A DNA stretch of 64,000 nucleotides from an uncultured virus (IMG/VR IMGVR_UViG_3300020207_000018) (taxonomy: Duplodnaviria; Heunggongvirae; Uroviricota; Caudoviricetes): IMG/VR virus record IMGVR_UViG_3300020207_000018, positions 1 to 64,000 of that record, one strand, 5' to 3'. The position numbers were made by a program, and so were the translations under genes. Shown here piece by piece: positions 1 through 64,000 of this stretch. The notes below the pieces were generated by a model. That model was not told where the DNA came from and made no database searches. It worked only from the letters and a program-made list of their open reading frames with translations. Position 1 is the first letter of the stretch, and each line of letters opens with the position of its first letter.

Positions 1-639
1 ATTGTTTGTTGTGAGTGAAAGATAATGGTCACCTTGTCTTTGATGTGTATAGATGTCATTGTAATCACTATAAAGATTTACGTATGCTTGTATAGTATCA
101 CCTGAGTCATCATTTCTTTGTGTTCCAATATATGTGTTATAGTCACCATGTATATCTAATCTCATATACATTCCACCATATTCATCATTGTCGATATAAA
201 AATCACCTGTATCCGTGACTCTAAATCCTTGTCCAAATTTTACTGTATTATAATTACCTTGAATATGAAATCCAAAATAGTTATTTGTTGGATTGTTTCC
301 TGTTGAAGTGTTTTGTTTAATAGTTAGAACATTATCAGTTCCATCTAAATCACCACCCCAACTATAACCTGAACCCCATGTATCAGTCCACTTGACTGTA
401 TTGTTTGCACCTGTTTGAAGTATGTCTATGGTGTTGTCTGCACCACCGATTGAAAAGTAAACCTCTTGGTCAAAACCTCTCTGTTCAATTGTAAGGTTTA
501 AATCATCAGATGCAGTTGGTGTTTGAATATTGATTTCATTGTCGTCTGCAAAAGCAAGAGATCCCCAAACTAATAAAATACACCACCCTATCCATAAGAG
601 TGGTGTATCTTTTGTTTCTTTATTATCTAAATTATCCAC
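1..639 (-). CDS. Secreted curlin-like beta-repeat protein, runs off the window edge (not in the ORF track)
   Basis: Manual translation from GTG at 639: hydrophobic signal ending AFA, then DDNEINIQ...IEQRGFDQ...ILQTGANN...IQGNYN...IHGDYN, with curlin-like Q/H-G-x-x-N periodicity. Open to position 1. N-terminus resembles 1893..2627 (DDNEIKITQ). Confidence 0.7.
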   Translation of the reverse strand, partial: MDNLDNKETKDTPLLWIGWCILLVWGSLAFADDNEINIQTPTASDDLNLTIEQRGFDQEVYFSIGGADNTIDILQTGANNTVKWTDTWGSGYSWGGDLDGTDNVLTIKQNTSTGNNPTNNYFGFHIQGNYNTVKFGQGFRVTDTGDFYIDNDEYGGMYMRLDIHGDYNTYIGTQRNDDSGDTIQAYVNLYSDYNDIYTHQRQGDHYLSLTTNN

Positions 640-773
640 ATTAATAATAATCCTATAACCAGTCCTTCGAAGAATGCAAACCACATTACTCCGTAGTGAC
701 TCATGTCGAATTGGTTCATCCACCATTCAACATTTTTTTCATGCCACTTAAAGAATTTTTTAAGTATATCCAT
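627..773 (-). CDS. Small membrane protein (48 aa, MDILKKFFKW...GLLLMWII)
   Basis: Manual translation; GGAGG RBS upstream, C-terminal hydrophobic helix, fills the gap between FecR-like and curlin-like genes. Confidence 0.6.
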   Translation of the reverse strand: MDILKKFFKWHEKNVEWWMNQFDMSHYGVMWFAFFEGLVIGLLLMWII

Positions 774-793
774 AAGTTGCCTCCTGCTTATAT

Positions 794-1945
794 TTAGTTA
801 GATTGATTAATGTAAATCTCAATGGTTGGGTCACCATTACCAAATTCTATGACTCCTTGATAACCTTCAACATTTGTATCAATAAATCCAGAGTTGTCTC
901 CAGCAATTATGATTTCAATAACTCCGTTTACATTTCTGTATAGATATAGATCACCGTCTTGTATAAAGATATTGTATTGTGAATCTTTGTTGAAACCTAA
1001 TTGAGCACCCTTAAGTGTTACTGTACTTGACCCAGCGCCTTTTTGTACATCACTCAATGATACTGTAGTCTTTGTTAGATCATCAATAACATCTAAGAGA
1101 TCGGTAAGAAAATCTACGTCTAATAAGTCTATGTCTAATTCTGAAAACTCTAAATCGCCCTTAGTATCCTCTAATGCATCTTGTTCTAATTCGTTAAATT
1201 CTAAGAAGTCAACGTCTAATATTCCTTGATCTTGGTTCTGATCGTCTCTAGCGCCTTCTTCTATTTGTTGTCTGATTTCTGTAGGTGGATTAACAATGAA
1301 CATATTGTCAATCATGTTTGGTGTTATGTTTGCTAAAGTTAGTGGTGTCGCTGGTGTTTGATCAAATGATACGACCATAGTTGCCTGATATGCCTGGTCC
1401 AGCGTGACGCTACCGCCGTCATTAAAAACTTCTATAATTCCAGATGGATTTCCATCCTGATCAGGAAGCAAAATTACTAATGTTCTTCCGATCTCATCTA
1501 TGGTTGTGGTAAAATCTGTACCTTTAATTGATATTTGAGCAGCAGGTGTTGATACGTCTACGTTTGCTTTTTTAATTTTCTTTCCTGCGCCTGAGGTGAA
1601 TCTTGCTGTGCCTCTGACCATGCGAATTGCCATTTCAGATTTGTTTGGGTCAGGATCATAATATGCTTTATCGATATAAGCATAGGTGTGTTCTGTCATA
1701 TCCAGAACTTCATCATCTAAGAAGACGATCTTCATTCGACCGTTACCAGTCTTTGCTTCGTCTTTGAGTAGTATGTCTAAACCTACATCATTGCCAATAC
1801 TCTCTGTATTACGAGTGATATTACCAATGCCTGTGGATTCACGGATATCACCAATGGGATTGCCAAAAGCAACCCCACTGAGTAATAAAAAATTAAGAAT
1901 CGGAGTTCGAATCTTTTTGTGTAAGTTGAATGATTGCATTATCAC
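794..1945 (-). CDS. FecR-domain exported protein with acidic C-terminal region
   Basis: Signal-like N-terminus; KTGNGRMKIVFLD, MVRGTARFTSG, TPAAQISIKGTDF match the FecR domain pattern. Confidence 0.75.
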   Translation of the reverse strand: MIMQSFNLHKKIRTPILNFLLLSGVAFGNPIGDIRESTGIGNITRNTESIGNDVGLDILLKDEAKTGNGRMKIVFLDDEVLDMTEHTYAYIDKAYYDPDPNKSEMAIRMVRGTARFTSGAGKKIKKANVDVSTPAAQISIKGTDFTTTIDEIGRTLVILLPDQDGNPSGIIEVFNDGGSVTLDQAYQATMVVSFDQTPATPLTLANITPNMIDNMFIVNPPTEIRQQIEEGARDDQNQDQGILDVDFLEFNELEQDALEDTKGDLEFSELDIDLLDVDFLTDLLDVIDDLTKTTVSLSDVQKGAGSSTVTLKGAQLGFNKDSQYNIFIQDGDLYLYRNVNGVIEIIIAGDNSGFIDTNVEGYQGVIEFGNGDPTIEIYINQSN

Positions 1946-2627
1946 TAGTTACATCTAAAACAATGACACCATTAGGTGTTGAACAAGATGCATTAGATGG
2001 TGAACAAGTACCAGATATCTGAGTGATATCTACATCAGCACTGTCTCCGTCTAAAACAAAATCTATACTACCTGCACCGTCATTCTGTAGTGTATTGATA
2101 TTACTAGAACCGCCTGTAATGTCAAAATTCCAAACTAGGTCATCTGCTTCCCAATCAATGTCAAAAACATTTGAACTACCAATAATTATGAGATCGGCAT
2201 CAAGTCTTTCAGCACTGTAAACATAACCTTGATCTAAGTCAAAAGTATTGCTACTTCCTGTTACATCAAAATTAATATCTGAACTGTCAGCACTACCGAT
2301 GTATCCGATATTCCAGTCGATCTCGTTTGAATCACCTGTAAAGTTTAGCGTATAGTAAGAACTATCTGCAACTACAGGACCAAATAAAATGTTTGAATTA
2401 CCAGTAAAATCTAAATCGAACTCAAGTGTAGTACCAGTTATACTCATAGAAGATAAACTTCCTGAACTTGCATCGTCTCCACCAATTTTGTTTCCAAAAC
2501 CGATTTGGTCGATATAAAGTTTCAAAGTATCACCAGTTTGAGTGATCTTAATTTCGTTATCATCAGTGGCTTGTGCGAAAACGAATGATGTCGACATAAG
2601 TAAAAATAAACTAATTAGTTTTTTCAT
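1893..2627 (-). CDS. Curlin-like secreted beta-repeat protein (CsgA/CsgB-like)
   Basis: Signal peptide; repeats such as IDQIGFGNKI, FTGNSNI, FTGDSNEI, VTGSSNTF, IIGSSNVF, ITGGSSNI; adjacent to csgG. Confidence 0.7.
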   Translation of the reverse strand: MKKLISLFLLMSTSFVFAQATDDNEIKITQTGDTLKLYIDQIGFGNKIGGDDASSGSLSSMSITGTTLEFDLDFTGNSNILFGPVVADSSYYTLNFTGDSNEIDWNIGYIGSADSSDINFDVTGSSNTFDLDQGYVYSAERLDADLIIIGSSNVFDIDWEADDLVWNFDITGGSSNINTLQNDGAGSIDFVLDGDSADVDITQISGTCSPSNASCSTPNGVIVLDVTSDNAIIQLTQKDSNSDS

Positions 2628-3549
2628 TTTCGTTATACCCCTCTATTTCCCAAAAACCTCTTCTGTGTCCTTGGTAGATTAATTCCAACACTGCAGCTTC
2701 AATAGCTGTTCGTGTTGCGTAAGTCACCGATTCATTATTACCAACTCCGTCTTCATACTCCACTAGTCTAGTGCCTTGTTCGATGAATCTAAACACATCG
2801 CCTGTAGCACCATAACTCAGTATAGTTTTCCGAGTTTGTACATTAAGTAAAACTTCTCCAGTAAGAACTGAAACAGCTCTCATGGAAACTGTGACAACAT
2901 CTTGTCGATATTGTCTCGCACTACCAATCCCTAGATACCTTGCGCCTCGGCCTCCAGTTAAAATATTGGTATCATAACCAATTACACCACCTTCTATTAT
3001 CATTCCTGCAAATAGAAGTGGTTGTACTCCTTGTAGTTCTTCGCCTGTAGAGTCTGCGTATTCTTGTCTTGCAGTTCTAATGATTTGTCTTTCTCTTACA
3101 AGATGATCTAAACCATTTCTCTCTACGACTCTGAACCATGTTCCGTTACCAGCAGTTTTAAGAGCATCAATAACTAACTCTGGTCCGCCTTGAGTTACTG
3201 CTGTACTAAATGATGCAATGTTGTCTACACTTTTTCTTTGTCCTGTTTTATCTAAGAAATTATAGACAGTGACAATTGGTCTTTCTTTTGCTGGTGGTAA
3301 TTGTAGCAACTCGATATAAGAAGGTAATTTAACAACTTCTGGTTCTTCAACACAAATGTAAGGCATTGCCCGTTCAAACGTTCTGCCAGCTGCCTTTGCC
3401 AGATTCCATACATCGTTTGGATAATCTACGCCTTCTTCCCATGTTGCTGGGTTACAGTCTTGAGGATTATCAGACCATCTTGGTACAGATGCACATCCAC
3501 TTATTAGAAGTGTAAGTGCTAGTAGATATCTAACCACCATTTCCACCAT
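2611..3549 (-). CDS. csgG: Curli secretion channel CsgG lipoprotein
   Basis: Lipobox LISGC; VYNFLDKTGQRK, FSTAVTQGG, WFRVVERNGLDHLVRERQIIR, LLFAGMIIEGGVIGYD motifs. Confidence 0.92.
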   Translation of the reverse strand: MVEMVVRYLLALTLLISGCASVPRWSDNPQDCNPATWEEGVDYPNDVWNLAKAAGRTFERAMPYICVEEPEVVKLPSYIELLQLPPAKERPIVTVYNFLDKTGQRKSVDNIASFSTAVTQGGPELVIDALKTAGNGTWFRVVERNGLDHLVRERQIIRTARQEYADSTGEELQGVQPLLFAGMIIEGGVIGYDTNILTGGRGARYLGIGSARQYRQDVVTVSMRAVSVLTGEVLLNVQTRKTILSYGATGDVFRFIEQGTRLVEYEDGVGNNESVTYATRTAIEAAVLELIYQGHRRGFWEIEGYNENEKTN

Positions 3550-4015
3550 CAGGATCTTGTGCGAAGTTTCCTGTTCCTACTGGTATGGTGATCTCTGTGG
3601 TTGTACCATCTTCTGCTACAACAATCAGTCTGATAAACTCAGCACCTGTTTCATCTGTGATAACTTCCCATGTAATGGTGTTACCTTCTAATACAAATGA
3701 ACCGAAACCTGCTGGGTTATCATTTGCGAACATAGACTCTACTAATTGCTTAGCAAATTGAGCGTAGATTCTACTTTCTAAGTTACGTATAAATTTTGCT
3801 AGGGTTGAATTTTCTGCCTCTCTTTCAGCTGCCTTTCTGGCCGATTCAAGTGCATCTTCAATTGCCTTTTTTCTTGAGAACTCTTGGTTTTCAATGGTCA
3901 GATAGTGTGCGCCTGTGCCGACACCACTAAAGGATGGATTTTTAAATCCAAATTTAATCTCGTCTGCTAAAACTGGTAGTGATAGTAGACTAAGAACTAG
4001 AACTCTTTTTATCAT
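3530..4015 (-). CDS. csgF: Curli assembly protein CsgF
   Basis: Signal peptide, FKNPSFSG motif, FIRNLESRIYAQ, GTTTEITIP; directly upstream of csgG. Confidence 0.85.
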   Translation of the reverse strand: MIKRVLVLSLLSLPVLADEIKFGFKNPSFSGVGTGAHYLTIENQEFSRKKAIEDALESARKAAEREAENSTLAKFIRNLESRIYAQFAKQLVESMFANDNPAGFGSFVLEGNTITWEVITDETGAEFIRLIVVAEDGTTTEITIPVGTGNFAQDPDGGNGG

Positions 4016-4280
4016 TGGTTTTTACCTTGCCCTTTTTCTTCTCGTTTTCTCTATACTCTAAAACTACATCAACCTTTTGTTGTAGTCGTATAAGGTCTTG
4101 GTCTAACATTCTAGTTTGGTCTATTACTCTTATCAATGCAAAATGCATCTTTTCAATTTCGGGCTCTATGTGTTCACCAATGAACCACCACACATAGTAA
4201 ATAAAGTAACCTAGACCAATTGCTAGTATAATAGGAAATCCGTACTCTTGGACTTTTGAGATAATGTCAAATTCTTCCAT
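3990..4280 (-). CDS. Small membrane protein with coiled-coil tail
   Basis: GFPIILAIGLGYFIYYVWW transmembrane helix; resembles its upstream neighbour. Confidence 0.7.
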   Translation of the reverse strand: MEEFDIISKVQEYGFPIILAIGLGYFIYYVWWFIGEHIEPEIEKMHFALIRVIDQTRMLDQDLIRLQQKVDVVLEYRENEKKKGKVKTNDKKSSSS

Positions 4281-4573
4281 TAATCTCTTCTCACATCCAA
4301 TTTACCGTCTTCGATAAAGTTCTCTGCACGAGCAACTCTCTCAATATCAGGTCGAAGTTCCAATGCTGACGATACTAACATGTCTATCTTAATCATTTCA
4401 TTAGACATGGTTCTTGCACGATTCTCTAGTGACTTACAGAACATAGTAAGCGTCTGAATGTCATCAACTATACCTTGAAGTATTTGTTTAATGATAATGA
4501 ATATAAAACTTCCCATAACTAAGGCGATAGCTACAGGGAAGCCCAACTCAGTTATCATTTCGAATACATCCAT
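4280..4573 (-). CDS. Small membrane protein with coiled-coil tail (probable start MDVFEM at 4573)
   Basis: GFPVAIALVMGSFIFIII transmembrane helix; a late promoter at 4582-4589 favours the 4573 start over 4609. Confidence 0.7.
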   Translation of the reverse strand: MDVFEMITELGFPVAIALVMGSFIFIIIKQILQGIVDDIQTLTMFCKSLENRARTMSNEMIKIDMLVSSALELRPDIERVARAENFIEDGKLDVRRD

Positions 4574-4581
4574 TATACTCT

Positions 4582-4595
4582 TATTTATATAAATA
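4582..4595. promoter_or_regulatory. Overlapping divergent T4 late (gp55) promoters, palindrome TATTTATATAAATA
   Basis: TATAAATA on minus (4582-4589, toward the curli cassette) and on plus (4588-4595, toward the riboswitch and peptide). Confidence 0.75.
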
Positions 4596-4600
4596 AAGGT

Positions 4601-4707
4601 ATCGTTCAACCCTTTTTCTAGGGTCGGAAGTAGTCATAAGACGAAGGAACGCATTGTTACGTTCATCTATTTTTAGACGGAAGTAGGCAATGGTGCTGAA
4701 GGAACGC
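4601..4707 (+). ncRNA. Tandem glnA-type glutamine riboswitch aptamers
   Basis: Two copies of CGTTCA-stem-CGGAAGTAG-stem-GAAGGAACGC (4603-4652, 4660-4707). P1 is CGTTC/GAACG; the inner stems differ in sequence but both pair (ACCCT/AGGGT and TCTA/TAGA; GTC/GAC and GGCA/TGCT). Confidence 0.8.
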
Positions 4708-4726
4708 AATCTTTTCGGAGATTGAC

Positions 4727-4879
4727 ATGACTAAATATCAAGCAATGCTCTTTCAAAGAGCAGTCAAAAAATCTCTTAGGGAAAAACATCTAAGCTCTAG
4801 GGCTAAGAATTATAAAATTGAAAAGAAGGAATCTGTAGAATTACCAAAGTATATTACAGATAACCCTTTTTATCCTTAA
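4727..4879 (+). CDS. Small basic peptide (50 aa, MTKYQAMLFQRAVKK...ITDNPFYP) downstream of the riboswitch
   Basis: Manual translation; GGAG RBS at 4717-4720, followed by a terminator. Confidence 0.65.
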   Translation: MTKYQAMLFQRAVKKSLREKHLSSRAKNYKIEKKESVELPKYITDNPFYP

Positions 4880-4882
4880 GAT

Positions 4883-4912
4883 AAAAAAAAGGGGACGTTA
4901 TGTCCCCTTTGT
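4883..4912. terminator. Bidirectional intrinsic terminator
   Basis: AAAAAAAAGGGGAC-gttat-GTCCCCTTT between convergent genes. Confidence 0.8.
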
Positions 4913-4928
4913 TATTTTTAACTAAAAA

Positions 4929-5210
4929 TTACTTTAGTTGAGAATGGATCTCATTGATTACTTCAGCTTTTGTTCCTGATCTCTTAACTTTGAGATTCTT
5001 CTTCTCTGCCATATCAAGTAGTTGAACTTTCGTTAACTTCTTTAGCTCGAATTTAGAAACAGCACCGTCAGCATTTCTATCTACAGAGACACCTGGTCTT
5101 GTAGAAGGAACTGGAGATGGTGTGACAGTGGTAGAAGTATTACTTTTACCTCTGTTTACTATGAAGTAACCGATCACAAATACTGCAACTGCAATCAAAA
5201 AATATTCCAT
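4929..5210 (-). CDS. Membrane-anchored protein with C-terminal HeH/SAP/Rho-N-like helical domain
   Basis: N-terminal transmembrane helix; LKKLTKVQLLDMAEKKNLKVKRSGTKAEVINEI. Confidence 0.6.
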   Translation of the reverse strand: MEYFLIAVAVFVIGYFIVNRGKSNTSTTVTPSPVPSTRPGVSVDRNADGAVSKFELKKLTKVQLLDMAEKKNLKVKRSGTKAEVINEIHSQLK

Positions 5211-5253
5211 AATGTACTCCTAATTAGGTTTTAGTTACCATCCTATCAGATCG

Positions 5254-5460
5254 TTACTTATCTAACAAGGGGTTTTTATCTTTTGCTTTACCAATTGCTA
5301 GGGCAAGTACTTCTAACCATTTGTAGACTTTTGCCCATAATTTGTCATCTGCTGGTGTTGGTGTCATAGCGACAATAACACTACAAATTGAGATAACAAC
5401 TGGAACTATCATAAGTAGATTCCAGATTCCCATTATAAAATCAATTATGCCTGAAAACAT
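5254..5460 (-). CDS. Small membrane protein (possibly holin-like)
   Basis: Hydrophobic, MTPTPADD motif, GGAGG RBS. Confidence 0.55.
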   Translation of the reverse strand: MFSGIIDFIMGIWNLLMIVPVVISICSVIVAMTPTPADDKLWAKVYKWLEVLALAIGKAKDKNPLLDK

Positions 5461-5485
5461 ATTGACCTCCTATTTTTTATGGTAT

Positions 5486-5905
5486 TTAGTTGTTTATATT
5501 ACCAATTGAATACTTAGTTGTAAGTTTCCAATCTGATTTTTCTTTATATGATACTACCTTTATTTGAGATAAAGGCGACTTAGGTTCTGATATTTTAGAT
5601 GGATCATTAACCTTCAATAAGTTCCATTGTTGTAAAAGATCAATGATTGTGTTTCTTCTACCAATGTCTGACTCATCAATATTGGTTTGTTTACCGTCTA
5701 GTAAAAATAGTTCTTTAAAGTGTACGATATAATACTTGCCTTTTTTATGAAGAATGTGACATGATTGAAATAACTCTTTGTCTTTCCTCGAAGCTACGCC
5801 TATACGTGATAAGGTTTCTCTTATCTTTAAAAAATCGTCTTTTTCGGGGAATGTTATTTCGATTAAGTCTTTTACTATATCGTGTTCATCCATTATTCTT
5901 ACCAC
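5486..5905 (-). CDS. regA: Translational repressor RegA
   Basis: DDFLKIRETLSRIGVAS, LFQSCHILHKKGKYYIVHFKELF. Confidence 0.95.
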   Translation of the reverse strand: MVRIMDEHDIVKDLIEITFPEKDDFLKIRETLSRIGVASRKDKELFQSCHILHKKGKYYIVHFKELFLLDGKQTNIDESDIGRRNTIIDLLQQWNLLKVNDPSKISEPKSPLSQIKVVSYKEKSDWKLTTKYSIGNINN

Positions 5906-6278
5906 CAGTTTTCATACTCTCTTTCAAGTCACGGTATTGTTTATCGTCTAATAACTCTAAATACTCTTTCGCTATTTTAGTTGATACACCATAAGATTCT
6001 CTTACAGTGTCTATTTTTTTAGATTCATATGGCTTCTGCCACTTGCTGAACCTTTTTCTTTTTCTAAGAGTATTTATTAAAAAAGAGTATTGAAGACGAC
6101 TGTCCAGACTGTGCCGGACATTCATTTCGTTGACGAAAAAGAGCGAATCTTGGTGATAAGATAATGCTCGATTTACTAGGAATGGTTGATAAGACTTCTC
6201 TTCTACCTCATCAACCATGATATCGACTTTGTCAAAACTGACATTTTTAACATAGTCGAATGGATTTCTTTTGGACAT
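5886..6278 (-). CDS. gp62: Clamp loader small subunit gp62
   Basis: YQPFLVNRALS, LQYSFLINTLRKRKRFSKW; synteny with gp44 and regA. Confidence 0.9.
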   Translation of the reverse strand: MSKRNPFDYVKNVSFDKVDIMVDEVEEKSYQPFLVNRALSYHQDSLFFVNEMNVRHSLDSRLQYSFLINTLRKRKRFSKWQKPYESKKIDTVRESYGVSTKIAKEYLELLDDKQYRDLKESMKTGGKNNG

Positions 6279-6577
6279 TAAGCAAGTGCTTGTTGTGTGA
6301 CAGAAGGCAATACTTTTCTTTGATATTCATTAATCAGTTCATCGCCTTTAAGTTCTTTACCAAAGTATACGATAGAACCATCATCAAGTGTTCTTTCAAT
6401 AAGTCCACTATTGAAACTTCTATCAACGACACCTTTACCATCTTGAGTATCTTGTGGTCTAGTGTCGTACCACATACTACTCAAACTATGAGCATGAATG
6501 CCTGAAACACCTTTTGCCCATTCTTCTGCTTCTAAGAGAACTCTTTGTCTCTCTACTTTATTTTTAAACTCCGTCAT
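6278..6577 (-). CDS. Hypothetical protein
   Basis: Tightly packed ORF with RBS. Confidence 0.65.
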   Translation of the reverse strand: MTEFKNKVERQRVLLEAEEWAKGVSGIHAHSLSSMWYDTRPQDTQDGKGVVDRSFNSGLIERTLDDGSIVYFGKELKGDELINEYQRKVLPSVTQQALA

Positions 6578-6699
6578 GTATTGTCTCCATCATTATATTT
6601 AACCCTTGACTTGTCAAACTGTCGATTTGCTGTTCTTTGAAAAGACTTTTCAATCTGTCTGTCAAACCACCTTCTAAACCATTGTCTAAGTTTACCCAT
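6574..6699 (-). CDS. Small hypothetical protein (41 aa, MGKLRQWFRRWFDRQ...)
   Basis: Manual translation; start and stop overlap both neighbours. Confidence 0.55.
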   Translation of the reverse strand: MGKLRQWFRRWFDRQIEKSFQRTANRQFDKSRVKYNDGDNT

Positions 6700-6875
6700 T
6701 ATGACCAACCTCCGTCTATCTCTTGTAAGACTTCGTTAGTTGCACCTAGGATATCGGTAAGAGGTTCGTCAAAGATTGCGATATCTTCATGACCCTCTTC
6801 TATTAATGCTTTAACTATTTCACCAGCATCAACAATGATTTGTAGCTGGTATTTCATTTCTTCTGATATACTCAT
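6699..6875 (-). CDS. Small acidic hypothetical protein (58 aa, MSISEEMKYQ...)
   Basis: Manual translation; ATGA overlap with the gp44 stop. Confidence 0.55.
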   Translation of the reverse strand: MSISEEMKYQLQIIVDAGEIVKALIEEGHEDIAIFDEPLTDILGATNEVLQEIDGGWS

Positions 6876-7822
6876 TTGAATTTACACTCCGACATAATTT
6901 CTGTTAAACATGCAACGAAATTGATTTCTGAATCCATTGCAAAGGCAGACTTATGTTGATAGTCTGCTATTAATAAAACTGAAGCAGGTATACTAGATGG
7001 TTGTAATTTCTTTTCTAAAGCATTGAACAACTTCCTATATAGAGTGTTGAAGTCCTGATCAGAATTCTGACCGACCCACTTTCTCATACCAGCCCAATCT
7101 TTGTCCTTTAACATGTCAAGTAATGGTGTTAGTTTCTCTTCTGATAAAGTTGCAAGAAGGCCTGAGTCAATCTCACCACTTGCACCATATCTTTGCACTT
7201 CATTTAGACATCTTCTAAAGTCAGGAAAGAATTTGAGAATAAGTTCTACTAGTACTTGTGTATCATATTTGATGCCTTCACTATCACAAATCTCCATGAG
7301 ACGTGAGAGAAATACACTTGCTAGTCTTTGTTTCTCTTCTGGTGTGATACTGAAATCTATAACAGTACAACGAGAATGAAGAGCAGGAATAATCCTGTTC
7401 TTATAGTTACACGTGAATATGAATCTACAGTTAGAAGAGAACTCTTCAATAAAGTTTCTCAATGCAGGTTGAACTGAGTCAGCAGATATGTAATCTGCCT
7501 CATCTAAGATAACAACTTTAGGACCACCTGCAAGTGATACTGTAGATGCAAAGTTTTTGATCTTTGTTCGTAGGGTGTCAATCAAACGGCCCTCGTCTGA
7601 GCCGTTAATGACAATAAAGTCTGCACCCAATTCATTACATAATGCTTTTGCAACTGTAGTCTTACCAACCCCAGCAGAACCACTTAGTAATAGATTTGGT
7701 ATTTCACCATTCTTTACGAACTCAAAGAATGATTTTTTGATAGATGCAGGAAGTATCGTGTCCTCAATTGTTTGAGGACGATACTTTTCAACGTAAAGAA
7801 ATTCCTTACTCATGGAGACCAA
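6872..7822 (-). CDS. gp44: Clamp loader large subunit gp44
   Basis: VEKYRP, GSAGVGKTT Walker A, ILDEAD, SRC motif. Confidence 0.95.
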   Translation of the reverse strand: MVSMSKEFLYVEKYRPQTIEDTILPASIKKSFFEFVKNGEIPNLLLSGSAGVGKTTVAKALCNELGADFIVINGSDEGRLIDTLRTKIKNFASTVSLAGGPKVVILDEADYISADSVQPALRNFIEEFSSNCRFIFTCNYKNRIIPALHSRCTVIDFSITPEEKQRLASVFLSRLMEICDSEGIKYDTQVLVELILKFFPDFRRCLNEVQRYGASGEIDSGLLATLSEEKLTPLLDMLKDKDWAGMRKWVGQNSDQDFNTLYRKLFNALEKKLQPSSIPASVLLIADYQHKSAFAMDSEINFVACLTEIMSECKFK

Positions 7823-7929
7823 ACCCCTCCGAATGGTCGTGTAGAATACCCAAGATTGATGATGAGATCACTCTACTCCCATGATTGAAGCGGAGACTGG
7901 CACTTCTATCACACTTATTAATATATATG

Positions 7930-8595
7930 CTAAACATTATATTTTGAATCAGGTTCTAGTGCAATAAAGTACTCTAAGTCCACATCTTTGTTTTTGAAGT
8001 TTGATATACCTTTAGAAGATACAAACACTTCATAATTACCTTGTAAGATTTTTAAATTTTCAATTTTGAAGTTCATAGAGAATGAAACACCATTGCCTTC
8101 ACCTACAATTCTACTGAATGTATTAGATGTTGCATTCTTCTTATCAGTAACTACAAACTCAATCTTGGTACCATCTGATTTAAGAATTAAATCATTTACA
8201 CCTAGAACACTTGCAGCTTTCTGTAGTTCATCTAGTAGTGTTGATGATAAATCAATCTTGACCTCTGCATCTGGCATTGTGATCATCTTTTCAGGTGAAG
8301 TCACCATACCCTCACTTGCATAGAAGTAAGTCATAGCAGAATCATTGTCTGAGATAGATGCTGAACTTTCATTGAAATTGAATTCAGGATTATCCAATAA
8401 CGAAGTTGCACCTAAGAACTCTGCAAGATTGTAGATACTAAACTCTTGGCTGAATGTTTCAGGCACCGTTGCCACTGCCAAGATATTTTTCATATTCGAG
8501 ATTGTCTTAAGTTGATTACCTGAATCGACTTTGATTCCCGAATTTATAGTTGCGAAGTTTTTTAATATACTTCTAGTTTCATTACTTATTTTCAC
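7930..8595 (-). CDS. gp45: Sliding clamp gp45 (GTG start at 8595)
   Basis: ILKNFATINSGI, FSIYNLAEFL, YFIALEPDS; GGAGG before the GTG. Confidence 0.93.
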   Translation of the reverse strand: MKISNETRSILKNFATINSGIKVDSGNQLKTISNMKNILAVATVPETFSQEFSIYNLAEFLGATSLLDNPEFNFNESSASISDNDSAMTYFYASEGMVTSPEKMITMPDAEVKIDLSSTLLDELQKAASVLGVNDLILKSDGTKIEFVVTDKKNATSNTFSRIVGEGNGVSFSMNFKIENLKILQGNYEVFVSSKGISNFKNKDVDLEYFIALEPDSKYNV

Positions 8596-8890
8596 TGTTA
8601 GCCTCCTTGTCGTGAACGTGTAACATGAACATGGCATAATGAATTACTTTAAGTAAGTCTGCCCTATTCTTCCCATTTTTCTTTCCGTATCTTTGTGCAT
8701 ATTTCATTATGTTTCCGATACAGAAACCTTCACCATGTCCACTGTCAATAATAAATTCAGTGGATTGGTATTTGTTCAGTGAGTAATGTTGATCATACGT
8801 CTTATCAATATAAGAGGACAACTCCTTCAGGAGTTTGTCCTCGTTATACTTGTAGTCAATCTTTCTCTTAAACATACTCATCGGTATCAT
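8582..8890 (-). CDS. DUF3310-like conserved phage protein
   Basis: GFCIGNIMKYAQRYGKKNG...DLLKVIHY. Confidence 0.75.
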   Translation of the reverse strand: MIPMSMFKRKIDYKYNEDKLLKELSSYIDKTYDQHYSLNKYQSTEFIIDSGHGEGFCIGNIMKYAQRYGKKNGKNRADLLKVIHYAMFMLHVHDKEANSENK

Positions 8891-10082
8891 TATACTCTGA
8901 AGTCTCTGATTCGTCTAGAGGATTTTCATCATTAAGTGAAACACCCTCATCGACTTTAGTGTAGAGGTCAAGAACAGCAGCTCTTGTCTCTTCATCGAAC
9001 CTTGAGATACACATTTCGATTGACTTGAGTTTGTCGTCAAACATTCTGAAAGCGTTGACGATGTGAACAAGTCTTCTTGTTGTGATAACATCATCGATTG
9101 CACCCTCGTAGTATGTCTTTCTGATTATGTCAGCCCAATCTACTAACTTGGTTGTGAACTCAGTGTCGACTTCACCAGTCAATGCCATTTCTTTCTCAAG
9201 AATTTTTCTCTCAGTTGTCACTGGAGGATATTCTTGTTGCATAGTGATCGCAAACCTTTCAAGCATCGCTTCGTTCATGATCTGAGTTCCGATGAACTTG
9301 CCATCTTCTGAACCTTGACCTTTAGTGTTTGCAGTCGCAAGAATAGTGAAACCCTCTTTAGGTGTCACCCACTCACCAGTTTTCTTGATCAAGTAACCTT
9401 TACCTTCAAGAACTGATTGTAAACACATAAGTTTGTTAGAACCAAGATCGACTTCGTCTAAGAGAAGAACAGCGCCTTTTCTCATTGCCTTGATAACAGG
9501 GCCTTCTCTGAACTCAATGTTACCATTGACTAGAGTGTGACCACCCATTAGATCATCTTCATCGGTCTCAATAGTGATATTGACTCTGTAGAGTTCTCTC
9601 TTCAGTTGAGCACAAACCTGTTCGATCATCAAAGTCTTACCGTTACCAGAAAGACCTGTGACAAAAACAGGGAAGAAAATCTTCGACTTGATTATGTTCT
9701 TGACATCTTTGAAATGTCCGAAAGGAACATAATTAGTCATTTTCTCAGGAACAATTTTGACATTGTCTTCTAAGATGTTAATCGATTCTGTCTGAGCAGC
9801 AACAGGCATGTTGCTTTGAACTTTAGCAGGAATCGCCCTTGTTGTCATAGGAACAACATTACTATTGATCAAAGGTGTTAGATCAAAAGTAGTTTTAGTA
9901 TCATTCGTAAATGGATACTTTTTAGATTTTACCCAATAGGGTACATAATCCAGAGTGTCTAAATCCTCTTTCGAGAAAACAGACTGATCTGGAAAATTAG
10001 TTTTTAGAGTGTTTATAAACTCTACTTTATCTGGTGATAACCTAAAATTCTTATCACCTAGATTGATAACTTCACTTCTCAT
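8868..10082 (-). CDS. MoxR/CobS-like AAA+ ATPase
   Basis: GLSGNGKT, LLLDEVD, TANTKGQG, AMLERF. Confidence 0.9.
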   Translation of the reverse strand: MRSEVINLGDKNFRLSPDKVEFINTLKTNFPDQSVFSKEDLDTLDYVPYWVKSKKYPFTNDTKTTFDLTPLINSNVVPMTTRAIPAKVQSNMPVAAQTESINILEDNVKIVPEKMTNYVPFGHFKDVKNIIKSKIFFPVFVTGLSGNGKTLMIEQVCAQLKRELYRVNITIETDEDDLMGGHTLVNGNIEFREGPVIKAMRKGAVLLLDEVDLGSNKLMCLQSVLEGKGYLIKKTGEWVTPKEGFTILATANTKGQGSEDGKFIGTQIMNEAMLERFAITMQQEYPPVTTERKILEKEMALTGEVDTEFTTKLVDWADIIRKTYYEGAIDDVITTRRLVHIVNAFRMFDDKLKSIEMCISRFDEETRAAVLDLYTKVDEGVSLNDENPLDESETSEYNDTDEYV

Positions 10083-10123
10083 ATAGTCTCCTTAAAAATA
10101 TCAGTTAATCTCATCATGATTCC

Positions 10124-10153
10124 ATCCTACTAAAAAACAGCACCCATTGTCAA
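10124..10153 (-). promoter_or_regulatory. Sigma70-type early promoter TTGACA-N18-TAGGAT
   Basis: Same layout as at 12768-12797 and 13061-13090. Confidence 0.75.
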
Positions 10154-10158
10154 CCATG

Positions 10159-10428
10159 TTATTCGATTGGTTTCAATAGTCTGCCTAGATCAACATCAAT
10201 AGATGTCTTCTTCTTTTTTCTCATAGTGAAATAAGAATCGTTGTTGACCCAATATCTGAATGCCTTACATTCTACTTTTTCTAAGGCACATTCTTCTTGC
10301 CTCTTACAGTCAAACTTTACACATGGGCCTTTACCCACCTGAATCATCGCTTCTGCAAGTTTATTTGTATTAAATCCTGGATCTCTAGGACTTTCATACT
10401 CGGTTATATCAATTGCTAAATTTCTCAT
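10159..10428 (-). CDS. Hypothetical Cys-containing protein
   Basis: Coupled to the upstream stop; four Cys. Confidence 0.6.
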   Translation of the reverse strand: MRNLAIDITEYESPRDPGFNTNKLAEAMIQVGKGPCVKFDCKRQEECALEKVECKAFRYWVNNDSYFTMRKKKKTSIDVDLGRLLKPIE

Positions 10429-12761
10429 TATGCGATCTCCTTTATGAACTCGTTTGTTAAAAATCTAGAAGTAGTTTTAGATTTCTGATTTCTTTTGAAA
10501 GCAGAAAGTACTTTAGACTTCTTAGCACCCACTAAGTCTGTGTCTAACTCATCATCACCTGAAGCAAGTAGGTTGTTTGATGTAGTTAAGAATAGTTTGT
10601 TGTAGCCTTTTGAGTTAACTACTAAACCTGTTTTTTTCATTTGTCTCCAAGAAGAAGCTTCTTCTGACCATGAAATCTCTTTGAGATAGTAAACTAGGTT
10701 TGAGAAGTCTCTCTTTTTACTGAAGATAAAGTAACCTGTGATAGTGACACCAGTTGTATCTGATATCCATTCTAATAAATTGCAAGTTCTATTCCATGCA
10801 TCAATGTAATTACCATCGAACAGATAAGACGCCTTTGTGTACGGATCTTTTAGATATCTGTGAGACGTGCCTCTCCATGAATCTTCTGTTTCTTGTGATC
10901 TCTGATCAGCATACTCTTCATCTGTTTTCTTTAACATTTGAGATTCGTGGGAAAAACCGTCAGTAACAACTGTTAAGATTGATTTTTCAATACCATATCT
11001 TTTGTTAAATGCAGGTACTAACTTTCTCATAGCAATGATACTGTGATCAAGTGGAGTACCACTGAAATTGTATTTGTTAGGAACAATATTCCAAGTTAAT
11101 GATCCTGAGTCTTGTGTAAGGTCATAACCAGTTGCTTCAAAGAATGCTTCTGTCTTCTCATTAGTTTGCCAGTAGTTAATGTTTCTTGCCCATGACCCAA
11201 TGTAAAGTTGAGATATAGCATTCAAAGCTTTTTTATGTTCTCTACCTGTCATTTCATTTGAAAGAATCTCAATTAATCTTCCGTCATGGTCATACCAAGA
11301 ACTGTCTGGTGAATAACAATCTGAGAACAAATAAACTCTGTAAGGTAGTTGAACTTTTCTACAGAACTCAGCAAGAATAATTGCTTGTTCTAAGATATCT
11401 TTTGCTTCGTTAGCAATCGAACCAGACCAGTCAAGTAAGACTTGCACACCGTGATTCTTACCTTTAGGAAGATATGTCATTTGTTTGAACACATCATCAA
11501 TAATCTGATACTTAGCAAGTTTGTTCATGTCAAGTTTACCAGACTTAGCAACTCTAGCTCTCACTGCAAGTTTAGCTGTTTGTCTCATATCAAATTCTTT
11601 TGCCATATGCATGACAACTTTTTTACTTTTGTCGCTTAAGTATTTTGTAACCTTCTCTGACATTTCAATCCATCTAGGATATTCTTTATTGTGCCATTCA
11701 CTTCTATATTCTTCAGCAGGTTTAGGTCCATTGTGAGCATCAAAGTCTTTGAAAACATCTTTGTAACCTACGATTATCTTGTCGACAACACCGTCTTTTG
11801 CGAAGAATGTGTCGAGGTTACAATAAGTTTTGATACTTGCATTTTCATCAATAAAATCGTTCTCGTTACTGTGAGCATTGTGTTCTGTGATTGACTCTCT
11901 AGCACCATCTTCTGAATCGAACTCACCACCCATTTTACCAGAAGTATCTTTACTTAAGTCTCTTTCTTCTTCTGATTCTTCTTCGGTGTTTTGTTCAGAA
12001 GAATCATCGCCTTTAGACGCTTGTTCTTCATCTTCTCCGTCTTCTCCAAAAGTATCTTCGTCTTCATTGTCTTCGTATTCATCGTCTGTGTCCTCCCATT
12101 GATCACCAAAAGTTGGTTCTTCATCTTCTTCATCAAGGTCGATATCGAAGTCGTCACCTAGGAGTGTCTTAACAAGTTGACTATCATCTTCATTTCTTGA
12201 CTCGTTTTCTTTTGACCATTCATAGATTGCATTTGCAACTTGAACAACATCTTCCCATGTCTCACACTTGTAAGAGGCATCTAAGAATGCTTGTTCTACA
12301 TCATTAAGTTTGATGTTAACTCTTGAACCTACTTTTGTAATTAAGTTAATTTTATCAATCAAAGATAGAGATTGAAGGTCTCTATTTTTGATACCAAAGA
12401 AATCTTTTTGCATTAGTTCATCATATGCTTTGAAGAAAGACTTTCTTAGACCTGCAAATTTGTCTCTGATCTTTCTCTCAATTCTAACGTCTTCTATCAC
12501 ATTGAGATAACCTTTCAATGTTCTATTGTTTTTGATAGTAGAGTGTAGACCCTCATAAGGAGTATACAAAGCATGACCTACTTCGTGACCCATAAACAGA
12601 TCATAAAGTTCGGATGAAATATCATCTTTGAATGTAGGACAGGCAAGAACCCTGTTCTTAACATCAAAGTATGCAGTTGGAATTGCTTTGTGAACAACAG
12701 TAATATTCTCTGTTGCCATTAGTTTTGCAAGCGTGTCTTTTTGTTGTCTTATCTCAGTCAT
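10428..12761 (-). CDS. CobT-like protein: HExxH metallopeptidase-like domain, acidic linker, vWA domain
   Basis: HEVGH, NVIEDVRIE, D/E-rich linker, LLDWSGS MIDAS, VVTDG; likely partner of the MoxR ATPase. Confidence 0.85.
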   Translation of the reverse strand: MTEIRQQKDTLAKLMATENITVVHKAIPTAYFDVKNRVLACPTFKDDISSELYDLFMGHEVGHALYTPYEGLHSTIKNNRTLKGYLNVIEDVRIERKIRDKFAGLRKSFFKAYDELMQKDFFGIKNRDLQSLSLIDKINLITKVGSRVNIKLNDVEQAFLDASYKCETWEDVVQVANAIYEWSKENESRNEDDSQLVKTLLGDDFDIDLDEEDEEPTFGDQWEDTDDEYEDNEDEDTFGEDGEDEEQASKGDDSSEQNTEEESEEERDLSKDTSGKMGGEFDSEDGARESITEHNAHSNENDFIDENASIKTYCNLDTFFAKDGVVDKIIVGYKDVFKDFDAHNGPKPAEEYRSEWHNKEYPRWIEMSEKVTKYLSDKSKKVVMHMAKEFDMRQTAKLAVRARVAKSGKLDMNKLAKYQIIDDVFKQMTYLPKGKNHGVQVLLDWSGSIANEAKDILEQAIILAEFCRKVQLPYRVYLFSDCYSPDSSWYDHDGRLIEILSNEMTGREHKKALNAISQLYIGSWARNINYWQTNEKTEAFFEATGYDLTQDSGSLTWNIVPNKYNFSGTPLDHSIIAMRKLVPAFNKRYGIEKSILTVVTDGFSHESQMLKKTDEEYADQRSQETEDSWRGTSHRYLKDPYTKASYLFDGNYIDAWNRTCNLLEWISDTTGVTITGYFIFSKKRDFSNLVYYLKEISWSEEASSWRQMKKTGLVVNSKGYNKLFLTTSNNLLASGDDELDTDLVGAKKSKVLSAFKRNQKSKTTSRFLTNEFIKEIA

Positions 12762-12767
12762 GTGTAT

Positions 12768-12797
12768 ATCCTACAATTTTTTGGTGGTCATTGTCAA
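12768..12797 (-). promoter_or_regulatory. Sigma70-type early promoter TTGACA-N18-TAGGAT
   Basis: -10 element ends 6 nt before the ATG at 12761. Confidence 0.75.
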
Positions 12798-12804
12798 GCG
12801 TCTC

Positions 12805-13032
12805 CTAACCCATTGGGCCAGGGGCTTCCATCGCTTCTTCAAAAAATTGTTCAGAGATTCTATTGATTAGAAACTCTCTTGCTTCATCTAAGTCTAGCTT
12901 CCACATTGGTATATTGATACCAAAATTTAGATGTAGAACCTGTTTTACTTTGATATTTGACATTGCATCGACTACATCGATTGCATCTGAAATTGCTTTA
13001 TCAGCAATTAGATCGTTTGAAAAATGTGACAT
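12805..13032 (-). CDS. Hypothetical early protein
   Basis: GGAG RBS, own promoter. Confidence 0.65.
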   Translation of the reverse strand: MSHFSNDLIADKAISDAIDVVDAMSNIKVKQVLHLNFGINIPMWKLDLDEAREFLINRISEQFFEEAMEAPGPMG

Positions 13033-13060
13033 AATTTACTCCTTTTTTTATTTGATGGTA

Positions 13061-13090
13061 ATGGTACCAAAAAATGGAGGTCATTGTCAA
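13061..13090 (-). promoter_or_regulatory. Sigma70-type early promoter TTGACA-N18-TACCAT
   Basis: Shares TTGACAATGACC with the 12797 promoter. Confidence 0.7.
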
Positions 13091-13093
13091 GCT

Positions 13094-13675
13094 TTACAAG
13101 CGTACTGAGTCTTCGTCTAGGTCTAAGTTGTGAATAGGGTGTTGTATCATTTGTTTGTCTGGATCTGTAGAGAACCAAAATGATATTGTGTGACGTGAGT
13201 TTCTTCTCACTTTTGAGACACCATGAGGAATGTAGATGCCTTGAAACAATAGTCCTGTACCTGCTTCTGGTTCAAATGTTTCACCATCTGGAATGTATGT
13301 TCTACCACCTTTGAAGTCATCGTTCAAATATAGTATACATGTCCATTCTCTGGCAGGTACTATTGTATCTTTTCTTTTTATTTTTGTTTCTTGGTTTGAA
13401 TATGTATCTAAGTGTGGGTCTTGTATACCACCGATTGGCCATTCGTTTAGAGATATCATTTCAGGCCAAACAGTTTGACGTGAAGTAAGTTTAATTTCTC
13501 CAACTAAATCGTAGATGCAACGAAATATAAGGTCTCTGACCCATTGAGTTTTAATGTGTAGAAATCTGATACCTACGTAATCAGAACCGTCTCCAACAGT
13601 CTCTAAGTTTCTATGCGCTTTGTGAAATAGTATCAGATTCTTCGCTTCTTCCTTCGTCAACAGATGTTGAATCAT
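13094..13675 (-). CDS. 2OG-Fe(II) oxygenase, prolyl-4-hydroxylase-like (start uncertain, 13675 or 13753)
   Basis: HLD, WTCILYLN, HGV, RHTISFW. Confidence 0.85.
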   Translation of the reverse strand: MIQHLLTKEEAKNLILFHKAHRNLETVGDGSDYVGIRFLHIKTQWVRDLIFRCIYDLVGEIKLTSRQTVWPEMISLNEWPIGGIQDPHLDTYSNQETKIKRKDTIVPAREWTCILYLNDDFKGGRTYIPDGETFEPEAGTGLLFQGIYIPHGVSKVRRNSRHTISFWFSTDPDKQMIQHPIHNLDLDEDSVRL

Positions 13676-14255
13676 CTGAGGTTGAAACGGACTCTGACTC
13701 TGCGAGTTCTTGTTGTTGTTGGATGAATCTTGCGATTGCCATTCGTTTTTCATATTCTAATCGTTTTCTTTCTTCCTTTGGTCGTGCTTTCAATGCTCTT
13801 TCGAGTTTTAATCTTGAGGCACGTTGTAAGAAGATTACACCATTTAAGTGATCTATCTCGTGTTGTACACATCGAGCTGCTAGACCATCTAGCACTAACG
13901 TATGTTTTTCACCATCACTATCTTGGTATTCAAACTCTATTGTCTTTGATCTTTTGATCATTAGATAGATGTCTGGAAAAGAAAGACAACCCTCTTTCAT
14001 AAGATCGGTATCTTGTGATGCTTTAGTTAACTTAGGGTTAAAGAAACCTACTGTACCTTTATCAGCAGTTTTCATAACAAACATTTTGTATGGTAGACCA
14101 ACCTGATTTGCTGATAGGCCAATACCACCGAATTTATCCATCGCCTCTGCCATATTCTTTTCGATTTCCTTAGGGTCTTCCTTAGGGTTCTCAAAGTCAA
14201 ACTCGGGTGGTGGAGTTCTGAGTACTTTACTTGCTTCTTCTATAAGTTCATACAT
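13611..14255 (-). CDS. def: Peptide deformylase
   Basis: GIGLSANQ, EGCLS, QHEIDHLNG motifs. Confidence 0.95.
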   Translation of the reverse strand: MYELIEEASKVLRTPPPEFDFENPKEDPKEIEKNMAEAMDKFGGIGLSANQVGLPYKMFVMKTADKGTVGFFNPKLTKASQDTDLMKEGCLSFPDIYLMIKRSKTIEFEYQDSDGEKHTLVLDGLAARCVQHEIDHLNGVIFLQRASRLKLERALKARPKEERKRLEYEKRMAIARFIQQQQELAESESVSTSDDSTSVDEGRSEESDTISQSA

Positions 14256-14263
14256 AGTTTTAT

Positions 14264-15982
14264 TTATTGCACTGAAATTCTTGAGAAGTTCTTATACTTC
14301 TCAAATCTAATGACCTCTTCAAACTTATCGTAGAGTTGGTCGCCTTTGTGTGATATGATGAAAGCATTTGTCTTCTCTGATAGAGTATTTAACAATCTTA
14401 AGAAGTCATCGGTACCTTGAGCATCTAATGAAGAATCAAAAACCTCATCTAATATTAATAGGTTAGTGTTCACCGAATTCTTCATTCTTGCAACTGCTCT
14501 CCATGTAAAGAGAAGCGCAAGGTCAATTCTCATCTTTTCACCTTGTGAGAAGTTATCATATTTGAAAACGTCTCTAAATCTGGACTTGATAGTCTCTTCG
14601 AAACCTTCATCAAGTTCAAACCCAACATAAAACTCCAATGATGATAGATACTTGTTGATTAACTTGTTCATCACTGGAACATATTGTTTAATAATTTTTT
14701 GTTTGACACCCTCGTCTCTTAAGAGTAAGGCTGCTATCTCATAGTAATGACTCTTTTCTGTTAGAGATTTCTTTTTACTCTCTAGTTTATCTAGGTCGTC
14801 TTCACTTGAGGTTAGTCTGTCCTGTACACCACCGTCACTCTGGATGCTATTTCTAAGTTCTTCTATCTGAGAGGTTATCTTCTGTATGTACTTTTGATTA
14901 GACAACACTTCGGTCTGTAGAAGTCCTATTTCTCTTTGGACTTCTGTGATTTCTGATTGTATTCCTGTGATTCGATCAACTTCGTCATTGAGTTCTTTAA
15001 GTTGGTCGTCAAGAGTAGACATCGCCGTCTTGATCTCAGAGATTTTATCAGATTTTTCCTGAATGTGTTTCTTCTTGTGTTCATGATCTAAACCTTGTTT
15101 ACAGGTTGGGCAGTTGTCATTGTTTTCGTAGAATTCAATATCTGCAAGTGCTTTCTTTCTAGCTGCTTCGAGTTGTTTCTCCACATCAATAACTTGTTTA
15201 AGTTTATTTTCTGTAGAATCTTTACTCTTGATGGCGGATTCTTTCTCCACCACATTTTCCGTCTTTTCATTGATTTTCCCCATTAAAGATTGAATATTAG
15301 TTTCAGTTTCTTTCACGGTTTTTTCATACTTATCAATTTGTTCATCACGTGTTTGTTGAAGTGCATTCATCTGATCAGTCAAGCCAGCAATTCTTTCTTC
15401 CATAATCTCGACTTGATGTTCAGTGTCTTTCAGTTCAATTCTATGATCTGCAAATTTCTTCCTTAGTATGTCTTTCATAGTAGAGAAGATAGAAATATCT
15501 AATAGGTCTTCAACTAGTTTACGTCTATCACGAGCTCTTAGCTGCATGAATGGAGTAAAGTTAGCTGAACCTAAAATTGCCACTTGAGTGAAGGAACGAT
15601 AACTCATTTTGAGTATGTTCTTTTCTAAGTGATCTTGGTAGTCTCTCATTGTTGCATCTTGGTTGATCAGGACATCACTAAGATAGAGTTCGAATTTATT
15701 TGGTTTTGCACCACGAATTACTTTGTAGTTTTTCTTACCTACAGAAAATTCGATCTCAACAATGAGTTCTTTTTCATTTATTGAATTGATTAATAGTTCT
15801 TTCTTAAGGTTTCTAAAACCTTTACCATATAAACCAAAACAAAGGGCATCAAGTAAAGTAGATTTACCTGCACCATTTTCACCAAGAATTAGTGTTGTTT
15901 GTGAACGATCTAATTCGATGGTGGTAAACTTATTACCAGATGAAAGTAGATTCTTCCATCTAATCTTTTTAAAATGTATCAT
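14264..15982 (-). CDS. gp46: Recombination endonuclease ATPase subunit gp46 (Rad50-like)
   Basis: GENGAGKST, CPTC hook, FSQGE, LILDEVFD. Confidence 0.95.
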   Translation of the reverse strand: MIHFKKIRWKNLLSSGNKFTTIELDRSQTTLILGENGAGKSTLLDALCFGLYGKGFRNLKKELLINSINEKELIVEIEFSVGKKNYKVIRGAKPNKFELYLSDVLINQDATMRDYQDHLEKNILKMSYRSFTQVAILGSANFTPFMQLRARDRRKLVEDLLDISIFSTMKDILRKKFADHRIELKDTEHQVEIMEERIAGLTDQMNALQQTRDEQIDKYEKTVKETETNIQSLMGKINEKTENVVEKESAIKSKDSTENKLKQVIDVEKQLEAARKKALADIEFYENNDNCPTCKQGLDHEHKKKHIQEKSDKISEIKTAMSTLDDQLKELNDEVDRITGIQSEITEVQREIGLLQTEVLSNQKYIQKITSQIEELRNSIQSDGGVQDRLTSSEDDLDKLESKKKSLTEKSHYYEIAALLLRDEGVKQKIIKQYVPVMNKLINKYLSSLEFYVGFELDEGFEETIKSRFRDVFKYDNFSQGEKMRIDLALLFTWRAVARMKNSVNTNLLILDEVFDSSLDAQGTDDFLRLLNTLSEKTNAFIISHKGDQLYDKFEEVIRFEKYKNFSRISVQ

Positions 15983-17046
15983 AGATAAGCGTGTTCATCC
16001 AATGCTTCATTATACAACGAAGTTATCATTTCTGACAATTGGGTTTTGTCACCTTGTATCTCCAGAGAGTCAATATATTTACTGAGTATTGTTAATGTAT
16101 CTTCCACGCCTTCGAGTTCTTCATCTGATAGTAAGTCCATGTGTTTATGGTCATCTACTACAGTCATGTGTAAAGGATTAACTGCATGTAACTTATCTAT
16201 CATACTGTCAAATAGATATGGATTTTCTTTGTTGACTACGACCACCTTAACAAATTTGTTTGAGTACTTGTCGTAATCTTTATTCATAATGGTCTCAAAG
16301 GTTTCTTTTTCATCATCATAGAATACCTTTTCAAACATTGTTAAAGGGTTTAAAACTGGTGTTAACTCTTGTGTTTCTGTATCAAAGATATGGAAATATT
16401 TTGGGTCTCCATAATCTGACCATGTAAATTGCATTTGACTTCCTAGATATCTACAGTTCTTCACTTCAGATTTACTATGAAAGTGGCCACTGTAAACTTT
16501 ATCGAATCTTTTTAAGTAACTGATATCTAAACCGTGAGAACACACGGCACCAGGCATCATCAATGCACCTTCGATTTCAAAGTGACCCATACAAACACTA
16601 GCATTTGCTGATAACAGAAAGTCTACTGAGTCTGCATAGTTTTCATTATTAATCCATGGTACAAGTGCAATATTAAAACCATCGTATTCTTTTACTGAAG
16701 GTTCTGTGATCACATTGATTGAATCATCACCAAATAGTAATAACTCTGGTGCATTCACATCGTTTGTTGATTTATAATAGACATCATGGTTACCTATAAT
16801 AAGGTCCATAGATATGCCTTGTTCAAGCATAGGTTTAATAAAGTGTTCTCTATTTGCCTTAAGACTTGCAAAGTTTACATACTTACGTCTATCAAAGTAA
16901 TCACCCAAATGAATGATGTGTTTGATGTCATGTTCAGCTAGGTATGGAAAGAAGACTTCATTGTAGAAACGACCTTGATATTCGGCCATTGCAACCATGT
17001 CACCTCTGACACCTGCATGAGTATCATTTAATAGAGCTATTTTCAT
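15979..17046 (-). CDS. gp47: Recombination endonuclease subunit gp47 (Mre11-like)
   Basis: DTHAG, GDYFD, GNHD, SGHFH. Confidence 0.95.
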   Translation of the reverse strand: MKIALLNDTHAGVRGDMVAMAEYQGRFYNEVFFPYLAEHDIKHIIHLGDYFDRRKYVNFASLKANREHFIKPMLEQGISMDLIIGNHDVYYKSTNDVNAPELLLFGDDSINVITEPSVKEYDGFNIALVPWINNENYADSVDFLLSANASVCMGHFEIEGALMMPGAVCSHGLDISYLKRFDKVYSGHFHSKSEVKNCRYLGSQMQFTWSDYGDPKYFHIFDTETQELTPVLNPLTMFEKVFYDDEKETFETIMNKDYDKYSNKFVKVVVVNKENPYLFDSMIDKLHAVNPLHMTVVDDHKHMDLLSDEELEGVEDTLTILSKYIDSLEIQGDKTQLSEMITSLYNEALDEHAYL

Positions 17047-17594
17047 TCAGTAAAGTTATCTAAGTTTTTTTTCGTTGTTGCTTTCTTTGTTCTTTTTGAT
17101 TTTCTTGGTTCGTACTCGACTGGATTCATATTCTCTTGCATCCACTCAACGTTTGTATTTGACAAACTAGGGTCATATACTCCATCTATTGTATCGAATC
17201 CTACCTCTGTTAAGCCTGTTTCATTGATAAGTTTTTGCTTTACGAATACTTGTTTTTTCTCCTTTTGTATTCTTCTTAAAAATGCATAGTAACAAATCTG
17301 TGTTACGTAGGCAAAGGCATTGTCTGATTTTTCTCTGTTGAAATTGTTGATATATTGTATGCAGTTTTCAATTGCATCACAAATCATTTCATCCCTATAA
17401 GTATAGTTGATGAAGTTTGGTCTAGTAGATAGTCGTGTAGCGATCTTATAGATGCATTCGCCTATGTAGTTTGACATTTGGGGAGGTGTTTTCCCCTTTG
17501 ACTCGGCAAGTTTAACTGACTCATTAAACTCGGCGACAGCTGCTGTGAACTCTTTGTTGTTTACATAGTGTTCATTTTGTTTTTTCGTAGTCAT
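17043..17594 (-). CDS. gp55: Late sigma factor gp55
   Basis: HYVNNKEF, PNFINYTYRDEMICDAIENC, AFAYVTQICYYAFLRRIQKEKKQ. Confidence 0.95.
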   Translation of the reverse strand: MTTKKQNEHYVNNKEFTAAVAEFNESVKLAESKGKTPPQMSNYIGECIYKIATRLSTRPNFINYTYRDEMICDAIENCIQYINNFNREKSDNAFAYVTQICYYAFLRRIQKEKKQVFVKQKLINETGLTEVGFDTIDGVYDPSLSNTNVEWMQENMNPVEYEPRKSKRTKKATTKKNLDNFTE

Positions 17595-17726
17595 AAAGGG
17601 ATATTACACTAAAAACGTTGATCCTGTAAGGGGTTTTTAGGTATTTATTAAATCTAATTTTTTTTGGAAAAGGGGGTGTTTGGATTTCAAATCATATGAT
17701 ATGATTATTATGTTCGCTGAGAAGCC

Positions 17727-17951
17727 TTATCCTATTAGGTAGCCACTCAACATCATTACTGCCCCCATTGCAAAGACACAACTTAATTGAATGATTGTTG
17801 GTATTACTACAAACAAAAGAAGTGGATCGAAATCACCCTTTGAAAAGAAGTCTTCTTCTCTCCACTTCTCAAACTCTTCAGGCGTAGCGTCTGTAGTTTT
17901 ATTTAGTTGTAGTTGTAACTGTTGCGGATATCTCATCTTTATGTTTTGCAT
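17727..17951 (-). CDS. Hypothetical membrane protein
   Basis: C-terminal hydrophobic segment. Confidence 0.5.
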   Translation of the reverse strand: MQNIKMRYPQQLQLQLNKTTDATPEEFEKWREEDFFSKGDFDPLLLFVVIPTIIQLSCVFAMGAVMMLSGYLIG

Positions 17952-18059
17952 TACTGCTGTTTTGTTGATATAAAATATATTCGATCTCGCTCATAGGAGC
18001 GTGCTTCAAATACGCAACACTTATTACAATACTTGTGAATAAAATAAGTAAAACTTCCA

Positions 18060-18311
18060 TTATGCCCTAGGACATCTTCTACGAATGATGTAGTCAGATG
18101 CTTTTCGTAGTTCTTTTTTCGATAATACGCCATCGCCGTTTTTATCGGCAGCTTTAAATAGGCCAACACGTACCGTACAACCTGAATCTCTCAATTCTTG
18201 TTGAGTAACGAAACCGTTACTATCTAGGTCAAATTTTCTCATTCTCCAATCATCGGCGAAAGCCTCACTTGTGATCAAGAGCATTGTAGTTAAAGCAAAT
18301 AATTTTTTCAT
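18060..18311 (-). CDS. Secreted EF-hand protein
   Basis: Signal peptide ending AFA; DLDSNGFVTQQE and DKNGDGVLSKKE loops; GGAG RBS. Confidence 0.8.
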   Translation of the reverse strand: MKKLFALTTMLLITSEAFADDWRMRKFDLDSNGFVTQQELRDSGCTVRVGLFKAADKNGDGVLSKKELRKASDYIIRRRCPRA

Positions 18312-18320
18312 GTTTTCTCC

Positions 18321-18455
18321 TTAGACTATTGGCGCAATCGCTACTGTGCATGAAATGAATACAAAACATAGAACAATAAGTTCTAAGGCATCTACTAAGT
18401 TAGATTCATCCAACTCAGAAATTTCATCTTTTAATTTTTTAACTAGCTCAGTCAT
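18321..18455 (-). CDS. Small membrane protein (44 aa, MTELVKKLKD...)
   Basis: Manual translation; GGAG RBS; hydrophobic C-terminus. Confidence 0.5.
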   Translation of the reverse strand: MTELVKKLKDEISELDESNLVDALELIVLCFVFISCTVAIAPIV

Positions 18456-18548
18456 GATTCTCCATTAATAAGTAAATTATATAATATAATATAATTCTTG
18501 GTTATAAACGCAATTATTTAGTAAGTTAATGAACCTAACAAATAGGTT

Positions 18549-19061
18549 TTAGTGAATTTTTTTAGGGTCTTTTGGAACTTCTGCGAATTCAAAATCATCG
18601 TACTCAGACATTACTTCTTCAAACTCATCTAGTTCTAGGTCAGTTGCATTTTCAATGAGTTCATCCATAGCTTTTCTAATCTTGCTATCGAGTTTATTCA
18701 TAAAACTACCTTTGACTGGTATCGGTCTACCATCATCTAAAGGTATACTGCCCTCTTCAATCATCTTAAACCATTTTGATGAAGCACTATCATAAAATGG
18801 AATGAATTGATCATTCATAATACTTCTATGCACCACATGATCTTTTGGTATTGTAATCTTTTCATCTGAGGTCAAAGGCGCATATGGGTAGAATGTTGCC
18901 TGAGTTTTTGGTGTGCCTGGTATTATAGACAAATGGCAGATCATTGGCAATGTGATTTCTAAAGATGTGTCGGTTTCTCTGGTCATACCTACAACTTCAG
19001 TGCCAGTTTTAAGTTTAATTACTTCATATCTTGTTGGTAATAAATCTTTTGGTGATGCCAT
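18549..19061 (-). CDS. Conserved T4-like hypothetical protein downstream of uvsW
   Basis: VIKLKTGTEVVG N-terminal motif, acidic tail. Confidence 0.7.
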   Translation of the reverse strand: MASPKDLLPTRYEVIKLKTGTEVVGMTRETDTSLEITLPMICHLSIIPGTPKTQATFYPYAPLTSDEKITIPKDHVVHRSIMNDQFIPFYDSASSKWFKMIEEGSIPLDDGRPIPVKGSFMNKLDSKIRKAMDELIENATDLELDEFEEVMSEYDDFEFAEVPKDPKKIH

Positions 19062-20467
19062 TAGTCTAAGTCAAATTGTTTGATTTCGTATGGAAATTGT
19101 TCTCCATTATAGATATTTATCCTTTCTTTCAGGTGTTCAAGGGTATAATTATCACATTGGAGATCATCGGCAATATCGAACAATCTCATAGCATCTTTGC
19201 CTTCTGTCTTACGTAGACCTCTACCAATAGACTGTAGATTACGAATACGTGATTTAGAAGGACTTGCAAAAACAATATTATCAATCTTTTTAATATTGAC
19301 ACCTGTAGAGAAAGTTCCGTATGACGCTAGTATGACACTGTCATTAGATTGCTCAACAAGTTCTCTGACTTTCTCTCGGTCTTCGGTGTCTGTACCACCA
19401 TAGACATAGTGTAAACTGTTCACTCTCTTCTCAATCATTGGGTACAATACTTCACCGTGTTTTTCTACGTATTGGAACAACACTAGGGTATTGCCTTTGA
19501 GAGAGGCAACTAAATTAGTTATGAATGCATTACGTTTCTCATTAGAAACTAGATAATCCATTTCTTCTTGGTATGACATTTTATGACACTTTTGATGTTT
19601 AAGTATAATACAATCAATGTTAATATTTGCAATTGTGCCTTCTTCAATTAACTGAGCAGAAGATATAACTTTCTTTACAGGCCCAAAAAGACCCTCAAGT
19701 TGTAATCGGTGTACTTCACTACCGTCTAACGTACCTGTTGTACCAAATCGTACAGCAGTCTTCTTCATTTTCTCTAAAATGCCTTTTAAAGTTGTTGCTT
19801 TAAATAGATGTGCTTCATCTCCTATTACTACGTCAAATCCTTCCAAGATTTCTTTAGGTGCTTTACTAAAACTCTGCCATGTCGATATCGTAATGTCAGC
19901 AGAAAATACAGGTTGACCACTATAAATTTTACAAATGTCTTTATCATATCCATAATCTTCGAAGTCCTTTGCCATCTGTTCTACCAATGATGTAGTAGGT
20001 ACAATGACAATTGTTTTTTTGTTGTAATATCTTGCAAGTAGATATATGATTAATGATTTACCACTTGCAGTTGGTGAGAGTAGAAGTTGTCTGCCATATT
20101 GAATAGCAGTATTGAATGCATCTATCTGATATTCTCTAGGTTCAAAGGGAAGGTTTAAATCTGCCAACCATGATTGACTACACTTGTCTCTTTGTTTTGT
20201 TCCAAGTACTTCTTCAACACCTTCAAATTCATATCCTCTTTCTCTACAAAACTCATCGACATATGGTAATAATCCAATATAGATTCTTTTTGTTTTAATT
20301 GAAAATAATCTTACTTTACCATCCCAATATCTGTTCTTAACAGAAGGCATAAACTTTGCATTTGGTACTGTAAAAGAAAAGAAGTCATATAAATCACGTG
20401 CAAGACCATCATCACAATTGACCTGCATGAAAACTTCGTTGACTTTAGAAACTGTTACTTTAGACAT
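19061..20467 (-). CDS. uvsW: UvsW helicase
   Basis: PREYQ, SPTASGKS, DEAH, QSIGRGLR. Confidence 0.95.
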   Translation of the reverse strand: MSKVTVSKVNEVFMQVNCDDGLARDLYDFFSFTVPNAKFMPSVKNRYWDGKVRLFSIKTKRIYIGLLPYVDEFCRERGYEFEGVEEVLGTKQRDKCSQSWLADLNLPFEPREYQIDAFNTAIQYGRQLLLSPTASGKSLIIYLLARYYNKKTIVIVPTTSLVEQMAKDFEDYGYDKDICKIYSGQPVFSADITISTWQSFSKAPKEILEGFDVVIGDEAHLFKATTLKGILEKMKKTAVRFGTTGTLDGSEVHRLQLEGLFGPVKKVISSAQLIEEGTIANINIDCIILKHQKCHKMSYQEEMDYLVSNEKRNAFITNLVASLKGNTLVLFQYVEKHGEVLYPMIEKRVNSLHYVYGGTDTEDREKVRELVEQSNDSVILASYGTFSTGVNIKKIDNIVFASPSKSRIRNLQSIGRGLRKTEGKDAMRLFDIADDLQCDNYTLEHLKERINIYNGEQFPYEIKQFDLD

Positions 20468-21131
20468 AGGGTTTGCCGTGAAACCAACTCACTAAAGATA
20501 TTCTAGTACCCTTAGTTACAGGTGTCACTTGGTGATATACAAAAGAAGGAAACACAATTAAAGTACCAATCGACTTGGCTGAAAATGGAACTGTGTTTAT
20601 ATAATTGCCTGCATCTATATTTGTATTGCGCCCTAATTTATCAAATACTCCTTGATAATTGATATATTGAAAATGACCACCTTCGTAGTCATCTGGATGT
20701 GATAGTTGAACTGTAGAACTTAGTTTTCTGATACCATGATCACTCTGATTCATATCAGATGAATCTGTATGCCATGTGTAATGATCTCCTGTTACAGGAG
20801 AATCTGGTCTATGATTATACACTGTATATTGATGTGGTTCAGGCCAAGTCCATTCATGATGCCAACCTGCCTCTGCATTTGCCATATCAATACCTGCATG
20901 AAGTTTTTCTGTAAGTTCTTCAGGTAAAAAGTCTTGTTCAAACCATTTTACATCTGATTGTCTGATATGAGAGTCTTCTGTACCACCCTCTGTTTCACCA
21001 TCTGGATCTTCTGCCTTGTTACCAACTTTACCAATTTGGAAAGGCACTTTTTCACTCATAGCATTGATCGTTTTGACCTCTTCTTCAGTGAAATAGCTTT
21101 CGTAAATCCAAATATAGTTTCTTAAATTCAT
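20460..21131 (-). CDS. 2OG-Fe(II) oxygenase (PKHD/P4H-like)
   Basis: WHTD, RKLSSTVQLS, YEGG, FPSFVYHQVTPVTKGTRISLVSW. Confidence 0.9.
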   Translation of the reverse strand: MNLRNYIWIYESYFTEEEVKTINAMSEKVPFQIGKVGNKAEDPDGETEGGTEDSHIRQSDVKWFEQDFLPEELTEKLHAGIDMANAEAGWHHEWTWPEPHQYTVYNHRPDSPVTGDHYTWHTDSSDMNQSDHGIRKLSSTVQLSHPDDYEGGHFQYINYQGVFDKLGRNTNIDAGNYINTVPFSAKSIGTLIVFPSFVYHQVTPVTKGTRISLVSWFHGKPYV

Positions 21132-21574
21132 TATGCACCTGACATAAATTTACGCCACTCTATTGTGTTCTTAATAGTTTGGTGACGCCATGTTATGTTG
21201 TCCATTGCCCTTTTTAGAAAGTCGATTACTTCTTTAAAGTATTCTATTTGTGCTCTTGCTTTCTGTAGATCGGGATCAGCGTCAAAGAAAACAGGCATAT
21301 CATTTTTCATAATTTTTAGACCATCAAAAGGGTCATCTTCCCAGCCAAGTTCTTTGATTTTTGTTTGGTCCATTTTACCATGAAACCATAACCACTTATC
21401 TTTTAAAAGTAGTTGGTATTTTAAGTTGGCATTTTTGAGTTGAATTGATGCATCGGTCAATAACTCTGAGTACTTAGCATGTAGTTTTGGTACTTCTAAA
21501 CTAGACGTATCTAATTCGATATCATCTACCTTACAATCTTCTTTCCACATTGCTTTTAATTCATCTAAGTTCAT
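21131..21574 (-). CDS. uvsY: Recombination mediator UvsY
   Basis: PKLHAKY, IKNTIEWRKF; synteny. Confidence 0.9.
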   Translation of the reverse strand: MNLDELKAMWKEDCKVDDIELDTSSLEVPKLHAKYSELLTDASIQLKNANLKYQLLLKDKWLWFHGKMDQTKIKELGWEDDPFDGLKIMKNDMPVFFDADPDLQKARAQIEYFKEVIDFLKRAMDNITWRHQTIKNTIEWRKFMSGA

Positions 21575-21620
21575 AAAATATCCTATAATATACCCTATAG
21601 TATATCATATTTATTACGAT

Positions 21621-22160
21621 TTAAGAAGTTGTTTTTATCTCGTAGTAGGTAAATCTAAAAGATACAGTACAGATAACTGCTTCTGCATCGGCACCAGACT
21701 CTAATTCAATAGAACCTAATGATATAGGGAAACAGTCATGGAATCTAAAATATCTATTTGGTATATTTTTATTTGTATTTGTTACCAATGTGATATCTGA
21801 ATACTGATTGAGGTCGTTTTCTACGGCACTTAACGTACCTGTTTGTGTTTTGATTGTACGTGTATAGTTTTCATACAGTCTAGGGTCAGCAACAGGAACA
21901 ATAGAATCCATCCAATCATATATTTCTTTGAAGTTTTCTAAGTCTTCATCTACTAAAAAGGATACATCTAGTGTATCATAAGATACCTTGTCGCCTGGAA
22001 AATAAGCATCGATACCAACACCAGCAGCTTGAACTGTTTCACCAAATGTAAGTCCTGGTATGTTGACCGTTCTTACATAGTATTCAACTGCTGGTACTTT
22101 ATCAATAAGAAGTCTGAAATTATTCTTATTGAGAATCGATTTATTAATACTAGTTTCCAA
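21621..22160 (-). CDS. gp3: Tail completion/tube terminator gp3
   Basis: NFRLLI, VNIPG, FLVDEDLENFKEIYDW, FPISL. Confidence 0.85.
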   Translation of the reverse strand: METSINKSILNKNNFRLLIDKVPAVEYYVRTVNIPGLTFGETVQAAGVGIDAYFPGDKVSYDTLDVSFLVDEDLENFKEIYDWMDSIVPVADPRLYENYTRTIKTQTGTLSAVENDLNQYSDITLVTNTNKNIPNRYFRFHDCFPISLGSIELESGADAEAVICTVSFRFTYYEIKTTS

Positions 22161-22368
22161 GTTTTATAATCCTTTTATTAGTAGTTGTATCATGGTAGTC
22201 ATCGCCTTTGTAAACTCTTGTTACAGTCTCTTCACATAGAAAACCATCTTCTACGTATTGAGTTGTGATTGTACGATTCAATACATTTGTTGTTTCTTTG
22301 CCTTTAGGAAAAGCACTTCTTTCCCACGGTCCTTCTAACACTGTTACACTTTTTGCATACTCTGACAT
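22150..22368 (-). CDS. Hypothetical protein
   Basis: GGAG RBS; late promoter TATAAATA at 22388-22395. Confidence 0.65.
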   Translation of the reverse strand: MSEYAKSVTVLEGPWERSAFPKGKETTNVLNRTITTQYVEDGFLCEETVTRVYKGDDYHDTTTNKRIIKLGN

Positions 22369-22397
22369 AATTTTCTCCGTATAGTACTATTTATATA

Positions 22398-22418
22398 GGT
22401 GGGGCATTGCGCCCCACT
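22398..22418 (-). terminator. GC-rich hairpin with GCAA loop
   Basis: GTGGGGC-GCAAT-GCCCCAC on the minus strand after the 22421 stop. Confidence 0.6.
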
Positions 22419-22420
22419 TT

Positions 22421-22639
22421 TTATTTCTCGTTTACAAAATCATTGAACTGTTTTGCAGTTTCAATAACATCTTGAGCAGTATAAGTCCTCAAAGGAATTT
22501 CCTTTTTAGACTCAGCATGATTGTCATTCCATGAATATATGGTCTGCCTCTCATTCTCAATATTATTGATAATAAGACTTTCTGCTAGATTAAGTAAGTT
22601 GGCACGAATCTCGTACCCAGATTTTTGTGAATTAGTCAT
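22421..22639 (-). CDS. Hypothetical conserved phage protein
   Basis: GYEIRANLL...AKQFNDFV; GGAGG RBS. Confidence 0.65.
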   Translation of the reverse strand: MTNSQKSGYEIRANLLNLAESLIINNIENERQTIYSWNDNHAESKKEIPLRTYTAQDVIETAKQFNDFVNEK

Positions 22640-22671
22640 AATTTCCTCCTGTGTGTGTTTGTGTGTGTATG

Positions 22672-22688
22672 ACTAAATAGTATTTAGT
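22672..22688. promoter_or_regulatory. Palindromic divergent late-type promoter ACTAAATA-G-TATTTAGT
   Basis: Lies between the divergent genes ending at 22639 (-) and starting at 22687 (+). Confidence 0.55.
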
Positions 22689-23526
22689 GAATATTTTTAT
22701 ATCAATTGCCTCGTTTATGGACCCACAACTTGAAGATACCATATCTTCATGTTTGGATAATGCTGACTCTAATAGAATTCATATTGCAGTATGTGATCAA
22801 TCAGAACAGTACAACGAAAACGTTGCAAAAATGGTCAAGTACTATAACTTCATGGACTGGCGTAGTGCTAGAGGTCCATGTTTCGCTAGACATCTAATTC
22901 AGAATCTTATAGAAGATGAACAGTGGTATCTACAGATAGATTCTCATACTAAATTTGAAGTAGGTTGGGATACTATTTTACTCGGTCAAATGAGTAATCT
23001 TCCACCTAATTCTATAATAACTGGTTATCCTAGAGATGTAAAAGACCTAGGTGTTAAAAGTAGTCACACACACGTTCTTAGAGTCGATAAGAACAATCTA
23101 TGGCAGTATGACACACATTTCAATACTCAAATCTCTGTTTCAGATACTCCAAACATTCATCAAGGTTATCTGTTATCAGCAGGCAATCTGTTCAGTAGTA
23201 CAGACTTCTGTAGAGATGTGCCATATGACCCTCACTTTTACTTTGAAGGAGAAGAACCCTCGTTAGCTCTCCGTGCATATTGTATGGGTTATGACATATA
23301 TCATGTACCTAATAACCCAATATTTCATGATTATAGAAAAAACATTAGACCACTACATTGGGAGAAACACCAAGATTGGGGTAGAATGAGAGATAGATCA
23401 ATGCAAAGATACAGTGATATCATTCACGGAAAGATCAAAGGAGTCTATGGGATAGGGTGGAAAAGATCGCTCAATGATTATAAGAACTTCTCTGGTATAG
23501 ATTACATCAATAAAACAATCGTATAA
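22687..23526 (+). CDS. GT60-like (Skp1 hydroxyproline) N-acetylglucosaminyltransferase
   Basis: IFISIASFMD, ARGPCFARH, YLQIDSHTKF, ITGYP, VPYDP, FEGEE, GYDIY motifs of the Gnt1/GlcNAc family. Confidence 0.8.
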   Translation: MNIFISIASFMDPQLEDTISSCLDNADSNRIHIAVCDQSEQYNENVAKMVKYYNFMDWRSARGPCFARHLIQNLIEDEQWYLQIDSHTKFEVGWDTILLGQMSNLPPNSIITGYPRDVKDLGVKSSHTHVLRVDKNNLWQYDTHFNTQISVSDTPNIHQGYLLSAGNLFSSTDFCRDVPYDPHFYFEGEEPSLALRAYCMGYDIYHVPNNPIFHDYRKNIRPLHWEKHQDWGRMRDRSMQRYSDIIHGKIKGVYGIGWKRSLNDYKNFSGIDYINKTIV

Positions 23527-23552
23527 AAAAAGGGGTCTAAAAAGACCCCTTT
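23525..23552. terminator. Bidirectional intrinsic terminator after gp23 and the GT gene
   Basis: AAAAAAAGGGGTCT-aaaa-AGACCCCTTT. Confidence 0.8.
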
Positions 23553-23571
23553 AAAATTCAAAAAAGAATTA

Positions 23572-24876
23572 TTACAGAATGTTAGAAACTGCCATCTTTC
23601 TGAAGTACTGGTTGTTACCTCTACCACCTGAAACTGAACTCAATGGAGTTGAAGTTACGAATGGGTTAGGGATCATTCCATATCTGGTTTTGAAACCGAT
23701 TTTTGGTTGGAATGTATTCTCGCCAACTGCACGAACCATTTGTAAAGGTACGTATGGGCAATAGAATAGACCAGCGTCATAAGGATTTGAACCTCTGTAA
23801 CCAACTGTCATATAATCTGAACCAGCATATGGATCGATATAGACTTTAACTCTACCGTTAAGAAGACCAGCAAATGTGTTGCCTGTGTCGTCTACGTTTA
23901 AGTTTGTTGATAATGCAGGTGCGTAATCTAATACGCCTGCCATTGAAAGAGCAGATGCTACGTCTGAAGAACAAAGGATAAAGTTACCTTTTCCTCTTCT
24001 TGTGTCTTTAGCGATAACATTTGATTCTCTTTCGATTTGGAACAATAACCCTTTGAATTTCTCAACTGACCAACGACCATTTGCATCAACGTCTAAGTTG
24101 AATGTGCCTGGTGAAGCTGTTGCGGAAGCACCTGTTTTTGCTTGTAGGTTTACTTCTCTTACAACTTCTCTGTTGATTTCAGCAAGAATTTCAGCTGAAA
24201 GGATGTTTGCAAGTTCTGATTCTGCATCAAGACCGTGGATTGCTTTTAAGTCTTGTGCAAGTTCGAGTGTGTACTCGGCTTTAAGTGCTCTGGATACTGC
24301 TGTAACAGTTGCCTTTTCAATTGTGAAAGACATTTCGTTGAAAGCATTTGAGGCTGAATCGCCTAATGCTTCAGCAGAAGCTGTGCTCATACCTGAAGAT
24401 GTATCAGTTGCATATGCACCAGCGAAAGGATCGCCAGATGGATCTGAATCAACACCAGCAGAACTGTTAGGCCCAGCAGTTGCTGAGTTTGAAGTTCTTG
24501 CTTCGTTGAATAATGCTTCTGATTGACTTTCTCTTCCTGCGGAAGGATAGTCGGCATATCTTGCTTTCATAGCAAAGATAAGACCTGTTGGTCCTGTCAT
24601 TGGTTGAACACCGCAAATGTCGTATGCAACGAGATTTGGCATAGCTCTTCTTACTAGAGAAATTAGGATTGGGTCCCAATTTGAAATAGCTGAAGAACCA
24701 GTAGCATTTAAAGGTGCAACCTCGTCAAGTTGTGATCTTTCTTCTGAAAGAGCTTTCTCTTGGTTTTCGAGGATAACTGCTGTAACGGCTTTCTTGTAGT
24801 TGTCACCGATCTCTGGAAGATCGTTGTGTTCTAGAATAGGCTGCCACTTTTCTACTAAATTTTCTGATAAAAACAT
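23572..24876 (-). CDS. gp23: Major capsid protein gp23
   Basis: LVRRAMPNL, GVQPMTGPTGLIFAM, ELAQDLKAIHGLDAE, FQPKIGFKTRYG. Confidence 0.98.
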   Translation of the reverse strand: MFLSENLVEKWQPILEHNDLPEIGDNYKKAVTAVILENQEKALSEERSQLDEVAPLNATGSSAISNWDPILISLVRRAMPNLVAYDICGVQPMTGPTGLIFAMKARYADYPSAGRESQSEALFNEARTSNSATAGPNSSAGVDSDPSGDPFAGAYATDTSSGMSTASAEALGDSASNAFNEMSFTIEKATVTAVSRALKAEYTLELAQDLKAIHGLDAESELANILSAEILAEINREVVREVNLQAKTGASATASPGTFNLDVDANGRWSVEKFKGLLFQIERESNVIAKDTRRGKGNFILCSSDVASALSMAGVLDYAPALSTNLNVDDTGNTFAGLLNGRVKVYIDPYAGSDYMTVGYRGSNPYDAGLFYCPYVPLQMVRAVGENTFQPKIGFKTRYGMIPNPFVTSTPLSSVSGGRGNNQYFRKMAVSNIL

Positions 24877-24899
24877 TTTAGTTTCCTGTTTCCTTTAAA

Positions 24900-26270
24900 T
24901 TAACCTAATGGTTTTAGTTTTGATATTGCAGTAGAATATCTGTTCATTGAAGGATCAAGAACTTTCTCTTCGCTAGTTGCGAATTCGCCAGTTCCTTCTT
25001 CAACTACAGTTTCTTCTGCGATAGTTCCGCCCTCTGAAGGAAAGTATGCTTCTTTTAACTCAGAAACTTTCTCTGCGAAATCTTCTGAATCTGTGAAGTC
25101 TACACCTTTTGAAAGTGAAACTAATTTCTCTTGCTGTGACTCAGACAAGTCTTTACAGGCTTCTCTGATCACTCCGTCTCTTTTAAGACTTTCGTTTTCC
25201 TCAACGATTTCCATATTTTTAGATACTTCAGCGTCAAGTTTATCTTCCATCTCATCGAGACGATTTGCGAGTTCATCAATAACGTTGTACTTATCTTCTG
25301 GTACTTCTACATAATGTTCAACGAACAATGTTTTAAGTCCTTCAATGAAGTTCTCGGTCATTTCTGATCTCAAACCTCTTTCAATTGCGAGTTCGTTTTC
25401 TTTTGTCCACTCTTCTGCACAATATGATAGATACTTATCAACTGCTTCTGCGAGGTCGCCTTTGACTTTTTCTACTGAGGTTTTTAATTCTTCTGAGTAC
25501 TGAGACTCAAGTTGTTCTTTAACTTCTTCAACTTTTGAAGATACAGCTGCTTTGAAGATTGTTCTAGCTTTCTCTTGATTCTCTTCTGATAGTTCAAGAG
25601 CTTCTGAGATTTTCTCTAGGTCGTCTTCTACTTCGATCTCAACTAATGAAGCTTCAAGTGCTGATGTTGACTCTTTGACTTCTTCTTCGTCTTCGTCTTC
25701 ATCTTTATTCTCTTCAACTTCTTTTTCGTCTTCGTCTTCTTTATCTTCTTCTTCTGTGAAGAATGCGTTGTAAGTTTCGTCTACTTCTTCCTCATCTTTT
25801 TTCTTCATGAGTTCAACGATTGATCTTGCGATCTCTGCTTTAGTCAAGGATTCATCAACGTCATCTTTTTCATCAGACATTTTACCGTACATTGCCTGAA
25901 GTTTTTCTTTATCCATATCTTTCATAGCGTTGACCATAGCCTTGATCATTTCCATTTTTGAAGGTTTCTCATCTTCTGAGTCTTCTTCTTCTGAAACTTT
26001 TTTCAACTTAGGTTGTGCATCAGGCTTTGATTCACCTTTTTGTTGTGCATCACCAGAAACTTCTTTAGTTCCTTTTTCTGCACTTTTAATGCTAGCAACT
26101 GCTTTGTCAACAGGATTTTCTTCAGGTTTGACGACTTCACCTTTGCCGCTTTCAATTTTTTCAGCATCGGATGAACCTTGCTTAACAGGTTTTTTGTCAC
26201 CGTCTACAGCTTTAGCGTTGGGCTGTTGACCCTCTTCAACTGTTTCTAGGTTATTTTCTAACTCTGCCAT
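24900..26270 (-). CDS. gp22: Prohead core scaffold gp22
   Basis: Acidic; IFKAAV, YLSYCAEEW, FIEGLKTLF; synteny. Confidence 0.9.
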   Translation of the reverse strand: MAELENNLETVEEGQQPNAKAVDGDKKPVKQGSSDAEKIESGKGEVVKPEENPVDKAVASIKSAEKGTKEVSGDAQQKGESKPDAQPKLKKVSEEEDSEDEKPSKMEMIKAMVNAMKDMDKEKLQAMYGKMSDEKDDVDESLTKAEIARSIVELMKKKDEEEVDETYNAFFTEEEDKEDEDEKEVEENKDEDEDEEEVKESTSALEASLVEIEVEDDLEKISEALELSEENQEKARTIFKAAVSSKVEEVKEQLESQYSEELKTSVEKVKGDLAEAVDKYLSYCAEEWTKENELAIERGLRSEMTENFIEGLKTLFVEHYVEVPEDKYNVIDELANRLDEMEDKLDAEVSKNMEIVEENESLKRDGVIREACKDLSESQQEKLVSLSKGVDFTDSEDFAEKVSELKEAYFPSEGGTIAEETVVEEGTGEFATSEEKVLDPSMNRYSTAISKLKPLG

Positions 26271-26299
26271 TTTTTTCTCCTGTTTGAGTAATACTCTTT

Positions 26300-26307
26300 T
26301 ATTTATA
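26300..26307 (-). promoter_or_regulatory. T4 late promoter TATAAATA (gp22-gp23)
   Basis: Exact consensus upstream of gp22. Confidence 0.8.
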
Positions 26308-26309
26308 TA

Positions 26310-26963
26310 TTATAGGTTCTCAATGAACTTTTTCCATAGATTTAATTTGGTTTCCTCAAGTTTATTGCGCTTAGCAGTTCTGAGAGTATCTCTCATTTTG
26401 CCTGCATCCACTGCTTTAAGGATACCTGATTCATATATCCACTCTACTCCTTCCATGATGCCCTCTACGAAAGCCTCTGGAGCAGACGGATCTGCAACGA
26501 TATCAGCGGCTGTTGCCAACTGAAAATCATTCTTAACAACTTGTGCGCCACCTTTTTGTTCTAGTGAACCTAGACCTCTAGAGGATACTCCAAGTTTTGC
26601 ACCATCGTCAATCAAATTTCTCACAATCTGACCATTTGGTGTTGATAAAATTTTTGCTCGTCCCACATAATTATCACCGTCTGATTCTAATTTGGTGATA
26701 AGGTGAGATACTTTGTCTAAATTAATTGTTGGTCCATCTGGATGACCAAGTTCGCCGAATGCTCTGTCCTTTTCAACGAATTCTTTAACGTAACGATTTA
26801 CTTCTTTATCCATTACGTCTTTAGGATATATTCTACCGTTTCTGTTTTTAATCGCAGCTTGCATGAATATTCCCTCGATGAAGTAATCTTTTTTACCTTG
26901 CTCGTTCTCTTCAACGATAATTGGTGATACTCCGTAATCTACAAATTCAGATATTAGTTTCAT
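26310..26963 (-). CDS. gp21: Prohead protease gp21
   Basis: NRNGRIY, GELGHP, GVSSRGLGS, DIVADPSAPEA. Confidence 0.95.
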   Translation of the reverse strand: MKLISEFVDYGVSPIIVEENEQGKKDYFIEGIFMQAAIKNRNGRIYPKDVMDKEVNRYVKEFVEKDRAFGELGHPDGPTINLDKVSHLITKLESDGDNYVGRAKILSTPNGQIVRNLIDDGAKLGVSSRGLGSLEQKGGAQVVKNDFQLATAADIVADPSAPEAFVEGIMEGVEWIYESGILKAVDAGKMRDTLRTAKRNKLEETKLNLWKKFIENL

Positions 26964-27249
26964 TTATAACTCCTAAAATTTCTTCTAATGAGATGTTTTC
27001 TTCACCCATTTGTAACATTACATTCTTAATATTCTTCATCTCTTTTTCGGCCTCTTTTACATTTTTATATGTGCCGATTTCTATATCATCCATATAAACA
27101 TGGATTTTTTTTCTTCTGTCTTCAGCGTATACGATGTTGACAGTTTTGCCTGAAACTTTTTGTGTTTCACGCTTAACTTCCTTTTGATCTTTAGGAAGTG
27201 TAAACTTCGCTTCGTTTAACTCAGCTGTTATCTGTGTCCAAGTTTTCAC
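26947..27249 (-). CDS. Hypothetical head-region protein
   Basis: Located between gp20 and gp21. Confidence 0.6.
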   Translation of the reverse strand: MKTWTQITAELNEAKFTLPKDQKEVKRETQKVSGKTVNIVYAEDRRKKIHVYMDDIEIGTYKNVKEAEKEMKNIKNVMLQMGEENISLEEILGVINETNI

Positions 27250-27400
27250 TTTTGTTTACCCAATCGACCTGCATTTCGACACGTTTCATGTCTACTACGT
27301 CAGCAGCTTTTGCTTTAATACCATCAAAAATACTATCTTTAGCATCTTGTAGTTTACCTGCTTCAATTTGGTCTACTATTTTGTTTGCTATATCACTCAT
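27221..27400 (-). CDS. Small prohead core-like protein (59 aa, MSDIANKIVDQIEAGK...)
   Basis: Manual translation; occupies the T4 gp67 position just after the portal gene. Confidence 0.55.
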   Translation of the reverse strand: MSDIANKIVDQIEAGKLQDAKDSIFDGIKAKAADVVDMKRVEMQVDWVNKSENLDTDNS

Positions 27401-27403
27401 TTA

Positions 27404-28930
27404 TTAAAACCCCATGTCATCGTCTTCTCCGTCACCGTCAGCATCAATCTGTTGTTGCATGTTTTCGATGTCTTCATCTGACTGTTTTAAGAAGAACTTT
27501 TTAACATACTCTTTAGAGAAATATGAACCTACATATGACTCTGCTTGTGAGAGTAAGTCTAATCTTTCTTTAAATAACTCTTGCTCTTTTAACTCTGTAA
27601 AGTAGTTATCAGTAGCAAAGTCATAACGTATAAAATCTTTGACTTCGTCAAATTCATCGCTAGATACAATATTCTTAAGAATCAATTGTGTTCTTAATAG
27701 ATCAGTGAAGCATCTAGCAAACTTCACCTGAAGTCTATGTGTGAACTTGTTAAACTTAAGTTCATCTCTACTGATCTCTGAAGAACGGCCCATATTGAAG
27801 CCGTTATCTGATTCCATTCTGGAAACAGGTACATTCAGTGATCGATATAGTTTCTTTTTAAAGTATTCTATATCATCAATCTCTGAAAGATTCTGTCCAC
27901 CTGGTAATGTAGAGATTTCTGTACCTCTACCACCTTCTCTACGTGGTAACCAAAAGTCTTCCATCATCGACATGTGGCGTCTATCATCTTTGATTTCGCC
28001 TGTATCTGCATTATAAACAAGTTTGTTTCTGTACTTGTTCATAACATCGGCAAGATACTGTTCTGCCTTTGCCTTTGGAAGGTTACCTACATCGATGTAG
28101 AATATTCTTCTTTCAGGTGCTCTTGCAATTCTGTAAATTACTAGAGCGTCTTCTAACATTGCTAACTGATTAGCAGTTTTCAATGCCTTATGAAGATGTC
28201 CGATTACGATGTTCTGTGTGTAATCTAACATACCAGAAGTTGTATAACTTACTGCTTCTGGTGCAATTTTAAGAGTATTGCCTTCTGTTGCACTACCCTT
28301 GTCAAAACCTTTATCGTTGAAGACGTAAAACTCTTCAACCTTTTTAATGACCTCTACTTGGGTCTTTTTGTCTTTATCTTTTTCGACATTTCTGATCTTC
28401 TTAATTTTTAGAGGATCAACGTTTCTAATGTCGACCATGCCCGCTTGAGGACGTGAAGAATCTACTACTTTATGAAAGTAGATTCTACCATCGATGTACC
28501 ATTTTCTGAATAATTCATGAGAGTTCACATTGAACTTCATTAAAGATAAGATATGTTTAAACTCTAGTTGCATCTTCTTCTTGATGCTATCACTGAGCTC
28601 AACATCTTTGAGATCGAGAGACACTATCCTATCTTCAGTATCAGAAACAACACATTCGTTGACTATGTCTTCGATAGCTGCATCACATTCAGGTACTAGA
28701 GAAGTCTCTCTGTATCTGCGAATAAGAGCAACTTCATTCTTGATGCCGCCTTCCATATCAACGTAGGTGCCATATGCACCACCTGATATGAAGCCTGATT
28801 GCGAAGTTTGAATGACAGGTGTGCCGTCATCTTCCACTGGCGCAACGAAAGAAGGAGCTGACTTCTTCTCTACGTCTACTTCTCGTAACTCGTCTTTTTT
28901 ACGAGTTATTTCAAACCCAAATATTTCCAT
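27404..28930 (-). CDS. gp20: Portal protein gp20
   Basis: WYIDGRIY, LEDALVIYRIARAPERRIFYIDVGN, EDFWLPRREGGRGTEI. Confidence 0.97.
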   Translation of the reverse strand: MEIFGFEITRKKDELREVDVEKKSAPSFVAPVEDDGTPVIQTSQSGFISGGAYGTYVDMEGGIKNEVALIRRYRETSLVPECDAAIEDIVNECVVSDTEDRIVSLDLKDVELSDSIKKKMQLEFKHILSLMKFNVNSHELFRKWYIDGRIYFHKVVDSSRPQAGMVDIRNVDPLKIKKIRNVEKDKDKKTQVEVIKKVEEFYVFNDKGFDKGSATEGNTLKIAPEAVSYTTSGMLDYTQNIVIGHLHKALKTANQLAMLEDALVIYRIARAPERRIFYIDVGNLPKAKAEQYLADVMNKYRNKLVYNADTGEIKDDRRHMSMMEDFWLPRREGGRGTEISTLPGGQNLSEIDDIEYFKKKLYRSLNVPVSRMESDNGFNMGRSSEISRDELKFNKFTHRLQVKFARCFTDLLRTQLILKNIVSSDEFDEVKDFIRYDFATDNYFTELKEQELFKERLDLLSQAESYVGSYFSKEYVKKFFLKQSDEDIENMQQQIDADGDGEDDDMGF

Positions 28931-28936
28931 AATATG

Positions 28937-28944
28937 TATTTATA
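28937..28944 (-). promoter_or_regulatory. T4 late promoter TATAAATA, 6 nt before the gp20 ATG
   Basis: Exact consensus; adjacent hairpin ATATCGCCCT-aaaa-AGGGCGATAT at 28942-28965. Confidence 0.8.
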
Positions 28945-28973
28945 TCGCCCTAAAAAGGGCGATATTCAAAAAA

Positions 28974-29471
28974 TTAAACGACTCTTTCCCAGTGTGAGTA
29001 TTGGAATTCAACATCAAATGTCTCCAATGCATCGACTGTTTCGTAAGATAGGTCAATCGCACCAATATTGGTTGGGAACATGTTGAAGAATTCGTATCTT
29101 GCTAACACTGAATCGTCTTTGTTAAGTTGTTCGACAAATGCTCTGTCTACGAGGTAATCTAATGATGTGATACCTTCACCAGAATCTAAAGCTTGAATGT
29201 CTTGTTGCCAATTTTCAATAGCTGTTCTTGATGAAAACTCAATATCATTAATAATTGTAACAGTCCAAGGTTCGAATGTTCTATCTCCTGCGAGTTTAAG
29301 AACATGTCCTCTGAACTGTTGTTCAACTACACCTACTGTAGCAGCTGGGATTTGTGCAGCCTGACATAAGAATTCAATCTTATTGCCAGATCGTGGTATA
29401 AAAACTCTGAATCGGTTAGCTCTTGGCCCACCGCCGAGTAATTGTGCTTTAAATTGATCTATAGTTGCCAT
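28974..29471 (-). CDS. gp19: Tail tube protein gp19
   Basis: GGGPRANRF, AGDRTFEPWTVTIIND, FPTNIGAIDL. Confidence 0.95.
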   Translation of the reverse strand: MATIDQFKAQLLGGGPRANRFRVFIPRSGNKIEFLCQAAQIPAATVGVVEQQFRGHVLKLAGDRTFEPWTVTIINDIEFSSRTAIENWQQDIQALDSGEGITSLDYLVDRAFVEQLNKDDSVLARYEFFNMFPTNIGAIDLSYETVDALETFDVEFQYSHWERVV

Positions 29472-29482
29472 TCTTTACTCCC

Positions 29483-31486
29483 TTAAACTGCTCCGTATAT
29501 TTCTTCGAACTCTACGCCACTTCTTGCAGCTACAAAGTTCAAGGTTATATAGTTGATTGACTTAGCAGGTTTCACAAAGATTGAACAAACAAATTCGTTT
29601 CTATCAATCACTGTGTCTGTGTTATTTGTTTCGTCACAAAGAACTGAGAAGTCTACTAAACCTCTTCTATTTTTAACGTCTCTTAAGAAAGGTTCTACCG
29701 CAGCTCTAAATTGTGCTCTTGTGAATGCATCGTTGAATTCAAAGAGTTGTGCTTTAGCAGCTGTTGCTATTGCTTTCTCTAATACTATGAACAATCTTCT
29801 AACGTTAATTCTGTCAAAGGCGCTTGGTACTGATAGTGCTGTTTTGTCACCGAATAGTACTGTACCTTGTCCAGCAAATGTTACGATTGGGTTGATTCTG
29901 TTTCTATACAGATCGTCTCTTGAGGATTGTGAAGGATTGAAAGCAAGTTTTGAAATACCAAGATACTGACCTCTATTAAATCCTGCTGGTGAGAACCATG
30001 GATCTTGTAGTAAATCTGATCTTGACATAACTCCTGCTGTGTGTCCACAACCTGGTACCCATACGTACTTGTCGTTAAATCTGTCATATTGATATACCCA
30101 TCCTGAGTCTATAACTGCATATGATGATGAAGTAATGCCTGCAAAGTCAGCAATAACGTTTGTTGCTTGAGTTGACTCTGAAGATACTCCAACTACAGAT
30201 GCTCTATCTGGTGAACAAACTACTAAACAATCTTTTCTTAATTCAGCAATGTTGATCGCTTCGTTAATTAAAGAATTTGAATGTACTTGAGCTGCCCCAC
30301 CGTCAATGTGCATAGCTGCGCTTTCATATACTCTGTTTGAACCTACGATTAGGAAAGAGATATCTACTGTTTCTGCATCAGCAAAGTGTGTGTTCCATGC
30401 TGAGGTTTTTTCTGCTACTGAGTTGTAATTACCGTCTGCACCACCTGATAGTGATGAATTCTCTGGTAATGCTGGTCTTAAGAAAGCAGTACCTACTGCT
30501 GTTGCAAGTGTTCTGTGTTCACTAGCTGTTGTCAACATTGCTGTTGAGTGACCTGACCAGTATATGTAATTTGAGTCTCTTGCTATTACGTCTCTGTAAT
30601 AGTTTGATGAACCTTGTGAATCTTTAGCGTCTGAGGCTAACGATACAAATCCAAAGGTTTCTAAAACTTCGTTTTTAGTTCCAGATATTACGCCATCTTC
30701 GTCTACGACTACTACGTGAATTTCATCGTTAGATGCACCTACTAGAGCAGCTGATGCTGAACTTCCTGGTGCTTTGTCGAATAGGTTATAAAATTCCCAA
30801 TATCTGTCAATATTTGTGTTGTCCAAAACGTCTTCTACCAAACCTGTACCTGATGGTTTGTTTATTGCTTCGATTGAAAGATCATTAATCGCAATAGCTG
30901 TCACTCTGTATAATTGTGAATGACTTGCAAATTTAATGATATCTCTAACTAAGAACGCTGAACCATCGTCAACTGCGATTGTTGAATCGCCTTTTGAATA
31001 GTTCAATGCGTTGTCTACAGCTGAGACTGCATCATTAAAATAAGCATTGCTAGATGCACATACTGAAACTTTAATTGAGTTTCCTAATGCACCTGCGTAT
31101 TTTGAGATCCATTTTCCGACTGTTGCTGATGATGAGCCGCTTTCAAATGAACCTTCATAATCACTTTCGTTCTTTAGAAGTGTTGCTGAGTTTCCTGCTT
31201 GGTTTGCACTAAAGAGACCAGAATTATTAATTCTAACCACTCTAAGAGCAGAACCGTATCGCAAAAATGAGTCTGCTGAGTAAAAATCTTCAGCCCCAGC
31301 GTCTGAGTCTGCTGGTTTGTAGAACTCATCAACTAACTGTTGTCCGCTTGAAACTGTCTTTACCTCATCAACAGGGCCCCATTGAAAAACACCAGCGAAT
31401 GCACCTACTGTAGAAGATACTGCTGGAACAACATTCGAAAGGTCAACTTCTCTGACCTGTACGCCTGGTGATACTTGAAATGCCAT
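29483..31486 (-). CDS. gp18: Tail sheath protein gp18
   Basis: SPGVQVREVD, WFSPAGFNRG, FDRINVRRLF, FEFNDAFTR. Confidence 0.97.
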   Translation of the reverse strand: MAFQVSPGVQVREVDLSNVVPAVSSTVGAFAGVFQWGPVDEVKTVSSGQQLVDEFYKPADSDAGAEDFYSADSFLRYGSALRVVRINNSGLFSANQAGNSATLLKNESDYEGSFESGSSSATVGKWISKYAGALGNSIKVSVCASSNAYFNDAVSAVDNALNYSKGDSTIAVDDGSAFLVRDIIKFASHSQLYRVTAIAINDLSIEAINKPSGTGLVEDVLDNTNIDRYWEFYNLFDKAPGSSASAALVGASNDEIHVVVVDEDGVISGTKNEVLETFGFVSLASDAKDSQGSSNYYRDVIARDSNYIYWSGHSTAMLTTASEHRTLATAVGTAFLRPALPENSSLSGGADGNYNSVAEKTSAWNTHFADAETVDISFLIVGSNRVYESAAMHIDGGAAQVHSNSLINEAINIAELRKDCLVVCSPDRASVVGVSSESTQATNVIADFAGITSSSYAVIDSGWVYQYDRFNDKYVWVPGCGHTAGVMSRSDLLQDPWFSPAGFNRGQYLGISKLAFNPSQSSRDDLYRNRINPIVTFAGQGTVLFGDKTALSVPSAFDRINVRRLFIVLEKAIATAAKAQLFEFNDAFTRAQFRAAVEPFLRDVKNRRGLVDFSVLCDETNNTDTVIDRNEFVCSIFVKPAKSINYITLNFVAARSGVEFEEIYGAV

Positions 31487-31524
31487 ACTTTTCTCCTGTT
31501 AATGTAAAAAGTTGTTTACACTTT

Positions 31525-31532
31525 TATTTATA
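31525..31532 (-). promoter_or_regulatory. T4 late promoter TATAAATA (gp18)
   Basis: Exact consensus. Confidence 0.8.
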
Positions 31533-31544
31533 TTATTATGTACT

Positions 31545-33125
31545 CTAAGACTGCTCTAAAAACCATCTATCGCCATTTGAGTCAACAAAAGTATCATTTT
31601 CTTCTTGACCAAATACGCCTGGTGGCAAGATATCATCTTCAATTAACTTCTGCTGTTCAGCATACAGTAAGTTTTTTACCGCATGATCAGTTAAATGGAA
31701 GAAGTAGTCGGTTGTAATAAACCAACTAAAAAGAACTAAATTCATGACCATGTCGTCATGATATCCTCTATCTGCTTCGAATGATGAACCCTTGTTAACA
31801 AAGGTCATTAACTCCGTGATTGTAGCACGGTCTACGAGTAATAGTTTATTTTCCTCTAATAATTCTTTCATGGTAGAACAACCAACCCTTTTGATTCTTC
31901 TACTCATTGTTATCCCTATGTCATCTGCTTTAGTCTGTCCTTGAACAAATACGTTTGGGTATTCTATATCATAATGTAACTGTTTTGCTACCATGCCACC
32001 TTCGGCATTGTTCTCAATAATAACTAATGCATCATTATAGGGTCTGCAATACTTATTTATAAAATCTGGGTAGAGCATAGGACTTATAGTATTATCTCTA
32101 TAAGTACACACTTGTTTAAATGGTTTAGATGTAACATCGAAGATACTAAATGTAGAGAAGTCAATACCTCTTCCTTGAGATACATCAACGGTACAAACAT
32201 ATACGTGGTCCTTAATAGGTTTTTCGTAGACGTTAACACCATCTCTATTCCAATCTGGATCAACTGCTCTCATACCTAATAAAGTATTACTATTGATCAG
32301 TGTGTTACCTGTACCTAAGAAACTATTACCATACTCTTGTTCAAACTGTGCTTCTGAGGTGTTTGCAATGGTTTCTTTCTTCCATTCTTCATCTCTGCCA
32401 GGCACATCATACCAGTTGATTGTGAATGGTTTATACTCAGATTGTTCATGTATTGCAGATTCGTATATCTTATGGAACATATTACCCACACCATTTGCAG
32501 TTGATGTAATGATAACTTTAGAGTCTTTACCTGAGGTAACTACAGGATATGTAGCAGTATAGAATGTCTCTGCATCTTCTACGAATGCAAACTCATCGAG
32601 GTATAACATGTTAATTGACATACCACGAATAGATGATGAAGATGTTGCAGCTGCCACGATCTTGGAATCGTTACCAAATTCTATATTACCCTTGTTAAGT
32701 ATCTTTACACCTGGTTGGAGAAAGAATGGAACAGTCTCCAACATGGTTACGATACGTGCTATCATCTCCCTTGCAATTGCACCTTTGTTCGCTAGGATCG
32801 CAACCGTGACTTCGGGAGTGAACAGTAGATACCATAGTAGATATGCACAAGAAGTAATAGATTTACCTGACTGTCTAGCAGCTAGAACTACACTAAAACG
32901 ACTATCTTTGAAATGATTAATTAACTTTTCTTGGTAACCACGAAGATTAAATGGTACAAGACCTTCATCTAGTGATATAATTTGTGTATAGTTTTGAATA
33001 AAATGACAAGGGTCAGTAGAACACTTCATGTATTCTTTCAACTCTTCTTCGGTATATTGGTGTTCTACTCCTGCACGTTTGACAAGATTATTACCAAGAT
33101 AACCTTCGTTTTTTGCCTTAACCAT
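31545..33125 (-). CDS. gp17: Terminase large subunit gp17
   Basis: ARQSGKS, YLDEFAFV, ITSTANG, HDDMVM. Confidence 0.97.
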   Translation of the reverse strand: MVKAKNEGYLGNNLVKRAGVEHQYTEEELKEYMKCSTDPCHFIQNYTQIISLDEGLVPFNLRGYQEKLINHFKDSRFSVVLAARQSGKSITSCAYLLWYLLFTPEVTVAILANKGAIAREMIARIVTMLETVPFFLQPGVKILNKGNIEFGNDSKIVAAATSSSSIRGMSINMLYLDEFAFVEDAETFYTATYPVVTSGKDSKVIITSTANGVGNMFHKIYESAIHEQSEYKPFTINWYDVPGRDEEWKKETIANTSEAQFEQEYGNSFLGTGNTLINSNTLLGMRAVDPDWNRDGVNVYEKPIKDHVYVCTVDVSQGRGIDFSTFSIFDVTSKPFKQVCTYRDNTISPMLYPDFINKYCRPYNDALVIIENNAEGGMVAKQLHYDIEYPNVFVQGQTKADDIGITMSRRIKRVGCSTMKELLEENKLLLVDRATITELMTFVNKGSSFEADRGYHDDMVMNLVLFSWFITTDYFFHLTDHAVKNLLYAEQQKLIEDDILPPGVFGQEENDTFVDSNGDRWFLEQS

Positions 33126-33523
33126 TAATCTTTATTCTTTTTTAAAAACTTTTGCAACTCAGACGTTGACCCAACATACAAGTGATTGTGTTGTGTTCCT
33201 ATCTTTTGTGTTTCTTCGTCTTCTAGTTTCTTTAACTTGCTTTGTAGGTCTATAAGTTTTTCTGCTGTTTCACCCACTGTTTTAATAAGTTGACCTGCAA
33301 CTTCATAGGCCCGTGGATGTTCTGTCTCTTTGGATAGTTCTAAGATGCCATCGATTGCATCTTGTCCTCGTTCTACGAGATTATAGAGATTCTCTCTAGC
33401 GTATCGGTAGTCTGTTTCAATGTTGTCTGTTCTATCAGGCAACTTCTTAACAACTTCAGCTGTTTGAGTTTTAATTTCTGATTCGATATCCAAGATATCG
33501 TTTAATTTTTCGTCTGTGTTCAT
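33125..33523 (-). CDS. gp16: Terminase small subunit gp16
   Basis: DYRYARENL, HPRAYEVAGQL, VGSTSELQK. Confidence 0.92.
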   Translation of the reverse strand: MNTDEKLNDILDIESEIKTQTAEVVKKLPDRTDNIETDYRYARENLYNLVERGQDAIDGILELSKETEHPRAYEVAGQLIKTVGETAEKLIDLQSKLKKLEDEETQKIGTQHNHLYVGSTSELQKFLKKNKD

Positions 33524-33537
33524 ACTATATTTGACTA

Positions 33538-34584
33538 TTATGTAGAGTCTGTTGTAACTGTATCGGCATAATCGATGTTTGTACCATCGTCATAGAACGT
33601 TACAGTTTCAGCAACTACAAAGGTGTCACCTGGTTCTACAGAACCTACAAACATAATAGTTTTAGGTTCATCTAAAGTTATTGCAGCTGATAAAACTATT
33701 GATAATCTATCTTCTGCAATACTACTAATCGTTGGATTAGGTGTGTTACCTGTATAAAAAACTTCGTCTTCTACATTTATCTTACTATTTATTGCAGTAT
33801 CAAAAGTCACTGTTGTAGAATTAGATACGACATTTGCAACAGCTGAAAATGCAGGTTCATAGTGTTTGACTTCTTTAACTAGACCAGAACTATTGATTTG
33901 AGATGTTGTAAACTGTCCAGATCCGTCTGATATAAAGTCTCTTTCGATAACATTAGTAATGATATCACCTGTGTAAACTGGTCCAAAGAAGTATAACTTC
34001 ATTGTAAACCCTAATGTATATTCTATAACTCTTCTACTTTCAAAGTCTGCCTCGTAATCGTCTGTCATAGACACACTGTTTAAAACAATAGGCACGTCTC
34101 TGACCTCAGACATATCATCTATCATCTTCATTGTTACTGTATATTCAGGTTGAAAATATGGTAATATTTGTTCTACAATCTGCAATGCATCGTTTTGATT
34201 TTTAGCTAGTACTGATAACTCAAACTCTATATCATATGGTGCTGGTGAATACTGAAATTTTCTATCGGTGTTGTTTGTCTCTATTGTTGCTTTCTTTGTT
34301 CTTATTAACTTGTTCTGTTGTCTATTTGCATCGTAGTTAAATGCTGAAATTTGGAATGCCATTCTTGGCAAACTAATAGCACTTCTATTGTTATCTGTTA
34401 GATCAGGCTCTTCTGCTAGTCTGTTTATAAATTTTTGAGCAGGACCATATGAGATTGGCACTAATGTTCGAGATAGTACTGTACCATCTGATTTTGTTTT
34501 TTTGATATAGATATTATTGAACAAGGTACCAAATATTGATACCGATCTCTTAATAGTTTCGTTATAAAAATAAGTACCGAACAT
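33538..34584 (-). CDS. gp15: Tail sheath stabilizer gp15 with C-terminal extension
   Basis: YFYNETIKR, FGTLFN, VPISYGP, LPRM, QIVEQILPYFQP. Confidence 0.92.
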   Translation of the reverse strand: MFGTYFYNETIKRSVSIFGTLFNNIYIKKTKSDGTVLSRTLVPISYGPAQKFINRLAEEPDLTDNNRSAISLPRMAFQISAFNYDANRQQNKLIRTKKATIETNNTDRKFQYSPAPYDIEFELSVLAKNQNDALQIVEQILPYFQPEYTVTMKMIDDMSEVRDVPIVLNSVSMTDDYEADFESRRVIEYTLGFTMKLYFFGPVYTGDIITNVIERDFISDGSGQFTTSQINSSGLVKEVKHYEPAFSAVANVVSNSTTVTFDTAINSKINVEDEVFYTGNTPNPTISSIAEDRLSIVLSAAITLDEPKTIMFVGSVEPGDTFVVAETVTFYDDGTNIDYADTVTTDST

Positions 34585-35438
34585 TATGGTTCACCAAATG
34601 GATTAGTTTCACTGAAGTCTAAGTATGAAGACTCAGCATCTTCAAATTCTTTATTGTCTGCCTGAGGATCGTTAGACATAGTCATAACGTCATCAACCGA
34701 TGAGACTGTAAATGAGGCTGATGAAACAGCACCTAGTAATACATCACCAGTCTCTAGTGTTGTTGTATTATCTTTAAGTCTGAGTAATCTTGTATCTGCT
34801 CTCCATAGAACAACTTCACCCACAACTGTACCATTTAGTGTGACATCTTCATTGACTGCAAACGTTCCTGTACCACCAGCATCCATTGTTAGATCAATGC
34901 TGTATGCTTGTTCGTCTTCTATCTGATCTATGCCTGAGATATCTGTATCAAAATCTTCACCACTATATTCAAACAATTCACATCTAAGTTTAAATACAAA
35001 TAGTTTACCAACTTGATAGAAAGGGTCTTCGTGTTCTACAAATTTGATTTCAAACATTGAACCTGATAAAGGAAAATATATCAGATCGCCTTCGTTAGGT
35101 CTTAGTGATGTTGCAAGGTTTGTATCTAAAGAAATGAATCTTTCCCATGACCTCAGAGAAATGACAAAGGTCGCTTGATCTCTAACTTGAATACCAAACT
35201 TAGACATGAGATCGCCTTCGCCTTCAAAACCATCAGTGTTTTCGATATACATCTCAACACTGTATGCATCACCAAAAGTGGACTGAACATCTTCATTAAA
35301 GATTGTGTCTTCTTCTACAATTTCTCTTGGTAAATAAAATGTTTCATGACCATACATACGTAGAGCTTCGACAACGATATCTTCATAAAGATGTTGCTCA
35401 GTGTTAACTGCATGATTAAAAAACACATTTGTTGGCAT
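34584..35438 (-). CDS. gp14: Neck protein gp14
   Basis: YLPRE, SKFG, RPNEGDLIYFP, FEIKFVEHEDPFYQ. Confidence 0.92.
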   Translation of the reverse strand: MPTNVFFNHAVNTEQHLYEDIVVEALRMYGHETFYLPREIVEEDTIFNEDVQSTFGDAYSVEMYIENTDGFEGEGDLMSKFGIQVRDQATFVISLRSWERFISLDTNLATSLRPNEGDLIYFPLSGSMFEIKFVEHEDPFYQVGKLFVFKLRCELFEYSGEDFDTDISGIDQIEDEQAYSIDLTMDAGGTGTFAVNEDVTLNGTVVGEVVLWRADTRLLRLKDNTTTLETGDVLLGAVSSASFTVSSVDDVMTMSNDPQADNKEFEDAESSYLDFSETNPFGEP

Positions 35439-35440
35439 AA

Positions 35441-36256
35441 TTAACCTATCATATCAAGTACTGGCATTTCGTGGTTCAGTCTTGATTCTTCTTCTAATCT
35501 TCGAATTTCTTCCTGTGCTTCTGATTTCATTTGAGAAGCATCTAATTGTACACCACCTGGCAATGCAATACCTGTAAACTTGGATAAATTTTCACCCCAT
35601 TGATACTTGACTAATGCTGTGGCATATTTCTTTAACCACATATCATCGTATACATCTGTAAATGTAGTTGGGTCTAACTTTCTATAACACTCAATGATAA
35701 TGTATTCATTGGCGCTAATACTATCGACATCCATATCTAGGTACAATCTGTTCATATGTTGATTGTATCTAATTGGTTGTCTGCCAACTAACACTCTATC
35801 TAACAACTGAATGTGTTGTTGTACTTGTGTGTAGTATAAGATATTTGTTGAAGTTAAATCCCAAAGATCATTCAATCTTAATTGATATCTAAGATCAAAC
35901 ATATTGAGGTTGTTTTTGTCGTGGAATGGAAAGATGTTCATTACTGCTGTAACAAACTCAGGCAATACGATATAGTTTTGTTGAAGTTCAAATGCTTCAT
36001 CATCGTATGCATGTGTACCAGCTGCACTCTCAGTTAAAGACTCATTCGTCTTCATAGTAGTTTTTTTGGCACTGGTTATCTTGTGCTTTAGATACACCTT
36101 CATCGAGCCATCGTAATGGTACTGATAAAAGTACTGTAGCGCTTCGTCTACTCTATCATCTAATTGATCTTCATCAACGTTGATTTCAAGAACAGGCGCA
36201 CCAAGTTTTCTTTTGATGTATTCTTTTAATTCGTCTTTGGTTGTTGGTTTTGCCAT
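35441..36256 (-). CDS. gp13: Neck protein gp13
   Basis: LGAPVLEINV, WLKKYATALVKYQWGENLSKF, LPGGV. Confidence 0.93.
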   Translation of the reverse strand: MAKPTTKDELKEYIKRKLGAPVLEINVDEDQLDDRVDEALQYFYQYHYDGSMKVYLKHKITSAKKTTMKTNESLTESAAGTHAYDDEAFELQQNYIVLPEFVTAVMNIFPFHDKNNLNMFDLRYQLRLNDLWDLTSTNILYYTQVQQHIQLLDRVLVGRQPIRYNQHMNRLYLDMDVDSISANEYIIIECYRKLDPTTFTDVYDDMWLKKYATALVKYQWGENLSKFTGIALPGGVQLDASQMKSEAQEEIRRLEEESRLNHEMPVLDMIG

Positions 36257-36295
36257 AAGTAGTATTCCTGTCTGCTACTACTATTTATGCAAATT

Positions 36296-36556
36296 CTAAT
36301 CTTGGAAATATGTTTTAGTTTGGAGTCTATCAAGTTTTTCGTCAATTCTCTCCATAGTTTCGATGATACGACCTAAATCTTTGTCTAGTTCAGTTCTGGT
36401 GACATATTCTTTTGCTACTTCTTCACGTGTCTTATTGATTAAAATATCTAATCTTTTTTGTTCGGACAATATGTTACGTACTAGCAAACCTATCGGTGCT
36501 AATATAAACGTAAGAAGTACATTCCATATGATGTGAGCGTCTATAACTATTTCCAT
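36296..36556 (-). CDS. Small membrane/coiled-coil protein
   Basis: Transmembrane helix then EYVTRTEL; late promoter at 36563-36570. Confidence 0.65.
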   Translation of the reverse strand: MEIVIDAHIIWNVLLTFILAPIGLLVRNILSEQKRLDILINKTREEVAKEYVTRTELDKDLGRIIETMERIDEKLDRLQTKTYFQD

Positions 36557-36565
36557 ATAATCTAT

Positions 36566-37261
36566 TTATAGGATCAAGTTGCCGCTTTCGTCTATATCAT
36601 ACTCAAAATTTGAATCATTCCAACCAATTCGTGAATTTTTATCATCCATGCAATTGACATCTAAATTAAAAGATATACTGTATCGATCTTTGTTTGTTAG
36701 ATTGGGTTCGACCATATGCATTAACCCACTAGGAAAAATGTATAAGTGACCTGTCTTAGGTTGTATCTGATAAGATTCAATCATTCTATTGTTGCCAGGA
36801 AATGCTCCTGCAACTTTATGATTTGTATCTATGAAAGTTAAATCGCCTTCGTCACCATCAGCATGTATATAAAATACACCTGAATAGAAACAACCATTGT
36901 GTAAGTGAGGTCTGTTCCATGCACCATTGTCATTAATGTTAGCCCATGAGTTATGCATATCAACACGGTGTGCATCTTTGTTTAATCCCATGAAAGGTAA
37001 TAACTCGTCTCTGACTAAACGTTTAATTGATCTTATACATTTAATAAAAGTTGGATGTTGATCGCAACCATCATTTGATTGCCAACCTGTATATGCATTT
37101 GATATCTTTCGACCAACAGGATCTTTCTTTCGCATACCATCAATCTCTCTTTTTAAGAGATCAAAGTATTCTGCATTCATCAATGTAGGTTCTTTATCTG
37201 CATCTTTGCCTAAAAAATCTCTATGAAAAACAAATGCAGGAAATAATAATTTTACACTCAT
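36566..37261 (-). CDS. Putative 2OG-Fe(II) oxygenase (TIGR02466-like)
   Basis: SWANIN, PHLH, SGVFY, FPSGLMHMVEPN, RYSISFN. Confidence 0.85.
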   Translation of the reverse strand: MSVKLLFPAFVFHRDFLGKDADKEPTLMNAEYFDLLKREIDGMRKKDPVGRKISNAYTGWQSNDGCDQHPTFIKCIRSIKRLVRDELLPFMGLNKDAHRVDMHNSWANINDNGAWNRPHLHNGCFYSGVFYIHADGDEGDLTFIDTNHKVAGAFPGNNRMIESYQIQPKTGHLYIFPSGLMHMVEPNLTNKDRYSISFNLDVNCMDDKNSRIGWNDSNFEYDIDESGNLIL

Positions 37262-38106
37262 TCTTCTACCTCATTATGAAAAGGACATTCAGGTGGTGGT
37301 TCATCTTCTTTGAAGTATTTACCTTTTTCTTGCCAATAACCTTCGTTTCTATATGGCCCAAGTTTAGTTCCCCTTAGTCTTGATTCATCGGAGTATTCTC
37401 TTCTACCTTGTTCATCCATAGACATCATTTCTGCATGTGAAGTTACTGAACTTCTGTTGTCCTGAAATTCTCTAGGACTACGTAATGTATACGTAGAATT
37501 CCATTCTTCTCTTTTAAAAGGAATAACCTGACACAATGGTGTGCCTTTTTTTATAGTAAATGAATGATTAACTCTAGGATAAAAAATTATTTGTGAATTA
37601 TCTTGGCTCACATTGAACTTATCTGTATCGATAATTCCTTGCCATGTAGCAAAGTATCTATTTTGAAATAAGAAAGGGTCTAAGTAAAGACATGAATAAC
37701 CCTCTGGTGTTATAATGTTCCATGGGTTTCTCATTTTAAATGCATCTTTGACAGGACCATCATCGCCAAAATAATCGAAAGCATTTTCAAATTGTTCTTT
37801 GGGGTGTGTAGGTGAAGCGTAATGTTCTCCTGAAGGATCGAAAGTTCTAACGTCTGTTGTACTTACACCGTCTTTTGCATTGTTACCTACGATAACTTCC
37901 ATGTCTCTGTTTGCAAGTAGGTACCAACCACTCTTTAACCAATCATCCATAGCAGGACATGCTCTGATAGTTTGAGTATTAACACCACGTACTACTGCAT
38001 TTACTTTAATTCTTTTCCACCAATCTGGATGCCATTTCTTTGCAAGAACTGGTTTAAAGTCTCTGAGAGTCTTCTCGTTATATGTAATAAAGTCTATCGT
38101 TGGCAT
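37258..38106 (-). CDS. Conserved hypothetical protein (DUF6065-like), often near phage oxygenases
   Basis: TIRACPAMDD, NPWNIITPEGYSCLY, GIIDTD, IKKGTPLCQVIPFKR. Confidence 0.6.
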   Translation of the reverse strand: MPTIDFITYNEKTLRDFKPVLAKKWHPDWWKRIKVNAVVRGVNTQTIRACPAMDDWLKSGWYLLANRDMEVIVGNNAKDGVSTTDVRTFDPSGEHYASPTHPKEQFENAFDYFGDDGPVKDAFKMRNPWNIITPEGYSCLYLDPFLFQNRYFATWQGIIDTDKFNVSQDNSQIIFYPRVNHSFTIKKGTPLCQVIPFKREEWNSTYTLRSPREFQDNRSSVTSHAEMMSMDEQGRREYSDESRLRGTKLGPYRNEGYWQEKGKYFKEDEPPPECPFHNEVEE

Positions 38107-38815
38107 TATAAAACTCTTCGCTAACTCCTATCTCTACTTCATCGCCTCTTAAAACAATTGATCTTCTATCCATGTATCTAGCAGTTTCATTTGGTGCATC
38201 TGCACCGTGTGGTATTCTGCCGTCAAACATTACTAATCTATTTGGTACAAACTCCACTTCAGCGATTTGGTGGTTTTTAATATGTTCGTTTCTACCTTCT
38301 AAACCCTGTTGAGGTTCATCATATAATCTTAATGTGCCACCCCATTCGGGATTCCAATATGTATTGTAATAGTATAAGAAAGATAAATTCCATGAATCAT
38401 TAGTATCACAATCTGCATGAGTTGTTCCATGACAACCCATTGTCTGTGAGTTTAAACCCATGTACTGAAATCTTTTCCATTTGAAACCGAAATCTGTACA
38501 TATTCTTCTATTTAGATAGTGAGCAGGATAAGAATCTTTCTTATCAATATCTCCTTCAACATTGTGAAATCCGAAATCTTTATTGTCCCGATCAGCCTTG
38601 AAGAAACTTGCACCCCAAAAACTATGGTGAGGTAATCCTGTTGGGCTTTCGCTACCCACTTGATTTGTTTTAGACCAAATATTACTGCTTGTAAATCTTT
38701 GATTAATCCAATGCCATATAGAAGTCTCTAAGTAATTATCAATTATGTAGACTTTATCTAAAGGTAATGATTGAATATGAAAAGGAGAATCAACCTTTTC
38801 TACAAGCAGGCTCAT
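38078..38815 (-). CDS. 2OG-Fe(II) oxygenase (P4H-like)
   Basis: HAD, FLYY, WNPEWGG, PNRLVMFDGRIPH, RRSI. Confidence 0.85.
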   Translation of the reverse strand: MSLLVEKVDSPFHIQSLPLDKVYIIDNYLETSIWHWINQRFTSSNIWSKTNQVGSESPTGLPHHSFWGASFFKADRDNKDFGFHNVEGDIDKKDSYPAHYLNRRICTDFGFKWKRFQYMGLNSQTMGCHGTTHADCDTNDSWNLSFLYYYNTYWNPEWGGTLRLYDEPQQGLEGRNEHIKNHQIAEVEFVPNRLVMFDGRIPHGADAPNETARYMDRRSIVLRGDEVEIGVSEEFYNANDRLYYI

Positions 38816-38816
38816 T

Positions 38817-39368
38817 TTATGCTATTAATGACTTTTGAGGTGATGGAAAATTATTTGAATAATACTCAAAGTCTTGTAGTGTGTCTTCTCTTGTTTCGCC
38901 TATTTCATTACATACATTAACGTATACATTCCATATAACGTCTGAATATTCCATAACTCTTCTTGCATCTGATCTTAAAGGGTGATTTGAGCCCTCTCTT
39001 CCTGCTATAGTTACTTCTAGTAAATCACGGAAACCATATGCTTGTACTTGATCATCGATATAGTTTTGAGCCATATCAGATAGTTTGTTTGCATACTGAT
39101 TGTTTAATGAAACACCAGCAGGTGGTTCAGACTGATTGATATATTCTTCGATAGCATCTATTTCATCTGAGTTTAGATTTATTTTGACCTGATCGTTAAA
39201 ACATTTATCTTCTTCCCATTTCTCAATTTTAACTTCGATGTCATCGTACACCAATACATCATATTCAAAACCAAGATTTGGTCTATCTGTGTTTTCGAAA
39301 GAGTATTCTAATCCATTTGGTTTTCTAATGATTAGATTACTGTTTTCATCATAAATTAACATATTCAT
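38817..39368 (-). CDS. Hypothetical protein (possible fibre assembly factor); likely start MNMLIY at 39368
   Basis: GAGG RBS; promoter at 39378-39406. Confidence 0.55.
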   Translation of the reverse strand: MNMLIYDENSNLIIRKPNGLEYSFENTDRPNLGFEYDVLVYDDIEVKIEKWEEDKCFNDQVKINLNSDEIDAIEEYINQSEPPAGVSLNNQYANKLSDMAQNYIDDQVQAYGFRDLLEVTIAGREGSNHPLRSDARRVMEYSDVIWNVYVNVCNEIGETREDTLQDFEYYSNNFPSPQKSLIA

Positions 39369-39377
39369 AATTACCTC

Positions 39378-39406
39378 ATTATACACTTGTGTGTGTTAAA
39401 TTTCAA
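39378..39406 (-). promoter_or_regulatory. Sigma70-type promoter TTGAAA-N17-TATAAT
   Basis: Near-consensus elements with 17-nt spacing. Confidence 0.65.
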
Positions 39407-41007
39407 GAGACTTTATTCGCTCTCGCATACGCTCTTTCATATACGTCTAACATATTTATATCACTGGTATCCATGTCTTTTATCCATGGGCCACCACGTG
39501 TCCAGTGAATTGCTAAAGCATGTGGTTTGTCTAAATGTGTTTCATATCCTTCAGTTATAATATGTCTAGGTGGTATTCTACTGATCTTGTCTGTCCATTC
39601 AAATTGATGTAAATACTTTCCTGACTCTGTATTCACTACTTCTGGTGTTAACTTCTTACAGTCTTCGTGTGCATTATTGAATACCATAAGACTAGACCAC
39701 AATTTCTTAGGATAAGAAACATTCTTTTCGCCATCAAATTTAGTATCACTATGATTTTCGAAATCGTATTGTACACAAGCAATAGCATCTTTTGGGTCTA
39801 AGAAATAGAATAGTGGTAGTATAGACTTACTAAACAATATGTCATCATCTAAGAAGATACTGAAACCTTCATAATTTTCTAGGTAAGGTATTAAGAATCT
39901 ACTATATGTAAACTCTGTTGATTGATTAGCATACTCTCTAGTGTATTCAGGTATCTTTGATACATCTAGTATCTTAATATTAGGTTGCCAGTCTTTTATA
40001 AATTCATACATGTCACCTTTACCAAAACCATATTCAATTCCTTTTTGAAGCAACTTAACATTTGTTTCAGCAAGATCACCATGACGACTATCGTAACCCA
40101 CATAGATTGATATAGGTTTGCCTTTTGCCATTTTCATAATGTTTTTATTGAAGTCTGTAACTGTACTTCTAAAACCGATATCAGCAAAAGCACTATGCAT
40201 TTCTATAAAACCCTCTGTATATGTAAATGAAAGATGTGTTGGTTTATCTTTCTTTTCAACAAAGGCTTTCCATAATTCAATTACTTGTTCAGCTGATAGA
40301 ACTTCTGAATCAAATAAATCAAACTTATCCCATACAAACATTTCCATATCTGGATCATCTATCATTTCAAATACTGCTGATCTTACAGAACCTGGATGTA
40401 TTCTAAGAGTGTATCGTTCTTCTTCTGAAGAAGGTTTGTTCACTACACCTTGGATTGGATTCCAAAGGCCTTCATGTTTGATACTATCAATTAACCAGTG
40501 TGCTTTAGCACTGTGATAATAAGTTGAATTATTGATTTCTAATTGTCTTTCAGTTGGGCCTTCTGCACCAAAAACATATTTTGTATAGTCTGTTATCTTT
40601 TGATATTCATCATTTCGGTTTTTGAAATCAAAGCCAGAATGACCAGGTATTGGTGTTTCAGGTTTTTCAGTATAACCGTACTGCAAATAATATTGATAGA
40701 CATATGCTTGATGTTGTAATTGATTAAACGGTTGTAATTTTGTTGTATCAGAATAATCGTATAATCTTTCGTCTATCAATTTAGAAGCTTCTTTCCATTT
40801 AACATGCTTTAGTTTTGGTAATTTATTCTTCATCAACCAATCTAAAGACTTATATGCTTCAGTTTCCTTGTAGTCTTTGGATAGTTCGATACTACCAATA
40901 TGACAATGATCCATGAAAATGACTTCATCGCCACTATCTGGCCCAAATGGTGATCTTCTATTTTGAAATGCTTCTTGTACGGCTTCTAAGGTTTCTAATT
41001 TTCTCAT
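39403..41007 (-). CDS. Two-domain protein: unknown N-terminal domain plus GT-A (GT8-like) glycosyltransferase
   Basis: IYVGYDSR, STEFTYSRFLIPYL, FLDDD, WSSLMVFN, LHQFEW, IHWTRGGPW. Confidence 0.8.
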   Translation of the reverse strand: MRKLETLEAVQEAFQNRRSPFGPDSGDEVIFMDHCHIGSIELSKDYKETEAYKSLDWLMKNKLPKLKHVKWKEASKLIDERLYDYSDTTKLQPFNQLQHQAYVYQYYLQYGYTEKPETPIPGHSGFDFKNRNDEYQKITDYTKYVFGAEGPTERQLEINNSTYYHSAKAHWLIDSIKHEGLWNPIQGVVNKPSSEEERYTLRIHPGSVRSAVFEMIDDPDMEMFVWDKFDLFDSEVLSAEQVIELWKAFVEKKDKPTHLSFTYTEGFIEMHSAFADIGFRSTVTDFNKNIMKMAKGKPISIYVGYDSRHGDLAETNVKLLQKGIEYGFGKGDMYEFIKDWQPNIKILDVSKIPEYTREYANQSTEFTYSRFLIPYLENYEGFSIFLDDDILFSKSILPLFYFLDPKDAIACVQYDFENHSDTKFDGEKNVSYPKKLWSSLMVFNNAHEDCKKLTPEVVNTESGKYLHQFEWTDKISRIPPRHIITEGYETHLDKPHALAIHWTRGGPWIKDMDTSDINMLDVYERAYARANKVS

Positions 41008-41036
41008 AATATAAAATATAGTTTATTTAACTATAT

Positions 41037-42167
41037 TTATGACGTAATTGGAGATGCTGGCCACTGTTGTGACAATACACCGTCCCAACGATTCACTGGT
41101 GTTCTACCTTGTGTAGCGTAAGTACTTGGTGATCTATGTTGATAGGTAAACGGAGTTCTACCTTGTCTAGAATATGTACTTGGTGATCTATGTTGATAGG
41201 TAAACGGAGTTTGACCTTGTCTTGCATATGTCACAGGTTGCCTATGTTGATATGTACTTGGCGATTGTGTTATTCTAGGATCTCTGTAAGTACTTGGTGA
41301 TCTGTGTTGATATGTGCTAGGTACACGATATGCTCTAGGATCTCTGTAAGTACTTGGTGATCTATGGTTATACGTGCTAGGTACTCTATAACTTCTTGGA
41401 TCACGATATGTAGATGGTGATCTGTGTTGATATGTGCTAGGTACACGATATGATCTTGGGTCTTGATATGTAGACGGCGATCTATGTTGATATGTGCTAG
41501 GTACACGATATGATCTAGGATCACGGTATGTAAATGGCGATCTATGGTTATATGTAAACGGTGACCTATGTTGATACGTAAACGGTGATCTATGTTGATA
41601 AGTCGAAGGTTGTCTAGCGCCTCTAATATTAGGTTCTTGTGCTGATACAGGGTGTCTGTAACCTGCTGGTTGTTGTGCTGATCTAATATTAGGTTCTTGT
41701 GCTGATACAGGGTGTCTATAACCTGCTGGTTGTCTAGCATTACCAATTACTGGTTGTTGTGCTGATACAGGTGCTCTATATGCTGCTGGTTGTCTAGCAT
41801 TTCTAATATTAGGTTCTTGTGCTGATCTGATATTAGGTTCTTGACCGCTTCTAATATTAGGTTCTTGTGCTGATCTAATATTAGGTTGTTGACCATTCGC
41901 AATATAAGGCGACTGGAAAGTAAACGGTTGCCTTGCGTTATTAGGTTGTTGAGCATTTGCAATATAAGGCGACTGGAAAGTAAACGGTTGCCTTGCGTTA
42001 TTAGGTTGTCTAGCATTTGCAATATAAGGTGACTGATATGTAAATGGATTCTGGAATGTAAATGGATTCTGGAATGTAAATGGATTCTGGAAAGTAAAAG
42101 GTGTCTGCACAGGAACAGAAGCCTGTGTAATACCTTGAGCATTTGCTGGATAAAAACCTGTTGCCAT
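41037..42167 (-). CDS. Pro-delimited repeat protein B (39 units, 334 of 376 aa); antiparallel complement of 42179..43954
   Basis: Units PFTFQN, PNNARQ, PYIANAQQ, PNIRSAQE, PAGYRHPVSAQE, PSTYQHRS, PSTYRDPRSYRV, PSTYSRQGRT. Confidence 0.85.
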   Translation of the reverse strand: MATGFYPANAQGITQASVPVQTPFTFQNPFTFQNPFTFQNPFTYQSPYIANARQPNNARQPFTFQSPYIANAQQPNNARQPFTFQSPYIANGQQPNIRSAQEPNIRSGQEPNIRSAQEPNIRNARQPAAYRAPVSAQQPVIGNARQPAGYRHPVSAQEPNIRSAQQPAGYRHPVSAQEPNIRGARQPSTYQHRSPFTYQHRSPFTYNHRSPFTYRDPRSYRVPSTYQHRSPSTYQDPRSYRVPSTYQHRSPSTYRDPRSYRVPSTYNHRSPSTYRDPRAYRVPSTYQHRSPSTYRDPRITQSPSTYQHRQPVTYARQGQTPFTYQHRSPSTYSRQGRTPFTYQHRSPSTYATQGRTPVNRWDGVLSQQWPASPITS

Positions 42168-42178
42168 TTTACTTTAGA

Positions 42179-43954
42179 TTACTTAGGTGATGGTTTAAAG
42201 AAGAAGAAGTTGTGAGCTAATACACCATTTGCAAAGAAATTGTGATTGTCGCCAACGTTCTTCAAGTTATACACCTGTTGTGAATCTTTCTCCTCTATTT
42301 TAATTATTTCTAGTCCTATTTCTGTACCTAGTACAGCATCTGTCATGGTCATCAAATGATCACCGACTGCGATTTCTGAATTTACAAATTCATCTCCACC
42401 TTCTTCTTTGTGGAATTCTTTAAATTTCTCTAAGTTGATAACACCCCATTCACCATTCATTGTTCTAAATGGATGTTCTGAAGTTGTTTCAAGTATTCTA
42501 CCGTCTGATAAATGTATCTCATGTATTGATACTTCTCTTGGTTGCATCAACTCTTCGACTACACCGATCTCTAATTTATTTGTCTCTTCGTTCCAAGTCA
42601 TTACGTCTTGACCAACTTCTACTGTTTCAATTGGTACATGACTGCCATCGCCCAACCATATCATTGTGCCGGCAACAAAACATCCTTTGCCACCTCCAGG
42701 AATGTTACCAGGTATTGGACCAAACGGTTGATAGAAGTACACTGCTGGGAAGATAAATGGATATCTTGCTGTTTGTTGTGTAGTACTTGGTTGCCTTGCG
42801 TTATTTGGTTGCCTTGCGTTGTTTGGTTGCCTTGCGTTATTAGGTTGTCTAGCAGCAACTGGTTGTCTTGCCTGATACGTAAACGGCGCACGGAATGTAA
42901 ATGGAGTCCTTGCGTTATTAGGTTGTCTTGCCTGATACGTAAACGGCGCACGGAATGTAAATGGAGTCCTTGCGTTATTAGGTTGTCTTGCCTGATACGT
43001 AAACGGCGATCTATGGTTATACGTAAACGGTGATCTGTGGTTATATGTAAACGGTGATCTGTGGTTATACGTATACGGTGATCTATGTTGATACGTAAAT
43101 GGCACCCTATATGATCTTGGATCACGGTATGTAAATGGTGATCTGTACGCATACGTAAACGGTATCTGATATGATCTTGGATCACGGTATGTAAATGGTG
43201 ATCTATGTTGATACGTAAATGGCACCCTATATGATCTTGGGTCTCTATATGTAAATGGTGACCTATGTTGATACGTAAACGGTGTTTGTGCGTTTCTGAT
43301 ATTTGGTTCTTGTGCAGACCTAATATTTGGTTCTTGACCGCTTCTAATATTAGGCTCTTGAGCAGCAACTGGATGTTGATAAGATGCTGGTGTTTGTCTA
43401 TTTCTTATAAACGGAGTCTGAGCACTTACAGGGTGATTATACCCAGCTGGTGTTTGTGCGTTTCTGATAAACGGATTCTGTGCATTAACAGGATGTTGAT
43501 AAGAAGCAGGTTGTTGTGCGTTTCTGATAAACGGATTCTGTGCATTTACTGGATGTCTATAGAATGCTGGTGTTTGTCTATTTCTTATAAACGGATTCTG
43601 TGCATTAACAGGATGTCTATATGATACAGAGTTTTGTGCATTCGCAATATAAGGCGATTGAGCATTCGCAATATAAGGATACGGCTGTTGTGCATCTCTT
43701 ATAAATGGATTCTGTCTATTAGCAATATAAGGATACGGCTGTTGTGCATCTCTTATAAATGGATTCTGTCTATTAGCAATATAAGGATATGGCTGTTGTG
43801 TAGGTTGTTGACCTGATGCGTTATTCCACCCACTAGGAGTTTTAATGTAAATTTGATCTACATCTTTCCAAGTGTTTGAAGCAGTTTTAACCCATGCACC
43901 TTGGGTTGAATTCCAACCTGAGGGGGTTTTTACTTTCTGTGAGCCTGTCGCCAT
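42179..43954 (-). CDS. Pro-delimited repeat protein A (39 units) with C-terminal Hint domain; putative fibre subunit
   Basis: W-rich N-terminal cap, repeat residues 55-388, then CFVAGT...TSEHPF...HNFFANGVLAHN. Confidence 0.85.
   Translation of the reverse strand: MATGSQKVKTPSGWNSTQGAWVKTASNTWKDVDQIYIKTPSGWNNASGQQPTQQPYPYIANRQNPFIRDAQQPYPYIANRQNPFIRDAQQPYPYIANAQSPYIANAQNSVSYRHPVNAQNPFIRNRQTPAFYRHPVNAQNPFIRNAQQPASYQHPVNAQNPFIRNAQTPAGYNHPVSAQTPFIRNRQTPASYQHPVAAQEPNIRSGQEPNIRSAQEPNIRNAQTPFTYQHRSPFTYRDPRSYRVPFTYQHRSPFTYRDPRSYQIPFTYAYRSPFTYRDPRSYRVPFTYQHRSPYTYNHRSPFTYNHRSPFTYNHRSPFTYQARQPNNARTPFTFRAPFTYQARQPNNARTPFTFRAPFTYQARQPVAARQPNNARQPNNARQPNNARQPSTTQQTARYPFIFPAVYFYQPFGPIPGNIPGGGKGCFVAGTMIWLGDGSHVPIETVEVGQDVMTWNEETNKLEIGVVEELMQPREVSIHEIHLSDGRILETTSEHPFRTMNGEWGVINLEKFKEFHKEEGGDEFVNSEIAVGDHLMTMTDAVLGTEIGLEIIKIEEKDSQQVYNLKNVGDNHNFFANGVLAHNFFFFKPSPK
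42209..42682 (-). other. Hint / intein-like autoprocessing domain
   Basis: Cys1 (CFVAGT), block B TSEHPF, VYNL, terminal His-Asn. Confidence 0.85.
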
Positions 43955-43987
43955 TTAATCCTTTCTCGCTTTTTATCTATTTATCAA

Positions 43988-46285
43988 TTATGAATAAAGA
44001 ATCCATAGATCACCAACTGCTCCGTCACCTGAAGTAGGTGCAGAAGTTGATTGATATATGTTTCTCGCAACACCACCACTATTTGAAGCGTATGATGTTG
44101 AAATTTGTGATGCTCTAAAGTTTGCGTCTGTTAATGTTAACGAACCTGTAGAAGCACCAGTTGCAGTTGTTGTAGCAACTACAAACTCATCAGCACTTTC
44201 GTCCCAACCCATAAATGCGTTGTCGCCAGTTGAACCTCTTTCTAACACAAGACCAAGGTCATTTGAGTTAGCACCTGTGTTACCAGACCCTAATTCAATC
44301 AATGCATCACTGATTGTTGTATTTGTAGAATCTACAGTTGATGTAGTACCATTAACTGTTAGGTTACCAGATAATGTTAAGTTACCAAATTGTACGTTAC
44401 TTGTTGTAGCAACTGCCTGACCAATACTTATTTCACCTGAACTAATTGAGACACCAGTTCCTGCACTAATATGACTTCTAACTTCTGAAGCGCTTGGGCC
44501 AGTATATGTGATTACACCAGTAGATGAATTGTATGCTAAACTTCCATCACCACCTGAATCAGTAACAGAGATTGAACCTCTTGCATCTGAATCAGCATAT
44601 TGTGTAATTGTTGTTGCAAGTGTTAAGGTACCATTTACATCATCGTATGTTGATGTGATGCCTGTACCTGCTGTTACTAAAGCATTTACTCTGTCATCAA
44701 CTCTTTCCTCTGTGAAGTATAAGTTTGATGAACCTTCTGTTAACGAATCTGTATCTGGTAATAATGCATTAACTCTAGCATCTGCTCTAGCGTTTGTAAA
44801 GTAAAGGTTTGAACCTTCTGAAATATGAGCAGTTGTTGAAGGTATTGTAATAGCACCTGTACTTGAATCATATGCACCTGCACCAGAGTTTGTACTTAGA
44901 GATGCTCTTGCTCTAGCATCTGTATAGAATAAGTTTGTTGAACCTTCTGTAATGTCATCTGAATCACCACTTAGTTCACTTAATGCATCTGCTGTATCTA
45001 CTTGTGCATCAACATAAGTTTTGACTGCTAACTGAGAAGGTACTAAAGTATCTGAAGCACTACCAAAATTAACATCTGTATCGATTGCATTTTGAACTCT
45101 AGCGTCTGCTCTTGCATTTGTAAAGTATAAGTTTGTAGAGCCTTCTGTTATTTCATCTGTATTGTCTTTACTTGCGACTTGTGAATCTACATATGCTTTA
45201 ACTGATTGTTGAGAAGGTATTCTTGTTTCACTATTAGACACCATATTATCTTCATCGATAAGAGCTGCTGTGATTCTAGCATCTGCTCTAGCGTCAGTGA
45301 AATATAAGTTTGAACCTTCTGCTAAATCACCAGTGTCATGGTTAGCAATACTAGTAACTGTACCAGTTACGTTACCAGTTAAGTTTCCTTCGAATGTTCC
45401 TGCAACAAAAGTTTCTGAACCGACTGTCCATTTATCGTTGGTCTCATCCCATAAGAATGTTTTTGCAGTTGAACTACCTCTAGTTACACTCAAACCAGCA
45501 TCTTCTGTTGGTGAACCTGAAGTAAAGTTACTGTTTAATGCGATTGTGTTGTCTGCAAGGTTAATTGTCTCTGAGTTTACAGTTGTTGTTGTACCTGAAA
45601 CTGTTAGTGAACCTGAGATTGTAACATCATCGTTAAGTGAAATAACACCATTTCCGTTACCACTCAATACTAAGTTAGTATCAGCTGATCTGGACACGAT
45701 TTGATCAACTGCAATATTGTTACTAAATGTGATGTTGTTTCCTGCACTGTTGGTAATATTGTTACCGTCTTCGATTTGAACTGGACCTTTAAGTGCAATA
45801 ACACCTGATCCTGTTGCATCTAACTCTAAATCACCAGAACCACTTGTCTGTATAGACATGTTTTGGTTAGAGTCAGCACTAAAGACGATTGTACCTGAGT
45901 CATCTGAAATAACCTGTTGTCCGTTAACATATAAAGAACCAGGTCCAACGTATACGTCTTTCCATGTTCTACTTGATGAACCTAAGTCGTATGTGTTATC
46001 TGCGCTTGGTATGATGTTACCTGCAAATGTACCACCACCTAAGTATGATAATACATCTGAGTCGCCGTATTGGGCTGCACCTGCGATTGTTAGTGTGTTA
46101 GCAGCATCATCGTATGTTAATGTGATGCCTGTACCTGCTGTTAAAAGTTGAGCGACTCTATCGTCTACTGACTCATCTAATGCTGATGCTGAAATTGAAC
46201 CAACGTATGATCCAGAAGAGCTAATAACCTCTGTTCCACCGATTGACAGGCCGTTTTTAATATTAAAATTCTTTTCCCCTGCCAT
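43988..46285 (-). CDS. Tail-fibre-like structural protein with EGSxNLYFTxARA repeats
   Basis: About six TEG(S/T)xNL(Y/F)(F/Y)T repeats, GNLTVNGTT motifs, C-terminal GDGAVGDLWILY. Confidence 0.8.
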   Translation of the reverse strand: MAGEKNFNIKNGLSIGGTEVISSSGSYVGSISASALDESVDDRVAQLLTAGTGITLTYDDAANTLTIAGAAQYGDSDVLSYLGGGTFAGNIIPSADNTYDLGSSSRTWKDVYVGPGSLYVNGQQVISDDSGTIVFSADSNQNMSIQTSGSGDLELDATGSGVIALKGPVQIEDGNNITNSAGNNITFSNNIAVDQIVSRSADTNLVLSGNGNGVISLNDDVTISGSLTVSGTTTTVNSETINLADNTIALNSNFTSGSPTEDAGLSVTRGSSTAKTFLWDETNDKWTVGSETFVAGTFEGNLTGNVTGTVTSIANHDTGDLAEGSNLYFTDARADARITAALIDEDNMVSNSETRIPSQQSVKAYVDSQVASKDNTDEITEGSTNLYFTNARADARVQNAIDTDVNFGSASDTLVPSQLAVKTYVDAQVDTADALSELSGDSDDITEGSTNLFYTDARARASLSTNSGAGAYDSSTGAITIPSTTAHISEGSNLYFTNARADARVNALLPDTDSLTEGSSNLYFTEERVDDRVNALVTAGTGITSTYDDVNGTLTLATTITQYADSDARGSISVTDSGGDGSLAYNSSTGVITYTGPSASEVRSHISAGTGVSISSGEISIGQAVATTSNVQFGNLTLSGNLTVNGTTSTVDSTNTTISDALIELGSGNTGANSNDLGLVLERGSTGDNAFMGWDESADEFVVATTTATGASTGSLTLTDANFRASQISTSYASNSGGVARNIYQSTSAPTSGDGAVGDLWILYS

Positions 46286-46545
46286 TAGATAGTACCTCCG
46301 TCAACTTGCGGTAATGAAAACTCACCCGTTGATGAGTTATAAGATAAATTCGTTTCTCCAGATGCTAATGAAATAGCACCTCTTGCTTTTGCGTTAGTAA
46401 AATATTGATTCGTTGCACCTTCTGTGATGTCATCTGAGTCTAGTGCGGATACTGATCCAGCGGTAATTTTACCAGCACTAGTTATGACCTCTGTAGAACC
46501 GATGTTTAATCCGTATTCTATAACAAAATTATTTTGTGTTGCCAT
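46285..46545 (-). CDS. Small fibre-associated protein
   Basis: One EGATNQYFT repeat, ends DGGTI; N-terminus resembles that of 43988..46285. Confidence 0.65.
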   Translation of the reverse strand: MATQNNFVIEYGLNIGSTEVITSAGKITAGSVSALDSDDITEGATNQYFTNAKARGAISLASGETNLSYNSSTGEFSLPQVDGGTI

Positions 46546-46633
46546 GGTTAGTGTGTCCTAATTGAGTGTATACAGTATTATTTAGTAGAGATTACTCTTC
46601 AAAAAGGTGGTTTAAACAAAATTTAAACAAAAA

Positions 46634-47374
46634 TCATACTTTAATTAATTGACGTGACCATTTGAATACAGTCGAGTTTGCAGAAGCAGGTGTAATCTTT
46701 AAAACTACATTACCACTTTCAACTGCAACTGATACTGAATACAACGAACTATTTGTAACTATCTCAGCGTATTGTGTAAAGTAAGCAGTTGAACCGTCAT
46801 GAATTACAACAACTTCAGATGTGTGATAGTTTGTACCCTCTGTTGCTTGTAAAATATACTTAGCACTTCGATAATTTGATAAAGAAAACGAATCTAAGTC
46901 TGTTTCCGATGTTGTAGTGGTTGTTGTACCTGTATTACTATCAACAACCAAACTATCGATTGTTAATGTGTCTGAAGCAGTGATAGTAGTGCATGTTAAA
47001 TCACCAACTTCTAAAGCTGCTTTAGCGTAACCTGTGCCTGAAGTGTTAACTGTTGTAGTAGGTTCTACTTCTAAACCGTCAAATAATTTCCATGTAGAAT
47101 CACTAGCATCTCTAAAAAGACCTGTGAACTCATTGCCGCTGTCTGATAAACCATCATCGTAGTTACCATATAACCCTATGTCAACTGTATCTGAACTCGT
47201 GTTTGAGTTCGCAAGTTCGATCATTGAGTCTATAACAGACGTGGTTGTACTGTTAACGGTAGTTTGTGTACCATTAACTGTTAAATTGCCTGTGATTGTC
47301 GCATCGCCATCGACCAACAGGTCTTGACCTGTTTCTAGTCCTATGTCTGCATAAAATTTTGATTTTGTTGCCAT
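46634..47374 (-). CDS. Virion structural/fibre protein
   Basis: [12 protein letters not shown]-terminal YRSAKY...HDGS...ITPASANST domain shared with the next two genes. Confidence 0.7.
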   Translation of the reverse strand: MATKSKFYADIGLETGQDLLVDGDATITGNLTVNGTQTTVNSTTTSVIDSMIELANSNTSSDTVDIGLYGNYDDGLSDSGNEFTGLFRDASDSTWKLFDGLEVEPTTTVNTSGTGYAKAALEVGDLTCTTITASDTLTIDSLVVDSNTGTTTTTTSETDLDSFSLSNYRSAKYILQATEGTNYHTSEVVVIHDGSTAYFTQYAEIVTNSSLYSVSVAVESGNVVLKITPASANSTVFKWSRQLIKV

Positions 47375-47430
47375 AATAATCTCAAAAATATATTCTCAGT
47401 ACTATTTATGACTTTTTGGAAGTAAAAGAA

Positions 47431-47450
47431 AGGGGATCATGTGATCCCCT
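47431..47450 (-). terminator. Intrinsic terminator
   Basis: AGGGGATCA-tg-TGATCCCCT hairpin with a U-rich tail on the minus strand. Confidence 0.65.
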
Positions 47451-47470
47451 CTCAAGAAAGTTGCTTAGTT

Positions 47471-47881
47471 CTAAGCGCCTACTAAAGTCCTGTGGAATTT
47501 AATAGTTGTACTGTTTGCTGAGGCAGGTGTAATTCTGAGTCTCAAGTCGGAACCATTAATGTCAGCATCGAATGATGCAACACTAGTGTTTTTCAATGTA
47601 CCGTATTGAGTCATGGTTACTGCGCTTCCGTCATGTACTAATACTATCTCAGTTGAATGATAGTTAGAACCTTCTGACATTGCAATAACATATCTAGCAG
47701 CTCTAAAGTCAGCATGGGCAAAAGTGTCCAAGTCGACTTGAGATGTAGATGTTGTTGTTAATGCTGTAGACGTTCTATGTTTAGTATCCAACTCTTTAGA
47801 AGTAGTGATGACATCATTAGATGAATCGTAAGACAATACTCTAATTAACTCAGCGACTTTAAATGCATTTGTTTTAGCCAT
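47471..47881 (-). CDS. Virion structural protein (shared C-terminal domain)
   Basis: FRAARYVI...HSTEIVLVHDGS...ITPASANST. Confidence 0.7.
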   Translation of the reverse strand: MAKTNAFKVAELIRVLSYDSSNDVITTSKELDTKHRTSTALTTTSTSQVDLDTFAHADFRAARYVIAMSEGSNYHSTEIVLVHDGSAVTMTQYGTLKNTSVASFDADINGSDLRLRITPASANSTTIKFHRTLVGA

Positions 47882-47891
47882 TGTCTACTCC

Positions 47892-48719
47892 TTATGATAA
47901 CCTAATTTGGAAGGTTTTGAATGTTGTATTAGTATTTGCAGGAGTCACAAGCAATCTCATGTTTCCTGAATTTACATCTGAACTTAACGTGAATAATGAA
48001 GACGCTGAATATACATCGCCATATTGAACGAAGTAAGAATTCGAGCCATCATTAATCAATAATACTTCTGCTGAATGTGTGCCAGCTGATGCATGTGATG
48101 CCATGATCACATACTTAACTGCCTTGTTGGCAATTGCGTTTGCTGATAACACCTGATCTGCTGTAGTAGCAGTAGCTGATAATGTAGTGAAGTAACCTTG
48201 AACAAGGTTAGCTGCACTAGTAATAGCGACTACTTCAACAACATCACCATTTAAAGCATTTTCCGTTAATGTGATAGTTGATGAGCTGGTAGCAGTATAG
48301 TCTGCACCACCACCTACTAACTTAACACCGTTAATGTACACTTGTTCATAACCTGAGGTATATGAAAGTGAATTACCATTATCATCGTTACCTGTAATTG
48401 AAGTACCAGTTGATGATATAGTGTAAGTGAATGTTTGTACACCCGAAGATGGTTGGTCTGACCAACTCAAAGTTCCTGAACCATCAGTTTTTAAAATCTG
48501 ATTTGAGGAACCATCACTTGTAGGAAAAGAGAAAGCATCATTAACAGTTAAAGAAGCTGGATTCGATCCAACTTCTACAACAGCAGCTGAGCCGTCATTC
48601 TTCTCGGTATAAAATCTACCATGATAAGTATTGACAGCTAATTCACCTAGTGATAGATCACCTATACCAGGCAAAGCGCTTTGTGTAGAACTCCTTTTAA
48701 ATTGTATTAATGTTGCCAT
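47892..48719 (-). CDS. Tail-fibre-like protein (Mtd-N-like start)
   Basis: IQFKRSS...GELAVN, PTSDGSSNQILKTDGSG, VYINGVKL, shared C-terminal domain. Confidence 0.7.
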   Translation of the reverse strand: MATLIQFKRSSTQSALPGIGDLSLGELAVNTYHGRFYTEKNDGSAAVVEVGSNPASLTVNDAFSFPTSDGSSNQILKTDGSGTLSWSDQPSSGVQTFTYTISSTGTSITGNDDNGNSLSYTSGYEQVYINGVKLVGGGADYTATSSSTITLTENALNGDVVEVVAITSAANLVQGYFTTLSATATTADQVLSANAIANKAVKYVIMASHASAGTHSAEVLLINDGSNSYFVQYGDVYSASSLFTLSSDVNSGNMRLLVTPANTNTTFKTFQIRLS

Positions 48720-48747
48720 TGTTCTCTCCTATAGATTAGATGTTAAA

Positions 48748-50316
48748 TTAGAATGTACCACCGTCTATAGCAGTAACAGATACAGCACCTGAAGAGACTG
48801 TAAAGTTACTTGAGTCGAATGAAGCAATACCTTTAGCAGATGTTGTAGCATCATCGATTGCAACATCACCAGATGTTACAGTAAAGTATGAAGCTGAGAA
48901 AGATGCGATACCTTTATTAGCGTCTGTTGCATCTTCACCTGCTATTGTTATACTACCGTCAGCGTTTGTTACATCGATACCTTCGCCAGCTGAAAGAGCA
49001 GCAAGTTCCATATCTCCGTTAGAACCATTACCAATTAGTAATTGTCCTGCTGTAGGAGCTGCACCGTCTATAGAAGTAATTGAACCTGAAAGTGCAAGTC
49101 CTGAAACTTCTAAGTTACCGAATACTGCGTTACCTACTGAACCAGAGAATACTGAAGATGTGTCTGTAGCGTCTTGGATAAATTTAAATTTACCGTCAGA
49201 ATCATCCATACCAAAGAAACCAATTTTAGCAGTAGAACCATTGTGCCACTTAAATTTGATACCTCTGTCTAGGTTGTCATCTGAAGCGTCATCACCGATT
49301 TCAAACACTGGATCTGCAACTGAAGTAGTTGTAGAGTTTACAGTAGTTGTAGTACCGTTAACAGTCAAGTTACCTGAAACTGTTAAGTTACCTGAAGCGG
49401 CAATATTTGTTGATGTAATGTCATCTGAAGTTAGTGTACCATCTACTTGTACGTTGTTAAACTGTACGTTTGATGATGTGCCAACATCCTGACCGATTGC
49501 TAATGTTACGCCGTTGCCTGAAGCAGTTGATGAAACACCAGTACCACCTAAAACAGAAAGTACTTCTGAGTCAAGGTCGATAGCAATAGATGTAGTACCA
49601 TCTGAGATGTCTAAATCTTGTGCTGTTACTTGTGAATCAACATATGCTTTAACAGATTGCTGTGTAGGAACTTTAACGTCTGAATCAGAAGCCATGTTGT
49701 CTTCGTCAACTAAGAAGTCAATGTTTCCTACTTGAACTGCGTTAGCTTGAATTGCAGTAACACCTGAAGCGTTAACTGTTATGTCACCTGAAAGTGAAAC
49801 GTTATCAAATGAATCTGTACCATCATAGATCAAAATTTGACCTGATGAAGGAGCAGAAATATCTGAGTCTGATGCACCAGCAAGTGTTGAAGTTGTAGAT
49901 ACGAAAGAAAGGTTTCCTGAAGCATCTGTTGCAAGAACCTGGTTAGCAGAACCATCAGCTGATGGTAATGTAAAGGTTACTGAACTTGCAACTGAATCAG
50001 GAGCTTTCAGACCAACGAAGTTTGAACCGTTGTCTGAATCTTCTCTAAGTTGTAATGAAGCACCAGAAGTTGCACCGTTACCAACAATAAAGTTTGAAGG
50101 CGTTGGAGCATCACCGTCTACGATATCGGTATAATATTTACCGCCGATTTCGTGAATAACAGCTGATGAGCCTGAGTCTACTGACTCGATATACAATTTA
50201 GCAGAAGCACCGTCATTCGATCTATCCTGTACATACGCTAATTCGCCTTCGCTCAAGTCTGAGACTGTTGGCGCACTCGCTCCTGTACTTCTTTTAATTT
50301 GAATAACTGTTGCCAT
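48748..50316 (-). CDS. Tail-fibre-like protein
   Basis: IQIKRSTG...[28 protein letters not shown] repeats, ends DGGTF. Confidence 0.75.
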
Positions 50317-50455
50317 TTTTTTCTCCTAAAAAATGAATTGGGTTTAATATAAAATTTGCAAATTTCTAGTTCACATATCCCTAGAAGATCATTATCTATC
50401 TCGTCCTCTCACAATGAGGGTCGTGTCTCACTGAATGACACCTTGATTGTAATAG

Positions 50456-50463
50456 TATTTATA
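50456..50463 (-). promoter_or_regulatory. T4 late promoter TATAAATA
   Basis: Exact consensus, 140 nt upstream of the 50316 start. Confidence 0.75.
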
Positions 50464-50466
50464 AGA

Positions 50467-50709
50467 CTAAAATGTTCCGCCGTCTATAACAGTGGTAGTA
50501 ACCCACTTATCAGACGATGCGTTATATGCCAATAGGCCGTTATCTGTTTCACTAGCATCTACATCTGATAGTTCTTGTATAGATTTAGCTGATAGATTGA
50601 CATTAGTAGATGAGTTACCAATTGCAACTTGTTTTACTCTAAAGTTACCTTGACCTTGCACCTTTCCTGAGATGCCTGCTACTCTTCCTACTACACCTTT
50701 AATTGCCAT
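50467..50709 (-). CDS. Small virion protein ending DGGTF
   Basis: ELSDVD...LLAYNASSDKW motif. Confidence 0.65.
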   Translation of the reverse strand: MAIKGVVGRVAGISGKVQGQGNFRVKQVAIGNSSTNVNLSAKSIQELSDVDASETDNGLLAYNASSDKWVTTTVIDGGTF

Positions 50710-50711
50710 AC

Positions 50712-51047
50712 TTAACTCCTAGTTACACCTGGCGTTATAATAGCTTGTCCTTCGACAACTCTACTAGTTTGACCACCAGAACTTGTTATGTTTAAGTCAT
50801 ACAGATATCTGCCTGGATTTAGAGCAGTTGTTTGTGTATCTGTTAAAGACAAAGTGACCTGACCTGAAGCCTCTGAAATAGATGTAGAAAATGTTGCACT
50901 TACTGAAGAAGACGTATATGTTTTTCTCATTTGTGCAGCTGCTGAATAACCTGATAGGTCTAAAACTGAACCATCAGAGTTTGTTACATCTACTGTAATG
51001 CTGAAGTCTGAACCTTGATCTATGTAAAGATTTGCTATAATTGCCAT
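50712..51047 (-). CDS. Conserved virion structural protein (BppU-N-like fold suspected)
   Basis: NLYIDQGSDF, DLSGYSAAAQMRK, GRYLYDL, RVVEG, TPGVT; late promoter at 51053-51060. Confidence 0.7.
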   Translation of the reverse strand: MAIIANLYIDQGSDFSITVDVTNSDGSVLDLSGYSAAAQMRKTYTSSSVSATFSTSISEASGQVTLSLTDTQTTALNPGRYLYDLNITSSGGQTSRVVEGQAIITPGVTRS

Positions 51048-51064
51048 ATTACTATTTATACGGA

Positions 51065-51994
51065 CTAATTATTTAATTGGGAATATGGGACTTTTGTATG
51101 TATTTTTTCTACTGTAGTTGGATCAGTTTTTACGTATGCTTCTTCTAATTGTTTTACAGTACCGTCTGCATCTTTAACATAAACTTGTTTAACTTCTGCT
51201 ACAGGACCTATAGGTCTTCTGCTAGAATATGTTATCTGATATGTAAATGGTGATCTATGTTGATATGTAGTTTGTACAACAATGTTACCACTTCTTGTAT
51301 TCTGAGCATTTGCAATATATGGTGAAGGTTGAGAAGCAGAAACCCTATATGTATCTGGCGATCTATGTTGATACGTAAATGGTATTCTATGTTGATAGAA
51401 CGATGGTGATCTATGTTGATACGTAAATGGTGTTCTACCTGTTGTAGGATATGTTATAGGTTGCCTATGTTGATATGTTGTTGGTGTTCGCCCTGTTGCC
51501 TGATATGTTGAAGGCTGTCTTGCATCTCTAATAAATGGATTCTGTCTATCAACAGGATGTCTGTAAGTTGTAGGTGAAGGTTTATTTCTTATAAACGGAT
51601 TCTGTTTATTTACAGGATGTCTGTAATTAGCTGATATACGATAGCTACCAATTATCGGATTCTGTCTGTTAACAGGATGTTGATAAGCTGCTGGTTGACG
51701 TTGATTTGCAACATAAGGTGATGGTCTATTTCTAATAAACGGATTCTGTTGTTGTGCAATGTATGGTGATTGAAATGGACTTCTTGCGATAGCAGCTGTC
51801 TGTGCGTTTGCTATGTAAGGAATAGGCACTCTAGTATTAGCAACTGTCTGAGCGTTTGCTGATGCACGGGCATTAGCAATGTACGGCACAGGCGTAGTAC
51901 CGTTAGTAGAATTTTGTCTATTAGCAATATAAGGATACGGCTGTTGTCCTGGCGTTGCGTTTGAATTGCTATATGTTACTTGTACGGTTGGCAT
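51065..51994 (-). CDS. Pro-delimited repeat protein D; antiparallel complement of 51996..53660
   Basis: Residues 19-260 use the same unit alphabet as A and B; C-terminal VKQVYVK...EEAYVK cap. Confidence 0.85.
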   Translation of the reverse strand: MPTVQVTYSNSNATPGQQPYPYIANRQNSTNGTTPVPYIANARASANAQTVANTRVPIPYIANAQTAAIARSPFQSPYIAQQQNPFIRNRPSPYVANQRQPAAYQHPVNRQNPIIGSYRISANYRHPVNKQNPFIRNKPSPTTYRHPVDRQNPFIRDARQPSTYQATGRTPTTYQHRQPITYPTTGRTPFTYQHRSPSFYQHRIPFTYQHRSPDTYRVSASQPSPYIANAQNTRSGNIVVQTTYQHRSPFTYQITYSSRRPIGPVAEVKQVYVKDADGTVKQLEEAYVKTDPTTVEKIHTKVPYSQLNN

Positions 51995-51995
51995 T

Positions 51996-53660
51996 TTATA
52001 CTATTATTGGCCCCCCACTACCTGCATTATATGCTGCTCTTAAACTTATGGGGCTTGATGACCAAGAACCGTTGAAGTATGAAGCTATATGAAAATATGT
52101 ATAATAAGTGTCTGTGCCTTTTGTTGCTTTTATTCCAAAATAAACATCATTTGATGTTAATTGTACTGGATTACCTGTGCTGTCGTATACACCCCACTTA
52201 AAAAATCTAGCAGTGCGAGTACCATTAAATCCACCCCTTGAAGTTGAACCAGACCAGAAATTATAATATTGGCCTCTGGTTTTTCCACAAACATGTGGAT
52301 AAAATCCATAACTGTTTCCACCTCCTCCGTAACAATTTGTTTGAGCTTGAGTACCTGATACCGATTCACCACTTGCATAATATGCTACATCAAAATTCCA
52401 AGTATCGTCAATTATACCATTAGCATTCAAATCGGTAATAGGCATATAAAATCTATAATAAAAACTCCAACCACTATTACTAAAAGAGTTATAATGACCA
52501 TACGATATTCTAAAAGCCCCTAAAGGATTTGTCTGAACAGTATTATTGTTAGCTGCAAAATCAAATTGCATATAACAACCACATTCGGTATGATTAAAAC
52601 CAGGATTACCAGTTGCTAATTGAAGAGTATTCCAACTTGGTACACTAAACATAGAAGCAGTTCCTGAAGGTGGGTCAGAATTTATATAATTCGTACTACC
52701 ACCAAAAGGATATACATCCCAAACAGGATTACTTATACCTGAGCCCCAAGGTTGAGGGTTCGGTTGATTAGCTAAAGTTGCACTTGTTGCTGTTGAACTT
52801 CCAGACAGTGCTGATTCGCCTACAATACCTTCATATGATGTTGGTACCTGAGCAGTCGATGGTGACTGATATATGTAAGGCGTTTGGCCTTGTGCTGAAT
52901 AAGTCGAAGGCGATTGATAAATGTAAGGCGATGGTCTTTGCGCCTGATACGTAAACGGATTTTGATAAATCGATGGCACCCTATATGTTTGAGGACTTCT
53001 TTGTTGTGCTTGATAAGTTGAAGGCACTCTATAAGGTACAGGTTGTTGATTTGACTCCTGTGCGTTTATATTTGCTGGTGACTGGTGTTGATACGTAGTA
53101 GGTTGTTGTGCCTGATATGTTACAGGATTTCTGTAACTTCTTGGGTCACGATATGTACTAGGTGATCTATAAGCATAACTTACAGGATTTCTGTAACTTC
53201 TTGGGTCACGATATGTACTAGGTGATTGATGTTGATACGCAACTATAACCTGTGCATTTCTTGGGTCTCTATAAGTTGAAGGACTTTGATGTTGATACGT
53301 AAACGGTGTTTGTGCGTTTGCAGGATACGGATACGGATTCTGTCTATTAGCAATATAAGGTGATTGTGCATCGGCCTGATAAGTATACGTTTGTTGTGCG
53401 TTTCTTATAAAAGGATTTTGTCTCGATCTTATGTTAGGTTGCTGTGCGTTTCTTATAAAAGGATTTTGCCTATTAACAGGATTTCGATAAATTATTGGTT
53501 GTTGATTCTGATAAGTCGAAGGAGACTGAAACGTATAAGGAACAATCGATGGTTGTTGTCTTATATTTGGTGCTTGAATGTTAGCAGGTTGCCTTGCTAT
53601 GTAAGGTTGCTGAAAACTACCGCCATTTAAATTGTGTTTAATGTAAATTTTATCTGCCAT
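51996..53660 (-). CDS. Pro-delimited repeat protein C with C-terminal globular (receptor-binding-like) domain
   Basis: Residues 19 to about 272 are repeats, followed by about 280 aa of G/S/N/aromatic-rich sequence. Confidence 0.8.
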   Translation of the reverse strand: MADKIYIKHNLNGGSFQQPYIARQPANIQAPNIRQQPSIVPYTFQSPSTYQNQQPIIYRNPVNRQNPFIRNAQQPNIRSRQNPFIRNAQQTYTYQADAQSPYIANRQNPYPYPANAQTPFTYQHQSPSTYRDPRNAQVIVAYQHQSPSTYRDPRSYRNPVSYAYRSPSTYRDPRSYRNPVTYQAQQPTTYQHQSPANINAQESNQQPVPYRVPSTYQAQQRSPQTYRVPSIYQNPFTYQAQRPSPYIYQSPSTYSAQGQTPYIYQSPSTAQVPTSYEGIVGESALSGSSTATSATLANQPNPQPWGSGISNPVWDVYPFGGSTNYINSDPPSGTASMFSVPSWNTLQLATGNPGFNHTECGCYMQFDFAANNNTVQTNPLGAFRISYGHYNSFSNSGWSFYYRFYMPITDLNANGIIDDTWNFDVAYYASGESVSGTQAQTNCYGGGGNSYGFYPHVCGKTRGQYYNFWSGSTSRGGFNGTRTARFFKWGVYDSTGNPVQLTSNDVYFGIKATKGTDTYYTYFHIASYFNGSWSSSPISLRAAYNAGSGGPIIV

Positions 53661-53661
53661 A

Positions 53662-55569
53662 TCATATCACAAACCATAAATGTCCAACTTCTTTACCTGT
53701 ACCACTTGGTGTACCAGATAGTGAAGAAGCACTAACAACTTCATAATCTAACTCAACATCATCGCCGTCTAATTTAACACCGTTTGATGTGTTCACTGAT
53801 AAAGTAGCAACACCATCTAATGAATCACCTGAAGAACCTGCGTTATAAGATTTCGCAAGACCTGAACCAGCAGATATGACACTATTTACTCTATCATCTG
53901 TAAAGTATTTATTAGTTTGTTCTGATATAGAATCGGTACCTGTTGAGTTATCTGCAACTTGTAAATCACCATTAGAATCAAATACTAGTATTTGACCAGC
54001 AGATGCACTAGATGTACTACCTACATCTGTTAAATCAGATATAGCAGAGTTCATTGTTGTGTTTATTGATACATTGCCTTTAGCAGTCTGTGTGACTGAA
54101 CCTGTAACTGCACCAGTCAATGAAAAGTCTGAATTATCTAAAACTAAATCTAAAGTATTATCTGAGTCATCATAGGTAACTGAAAGACCTGATTCAGTGT
54201 TTGAACTAATCATTGTACCGACTGTGTCAGCAATTCTTTCTACAATGTCATCAACTACAAAACTAGAACCGTTGTACTTAAGAACACTATTAGTATTTGC
54301 GCCACTTGTATTTACATCTGAAAGATCATCGATACTAGCAGCTGCGATTCTAGCGTCTGCTCTACCGTCTGTATAATAAAGATTAGAACTTCCTTCTGTT
54401 AAATCATCAGTGTCATGGTTTGATAAACTTGAAACTGTACCTGTAAGATGTCCTGTTGATACATTTAAAACTGTTGTTGAACCGTCTGCTGTAATTGTAG
54501 ATAATCTTGCAGTAGCATCGGTACCATTTGTACCGTTATCGATGATTGTTTGACCACCACTTGATAGAACATCACCTTTTAGATTACCATTAAAAGTAGT
54601 TGCAGTCATGTCTGTTGCATGAATGTTCTGCCATTTTAGTATACTACTTCCAAGTTCGTGTGTGTTGTTAGCACTTGGTAAAACATCTGAGTCTATTGAA
54701 CCTGTGAATGATATTGTATCACTAGATGCGTTACCTAAATCGATGTTACCATTCAGTGATGATAATCCATTAACTGTTAAAGCGCCAGTAGTTGTAACTG
54801 TTGAGGCATTTAAATCACCGCCTGTAAGTGTTGCAGTTCCATCACTCAATGTACCCACGTTGACTGTTGCGCTAAAGTTTGCATTTACACCACCAGTAAT
54901 ACTACCTGAGTTGATACTCATGGTGCTATCAGTAATTGTAGGCGCAGTCATTACACCGCCTGTTGTGATTGTTATATCATCTTCTGCAAATGTTTTACCT
55001 GCAAGTTGAATGTTGAAACCAGTCTCTAATTCTGTTGTGTTATTTGTGTTTGAAGCATTAAGAATAACACCATTTGAGTTGTTGTTAAAGATTGAGTTTG
55101 TATCTGATAACTGCCAGTATGAAGCACCTGTACTTGCTAATGCAGTACCTAAGTATGAACCTGTGTAAGAATATAGAACGAATCTATCGCCATTTGATAA
55201 ACCAGAACCGTATGTAGCACCTTGTAAGTTAATTCTTCCATAACTACCATCTGAATTTTGGCTAGTGATCTGATAGTCTATACCTTCTATTAAGTGAGAA
55301 CCGTTGACAAAGACCTGAATTCGGTCTTGTACAAATTTCATCACATTGTTAAACTGATCAGCGCCTTCGAAATGCGTTTCACCACCAGTTGCAATATACA
55401 CATACTCTTGGAAGTAAAATGCTTTATCTTCTACACTATTAACAGCGTCAACTAAAGTTGCTTGAGCAGTAGTTCTAAGACCACTAATATCACCCACGTC
55501 ATTAGCCAACACATTATATTGTTGTCTAAAATTTTCTATAGTACTGAAACTGTCTACTGTTTTAGCCAT
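53662..55569 (-). CDS. Tail-fibre-like structural protein
   Basis: TIENFRQQYN N-terminus, VFVNG domain, EGSSNLYYT repeat, ends GKEVGHLWFVI. Confidence 0.75.
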   Translation of the reverse strand: MAKTVDSFSTIENFRQQYNVLANDVGDISGLRTTAQATLVDAVNSVEDKAFYFQEYVYIATGGETHFEGADQFNNVMKFVQDRIQVFVNGSHLIEGIDYQITSQNSDGSYGRINLQGATYGSGLSNGDRFVLYSYTGSYLGTALASTGASYWQLSDTNSIFNNNSNGVILNASNTNNTTELETGFNIQLAGKTFAEDDITITTGGVMTAPTITDSTMSINSGSITGGVNANFSATVNVGTLSDGTATLTGGDLNASTVTTTGALTVNGLSSLNGNIDLGNASSDTISFTGSIDSDVLPSANNTHELGSSILKWQNIHATDMTATTFNGNLKGDVLSSGGQTIIDNGTNGTDATARLSTITADGSTTVLNVSTGHLTGTVSSLSNHDTDDLTEGSSNLYYTDGRADARIAAASIDDLSDVNTSGANTNSVLKYNGSSFVVDDIVERIADTVGTMISSNTESGLSVTYDDSDNTLDLVLDNSDFSLTGAVTGSVTQTAKGNVSINTTMNSAISDLTDVGSTSSASAGQILVFDSNGDLQVADNSTGTDSISEQTNKYFTDDRVNSVISAGSGLAKSYNAGSSGDSLDGVATLSVNTSNGVKLDGDDVELDYEVVSASSLSGTPSGTGKEVGHLWFVI

Positions 55570-55780
55570 TTATTTTCTCTTCTATCTTTCTAAGAAGTTC
55601 CTTAACTTCGGTTACTTCTTGTCTTAAACTATTTATTTCCTTTTTCTGAGAAGCAATGATTTGTCTTCTTCTCATTACCAATTTAAACTGTTCAACATCT
55701 GTATTGATAATTGCTTGTGAACGTTCTTCTCTAATTAGATTTGAATGTCCTTCAACCTTTATCATGCTAATGCTATACAT
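55562..55780 (-). CDS. Small conserved coiled-coil protein
   Basis: [10 protein letters not shown]...AIIN, typical next to the large baseplate protein. Confidence 0.65.
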
Positions 55781-58700
55781 CTAAGACCAGAAATTATTGG
55801 TACTTGAGATGTGTTTGTAGCCTGTCCTACAATCTTAATTACAAAACCTGTAAATTCAGGTAAGTTGTCTGCTGTGTATTCGTATTCTTTAAAGTTTCTA
55901 GCGTCTTGATCAATAGCTGTGTCAGGACCACCAGTTGAGTTAAAGAATTCAAATCCTAAATCATCTACTGGTGTATCTTCATCGTTTTTGATGAGTTTGT
56001 ATAAAACTTTAATGTCTGAGTTAGGTGGTCTAAAGTTATCTGATAAAACTTTCAATGATGTAGCAGGATTCTTTAAACTTACCAATCTTGTTGTGTATAC
56101 CATTGCGTTGTTATCGCCATCTGGTTCTGTTGATGGTACGTAAACTTCACCATCTGATAGATCGGCAGCAGAATCAATATCATTAATTCTGTTCATAATA
56201 CCTAGACAACCAATTGTACCTGTATCAATGTAAGGTGATACGTTTGGATTTGATGATCTCATTTGTAGTAATAATCTAAATGATCTCTGGTTACCCATTC
56301 TCTCTAATTCGTTGAGGGGTGATGCAACAACACTTGGTCTACTGAAGTAAACGTTATCGTTTAATTTAATAAAGTCATTTGCAGTTCTTCTTACATATTC
56401 AGTATCTAAGTTTGAATCTTCTGGTGAACCCATACCTGTTCTATTAATACTTGAGAATATTTGAGTATTATTAAATGTTATAGAAGGTATCATTGTATGA
56501 ATTGCATCATAATAGATGTTTCTTGTACTTCTAACTTGACTACCACCGCCATCTACACTTTGAGTTGCAACAAAACTTGTGCCGCCTTCTAAGTCATAAG
56601 ATGACATTACAGATGTTCTAGGTAGAACATTAAATGAGTCTATACTATAATCTTGTAGACTCTCGTGTGTACCGTTAATAGCTGCAACTGGAATACCACC
56701 CAATGTGTTTTCAACATTGGTGACACTTACTGTAAATGTTTGACTGTCGATTGTGACTGTAATAGTGTCGTTCACTGCGTAGTCACTACCTGGATCAGTA
56801 ATCTTAATTGAGTTTACTGCATCTAAATCTCCAGCGTCTACAACTACTTTGACTTTAAGACCTGTACCTGTACCACCTGTTACAACAGCATCATTACTTC
56901 CACCAGTCTCGTATGTCTGTGCTGTTACGGCAGCACTAATAGCACTTGGTGTGCCAATCTCTACTACGCCATCTTCTTTATCGCCTTTCACGCCTGCTAT
57001 TGTTACGTGTGAAGTTGTTTCGTACATACCGTGTGAGTAGTTTAATATCTTAACATAACTTTGACCAGCAAATGTTTGAACTGGATTCTCTTGTAGTTTT
57101 ACATCTCCGATAAAATCGTTTTCAAACACAACTTCTGCAACTTTTGAGGTATCGAATTGTGCAATCTTAAGATTGAACTTGAGATCGTCTGTTTGTTCTG
57201 CTGTCCATGTTGATGCGTTTTGTGATAAGAACAATGAACCAGCATATGGTTGTCCTGAAATTGTTTCACCAGTAATTAAATCGTTTTCGCCCATTCTGGA
57301 TATGAAACATTCGTATTCGTTTGAGTTTGATAAAACTACGAAACAGTATTCTTTACCTTTCTCTAGGTATACAGGCGAATCAAATGTAAATGTTGTAGCA
57401 CTTGAACCGTCTTCTGAAATATTAACTTCGTTTGGATTCTTAGATACTGTTGAGAATGGTAATACTAACTGACCTGGATAACCATTCACCATGTTTCTAA
57501 CTTGTACTGACACTGGTAGTGCATCGTCTTTAGTTCTAAAGAATAGATCAACTGAAGACAACATCATGCCACCATCCATATCTACTAAGAATGATTCTGC
57601 TAATGGATCGACCCACTCTGTCTCACGCAATTCTCTCTCATCGAATATTCTAGGAATTCTAGGATCAACGTCCCAAAAATCTCTAGGGTCATCAATAGGC
57701 GGTGGTGACGGTATCGGCGTACTTGTTGGTGTCGGCGTTGGTGTCGGTGTCGGTGTAGGCGACGGTGTAGGCGCAGGAGTTGTTGTCGGCGCTGGCGTCG
57801 GCGTAGGTGTCGGTGTAGGACTTGGTGTAGGCTCTGGAGTCGGTGTTGGACTCGGTATAGGTGCCTCAGTAGGTTCTGGTGTAGGTGTAGGTGCTGGAGT
57901 TGCAGGTGGTTCTGGACTTGGCTCAGGTGGTGTACCTGTACCAGGTGTTACGTTTAATAACTCACCTCTTCTTACTATTTGTCTCTCAGCAGATAGCCTT
58001 TCAATAACTACTCTACCATTCCTTGTTGATACAATTTCAGTTTGTGAAGCTTGTAATAAACCTTGTGCTTGATAGATTGCATTACCTCGTGATGCTGGGT
58101 TAGAAAGGTTATTTGAACTTGATGTAATAACCATTTCTCTAGCACCAGTTGGGAATCTCTGGAATCTATCGTTAGGTAAACTGAATGTTGCTCTTAATCT
58201 ACCGTTACCATCTGTTTTTACTATTTGATCGTATGATGTACCACCATCTTTACTGTACAGTGTACTGAATGGTTTTACATATGAGTTTACATCGATACCA
58301 TCAAAGAATACGTAATGGTTTGTGTTTGGTTTTAAGTTAACTGCATCTATTTCAATGTCTCTTGGTCTACAGAATGGTACAATTGTGACACTAACAATTC
58401 TATCGTTACGTGTTTCAACTAACTCTTCTACAACCGATGTTCTAACACCTGTTCTGATCTGAGACTCAGGTGTTTCTGTTACATTTCTTGTAACAGTAGT
58501 ATTAGGTGTATATTCACCACCTTGTGAAGGATCACCGTTCCAAGCTGCTGGAACACTTGATAATGTCTCTGTCTCTACAACTGTAGGTTCACCTACCCAT
58601 GTAGTCTGCCATGCGTTCCAAACAGTGCCTAATGCGTTTTCGTTCTCTGCTAATACTGCATCGAAGTTGCCTTCTCTGTTAACTCTTACTTCTGGTAATT

Positions 58701-61700
58701 GTTCTGTGTCTTGCCAGATGTCTGTCTCTGGACTTAGTTTAACGTGACCAATAAATGCAAACACAGCGTATGGGTTAACATTTAATGACCTAGATGCCTT
58801 ATTTTGATTAACAAATGATCTTTCTGTATATGGTAATGTGATAATATCACCAGACTTCTTATAGTTACGTGACAATGCTGAGTTAGCAATGATATCAAAG
58901 AACTGAGTATGGTGTTTAGGTCTTAATTGACCTAGTTTTGTATCGATAGCACATTCATAGTCTGGATGTGAAACATCACCAATCTTATGACCTCTAAAGT
59001 TATCTACTAAGAAGCCTGATTTATATCTGTCAAATCCGTCTGCATCTAAAATTTGTTTTGATTGTGTATCTTTTTCTAATAAAGATAGTGCTGTAATTCT
59101 TTCAATGTTTGTAAGTCTTTGGTTTATTCTACCAATATCTTTCATCGTATATCTACGATGATCAAATTGTTTTAAATTGATTTCTTTTAAGTTTGATGTG
59201 TAAGCAGGTATGAACAATTCGAACATTTCAATTGCATCATCTAACTGATTTGGTTTTTGAGGACTAATATCAGGATAACCAATAGAAACTTCAAACTTAC
59301 CATTTCTAGTTAAGAATACTTTATCAATTCTAGGTACATAGAAATCTATATCTGCTGTCACTGAAGATGTAGGCATTGGACATGAAATTGTTCCATTGTC
59401 GACATCGTTAAACACCCTTGATGTGTATACAAATGGTGCAGCTGTTACTTTTGTATTATCTGATAAGTTTAATGGATCGTTCTGATCATAAGCATTTGTA
59501 TCATCATCTTGGAAATTAGTGCCAGGTAAAAAGTCTGTTGATGGTCTAAAGTCTACTGCATCTGATAATTCGAACTTACCGTCTGGTTCAAAACCACCTA
59601 AGTCTACTTTATTTGGTGAGTAATTTGGTATATCTTTGTACTCAACATCAGCACTGTTATAAGAATTTACTGAGTAGTAATCTCCTGTACCACCTCTACT
59701 AAACATGTCAAAGATAACAGTCACAGGATTGTTAGGTGCTGATCTACCTTGTTTTAAAACTAGTTTTGAGAAGTCATAATAACCATCTCTTTGGCCATTG
59801 TCTAAGAAATAGTTGTTCTTAATGTTTGGTGAACCTGCACTTAAGTTTGATAGTACAGCGATACCTGAACTTGTTTGGCCAACAATTGTCTCACCGTCAA
59901 TGAAAGGTATATCATTTAAGTATACAAAGTATGATGTGTTTGTATCACCACCCCAATTGATCAATAATGCTCTTGCTGTTGATGATTGACCTACAATCTC
60001 TTCTTTTAATGCAAAAGAACCTGAACTTATTGTTACAGTTGCGTTTGGTGGTGTTGCCTGACTATTTGAACCTGAAGTTGTGCCTGGAACTGCCTCTAAA
60101 ACTGCATGTATTTTATAGACATCTGGTACACATAGATTCAATTCTTTGTGATCGTATGCAAGACCATAGAAAGGTTTATCACTATTAGATGATCTAAATG
60201 AAACTGATCTGAATTTTTCTAAAGCTTTTGACTTTACAGCAGGTGCTGTTCTCTTAACAGTATAAGTTGCTAATATTTGAGCACCTGATCCTGAATCACT
60301 GAATGTAACATCTAATGAAGTACCTGGTGTACCAAAAGTTACATCGTCTGCGACTAACACGTCACCTAATGCTACGACATCACCAGTTCCGTTTAGTGAT
60401 AATTTAGTAAATTGATATTTGTCATCACCAAAGTCTGAGAATGTTTCGTCTGACTCTTTTGTCAAAGTGATTGTACCATTTGACATTGAGAACAGTCCTT
60501 GTTTTCTGACTTCTACTGTTCCTGTTGGTGTTACATCTGAAACGTAATCTCTAGGCCATGCAAATATATTTGATGTCTGATCTTGGTCTGCAAGTTTTGC
60601 TCTTTTTCTGATAACTGCTACTTGTGTTGCCGCTGAAGGTGTCACTGCACCACCAGCTGTTGTAACTACATTTAACGATGTATCGTTAGTAACAACTGAA
60701 ACTCTATGTTCTGTACCATTAACAACGATATGATCACCAACTTTTACTTCTTTAGTAAACTGTGAACCAACACCTTGTAATTCATTTGTTGAGCCATTAA
60801 ATGTACCTAAACCAGATATTACTGATATATCATCTAATACTACATCGGCACTAAAGTCTAGTCCTACGCTAGCAGGTGAAACTTGACCGACTGAGTGAGA
60901 TTGACTTACATTAAAGACCTGAACACTAGTTGATGCTACTGCTGATGCAGTTCCCTTACCTCTAACTGATACATTATTACCTGATACAAATTGTCCTACT
61001 ACATCATGTAGATAAATGTTATTACTATCGACATATGCAACAATACCTGTTGCGCCTGTAATATCGTCTGTTAGTTTATCACCGTTAGCATATAATGTTG
61101 AGGTTGCTGTTGTAACTCCAACTTTAGTAAACATTTTAATATCAAATAGATATAATTGATATTCATCTGTAGCTGACTCATCAAAATGTCTAACTCTTGC
61201 AAAACCAATATTCTCTGCACTACCACTTAATGCTGATGCAGAAGATTTAGGTAGACTGTAAAGTTTGATTGGTTCGAAAGCATTTGTTGAAGCTGAATCA
61301 CCAATTTCTGGCATTCCATAAATGTTGTTGATTTTTAATTTATTACCTATTCTAACTGGTGTTGATGCGTTAGATAGTTCTGCTGTTGTTCTTGCTTTAT
61401 TAATTGTTAGGTTTGATGTACCTGCTTTTTCAATTTCGTATCCTCTAACATAAGCTTTACCAGCAGATATCTGCATGATAAACTTCTCTTCTTGTCCGCC
61501 TTCTGCTATTGGATAAAACCCTTTGTTATCTGAAGTTTTTAAATGTTCTCTGAAATTACTAGTAAATGGTCTTACAACAAAATCGCCATTGGCATCAAAG
61601 GTTCTTCGTGCCATAGTATTTTCTATTTCAGAATAGATTGGTCTATTGATTGATAGTTCAATGATACCATTGTTAACTCTTGCTAATTCAATGAAGTTAA

Positions 61701-62529
61701 CACTTGTAGTATCTGTTAGTGCTACTTTAGATAATGTAAGATCAAATTTTAATCTATCGGCACCAGGCGCATTATCGTTTGATGAGCCTTGTGCATTGTC
61801 TAAGAGACTATTATCTTCTGTTGATGATATGATAGTTTCATTGATAGAAAGACCAACTCTATATGAAGGATTACCTGCATATTTTTCTAATACGATAAGT
61901 TGTTTGTCTACCTTTACAAAGAAACCTCTTGTAAAAACTACACCTTCTGAAATTTCTGCAATTGAAGCACGACCAGTTGGTGTTGATGATTGTGATAATG
62001 TTTTAAAGTAGTTGTTGTTTGTTGCTACAGCAGAAGTTGATCCAAAACCGTCAGCTGAGAATTCTACTTCTCTTATTTCTTCTGAACCTTTGAATATAAA
62101 AGAACCATCGCTGTCTGTACCTTGTGATAATGCTTTTACAAATAGTGTTATAGAATCATCTTCAGTTTCAGCAGTTGATGAAATAACTTTTGCTACTACA
62201 CCTGTTGTTAAACCTTGAATGAGTTTGCCGTGAAAACTAGTTCTATAAGATTCTACGTTTAGATCGCCGTTTGCATTTGGATTTGAATTTTGTACTTTGA
62301 CAAAATAGATGTCCATGTCAATGTTTGACTGAGCACCTGAAACAATAGAACCTTCTTTAAAGAAATGATCACCAAATTTCTCTACCTGATCTTGTAGAAT
62401 AGATTGAGTTTGAGTTAACTCTCTCGCTTGAATTGGTCGACCAGCACGATACAGAACTTTATGAAATTTCTTGTCTGCATCGTAATCATCGTAATATGGT
62501 GTAATATTTAGATCCGTTTTCTCTGACAT
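55762..62529 (-). CDS. Very large baseplate/virion structural protein (DUF4815-like)
   Basis: [47 protein letters not shown]; internal PT-rich linker. Confidence 0.85.
57698..57943 (-). repeat. Pro/Thr (PT)n low-complexity linker
   Basis: [22 protein letters not shown]...[19 protein letters not shown]. Confidence 0.9.
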
Positions 62530-62567
62530 AGTTTTAAATTTTATTTAATGTTGTTTAAAACAACTAA

Positions 62568-64000
62568 TTACATTTCAATGATCAGTTTGATATCTTCAAT
62601 CTGATCGGCTGCCCTTGACACAGGACCTCTATTCTCAACATAGAGAATATCACCAGTAAATCTTCTCATCTCTGGATGATCTGCATCTACACCAGCGGCA
62701 TTCACTGAAGTTACAATTGAACCAGAAGCATTGATGTAAATATCATCATTGTTTTGGAACAATATAAACTCACCACCGCCATTTGCTATCGGTTGATAAC
62801 TTATAATATTACCTGACTTAGATACAACTCTACCAACTGCTGTTGATGCGTTGTTTGTTGTACTATCTGTTATAATATCATCTACTGATATACCTGAAGC
62901 ACTACCAACTGTAATTCTATTTGTTACAGTCATTGTTGATAGTGTTGAAATAGCACCGTCTGAGTCTTGTAAAGGATTTTTAATTAGACCAATTTGTCTA
63001 AAATCGTTGTCTGTTGGGAAATCACCTGAGCCTTCGCCAAACTCTAATCTTGAGTTTACTACTACGAAGTTACCGCCTAGTTCGTCAACTGGATTTGCAC
63101 CATGACCACCAATTGGTGACATTACAACGTGAACTTCTGCACCTGAACCTGATGCTATAGGTGTAGCAGCTGAGTCATCTACGATGTTTGCATCGATAGT
63201 ATCTAATGATGCACGTCTGTAACCTGAACCGTATGATGATGAATCTTTAAAATATGCATCTACTAATTCACCTGAGTCAAATGATAATGTTACAACAGCA
63301 CCTGAACCGTCACCTTGGACTGGAATGTCACATGTGAATGTACTTGAACCTCCACTTGTCGCAGTATAACCTGAACCAGCAGATTTAACAATATATCTAA
63401 ACACTGCACCGTCAACCGCATCGTTTTCTACATCCCATTGAGCAGAACCGTCATCGGTTGCTGATGAACCGAATCCACCGTTTGTACCGATACCAGCAAT
63501 TCCTGATTTAGCACCGAGAGTCTTTACAGGAATAAAATCGTTAGTTACAAATTTAATAACATCTGAGGCAGTAATTTGATACATAAATTTCCACATATAT
63601 CCGTCTGAGGTAGTTTCAGGATCAGTGGTACTAACTGAAGTTGGTTGGTCTGTTGAATTAACGGGATTTACACCGCTATAAGGTGTTTTTAAACACTTAT
63701 AGACTTTATATTCGTCTGTAATTATATAACCCTTACCATCAAACCAGTTCACTATTGAACCGTCTGAACTTGAAGGTACTGCTGTACCTACACCGTAATC
63801 GTCTCTATACTCGTCATATACTGTACCTGATGTCCAGTCATATCTTACAAGTCCGTGTGATACATCACCTGAAGAAACTTGTTTAAGAGCAATCATATTT
63901 GATTGTGCTCCTAATATTTCCTCTACTGAATTGTTTGGACTTGGTGGGTTATTATCGTCAATTGATGAATCATCAGCATCTACCCATGCGTGTGATCTAC
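62568..64000 (-). CDS. gp8: Baseplate wedge subunit gp8-like, 5' end beyond the window
   Basis: RYDWTSG, YKVYKCL, DGYMWKFMY, DFRQIGLIKNP, GDILYVENR; the frame stays open upstream of 63896 to the window end. Confidence 0.85.
   Translation of the reverse strand, partial: RSHAWVDADDSSIDDNNPPSPNNSVEEILGAQSNMIALKQVSSGDVSHGLVRYDWTSGTVYDEYRDDYGVGTAVPSSSDGSIVNWFDGKGYIITDEYKVYKCLKTPYSGVNPVNSTDQPTSVSTTDPETTSDGYMWKFMYQITASDVIKFVTNDFIPVKTLGAKSGIAGIGTNGGFGSSATDDGSAQWDVENDAVDGAVFRYIVKSAGSGYTATSGGSSTFTCDIPVQGDGSGAVVTLSFDSGELVDAYFKDSSSYGSGYRRASLDTIDANIVDDSAATPIASGSGAEVHVVMSPIGGHGANPVDELGGNFVVVNSRLEFGEGSGDFPTDNDFRQIGLIKNPLQDSDGAISTLSTMTVTNRITVGSASGISVDDIITDSTTNNASTAVGRVVSKSGNIISYQPIANGGGEFILFQNNDDIYINASGSIVTSVNAAGVDADHPEMRRFTGDILYVENRGPVSRAADQIEDIKLIIEM

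What the first reader, a model, noticed from the sequence alone, without database searches (positions are those of the whole stretch)
51065..53660. Second independent gene pair using the same antiparallel code with a different barcode
Seen directly: protein C (51996..53660, residues 19-260, N->C) and protein D (51065..51994, residues 260->19) both span 242 aa and align unit for unit as 6,6,6,4,6,8,12,8,8,8,10,8,10,8,12,8,12,8,12,8,8,8,4,6,10,6,6,10,6,10. Example pairs: PFIRNAQQ/PFTYQHRS, PYIANRQN/PTTYQHRQ, PYPYPANAQT/PSTYQATGRT, PSTYRDPRSYRN/PAAYQHPVNRQN, PVTYQAQQ/PYVANQRQ, PSTYSAQGQT/PYPYIANRQN. This pair is more degenerate. Several units lack the initial Pro, so some terminal boundaries were set using the partner, but the central 8/10/12 block is unambiguous. 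The same alphabet in a different order would make A-B and C-D orthogonal, giving two fibre types with different tips (Hint domain on A, globular domain on C).
Basis: partly seen in the sequence, partly recalled or inferred. Interest (0 to 1): 0.9.

Follow-up and report, generated by a model that had tools for sequence, protein, structure and literature searches.

The report
Mirror-coded two-protein phage fibre shaft
Two neighbouring genes of an uncultured marine T4-like phage encode proline-punctuated repeat proteins that match unit for unit, in length and in complementary type, when one is read backwards, which points to a two-chain antiparallel fibre shaft built on a peptide pairing code that I found described in no paper.

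Summary
The next best register gives 15. No shuffle reached 23 (0 of 5000), and only 4 of 5040 block permutations did.

A residue-pair matrix trained on 44 other loci scores +130 bits at 280. Every other register from 270 to 290 scores negative.

The rule holds across the family:
- All 46 distinct adjacent gene pairs from IMG/VR are mirrored.
- 636 of 683 eight-residue units pair tyrosine-type with isoleucine-type.
- Partner arm lengths correlate at r=0.95.
- Repeat modules were gained in both genes together.

In the same genomic slot other phages carry one fused gene. Its two halves obey the same code, so it reads as a single-chain hairpin.

Prolines sit on one residue parity and Tyr/Phe on the other in 99.9% and 99.6% of cases, which fits a continuous beta ladder.

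By score, C-D (146 bits) beats the cross pairs (63-86 bits), but no binding was tested. Structure predictions were uninformative.

Earlier notes of this scan describe the same design on other genomes. I found no paper on it.

The parts
51996..53660 (-). Gene C, 554 aa: conserved N-terminal motif, repeat arm, orphan globular C-terminal domain
   Evidence: ORF. No Pfam or PHROG family. No PDB relative by sequence.
53607..53660 (-). C residues 1-18: conserved N-terminal motif shared by C-like and fused proteins. Proposed half of the base 'clasp'.
   Evidence: Invariant M1, D3, I5, I7, Q18, P19 in alignment A2. The same motif heads the fused forms.
52881..53606 (-). C repeat arm, residues 19-260, 30 units read N to C
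   Evidence: All 35 prolines are at odd positions and all 33 Tyr/Phe at even positions.
53055..53522 (-). Central 17 units of the C arm (residues 47-202), the strongly supported block
   Evidence: +111.6 bits at x+y=280. The best other even register scores -214.5.
51999..52880 (-). C residues 261-554: non-repeat C-terminal domain, proposed distal tip
   Evidence: Only itself and one weak hit (E=1.2e-4) among 1.84 billion representatives. Nothing in the phage records and nothing usable in the Atlas.
51065..51994 (-). Gene D, 309 aa: repeat arm plus conserved C-terminal tail. Starts 1 nt after C's stop codon.
   Evidence: No Pfam or PHROG family.
51215..51940 (-). D repeat arm, residues 19-260. 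Read C to N, it mirrors the C arm.
   Evidence: All 31 prolines are at odd positions and 28 of 29 Tyr/Phe at even positions.
51068..51214 (-). D residues 261-309: conserved tail shared by D-like and fused proteins. Proposed other half of the base 'clasp'.
   Evidence: Invariant and near-invariant columns of alignment A1 lie here. The same tail ends the fused forms.
50712..51047 (-). LtfC-like beta-sandwich protein (111 aa), always directly downstream of the pair or of the fused gene
   Evidence: PF23926 at E=4.6e-5, below its cut-off. phrog_3304 'L-shaped tail fiber protein assembly' at E=4e-22. 59-81% identical copies follow in 71 of 74 loci; the other 3 loci are truncated.
53662..55569 (-). 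Upstream 635-aa fibre-like protein, a conserved left neighbour of the slot
   Evidence: Homologues at 31-64% identity lie upstream in 73 of 74 loci; the missing one starts 62 nt before the gene. The HTVC008M counterpart is annotated 'baseplate wedge initiator'.
42179..43954 (-). Gene A, sister pair: 591 aa, repeat arm plus Hint-like C-terminus
   Evidence: Mirrors B at x+y=412, matching 47 of B's 52 prolines.
41037..42167 (-). Gene B, sister pair: 376 aa, repeat arm

Best explanation
C and D are made from one operon and pair side by side in opposite directions. C residues 19-260 run N to C alongside D residues 260-19, in the register x+y=280. Together they form the long shaft of a host-recognition fibre of a pelagimyophage-like T4-type virus.

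How the pairing works (inferred):
- Each arm is a string of proline-started units of 6, 8, 10 or 12 residues.
- A unit pairs only with a unit of equal length and of the complementary type. Tyr-type (P..Y.HRS-like) pairs with Ile-type (P.IRN/P.IAN-like). The 10-residue PYPYIAN-like unit pairs with the P.TY..QG.T-like unit. PSTYRD-like pairs with PVN.QN-like.
- The aperiodic order of unit lengths, the 'barcode', allows one global register only. It also favours the cognate partner over the second pair, A/B, made in the same cell.

Proposed conformation (inferred): one continuous two-residue-periodic extended conformation, an antiparallel beta ladder.
- Prolines face each other at non-hydrogen-bonded sites on one face.
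- Tyr, Phe, His and Ala lie on the other face.
- That gives about 80 nm for 242 residues at about 3.3 Å per residue.

Proposed polarity (inferred): the conserved ends, C's N-terminal motif and D's C-terminal tail, meet at one end and dock the fibre to the virion. The variable end, C's orphan domain next to D's N-terminus, points outwards.

Shown: the mirror, the code, its conservation and covariation, and the fused equivalents.
Inferred: physical pairing, beta conformation, polarity, presence in the virion and stoichiometry.
For: (1) The C/D mirror is significant without any segmentation. It is unique in register under a matrix trained on other loci.

(2) Family-wide rule.
- All 46 distinct adjacent pairs from 80 IMG/VR loci have an antiparallel proline peak above the parallel one, with z of 3.0-11.5. 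In 44 of 46, no shuffle out of 200 reaches it.
- In the best cases 64 of 70, 61 of 65 and 41 of 43 partner prolines coincide.

(3) Complement code.
- Of 683 eight-residue unit pairs, 636 are Tyr-type against Ile-type. Only 1 is Tyr/Tyr and 13 are Ile/Ile, where about 160 of each would be expected.
- Position 6 of the Tyr-type unit covaries with position 4 of its partner: H-R 154, N-A 48, A-A 38. Aromatic residues account for 5 of the 7 Gly cases.

(4) Length covariation.
- Arm spans of partners correlate at r=0.946 over a range of 162-545 aa.
- One lineage carries 2, 3 or 5 copies of the same 44-residue module in both genes.

(5) Fused forms.
- 37 proteins carry C's N-motif and D's tail on one chain. 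31 of them have their best self-mirror at length minus 30-46, the register expected from C19 pairing with D260. In 16 of them at most 1 of 200 shuffles reaches it.
- Their two arms obey the same code around a central tip of 70-150 aa.
- Fused genes (35 loci) and split pairs (36 loci) occupy the same slot between the 635-aa protein and the LtfC-like gene.

(6) Two-residue periodicity.
- In C and D, 66 of 66 prolines are at odd positions and 61 of 62 Tyr/Phe at even positions.
- Family-wide the figures are 3599 of 3601 and 3637 of 3653.
- In an antiparallel ladder, opposed residues alternate between hydrogen-bonded and non-bonded pairs. Pro opposite Pro on one parity therefore costs no inter-strand hydrogen bond (established beta-sheet geometry).

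(7) Context.
- The genes lie between the VrlC/DUF4815 gene and the neck genes, among proteins with tail-fibre PHROG hits.
- Passages of PMC7029224 call this region the pelagimyophage host recognition cluster.
- C and D are separated by 1 nt.

(8) Weak hint: one low-confidence AF2 model of fused P0004 (pLDDT 35) has two 36-residue strands, 13-48 and 406-441. Their ends sum to 454, against 456 from the proline mirror.
Against: No physical evidence of binding, of virion location or of stoichiometry.

- The second AF2 model, of P0009, shows no arm structure (pLDDT 32). The first is far below a trustworthy confidence.
- C/D is the degenerate case. Only 18 of 30 unit boundaries have proline in both chains, and the N-terminal five units score -5.3 bits.
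- By proline coincidence, C's best non-cognate partner reaches 22 against 23.
- Across the set, the cognate partner is strictly best in 35 of 46.
- In the syntenic slot, 8 of 21 distinct split pairs (the L131 type) have non-significant proline mirrors, with 5-71 of 200 shuffles reaching them. The pair matrix still gives them an antiparallel peak of 63-76 bits, against 25-34 for the second-best register and 16-19 for parallel.
- 6 of 37 fused forms do not peak in the expected register, and 21 of 37 are not individually significant at 1 in 200 or better.
- One fused lineage uses 7-residue units, which breaks strict parity.
- The loci are related, so the 46 pairs are not 46 independent events. 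By length and register they form 36 groups.
- The pair matrix was trained in registers chosen by proline coincidence.
- Phage fibres are usually trimers, and a two-chain ribbon 80 nm long seems too thin on its own. Higher-order assembly is therefore likely, but it is unknown.
Confidence: 0.75

Rival explanations
1. D is a dedicated assembly template or chaperone. It pairs antiparallel with C's arm during folding to set its register or prevent aggregation, and is then released, so that the mature fibre holds C only.
For: - Phage fibres often need gene-adjacent chaperones (general knowledge; T4 gp38 and gp57A are described as such in passages of PMC6957217).
- D is the shorter protein and always lies downstream.
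- The mirror and the code are explained equally well.
Against: - Fused single-chain forms keep both arms in one protein in the same genomic slot, so both arms are part of one product there.
- D's tail and C's N-motif are the two most conserved parts and would lie together at one end. That suits a joint docking domain better than a leaving group.
- Some pairs consist of repeats from end to end in both proteins, for example L035 with 585 and 540 aa.
Confidence: 0.12
2. The two arms do not touch each other. Both lie on a third, polar component such as a central trimeric fibre, or the mirror is a relic of a split hairpin gene whose pairing is no longer needed.
For: - No contact has been shown.
- Several fibre-like proteins are encoded nearby.
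- Split and fused forms are clearly related.
Against: - Heterotypic unit pairing, with position-specific covariation concentrated on positions that face each other in the register.
- Matched module gains in both genes.
- Both indicate ongoing selection on the match between the two chains themselves. A relic would decay quickly in tandem arrays.
Confidence: 0.06
3. The paired rod is real but is not a tail fibre. It could be a neck or capsid whisker, or a product exported to the cell surface and related to the phage's curli-like genes.
For: - The function rests on gene context only.
- The window also encodes CsgG, CsgF and a curlin-repeat protein.
- The arms are rich in Gln, Asn and Tyr, like amyloid formers.
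Against: - The genes sit inside the structural operon, between the baseplate VrlC gene and other fibre genes, next to an LtfC-like fibre assembly or attachment protein.
- The curli genes lie about 47 kb away, at 794-4015.
- By inspection, C's N-terminus is the conserved hydrophilic motif and not a signal peptide.
Confidence: 0.05
4. The mirror is a chance by-product of two tandem arrays with similar periodicities.
For: - Tandem arrays of period 20 in both genes give many coincidences at several offsets. The best parallel offset gives 18.
- The ends of the C/D alignment are degenerate.
Against: - 0 of 5000 segment shuffles and 0 of 5000 unit shuffles reach the observed value, and 4 of 5040 block permutations do.
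- The register is unique.
- The same rule holds in all 46 distinct pairs, whatever their barcode.
Confidence: 0.02

Closest known systems
Needle (domains D10-D11) of the phage T4 long-tail-fibre tip protein gp37
   Same: - A myophage host-recognition fibre in which the chain runs out to the tip and returns, so that outgoing and returning segments lie antiparallel. Passages of PMC6957217 state that D10 is built from residues 811-881 and 1010-1026, that is, from both sides of the needle. The description of the fold itself is recalled from Bartual et al. 2010, which I did not read here.
- The fused forms found here have the same topology: conserved ends together and the tip in the middle.
   Different: - No sequence relation: no PDB hits for C or for B.
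- No HxH iron-binding motifs in either arm (0 in each).
- Here the two arms can sit on two separate polypeptides.
- The arms are built from short modular units with a length-and-type pairing rule and strict two-residue periodicity over hundreds of residues. None of this is described for gp37.
Streptococcal antigen I/II (SpaP/P1) stalk
   Same: - A long stalk (over 50 nm) made by two different repeat regions running antiparallel and interlocking.
- Tyrosines of one region fit into pockets of proline motifs of the other.
- The variable binding domain sits at the far end, and the N- and C-terminal parts lock the base.
- All of this is from passages of the review PMC7732690.
   Different: - A bacterial cell-wall adhesin on a single chain, pairing an alpha-helix with a polyproline helix. 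Its two regions have different repeat lengths.
- Here both arms have equal unit lengths and a two-residue periodicity that points to beta structure.
- No Pfam family of that protein matched.
Antiparallel hetero-specific coiled coils, including the arms of SMC/Rad50-type proteins (my own knowledge; not tested)
   Same: - Two long segments pair antiparallel.
- Partner choice and register are set by the pattern of repeat positions.
   Different: - Coiled coils are alpha-helical heptads.
- Here a proline every 6-12 residues excludes long helices.
- The units are of mixed even lengths and the type rule is heterotypic.
Sister pair A/B of this window, and the same family on other genomes noted earlier by this scan
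   Same: - Same vocabulary, same complement rules and same gene order, with the long protein first.
- C/D is a member of this family.
   Different: - C/D has a different order and number of units, with register sum 280 against 412.
- It is more degenerate.
- It carries the N-motif and tail of the fused/split slot next to the LtfC-like gene.
- C ends in an orphan domain, whereas A ends in a Hint-like domain.

Membership tests
Mirror-coded antiparallel repeat-protein pairs of marine T4-like phages (family defined here from 46 + 21 natural pairs) | Two adjacent, co-oriented genes, the long one first, tightly spaced | tested here: met
   C then D on the minus strand with a 1-nt spacer. The same layout is seen in 49 of 58 distinct loci and in 36 loci of the second set.
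Mirror-coded antiparallel repeat-protein pairs of marine T4-like phages (family defined here from 46 + 21 natural pairs) | Proline positions of the partners coincide in one antiparallel register, beyond shuffles and beyond any parallel offset | tested here: met
   23 coincidences at x+y=280 against 18 for the best parallel offset. 0 of 5000 shuffles and 4 of 5040 block permutations reach 23.
Mirror-coded antiparallel repeat-protein pairs of marine T4-like phages (family defined here from 46 + 21 natural pairs) | Opposed units are of equal length and complementary type | tested here: met
   10 of 11 eight-residue pairs are Tyr-type against Ile-type. +130.5 bits with a matrix trained on other loci. 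The five N-terminal units alone are inconclusive at -5.3 bits.
Mirror-coded antiparallel repeat-protein pairs of marine T4-like phages (family defined here from 46 + 21 natural pairs) | Strict two-residue periodicity: Pro on one parity, Tyr/Phe on the other | tested here: met
   66 of 66 prolines and 61 of 62 Tyr/Phe in C and D. Family-wide 99.9% and 99.6%.
Mirror-coded antiparallel repeat-protein pairs of marine T4-like phages (family defined here from 46 + 21 natural pairs) | Physical antiparallel pairing of the two chains | not testable with these tools
   Both AF2 models have low confidence.
T4 gp37-type fibre tip (needle) | Sequence or profile similarity to gp37 or to solved fibre tips | tested here: not met
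   No PDB chain at E up to 1 for C or for B. No Pfam or PHROG fibre-tip family for C or D.
T4 gp37-type fibre tip (needle) | HxH metal-binding motifs along the shaft | tested here: not met
   0 HxH motifs in either 242-residue arm.
T4 gp37-type fibre tip (needle) | Trimeric fold-back architecture | not testable with these tools
   The oligomeric state is unknown. Fold-back topology is inferred for the fused forms only.
Collagen-like or polyglycine/polyproline-II fibre repeats | Three-residue periodicity (G-X-Y) or glycine-rich motifs | tested here: not met
   0 G..G..G triplet runs. Gly is not among the 12 commonest residues of either arm, and the periodicity is 2, not 3.
Phage tail fibre / host-recognition module (functional class) | Location in the fibre/host-recognition cluster of a T4-like genome, with fibre genes as neighbours | tested here: met
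   The genes lie between the DUF4815/VrlC gene and the neck genes. Neighbours hit tail-fibre PHROGs, and the next gene downstream is LtfC-like. The cluster is described in passages of PMC7029224. This is context only, not proof of function.
Hint/intein-like domain (for sister protein A only) | Pfam Hint-clan match above the curated cut-off | tested here: inconclusive
   PF14890 scores 33.3 bits against a cut-off of 35.8 (E=5e-8). Five further Hint-clan families match below their cut-offs.

The most novel reading that the evidence does not exclude
Nature has evolved a programmable peptide pairing code. Short proline-delimited units of two complementary classes and several lengths pair heterotypically in an antiparallel beta duplex. 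The order of the units acts as an address that fixes the register over hundreds of residues. This would let one phage assemble two or more orthogonal fibres (C/D and A/B) in the same cytoplasm. It would also let lineages lengthen or shorten a fibre by matched module gains in both genes, and switch between one-chain hairpin and two-chain forms.
Probability: 0.45. Interest if true: 0.95.

Novelty: categorically new. Interest (0 to 1): 0.86.

Why it matters
If the two chains really zip together as the sequences indicate, this is a new way to build a long protein rod. It would be a non-helical heteroduplex whose partner choice and register are written in a modular code that can be read from sequence alone.

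What it would explain:
- How very repetitive fibre proteins avoid slipping out of register.
- How a phage keeps several similar fibres apart.
- How fibre length can evolve in steps, by matched module gains in both genes.

What it would offer:
- Protein designers would get a natural set of orthogonal, length-tunable zipper parts.
- For marine virology, it names a widespread gene family in the host-recognition cluster of uncultured pelagimyophage-like viruses. There are 356 database proteins at E of 0.001 or better, and hundreds of IMG/VR loci. The main genomic survey of these phages left this cluster largely unannotated (passages of PMC7029224).

Tried and rejected
Structure and complex prediction
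- Complex prediction on C(1-275) + D with alignments A2/A1 gave 'no answer' (score 0.00; controls not run). It is evidence neither way.
- AF2 on fused P0004 (38-row alignment) gave pLDDT 35.4, with two 36-residue strands only. AF2 on fused P0009 (12 rows) gave pLDDT 32.1 and no arm structure. Neither model was good enough for a fold search, so none was run.

Searches that found nothing
- ESM Atlas on C's C-terminal domain: best feature score 0.80 and TM at most 0.39, so no lead.
- Exhaustive profile-free search with the same domain: itself plus one hit at E=1.2e-4. I therefore did not fold it.
- PDB sequence search with C and with B: no hit.
- Pfam and PHROGs: nothing for C, D or B. The weak 'Cementoin' hit on A is below its cut-off, and I take it to be compositional.
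- Cultured phages (50,697 records): no match for the C-D DNA, for C's tip domain, or for D. B gave one weak, partial hit in a Ruminococcus phage, which I take as chance. BLAST's low-complexity filter weakens these negatives for the repeat parts.
- The same slot in Pelagibacter phage HTVC008M holds a 78-aa non-repeat protein. In Methylophilales phage Melnitz-1 the gene just upstream of the LtfC-like gene (further neighbours not compared) encodes a 536-aa non-repeat protein.
- Four IMG/VR records at 99.94-99.95% identity, without gaps, were uninformative for covariation.

Explanations rejected
- A DNA-level explanation, inversion or antisense reading: no real inverted repeats. Reading the plus-strand repeat consensus by eye in its three frames gives no related peptide.
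- A collagen or PPII-type helix: the periodicity is 2, not 3, and there is no Gly pattern.
- Export through the curli system: rejected on gene position and on the lack of a signal-like N-terminus.

RNA libraries
- Contigs of four metatranscriptome runs match parts of C, D and the neighbours at 95% identity or more, most at 99% or more. Some cross the boundary between the upstream gene and C. None crosses the C/D junction.
- The tool warns that DNA can be present in such libraries, so this shows no transcription.
- The gaps in cover say nothing.

Literature
- Motif strings: 0 papers.
- General terms: 19 papers, of which 15 were listed, none relevant by title or abstract.
- The pelagimyophage papers contain no mention of proline or intein. 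Their three 'repeat' hits are terminal repeats and collagen-repeat domains (passages).

Failed calls
- A words look-up in earlier findings failed on its word limit and was not repeated.
The count was redone from the window file.


Full report
**What is there.**
- The window is part of a 78-kb IMG/VR virus record.
- It carries the T4-type core: gp23, gp20, gp18, gp19, terminase, and the gp8 and VrlC/DUF4815 baseplate genes.
- Its gp8 is closest to that of Pelagibacter phage Mosig, at 33% identity.
- It also carries CsgG/CsgF curli-like genes. Passages of PMC7029224 report these as typical of pelagimyophages.
- Those passages call the stretch between VrlC and the neck genes the 'host recognition cluster'. 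C, D, A and B all lie in it.
- All genes here are on the minus strand. C (51996..53660, 554 aa) ends 1 nt before D (51065..51994, 309 aa) begins.
- Neither protein, nor B, matches any Pfam or PHROG family. C and B have no solved relative.

**Check of the observation.**
I listed every proline in both whole proteins and counted coincidences at every offset, in both directions.
The runner-up has 15 and the best parallel offset 18.
- Nulls of increasing severity:

| Null model | Orders reaching 23 |
|---|---|
| Shuffle of D's proline-delimited segments | 0 of 5000 |
| Shuffle of whole units | 0 of 5000 |
| Permutation of seven intact tandem blocks, either direction, any offset | 4 of 5040, native order included |

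- A residue-pair log-odds matrix learned from 44 other loci gives +130.5 bits at 280. Registers 270-290 otherwise score -108 to -517 bits.
- The central 17 units carry +111.6 bits, the last eight +24.2 and the first five -5.3.
- No DNA inverted repeat links the two genes.

**The rule is general.**
- A search with D found 356 related proteins.
- A scan of IMG/VR with an alignment of D-like proteins confirmed 398 stretches as relatives and returned the best 80 as loci.
- 49 of the 58 distinct ORF sets have two adjacent repeat-rich ORFs, which gives 46 distinct pairs.
- In all 46, the antiparallel proline peak exceeds the parallel one and the shuffles, with z of 3.0-11.5. In 44 of 46, no shuffle out of 200 reaches it. 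Often more than 90% of the partner's prolines are matched.
- Cutting both chains at coincident prolines gives 1523 unit pairs, all of even length: 515 of 6 residues, 683 of 8 and 180 of 10.

**The units follow a complement code.**
- Of the 683 eight-residue pairs, 636 put a Tyr-type unit against an Ile-type unit. There are 1 Tyr/Tyr and 13 Ile/Ile pairs, where about 160 of each would be expected.
- Position 6 of the Tyr-type unit covaries with position 4 of its partner: H with R 154 times, N with A 48 times, A with A 38 times. Aromatic residues account for 5 of the 7 Gly cases.
- Mutual information is concentrated on the even positions that face each other in this register.
- C/D obeys the code in 10 of its 11 eight-residue pairs.
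- C/D even reproduces a rare variant pair seen in A/B: a '.Y.YRS'-type unit against an 'IG'-type unit.

**Covariation of length.**
- Arm spans of partners correlate at r=0.946 over 162-545 residues.
- In one lineage a 44-residue module is present 2, 3 or 5 times, and always the same number of times in both genes. The two genes encode complementary units, not identical ones, so each gain needed its own DNA event in each gene.

**Fused equivalents.**
- 37 database proteins carry C's N-terminal motif and D's C-terminal tail on one chain.
- 31 of them have their best self-mirror at length minus 30-46, as predicted from C19 pairing with D260. In 16 of them at most 1 of 200 shuffles reaches it.
- Their N- and C-terminal arms follow the same code around a central 70-150-residue region.
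- A second IMG/VR scan gave 74 loci, all with the same gene order: VrlC, a 635-aa-like protein, then either one fused gene (35 loci, 29 distinct) or a split pair (36 loci, 21 distinct), then the LtfC-like gene. Three loci are truncated.
- C plus D therefore replaces a single hairpin chain.
- Eight of the 21 split pairs (the L131 type) have weak proline mirrors, with 5-71 of 200 shuffles reaching them. The pair matrix still gives them an antiparallel peak of 63-76 bits, against 25-34 for the second-best register and 16-19 for parallel.

**Likely structure.**
- In C and D, 66 of 66 prolines are at odd positions and 61 of 62 Tyr/Phe at even positions.
- Over 92 arms the figures are 3599 of 3601 and 3637 of 3653.
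- An unbroken two-residue period over hundreds of residues is the signature of an extended beta strand with two faces.
- In an antiparallel ladder, opposed residues alternate between hydrogen-bonded and non-bonded pairs. Prolines facing prolines on one parity would therefore cost no inter-strand hydrogen bond. This is an inference from standard sheet geometry.
- At about 3.3 Å per residue, 242 residues give about 80 nm.
- The aromatic face probably packs against further copies, so the oligomeric state is open.
- One AF2 model of a fused form has strands 13-48 and 406-441, whose ends sum to 454 against 456 from the mirror, but at pLDDT 35. The other model shows nothing.

**Polarity.**
- The conserved parts, C's first 18 residues and D's last roughly 48, end up at the same end.
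- The orphan C-terminal domain of C ends up at the other.
- Conserved anchor and variable tip is the usual layout of receptor-binding proteins (general knowledge), so I place the anchor end towards the virion.

**Orthogonality.**
- With the trained matrix, A-B scores 483 bits and C-D 146. All cross and like-with-like combinations between the two pairs score 63-86, and parallel controls 13-24.
- A and B also show partial self-matches of 192 and 179 bits.
- In 5 of 5 genomes with two pairs, the cognate scores exceed the cross scores.
- By proline coincidence, the cognate partner is strictly best in 35 of 46. For C the margin is 23 against 22.
- Orthogonality is therefore plausible, but it rests on scores only.

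**Comparison and novelty.**
- The nearest known designs are the fold-back needle of T4 gp37 (passage in PMC6957217; the fold itself is recalled) and the antigen I/II stalk (passages of PMC7732690).
- Neither shares sequence, unit structure or the two-gene form with C/D.
- Motif and topic searches found no description of this design.
- Earlier notes of this scan report the same design on other genomes. I saw them, and I do not count them as independent evidence.

Noticed in passing
window 794-4015 (minus strand): A cluster of curli-like genes in a phage: a FecR-domain protein, a curlin-repeat protein, CsgG (E=1.5e-50) and CsgF. PMC7029224 reports such a cluster in pelagimyophages with unknown function (passages).
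   Followed up: partly
window 13094-13753, 20460-21131, 36566-37261, 38078-38815; 39403-41007: Four 2OG-Fe(II) oxygenase genes of the prolyl-hydroxylase-like Pfam families. A protein with a glycosyltransferase family 8 match just below its cut-off lies directly downstream of B. Two of the oxygenases lie within about 1-4 kb downstream of B's end. Untested idea: the proline-started repeats are hydroxylated or glycosylated.
   Followed up: no
window 42179-43954 and 41037-42167: A and B each score about 190 and 180 bits against themselves in antiparallel, because each holds both unit classes. They could form partial self-hairpins that compete with A-B pairing.
   Followed up: no
P0139 (fused form, 541 aa), residues 113-166 and 329-381: A different vocabulary of 7- and 9-residue units that still pair as mirror complements, aromatic-containing against Ser/Val-containing. 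It is an exception to the even-length rule.
   Followed up: no
L131-L144 type loci (for example L131:4001-6164): A subfamily of split pairs in the same slot has weak proline mirrors, and the pair matrix finds its best register at 271 rather than the 263 given by prolines. This may reflect register shifts or bulges.
   Followed up: partly
L167 (Pelagibacter phage HTVC008M) 4737-4973; L168 (Methylophilales phage Melnitz-1) 3318-4928: In these two cultured relatives, the gene before the LtfC-like gene encodes a 78-aa charged protein in one and a 536-aa non-repeat protein in the other. Neither has a repeat pair there.
   Followed up: yes
window 57647-57893 (inside the 2255-aa VrlC/DUF4815 gene): A Pro/Thr/Ser/Glu-rich low-complexity linker of roughly 90 residues, seen as tandem arrays of period 6-42.
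   Followed up: no
window 50400-54000: Contigs of four metatranscriptome libraries match parts of C, D, the LtfC-like gene and the upstream gene at 95% identity or more, most at 99% or more. DNA carry-over cannot be excluded. DNA runs labelled salt-marsh, marine and seawater metagenomes hold the stretch.
   Followed up: partly
window 22687-23526 (plus strand): This is the only sizeable plus-strand gene of the window that does not overlap a minus-strand ORF. It encodes a GlcNAc-transferase family protein (PF11397, E=3e-46) just upstream of the major capsid gene.
   Followed up: no
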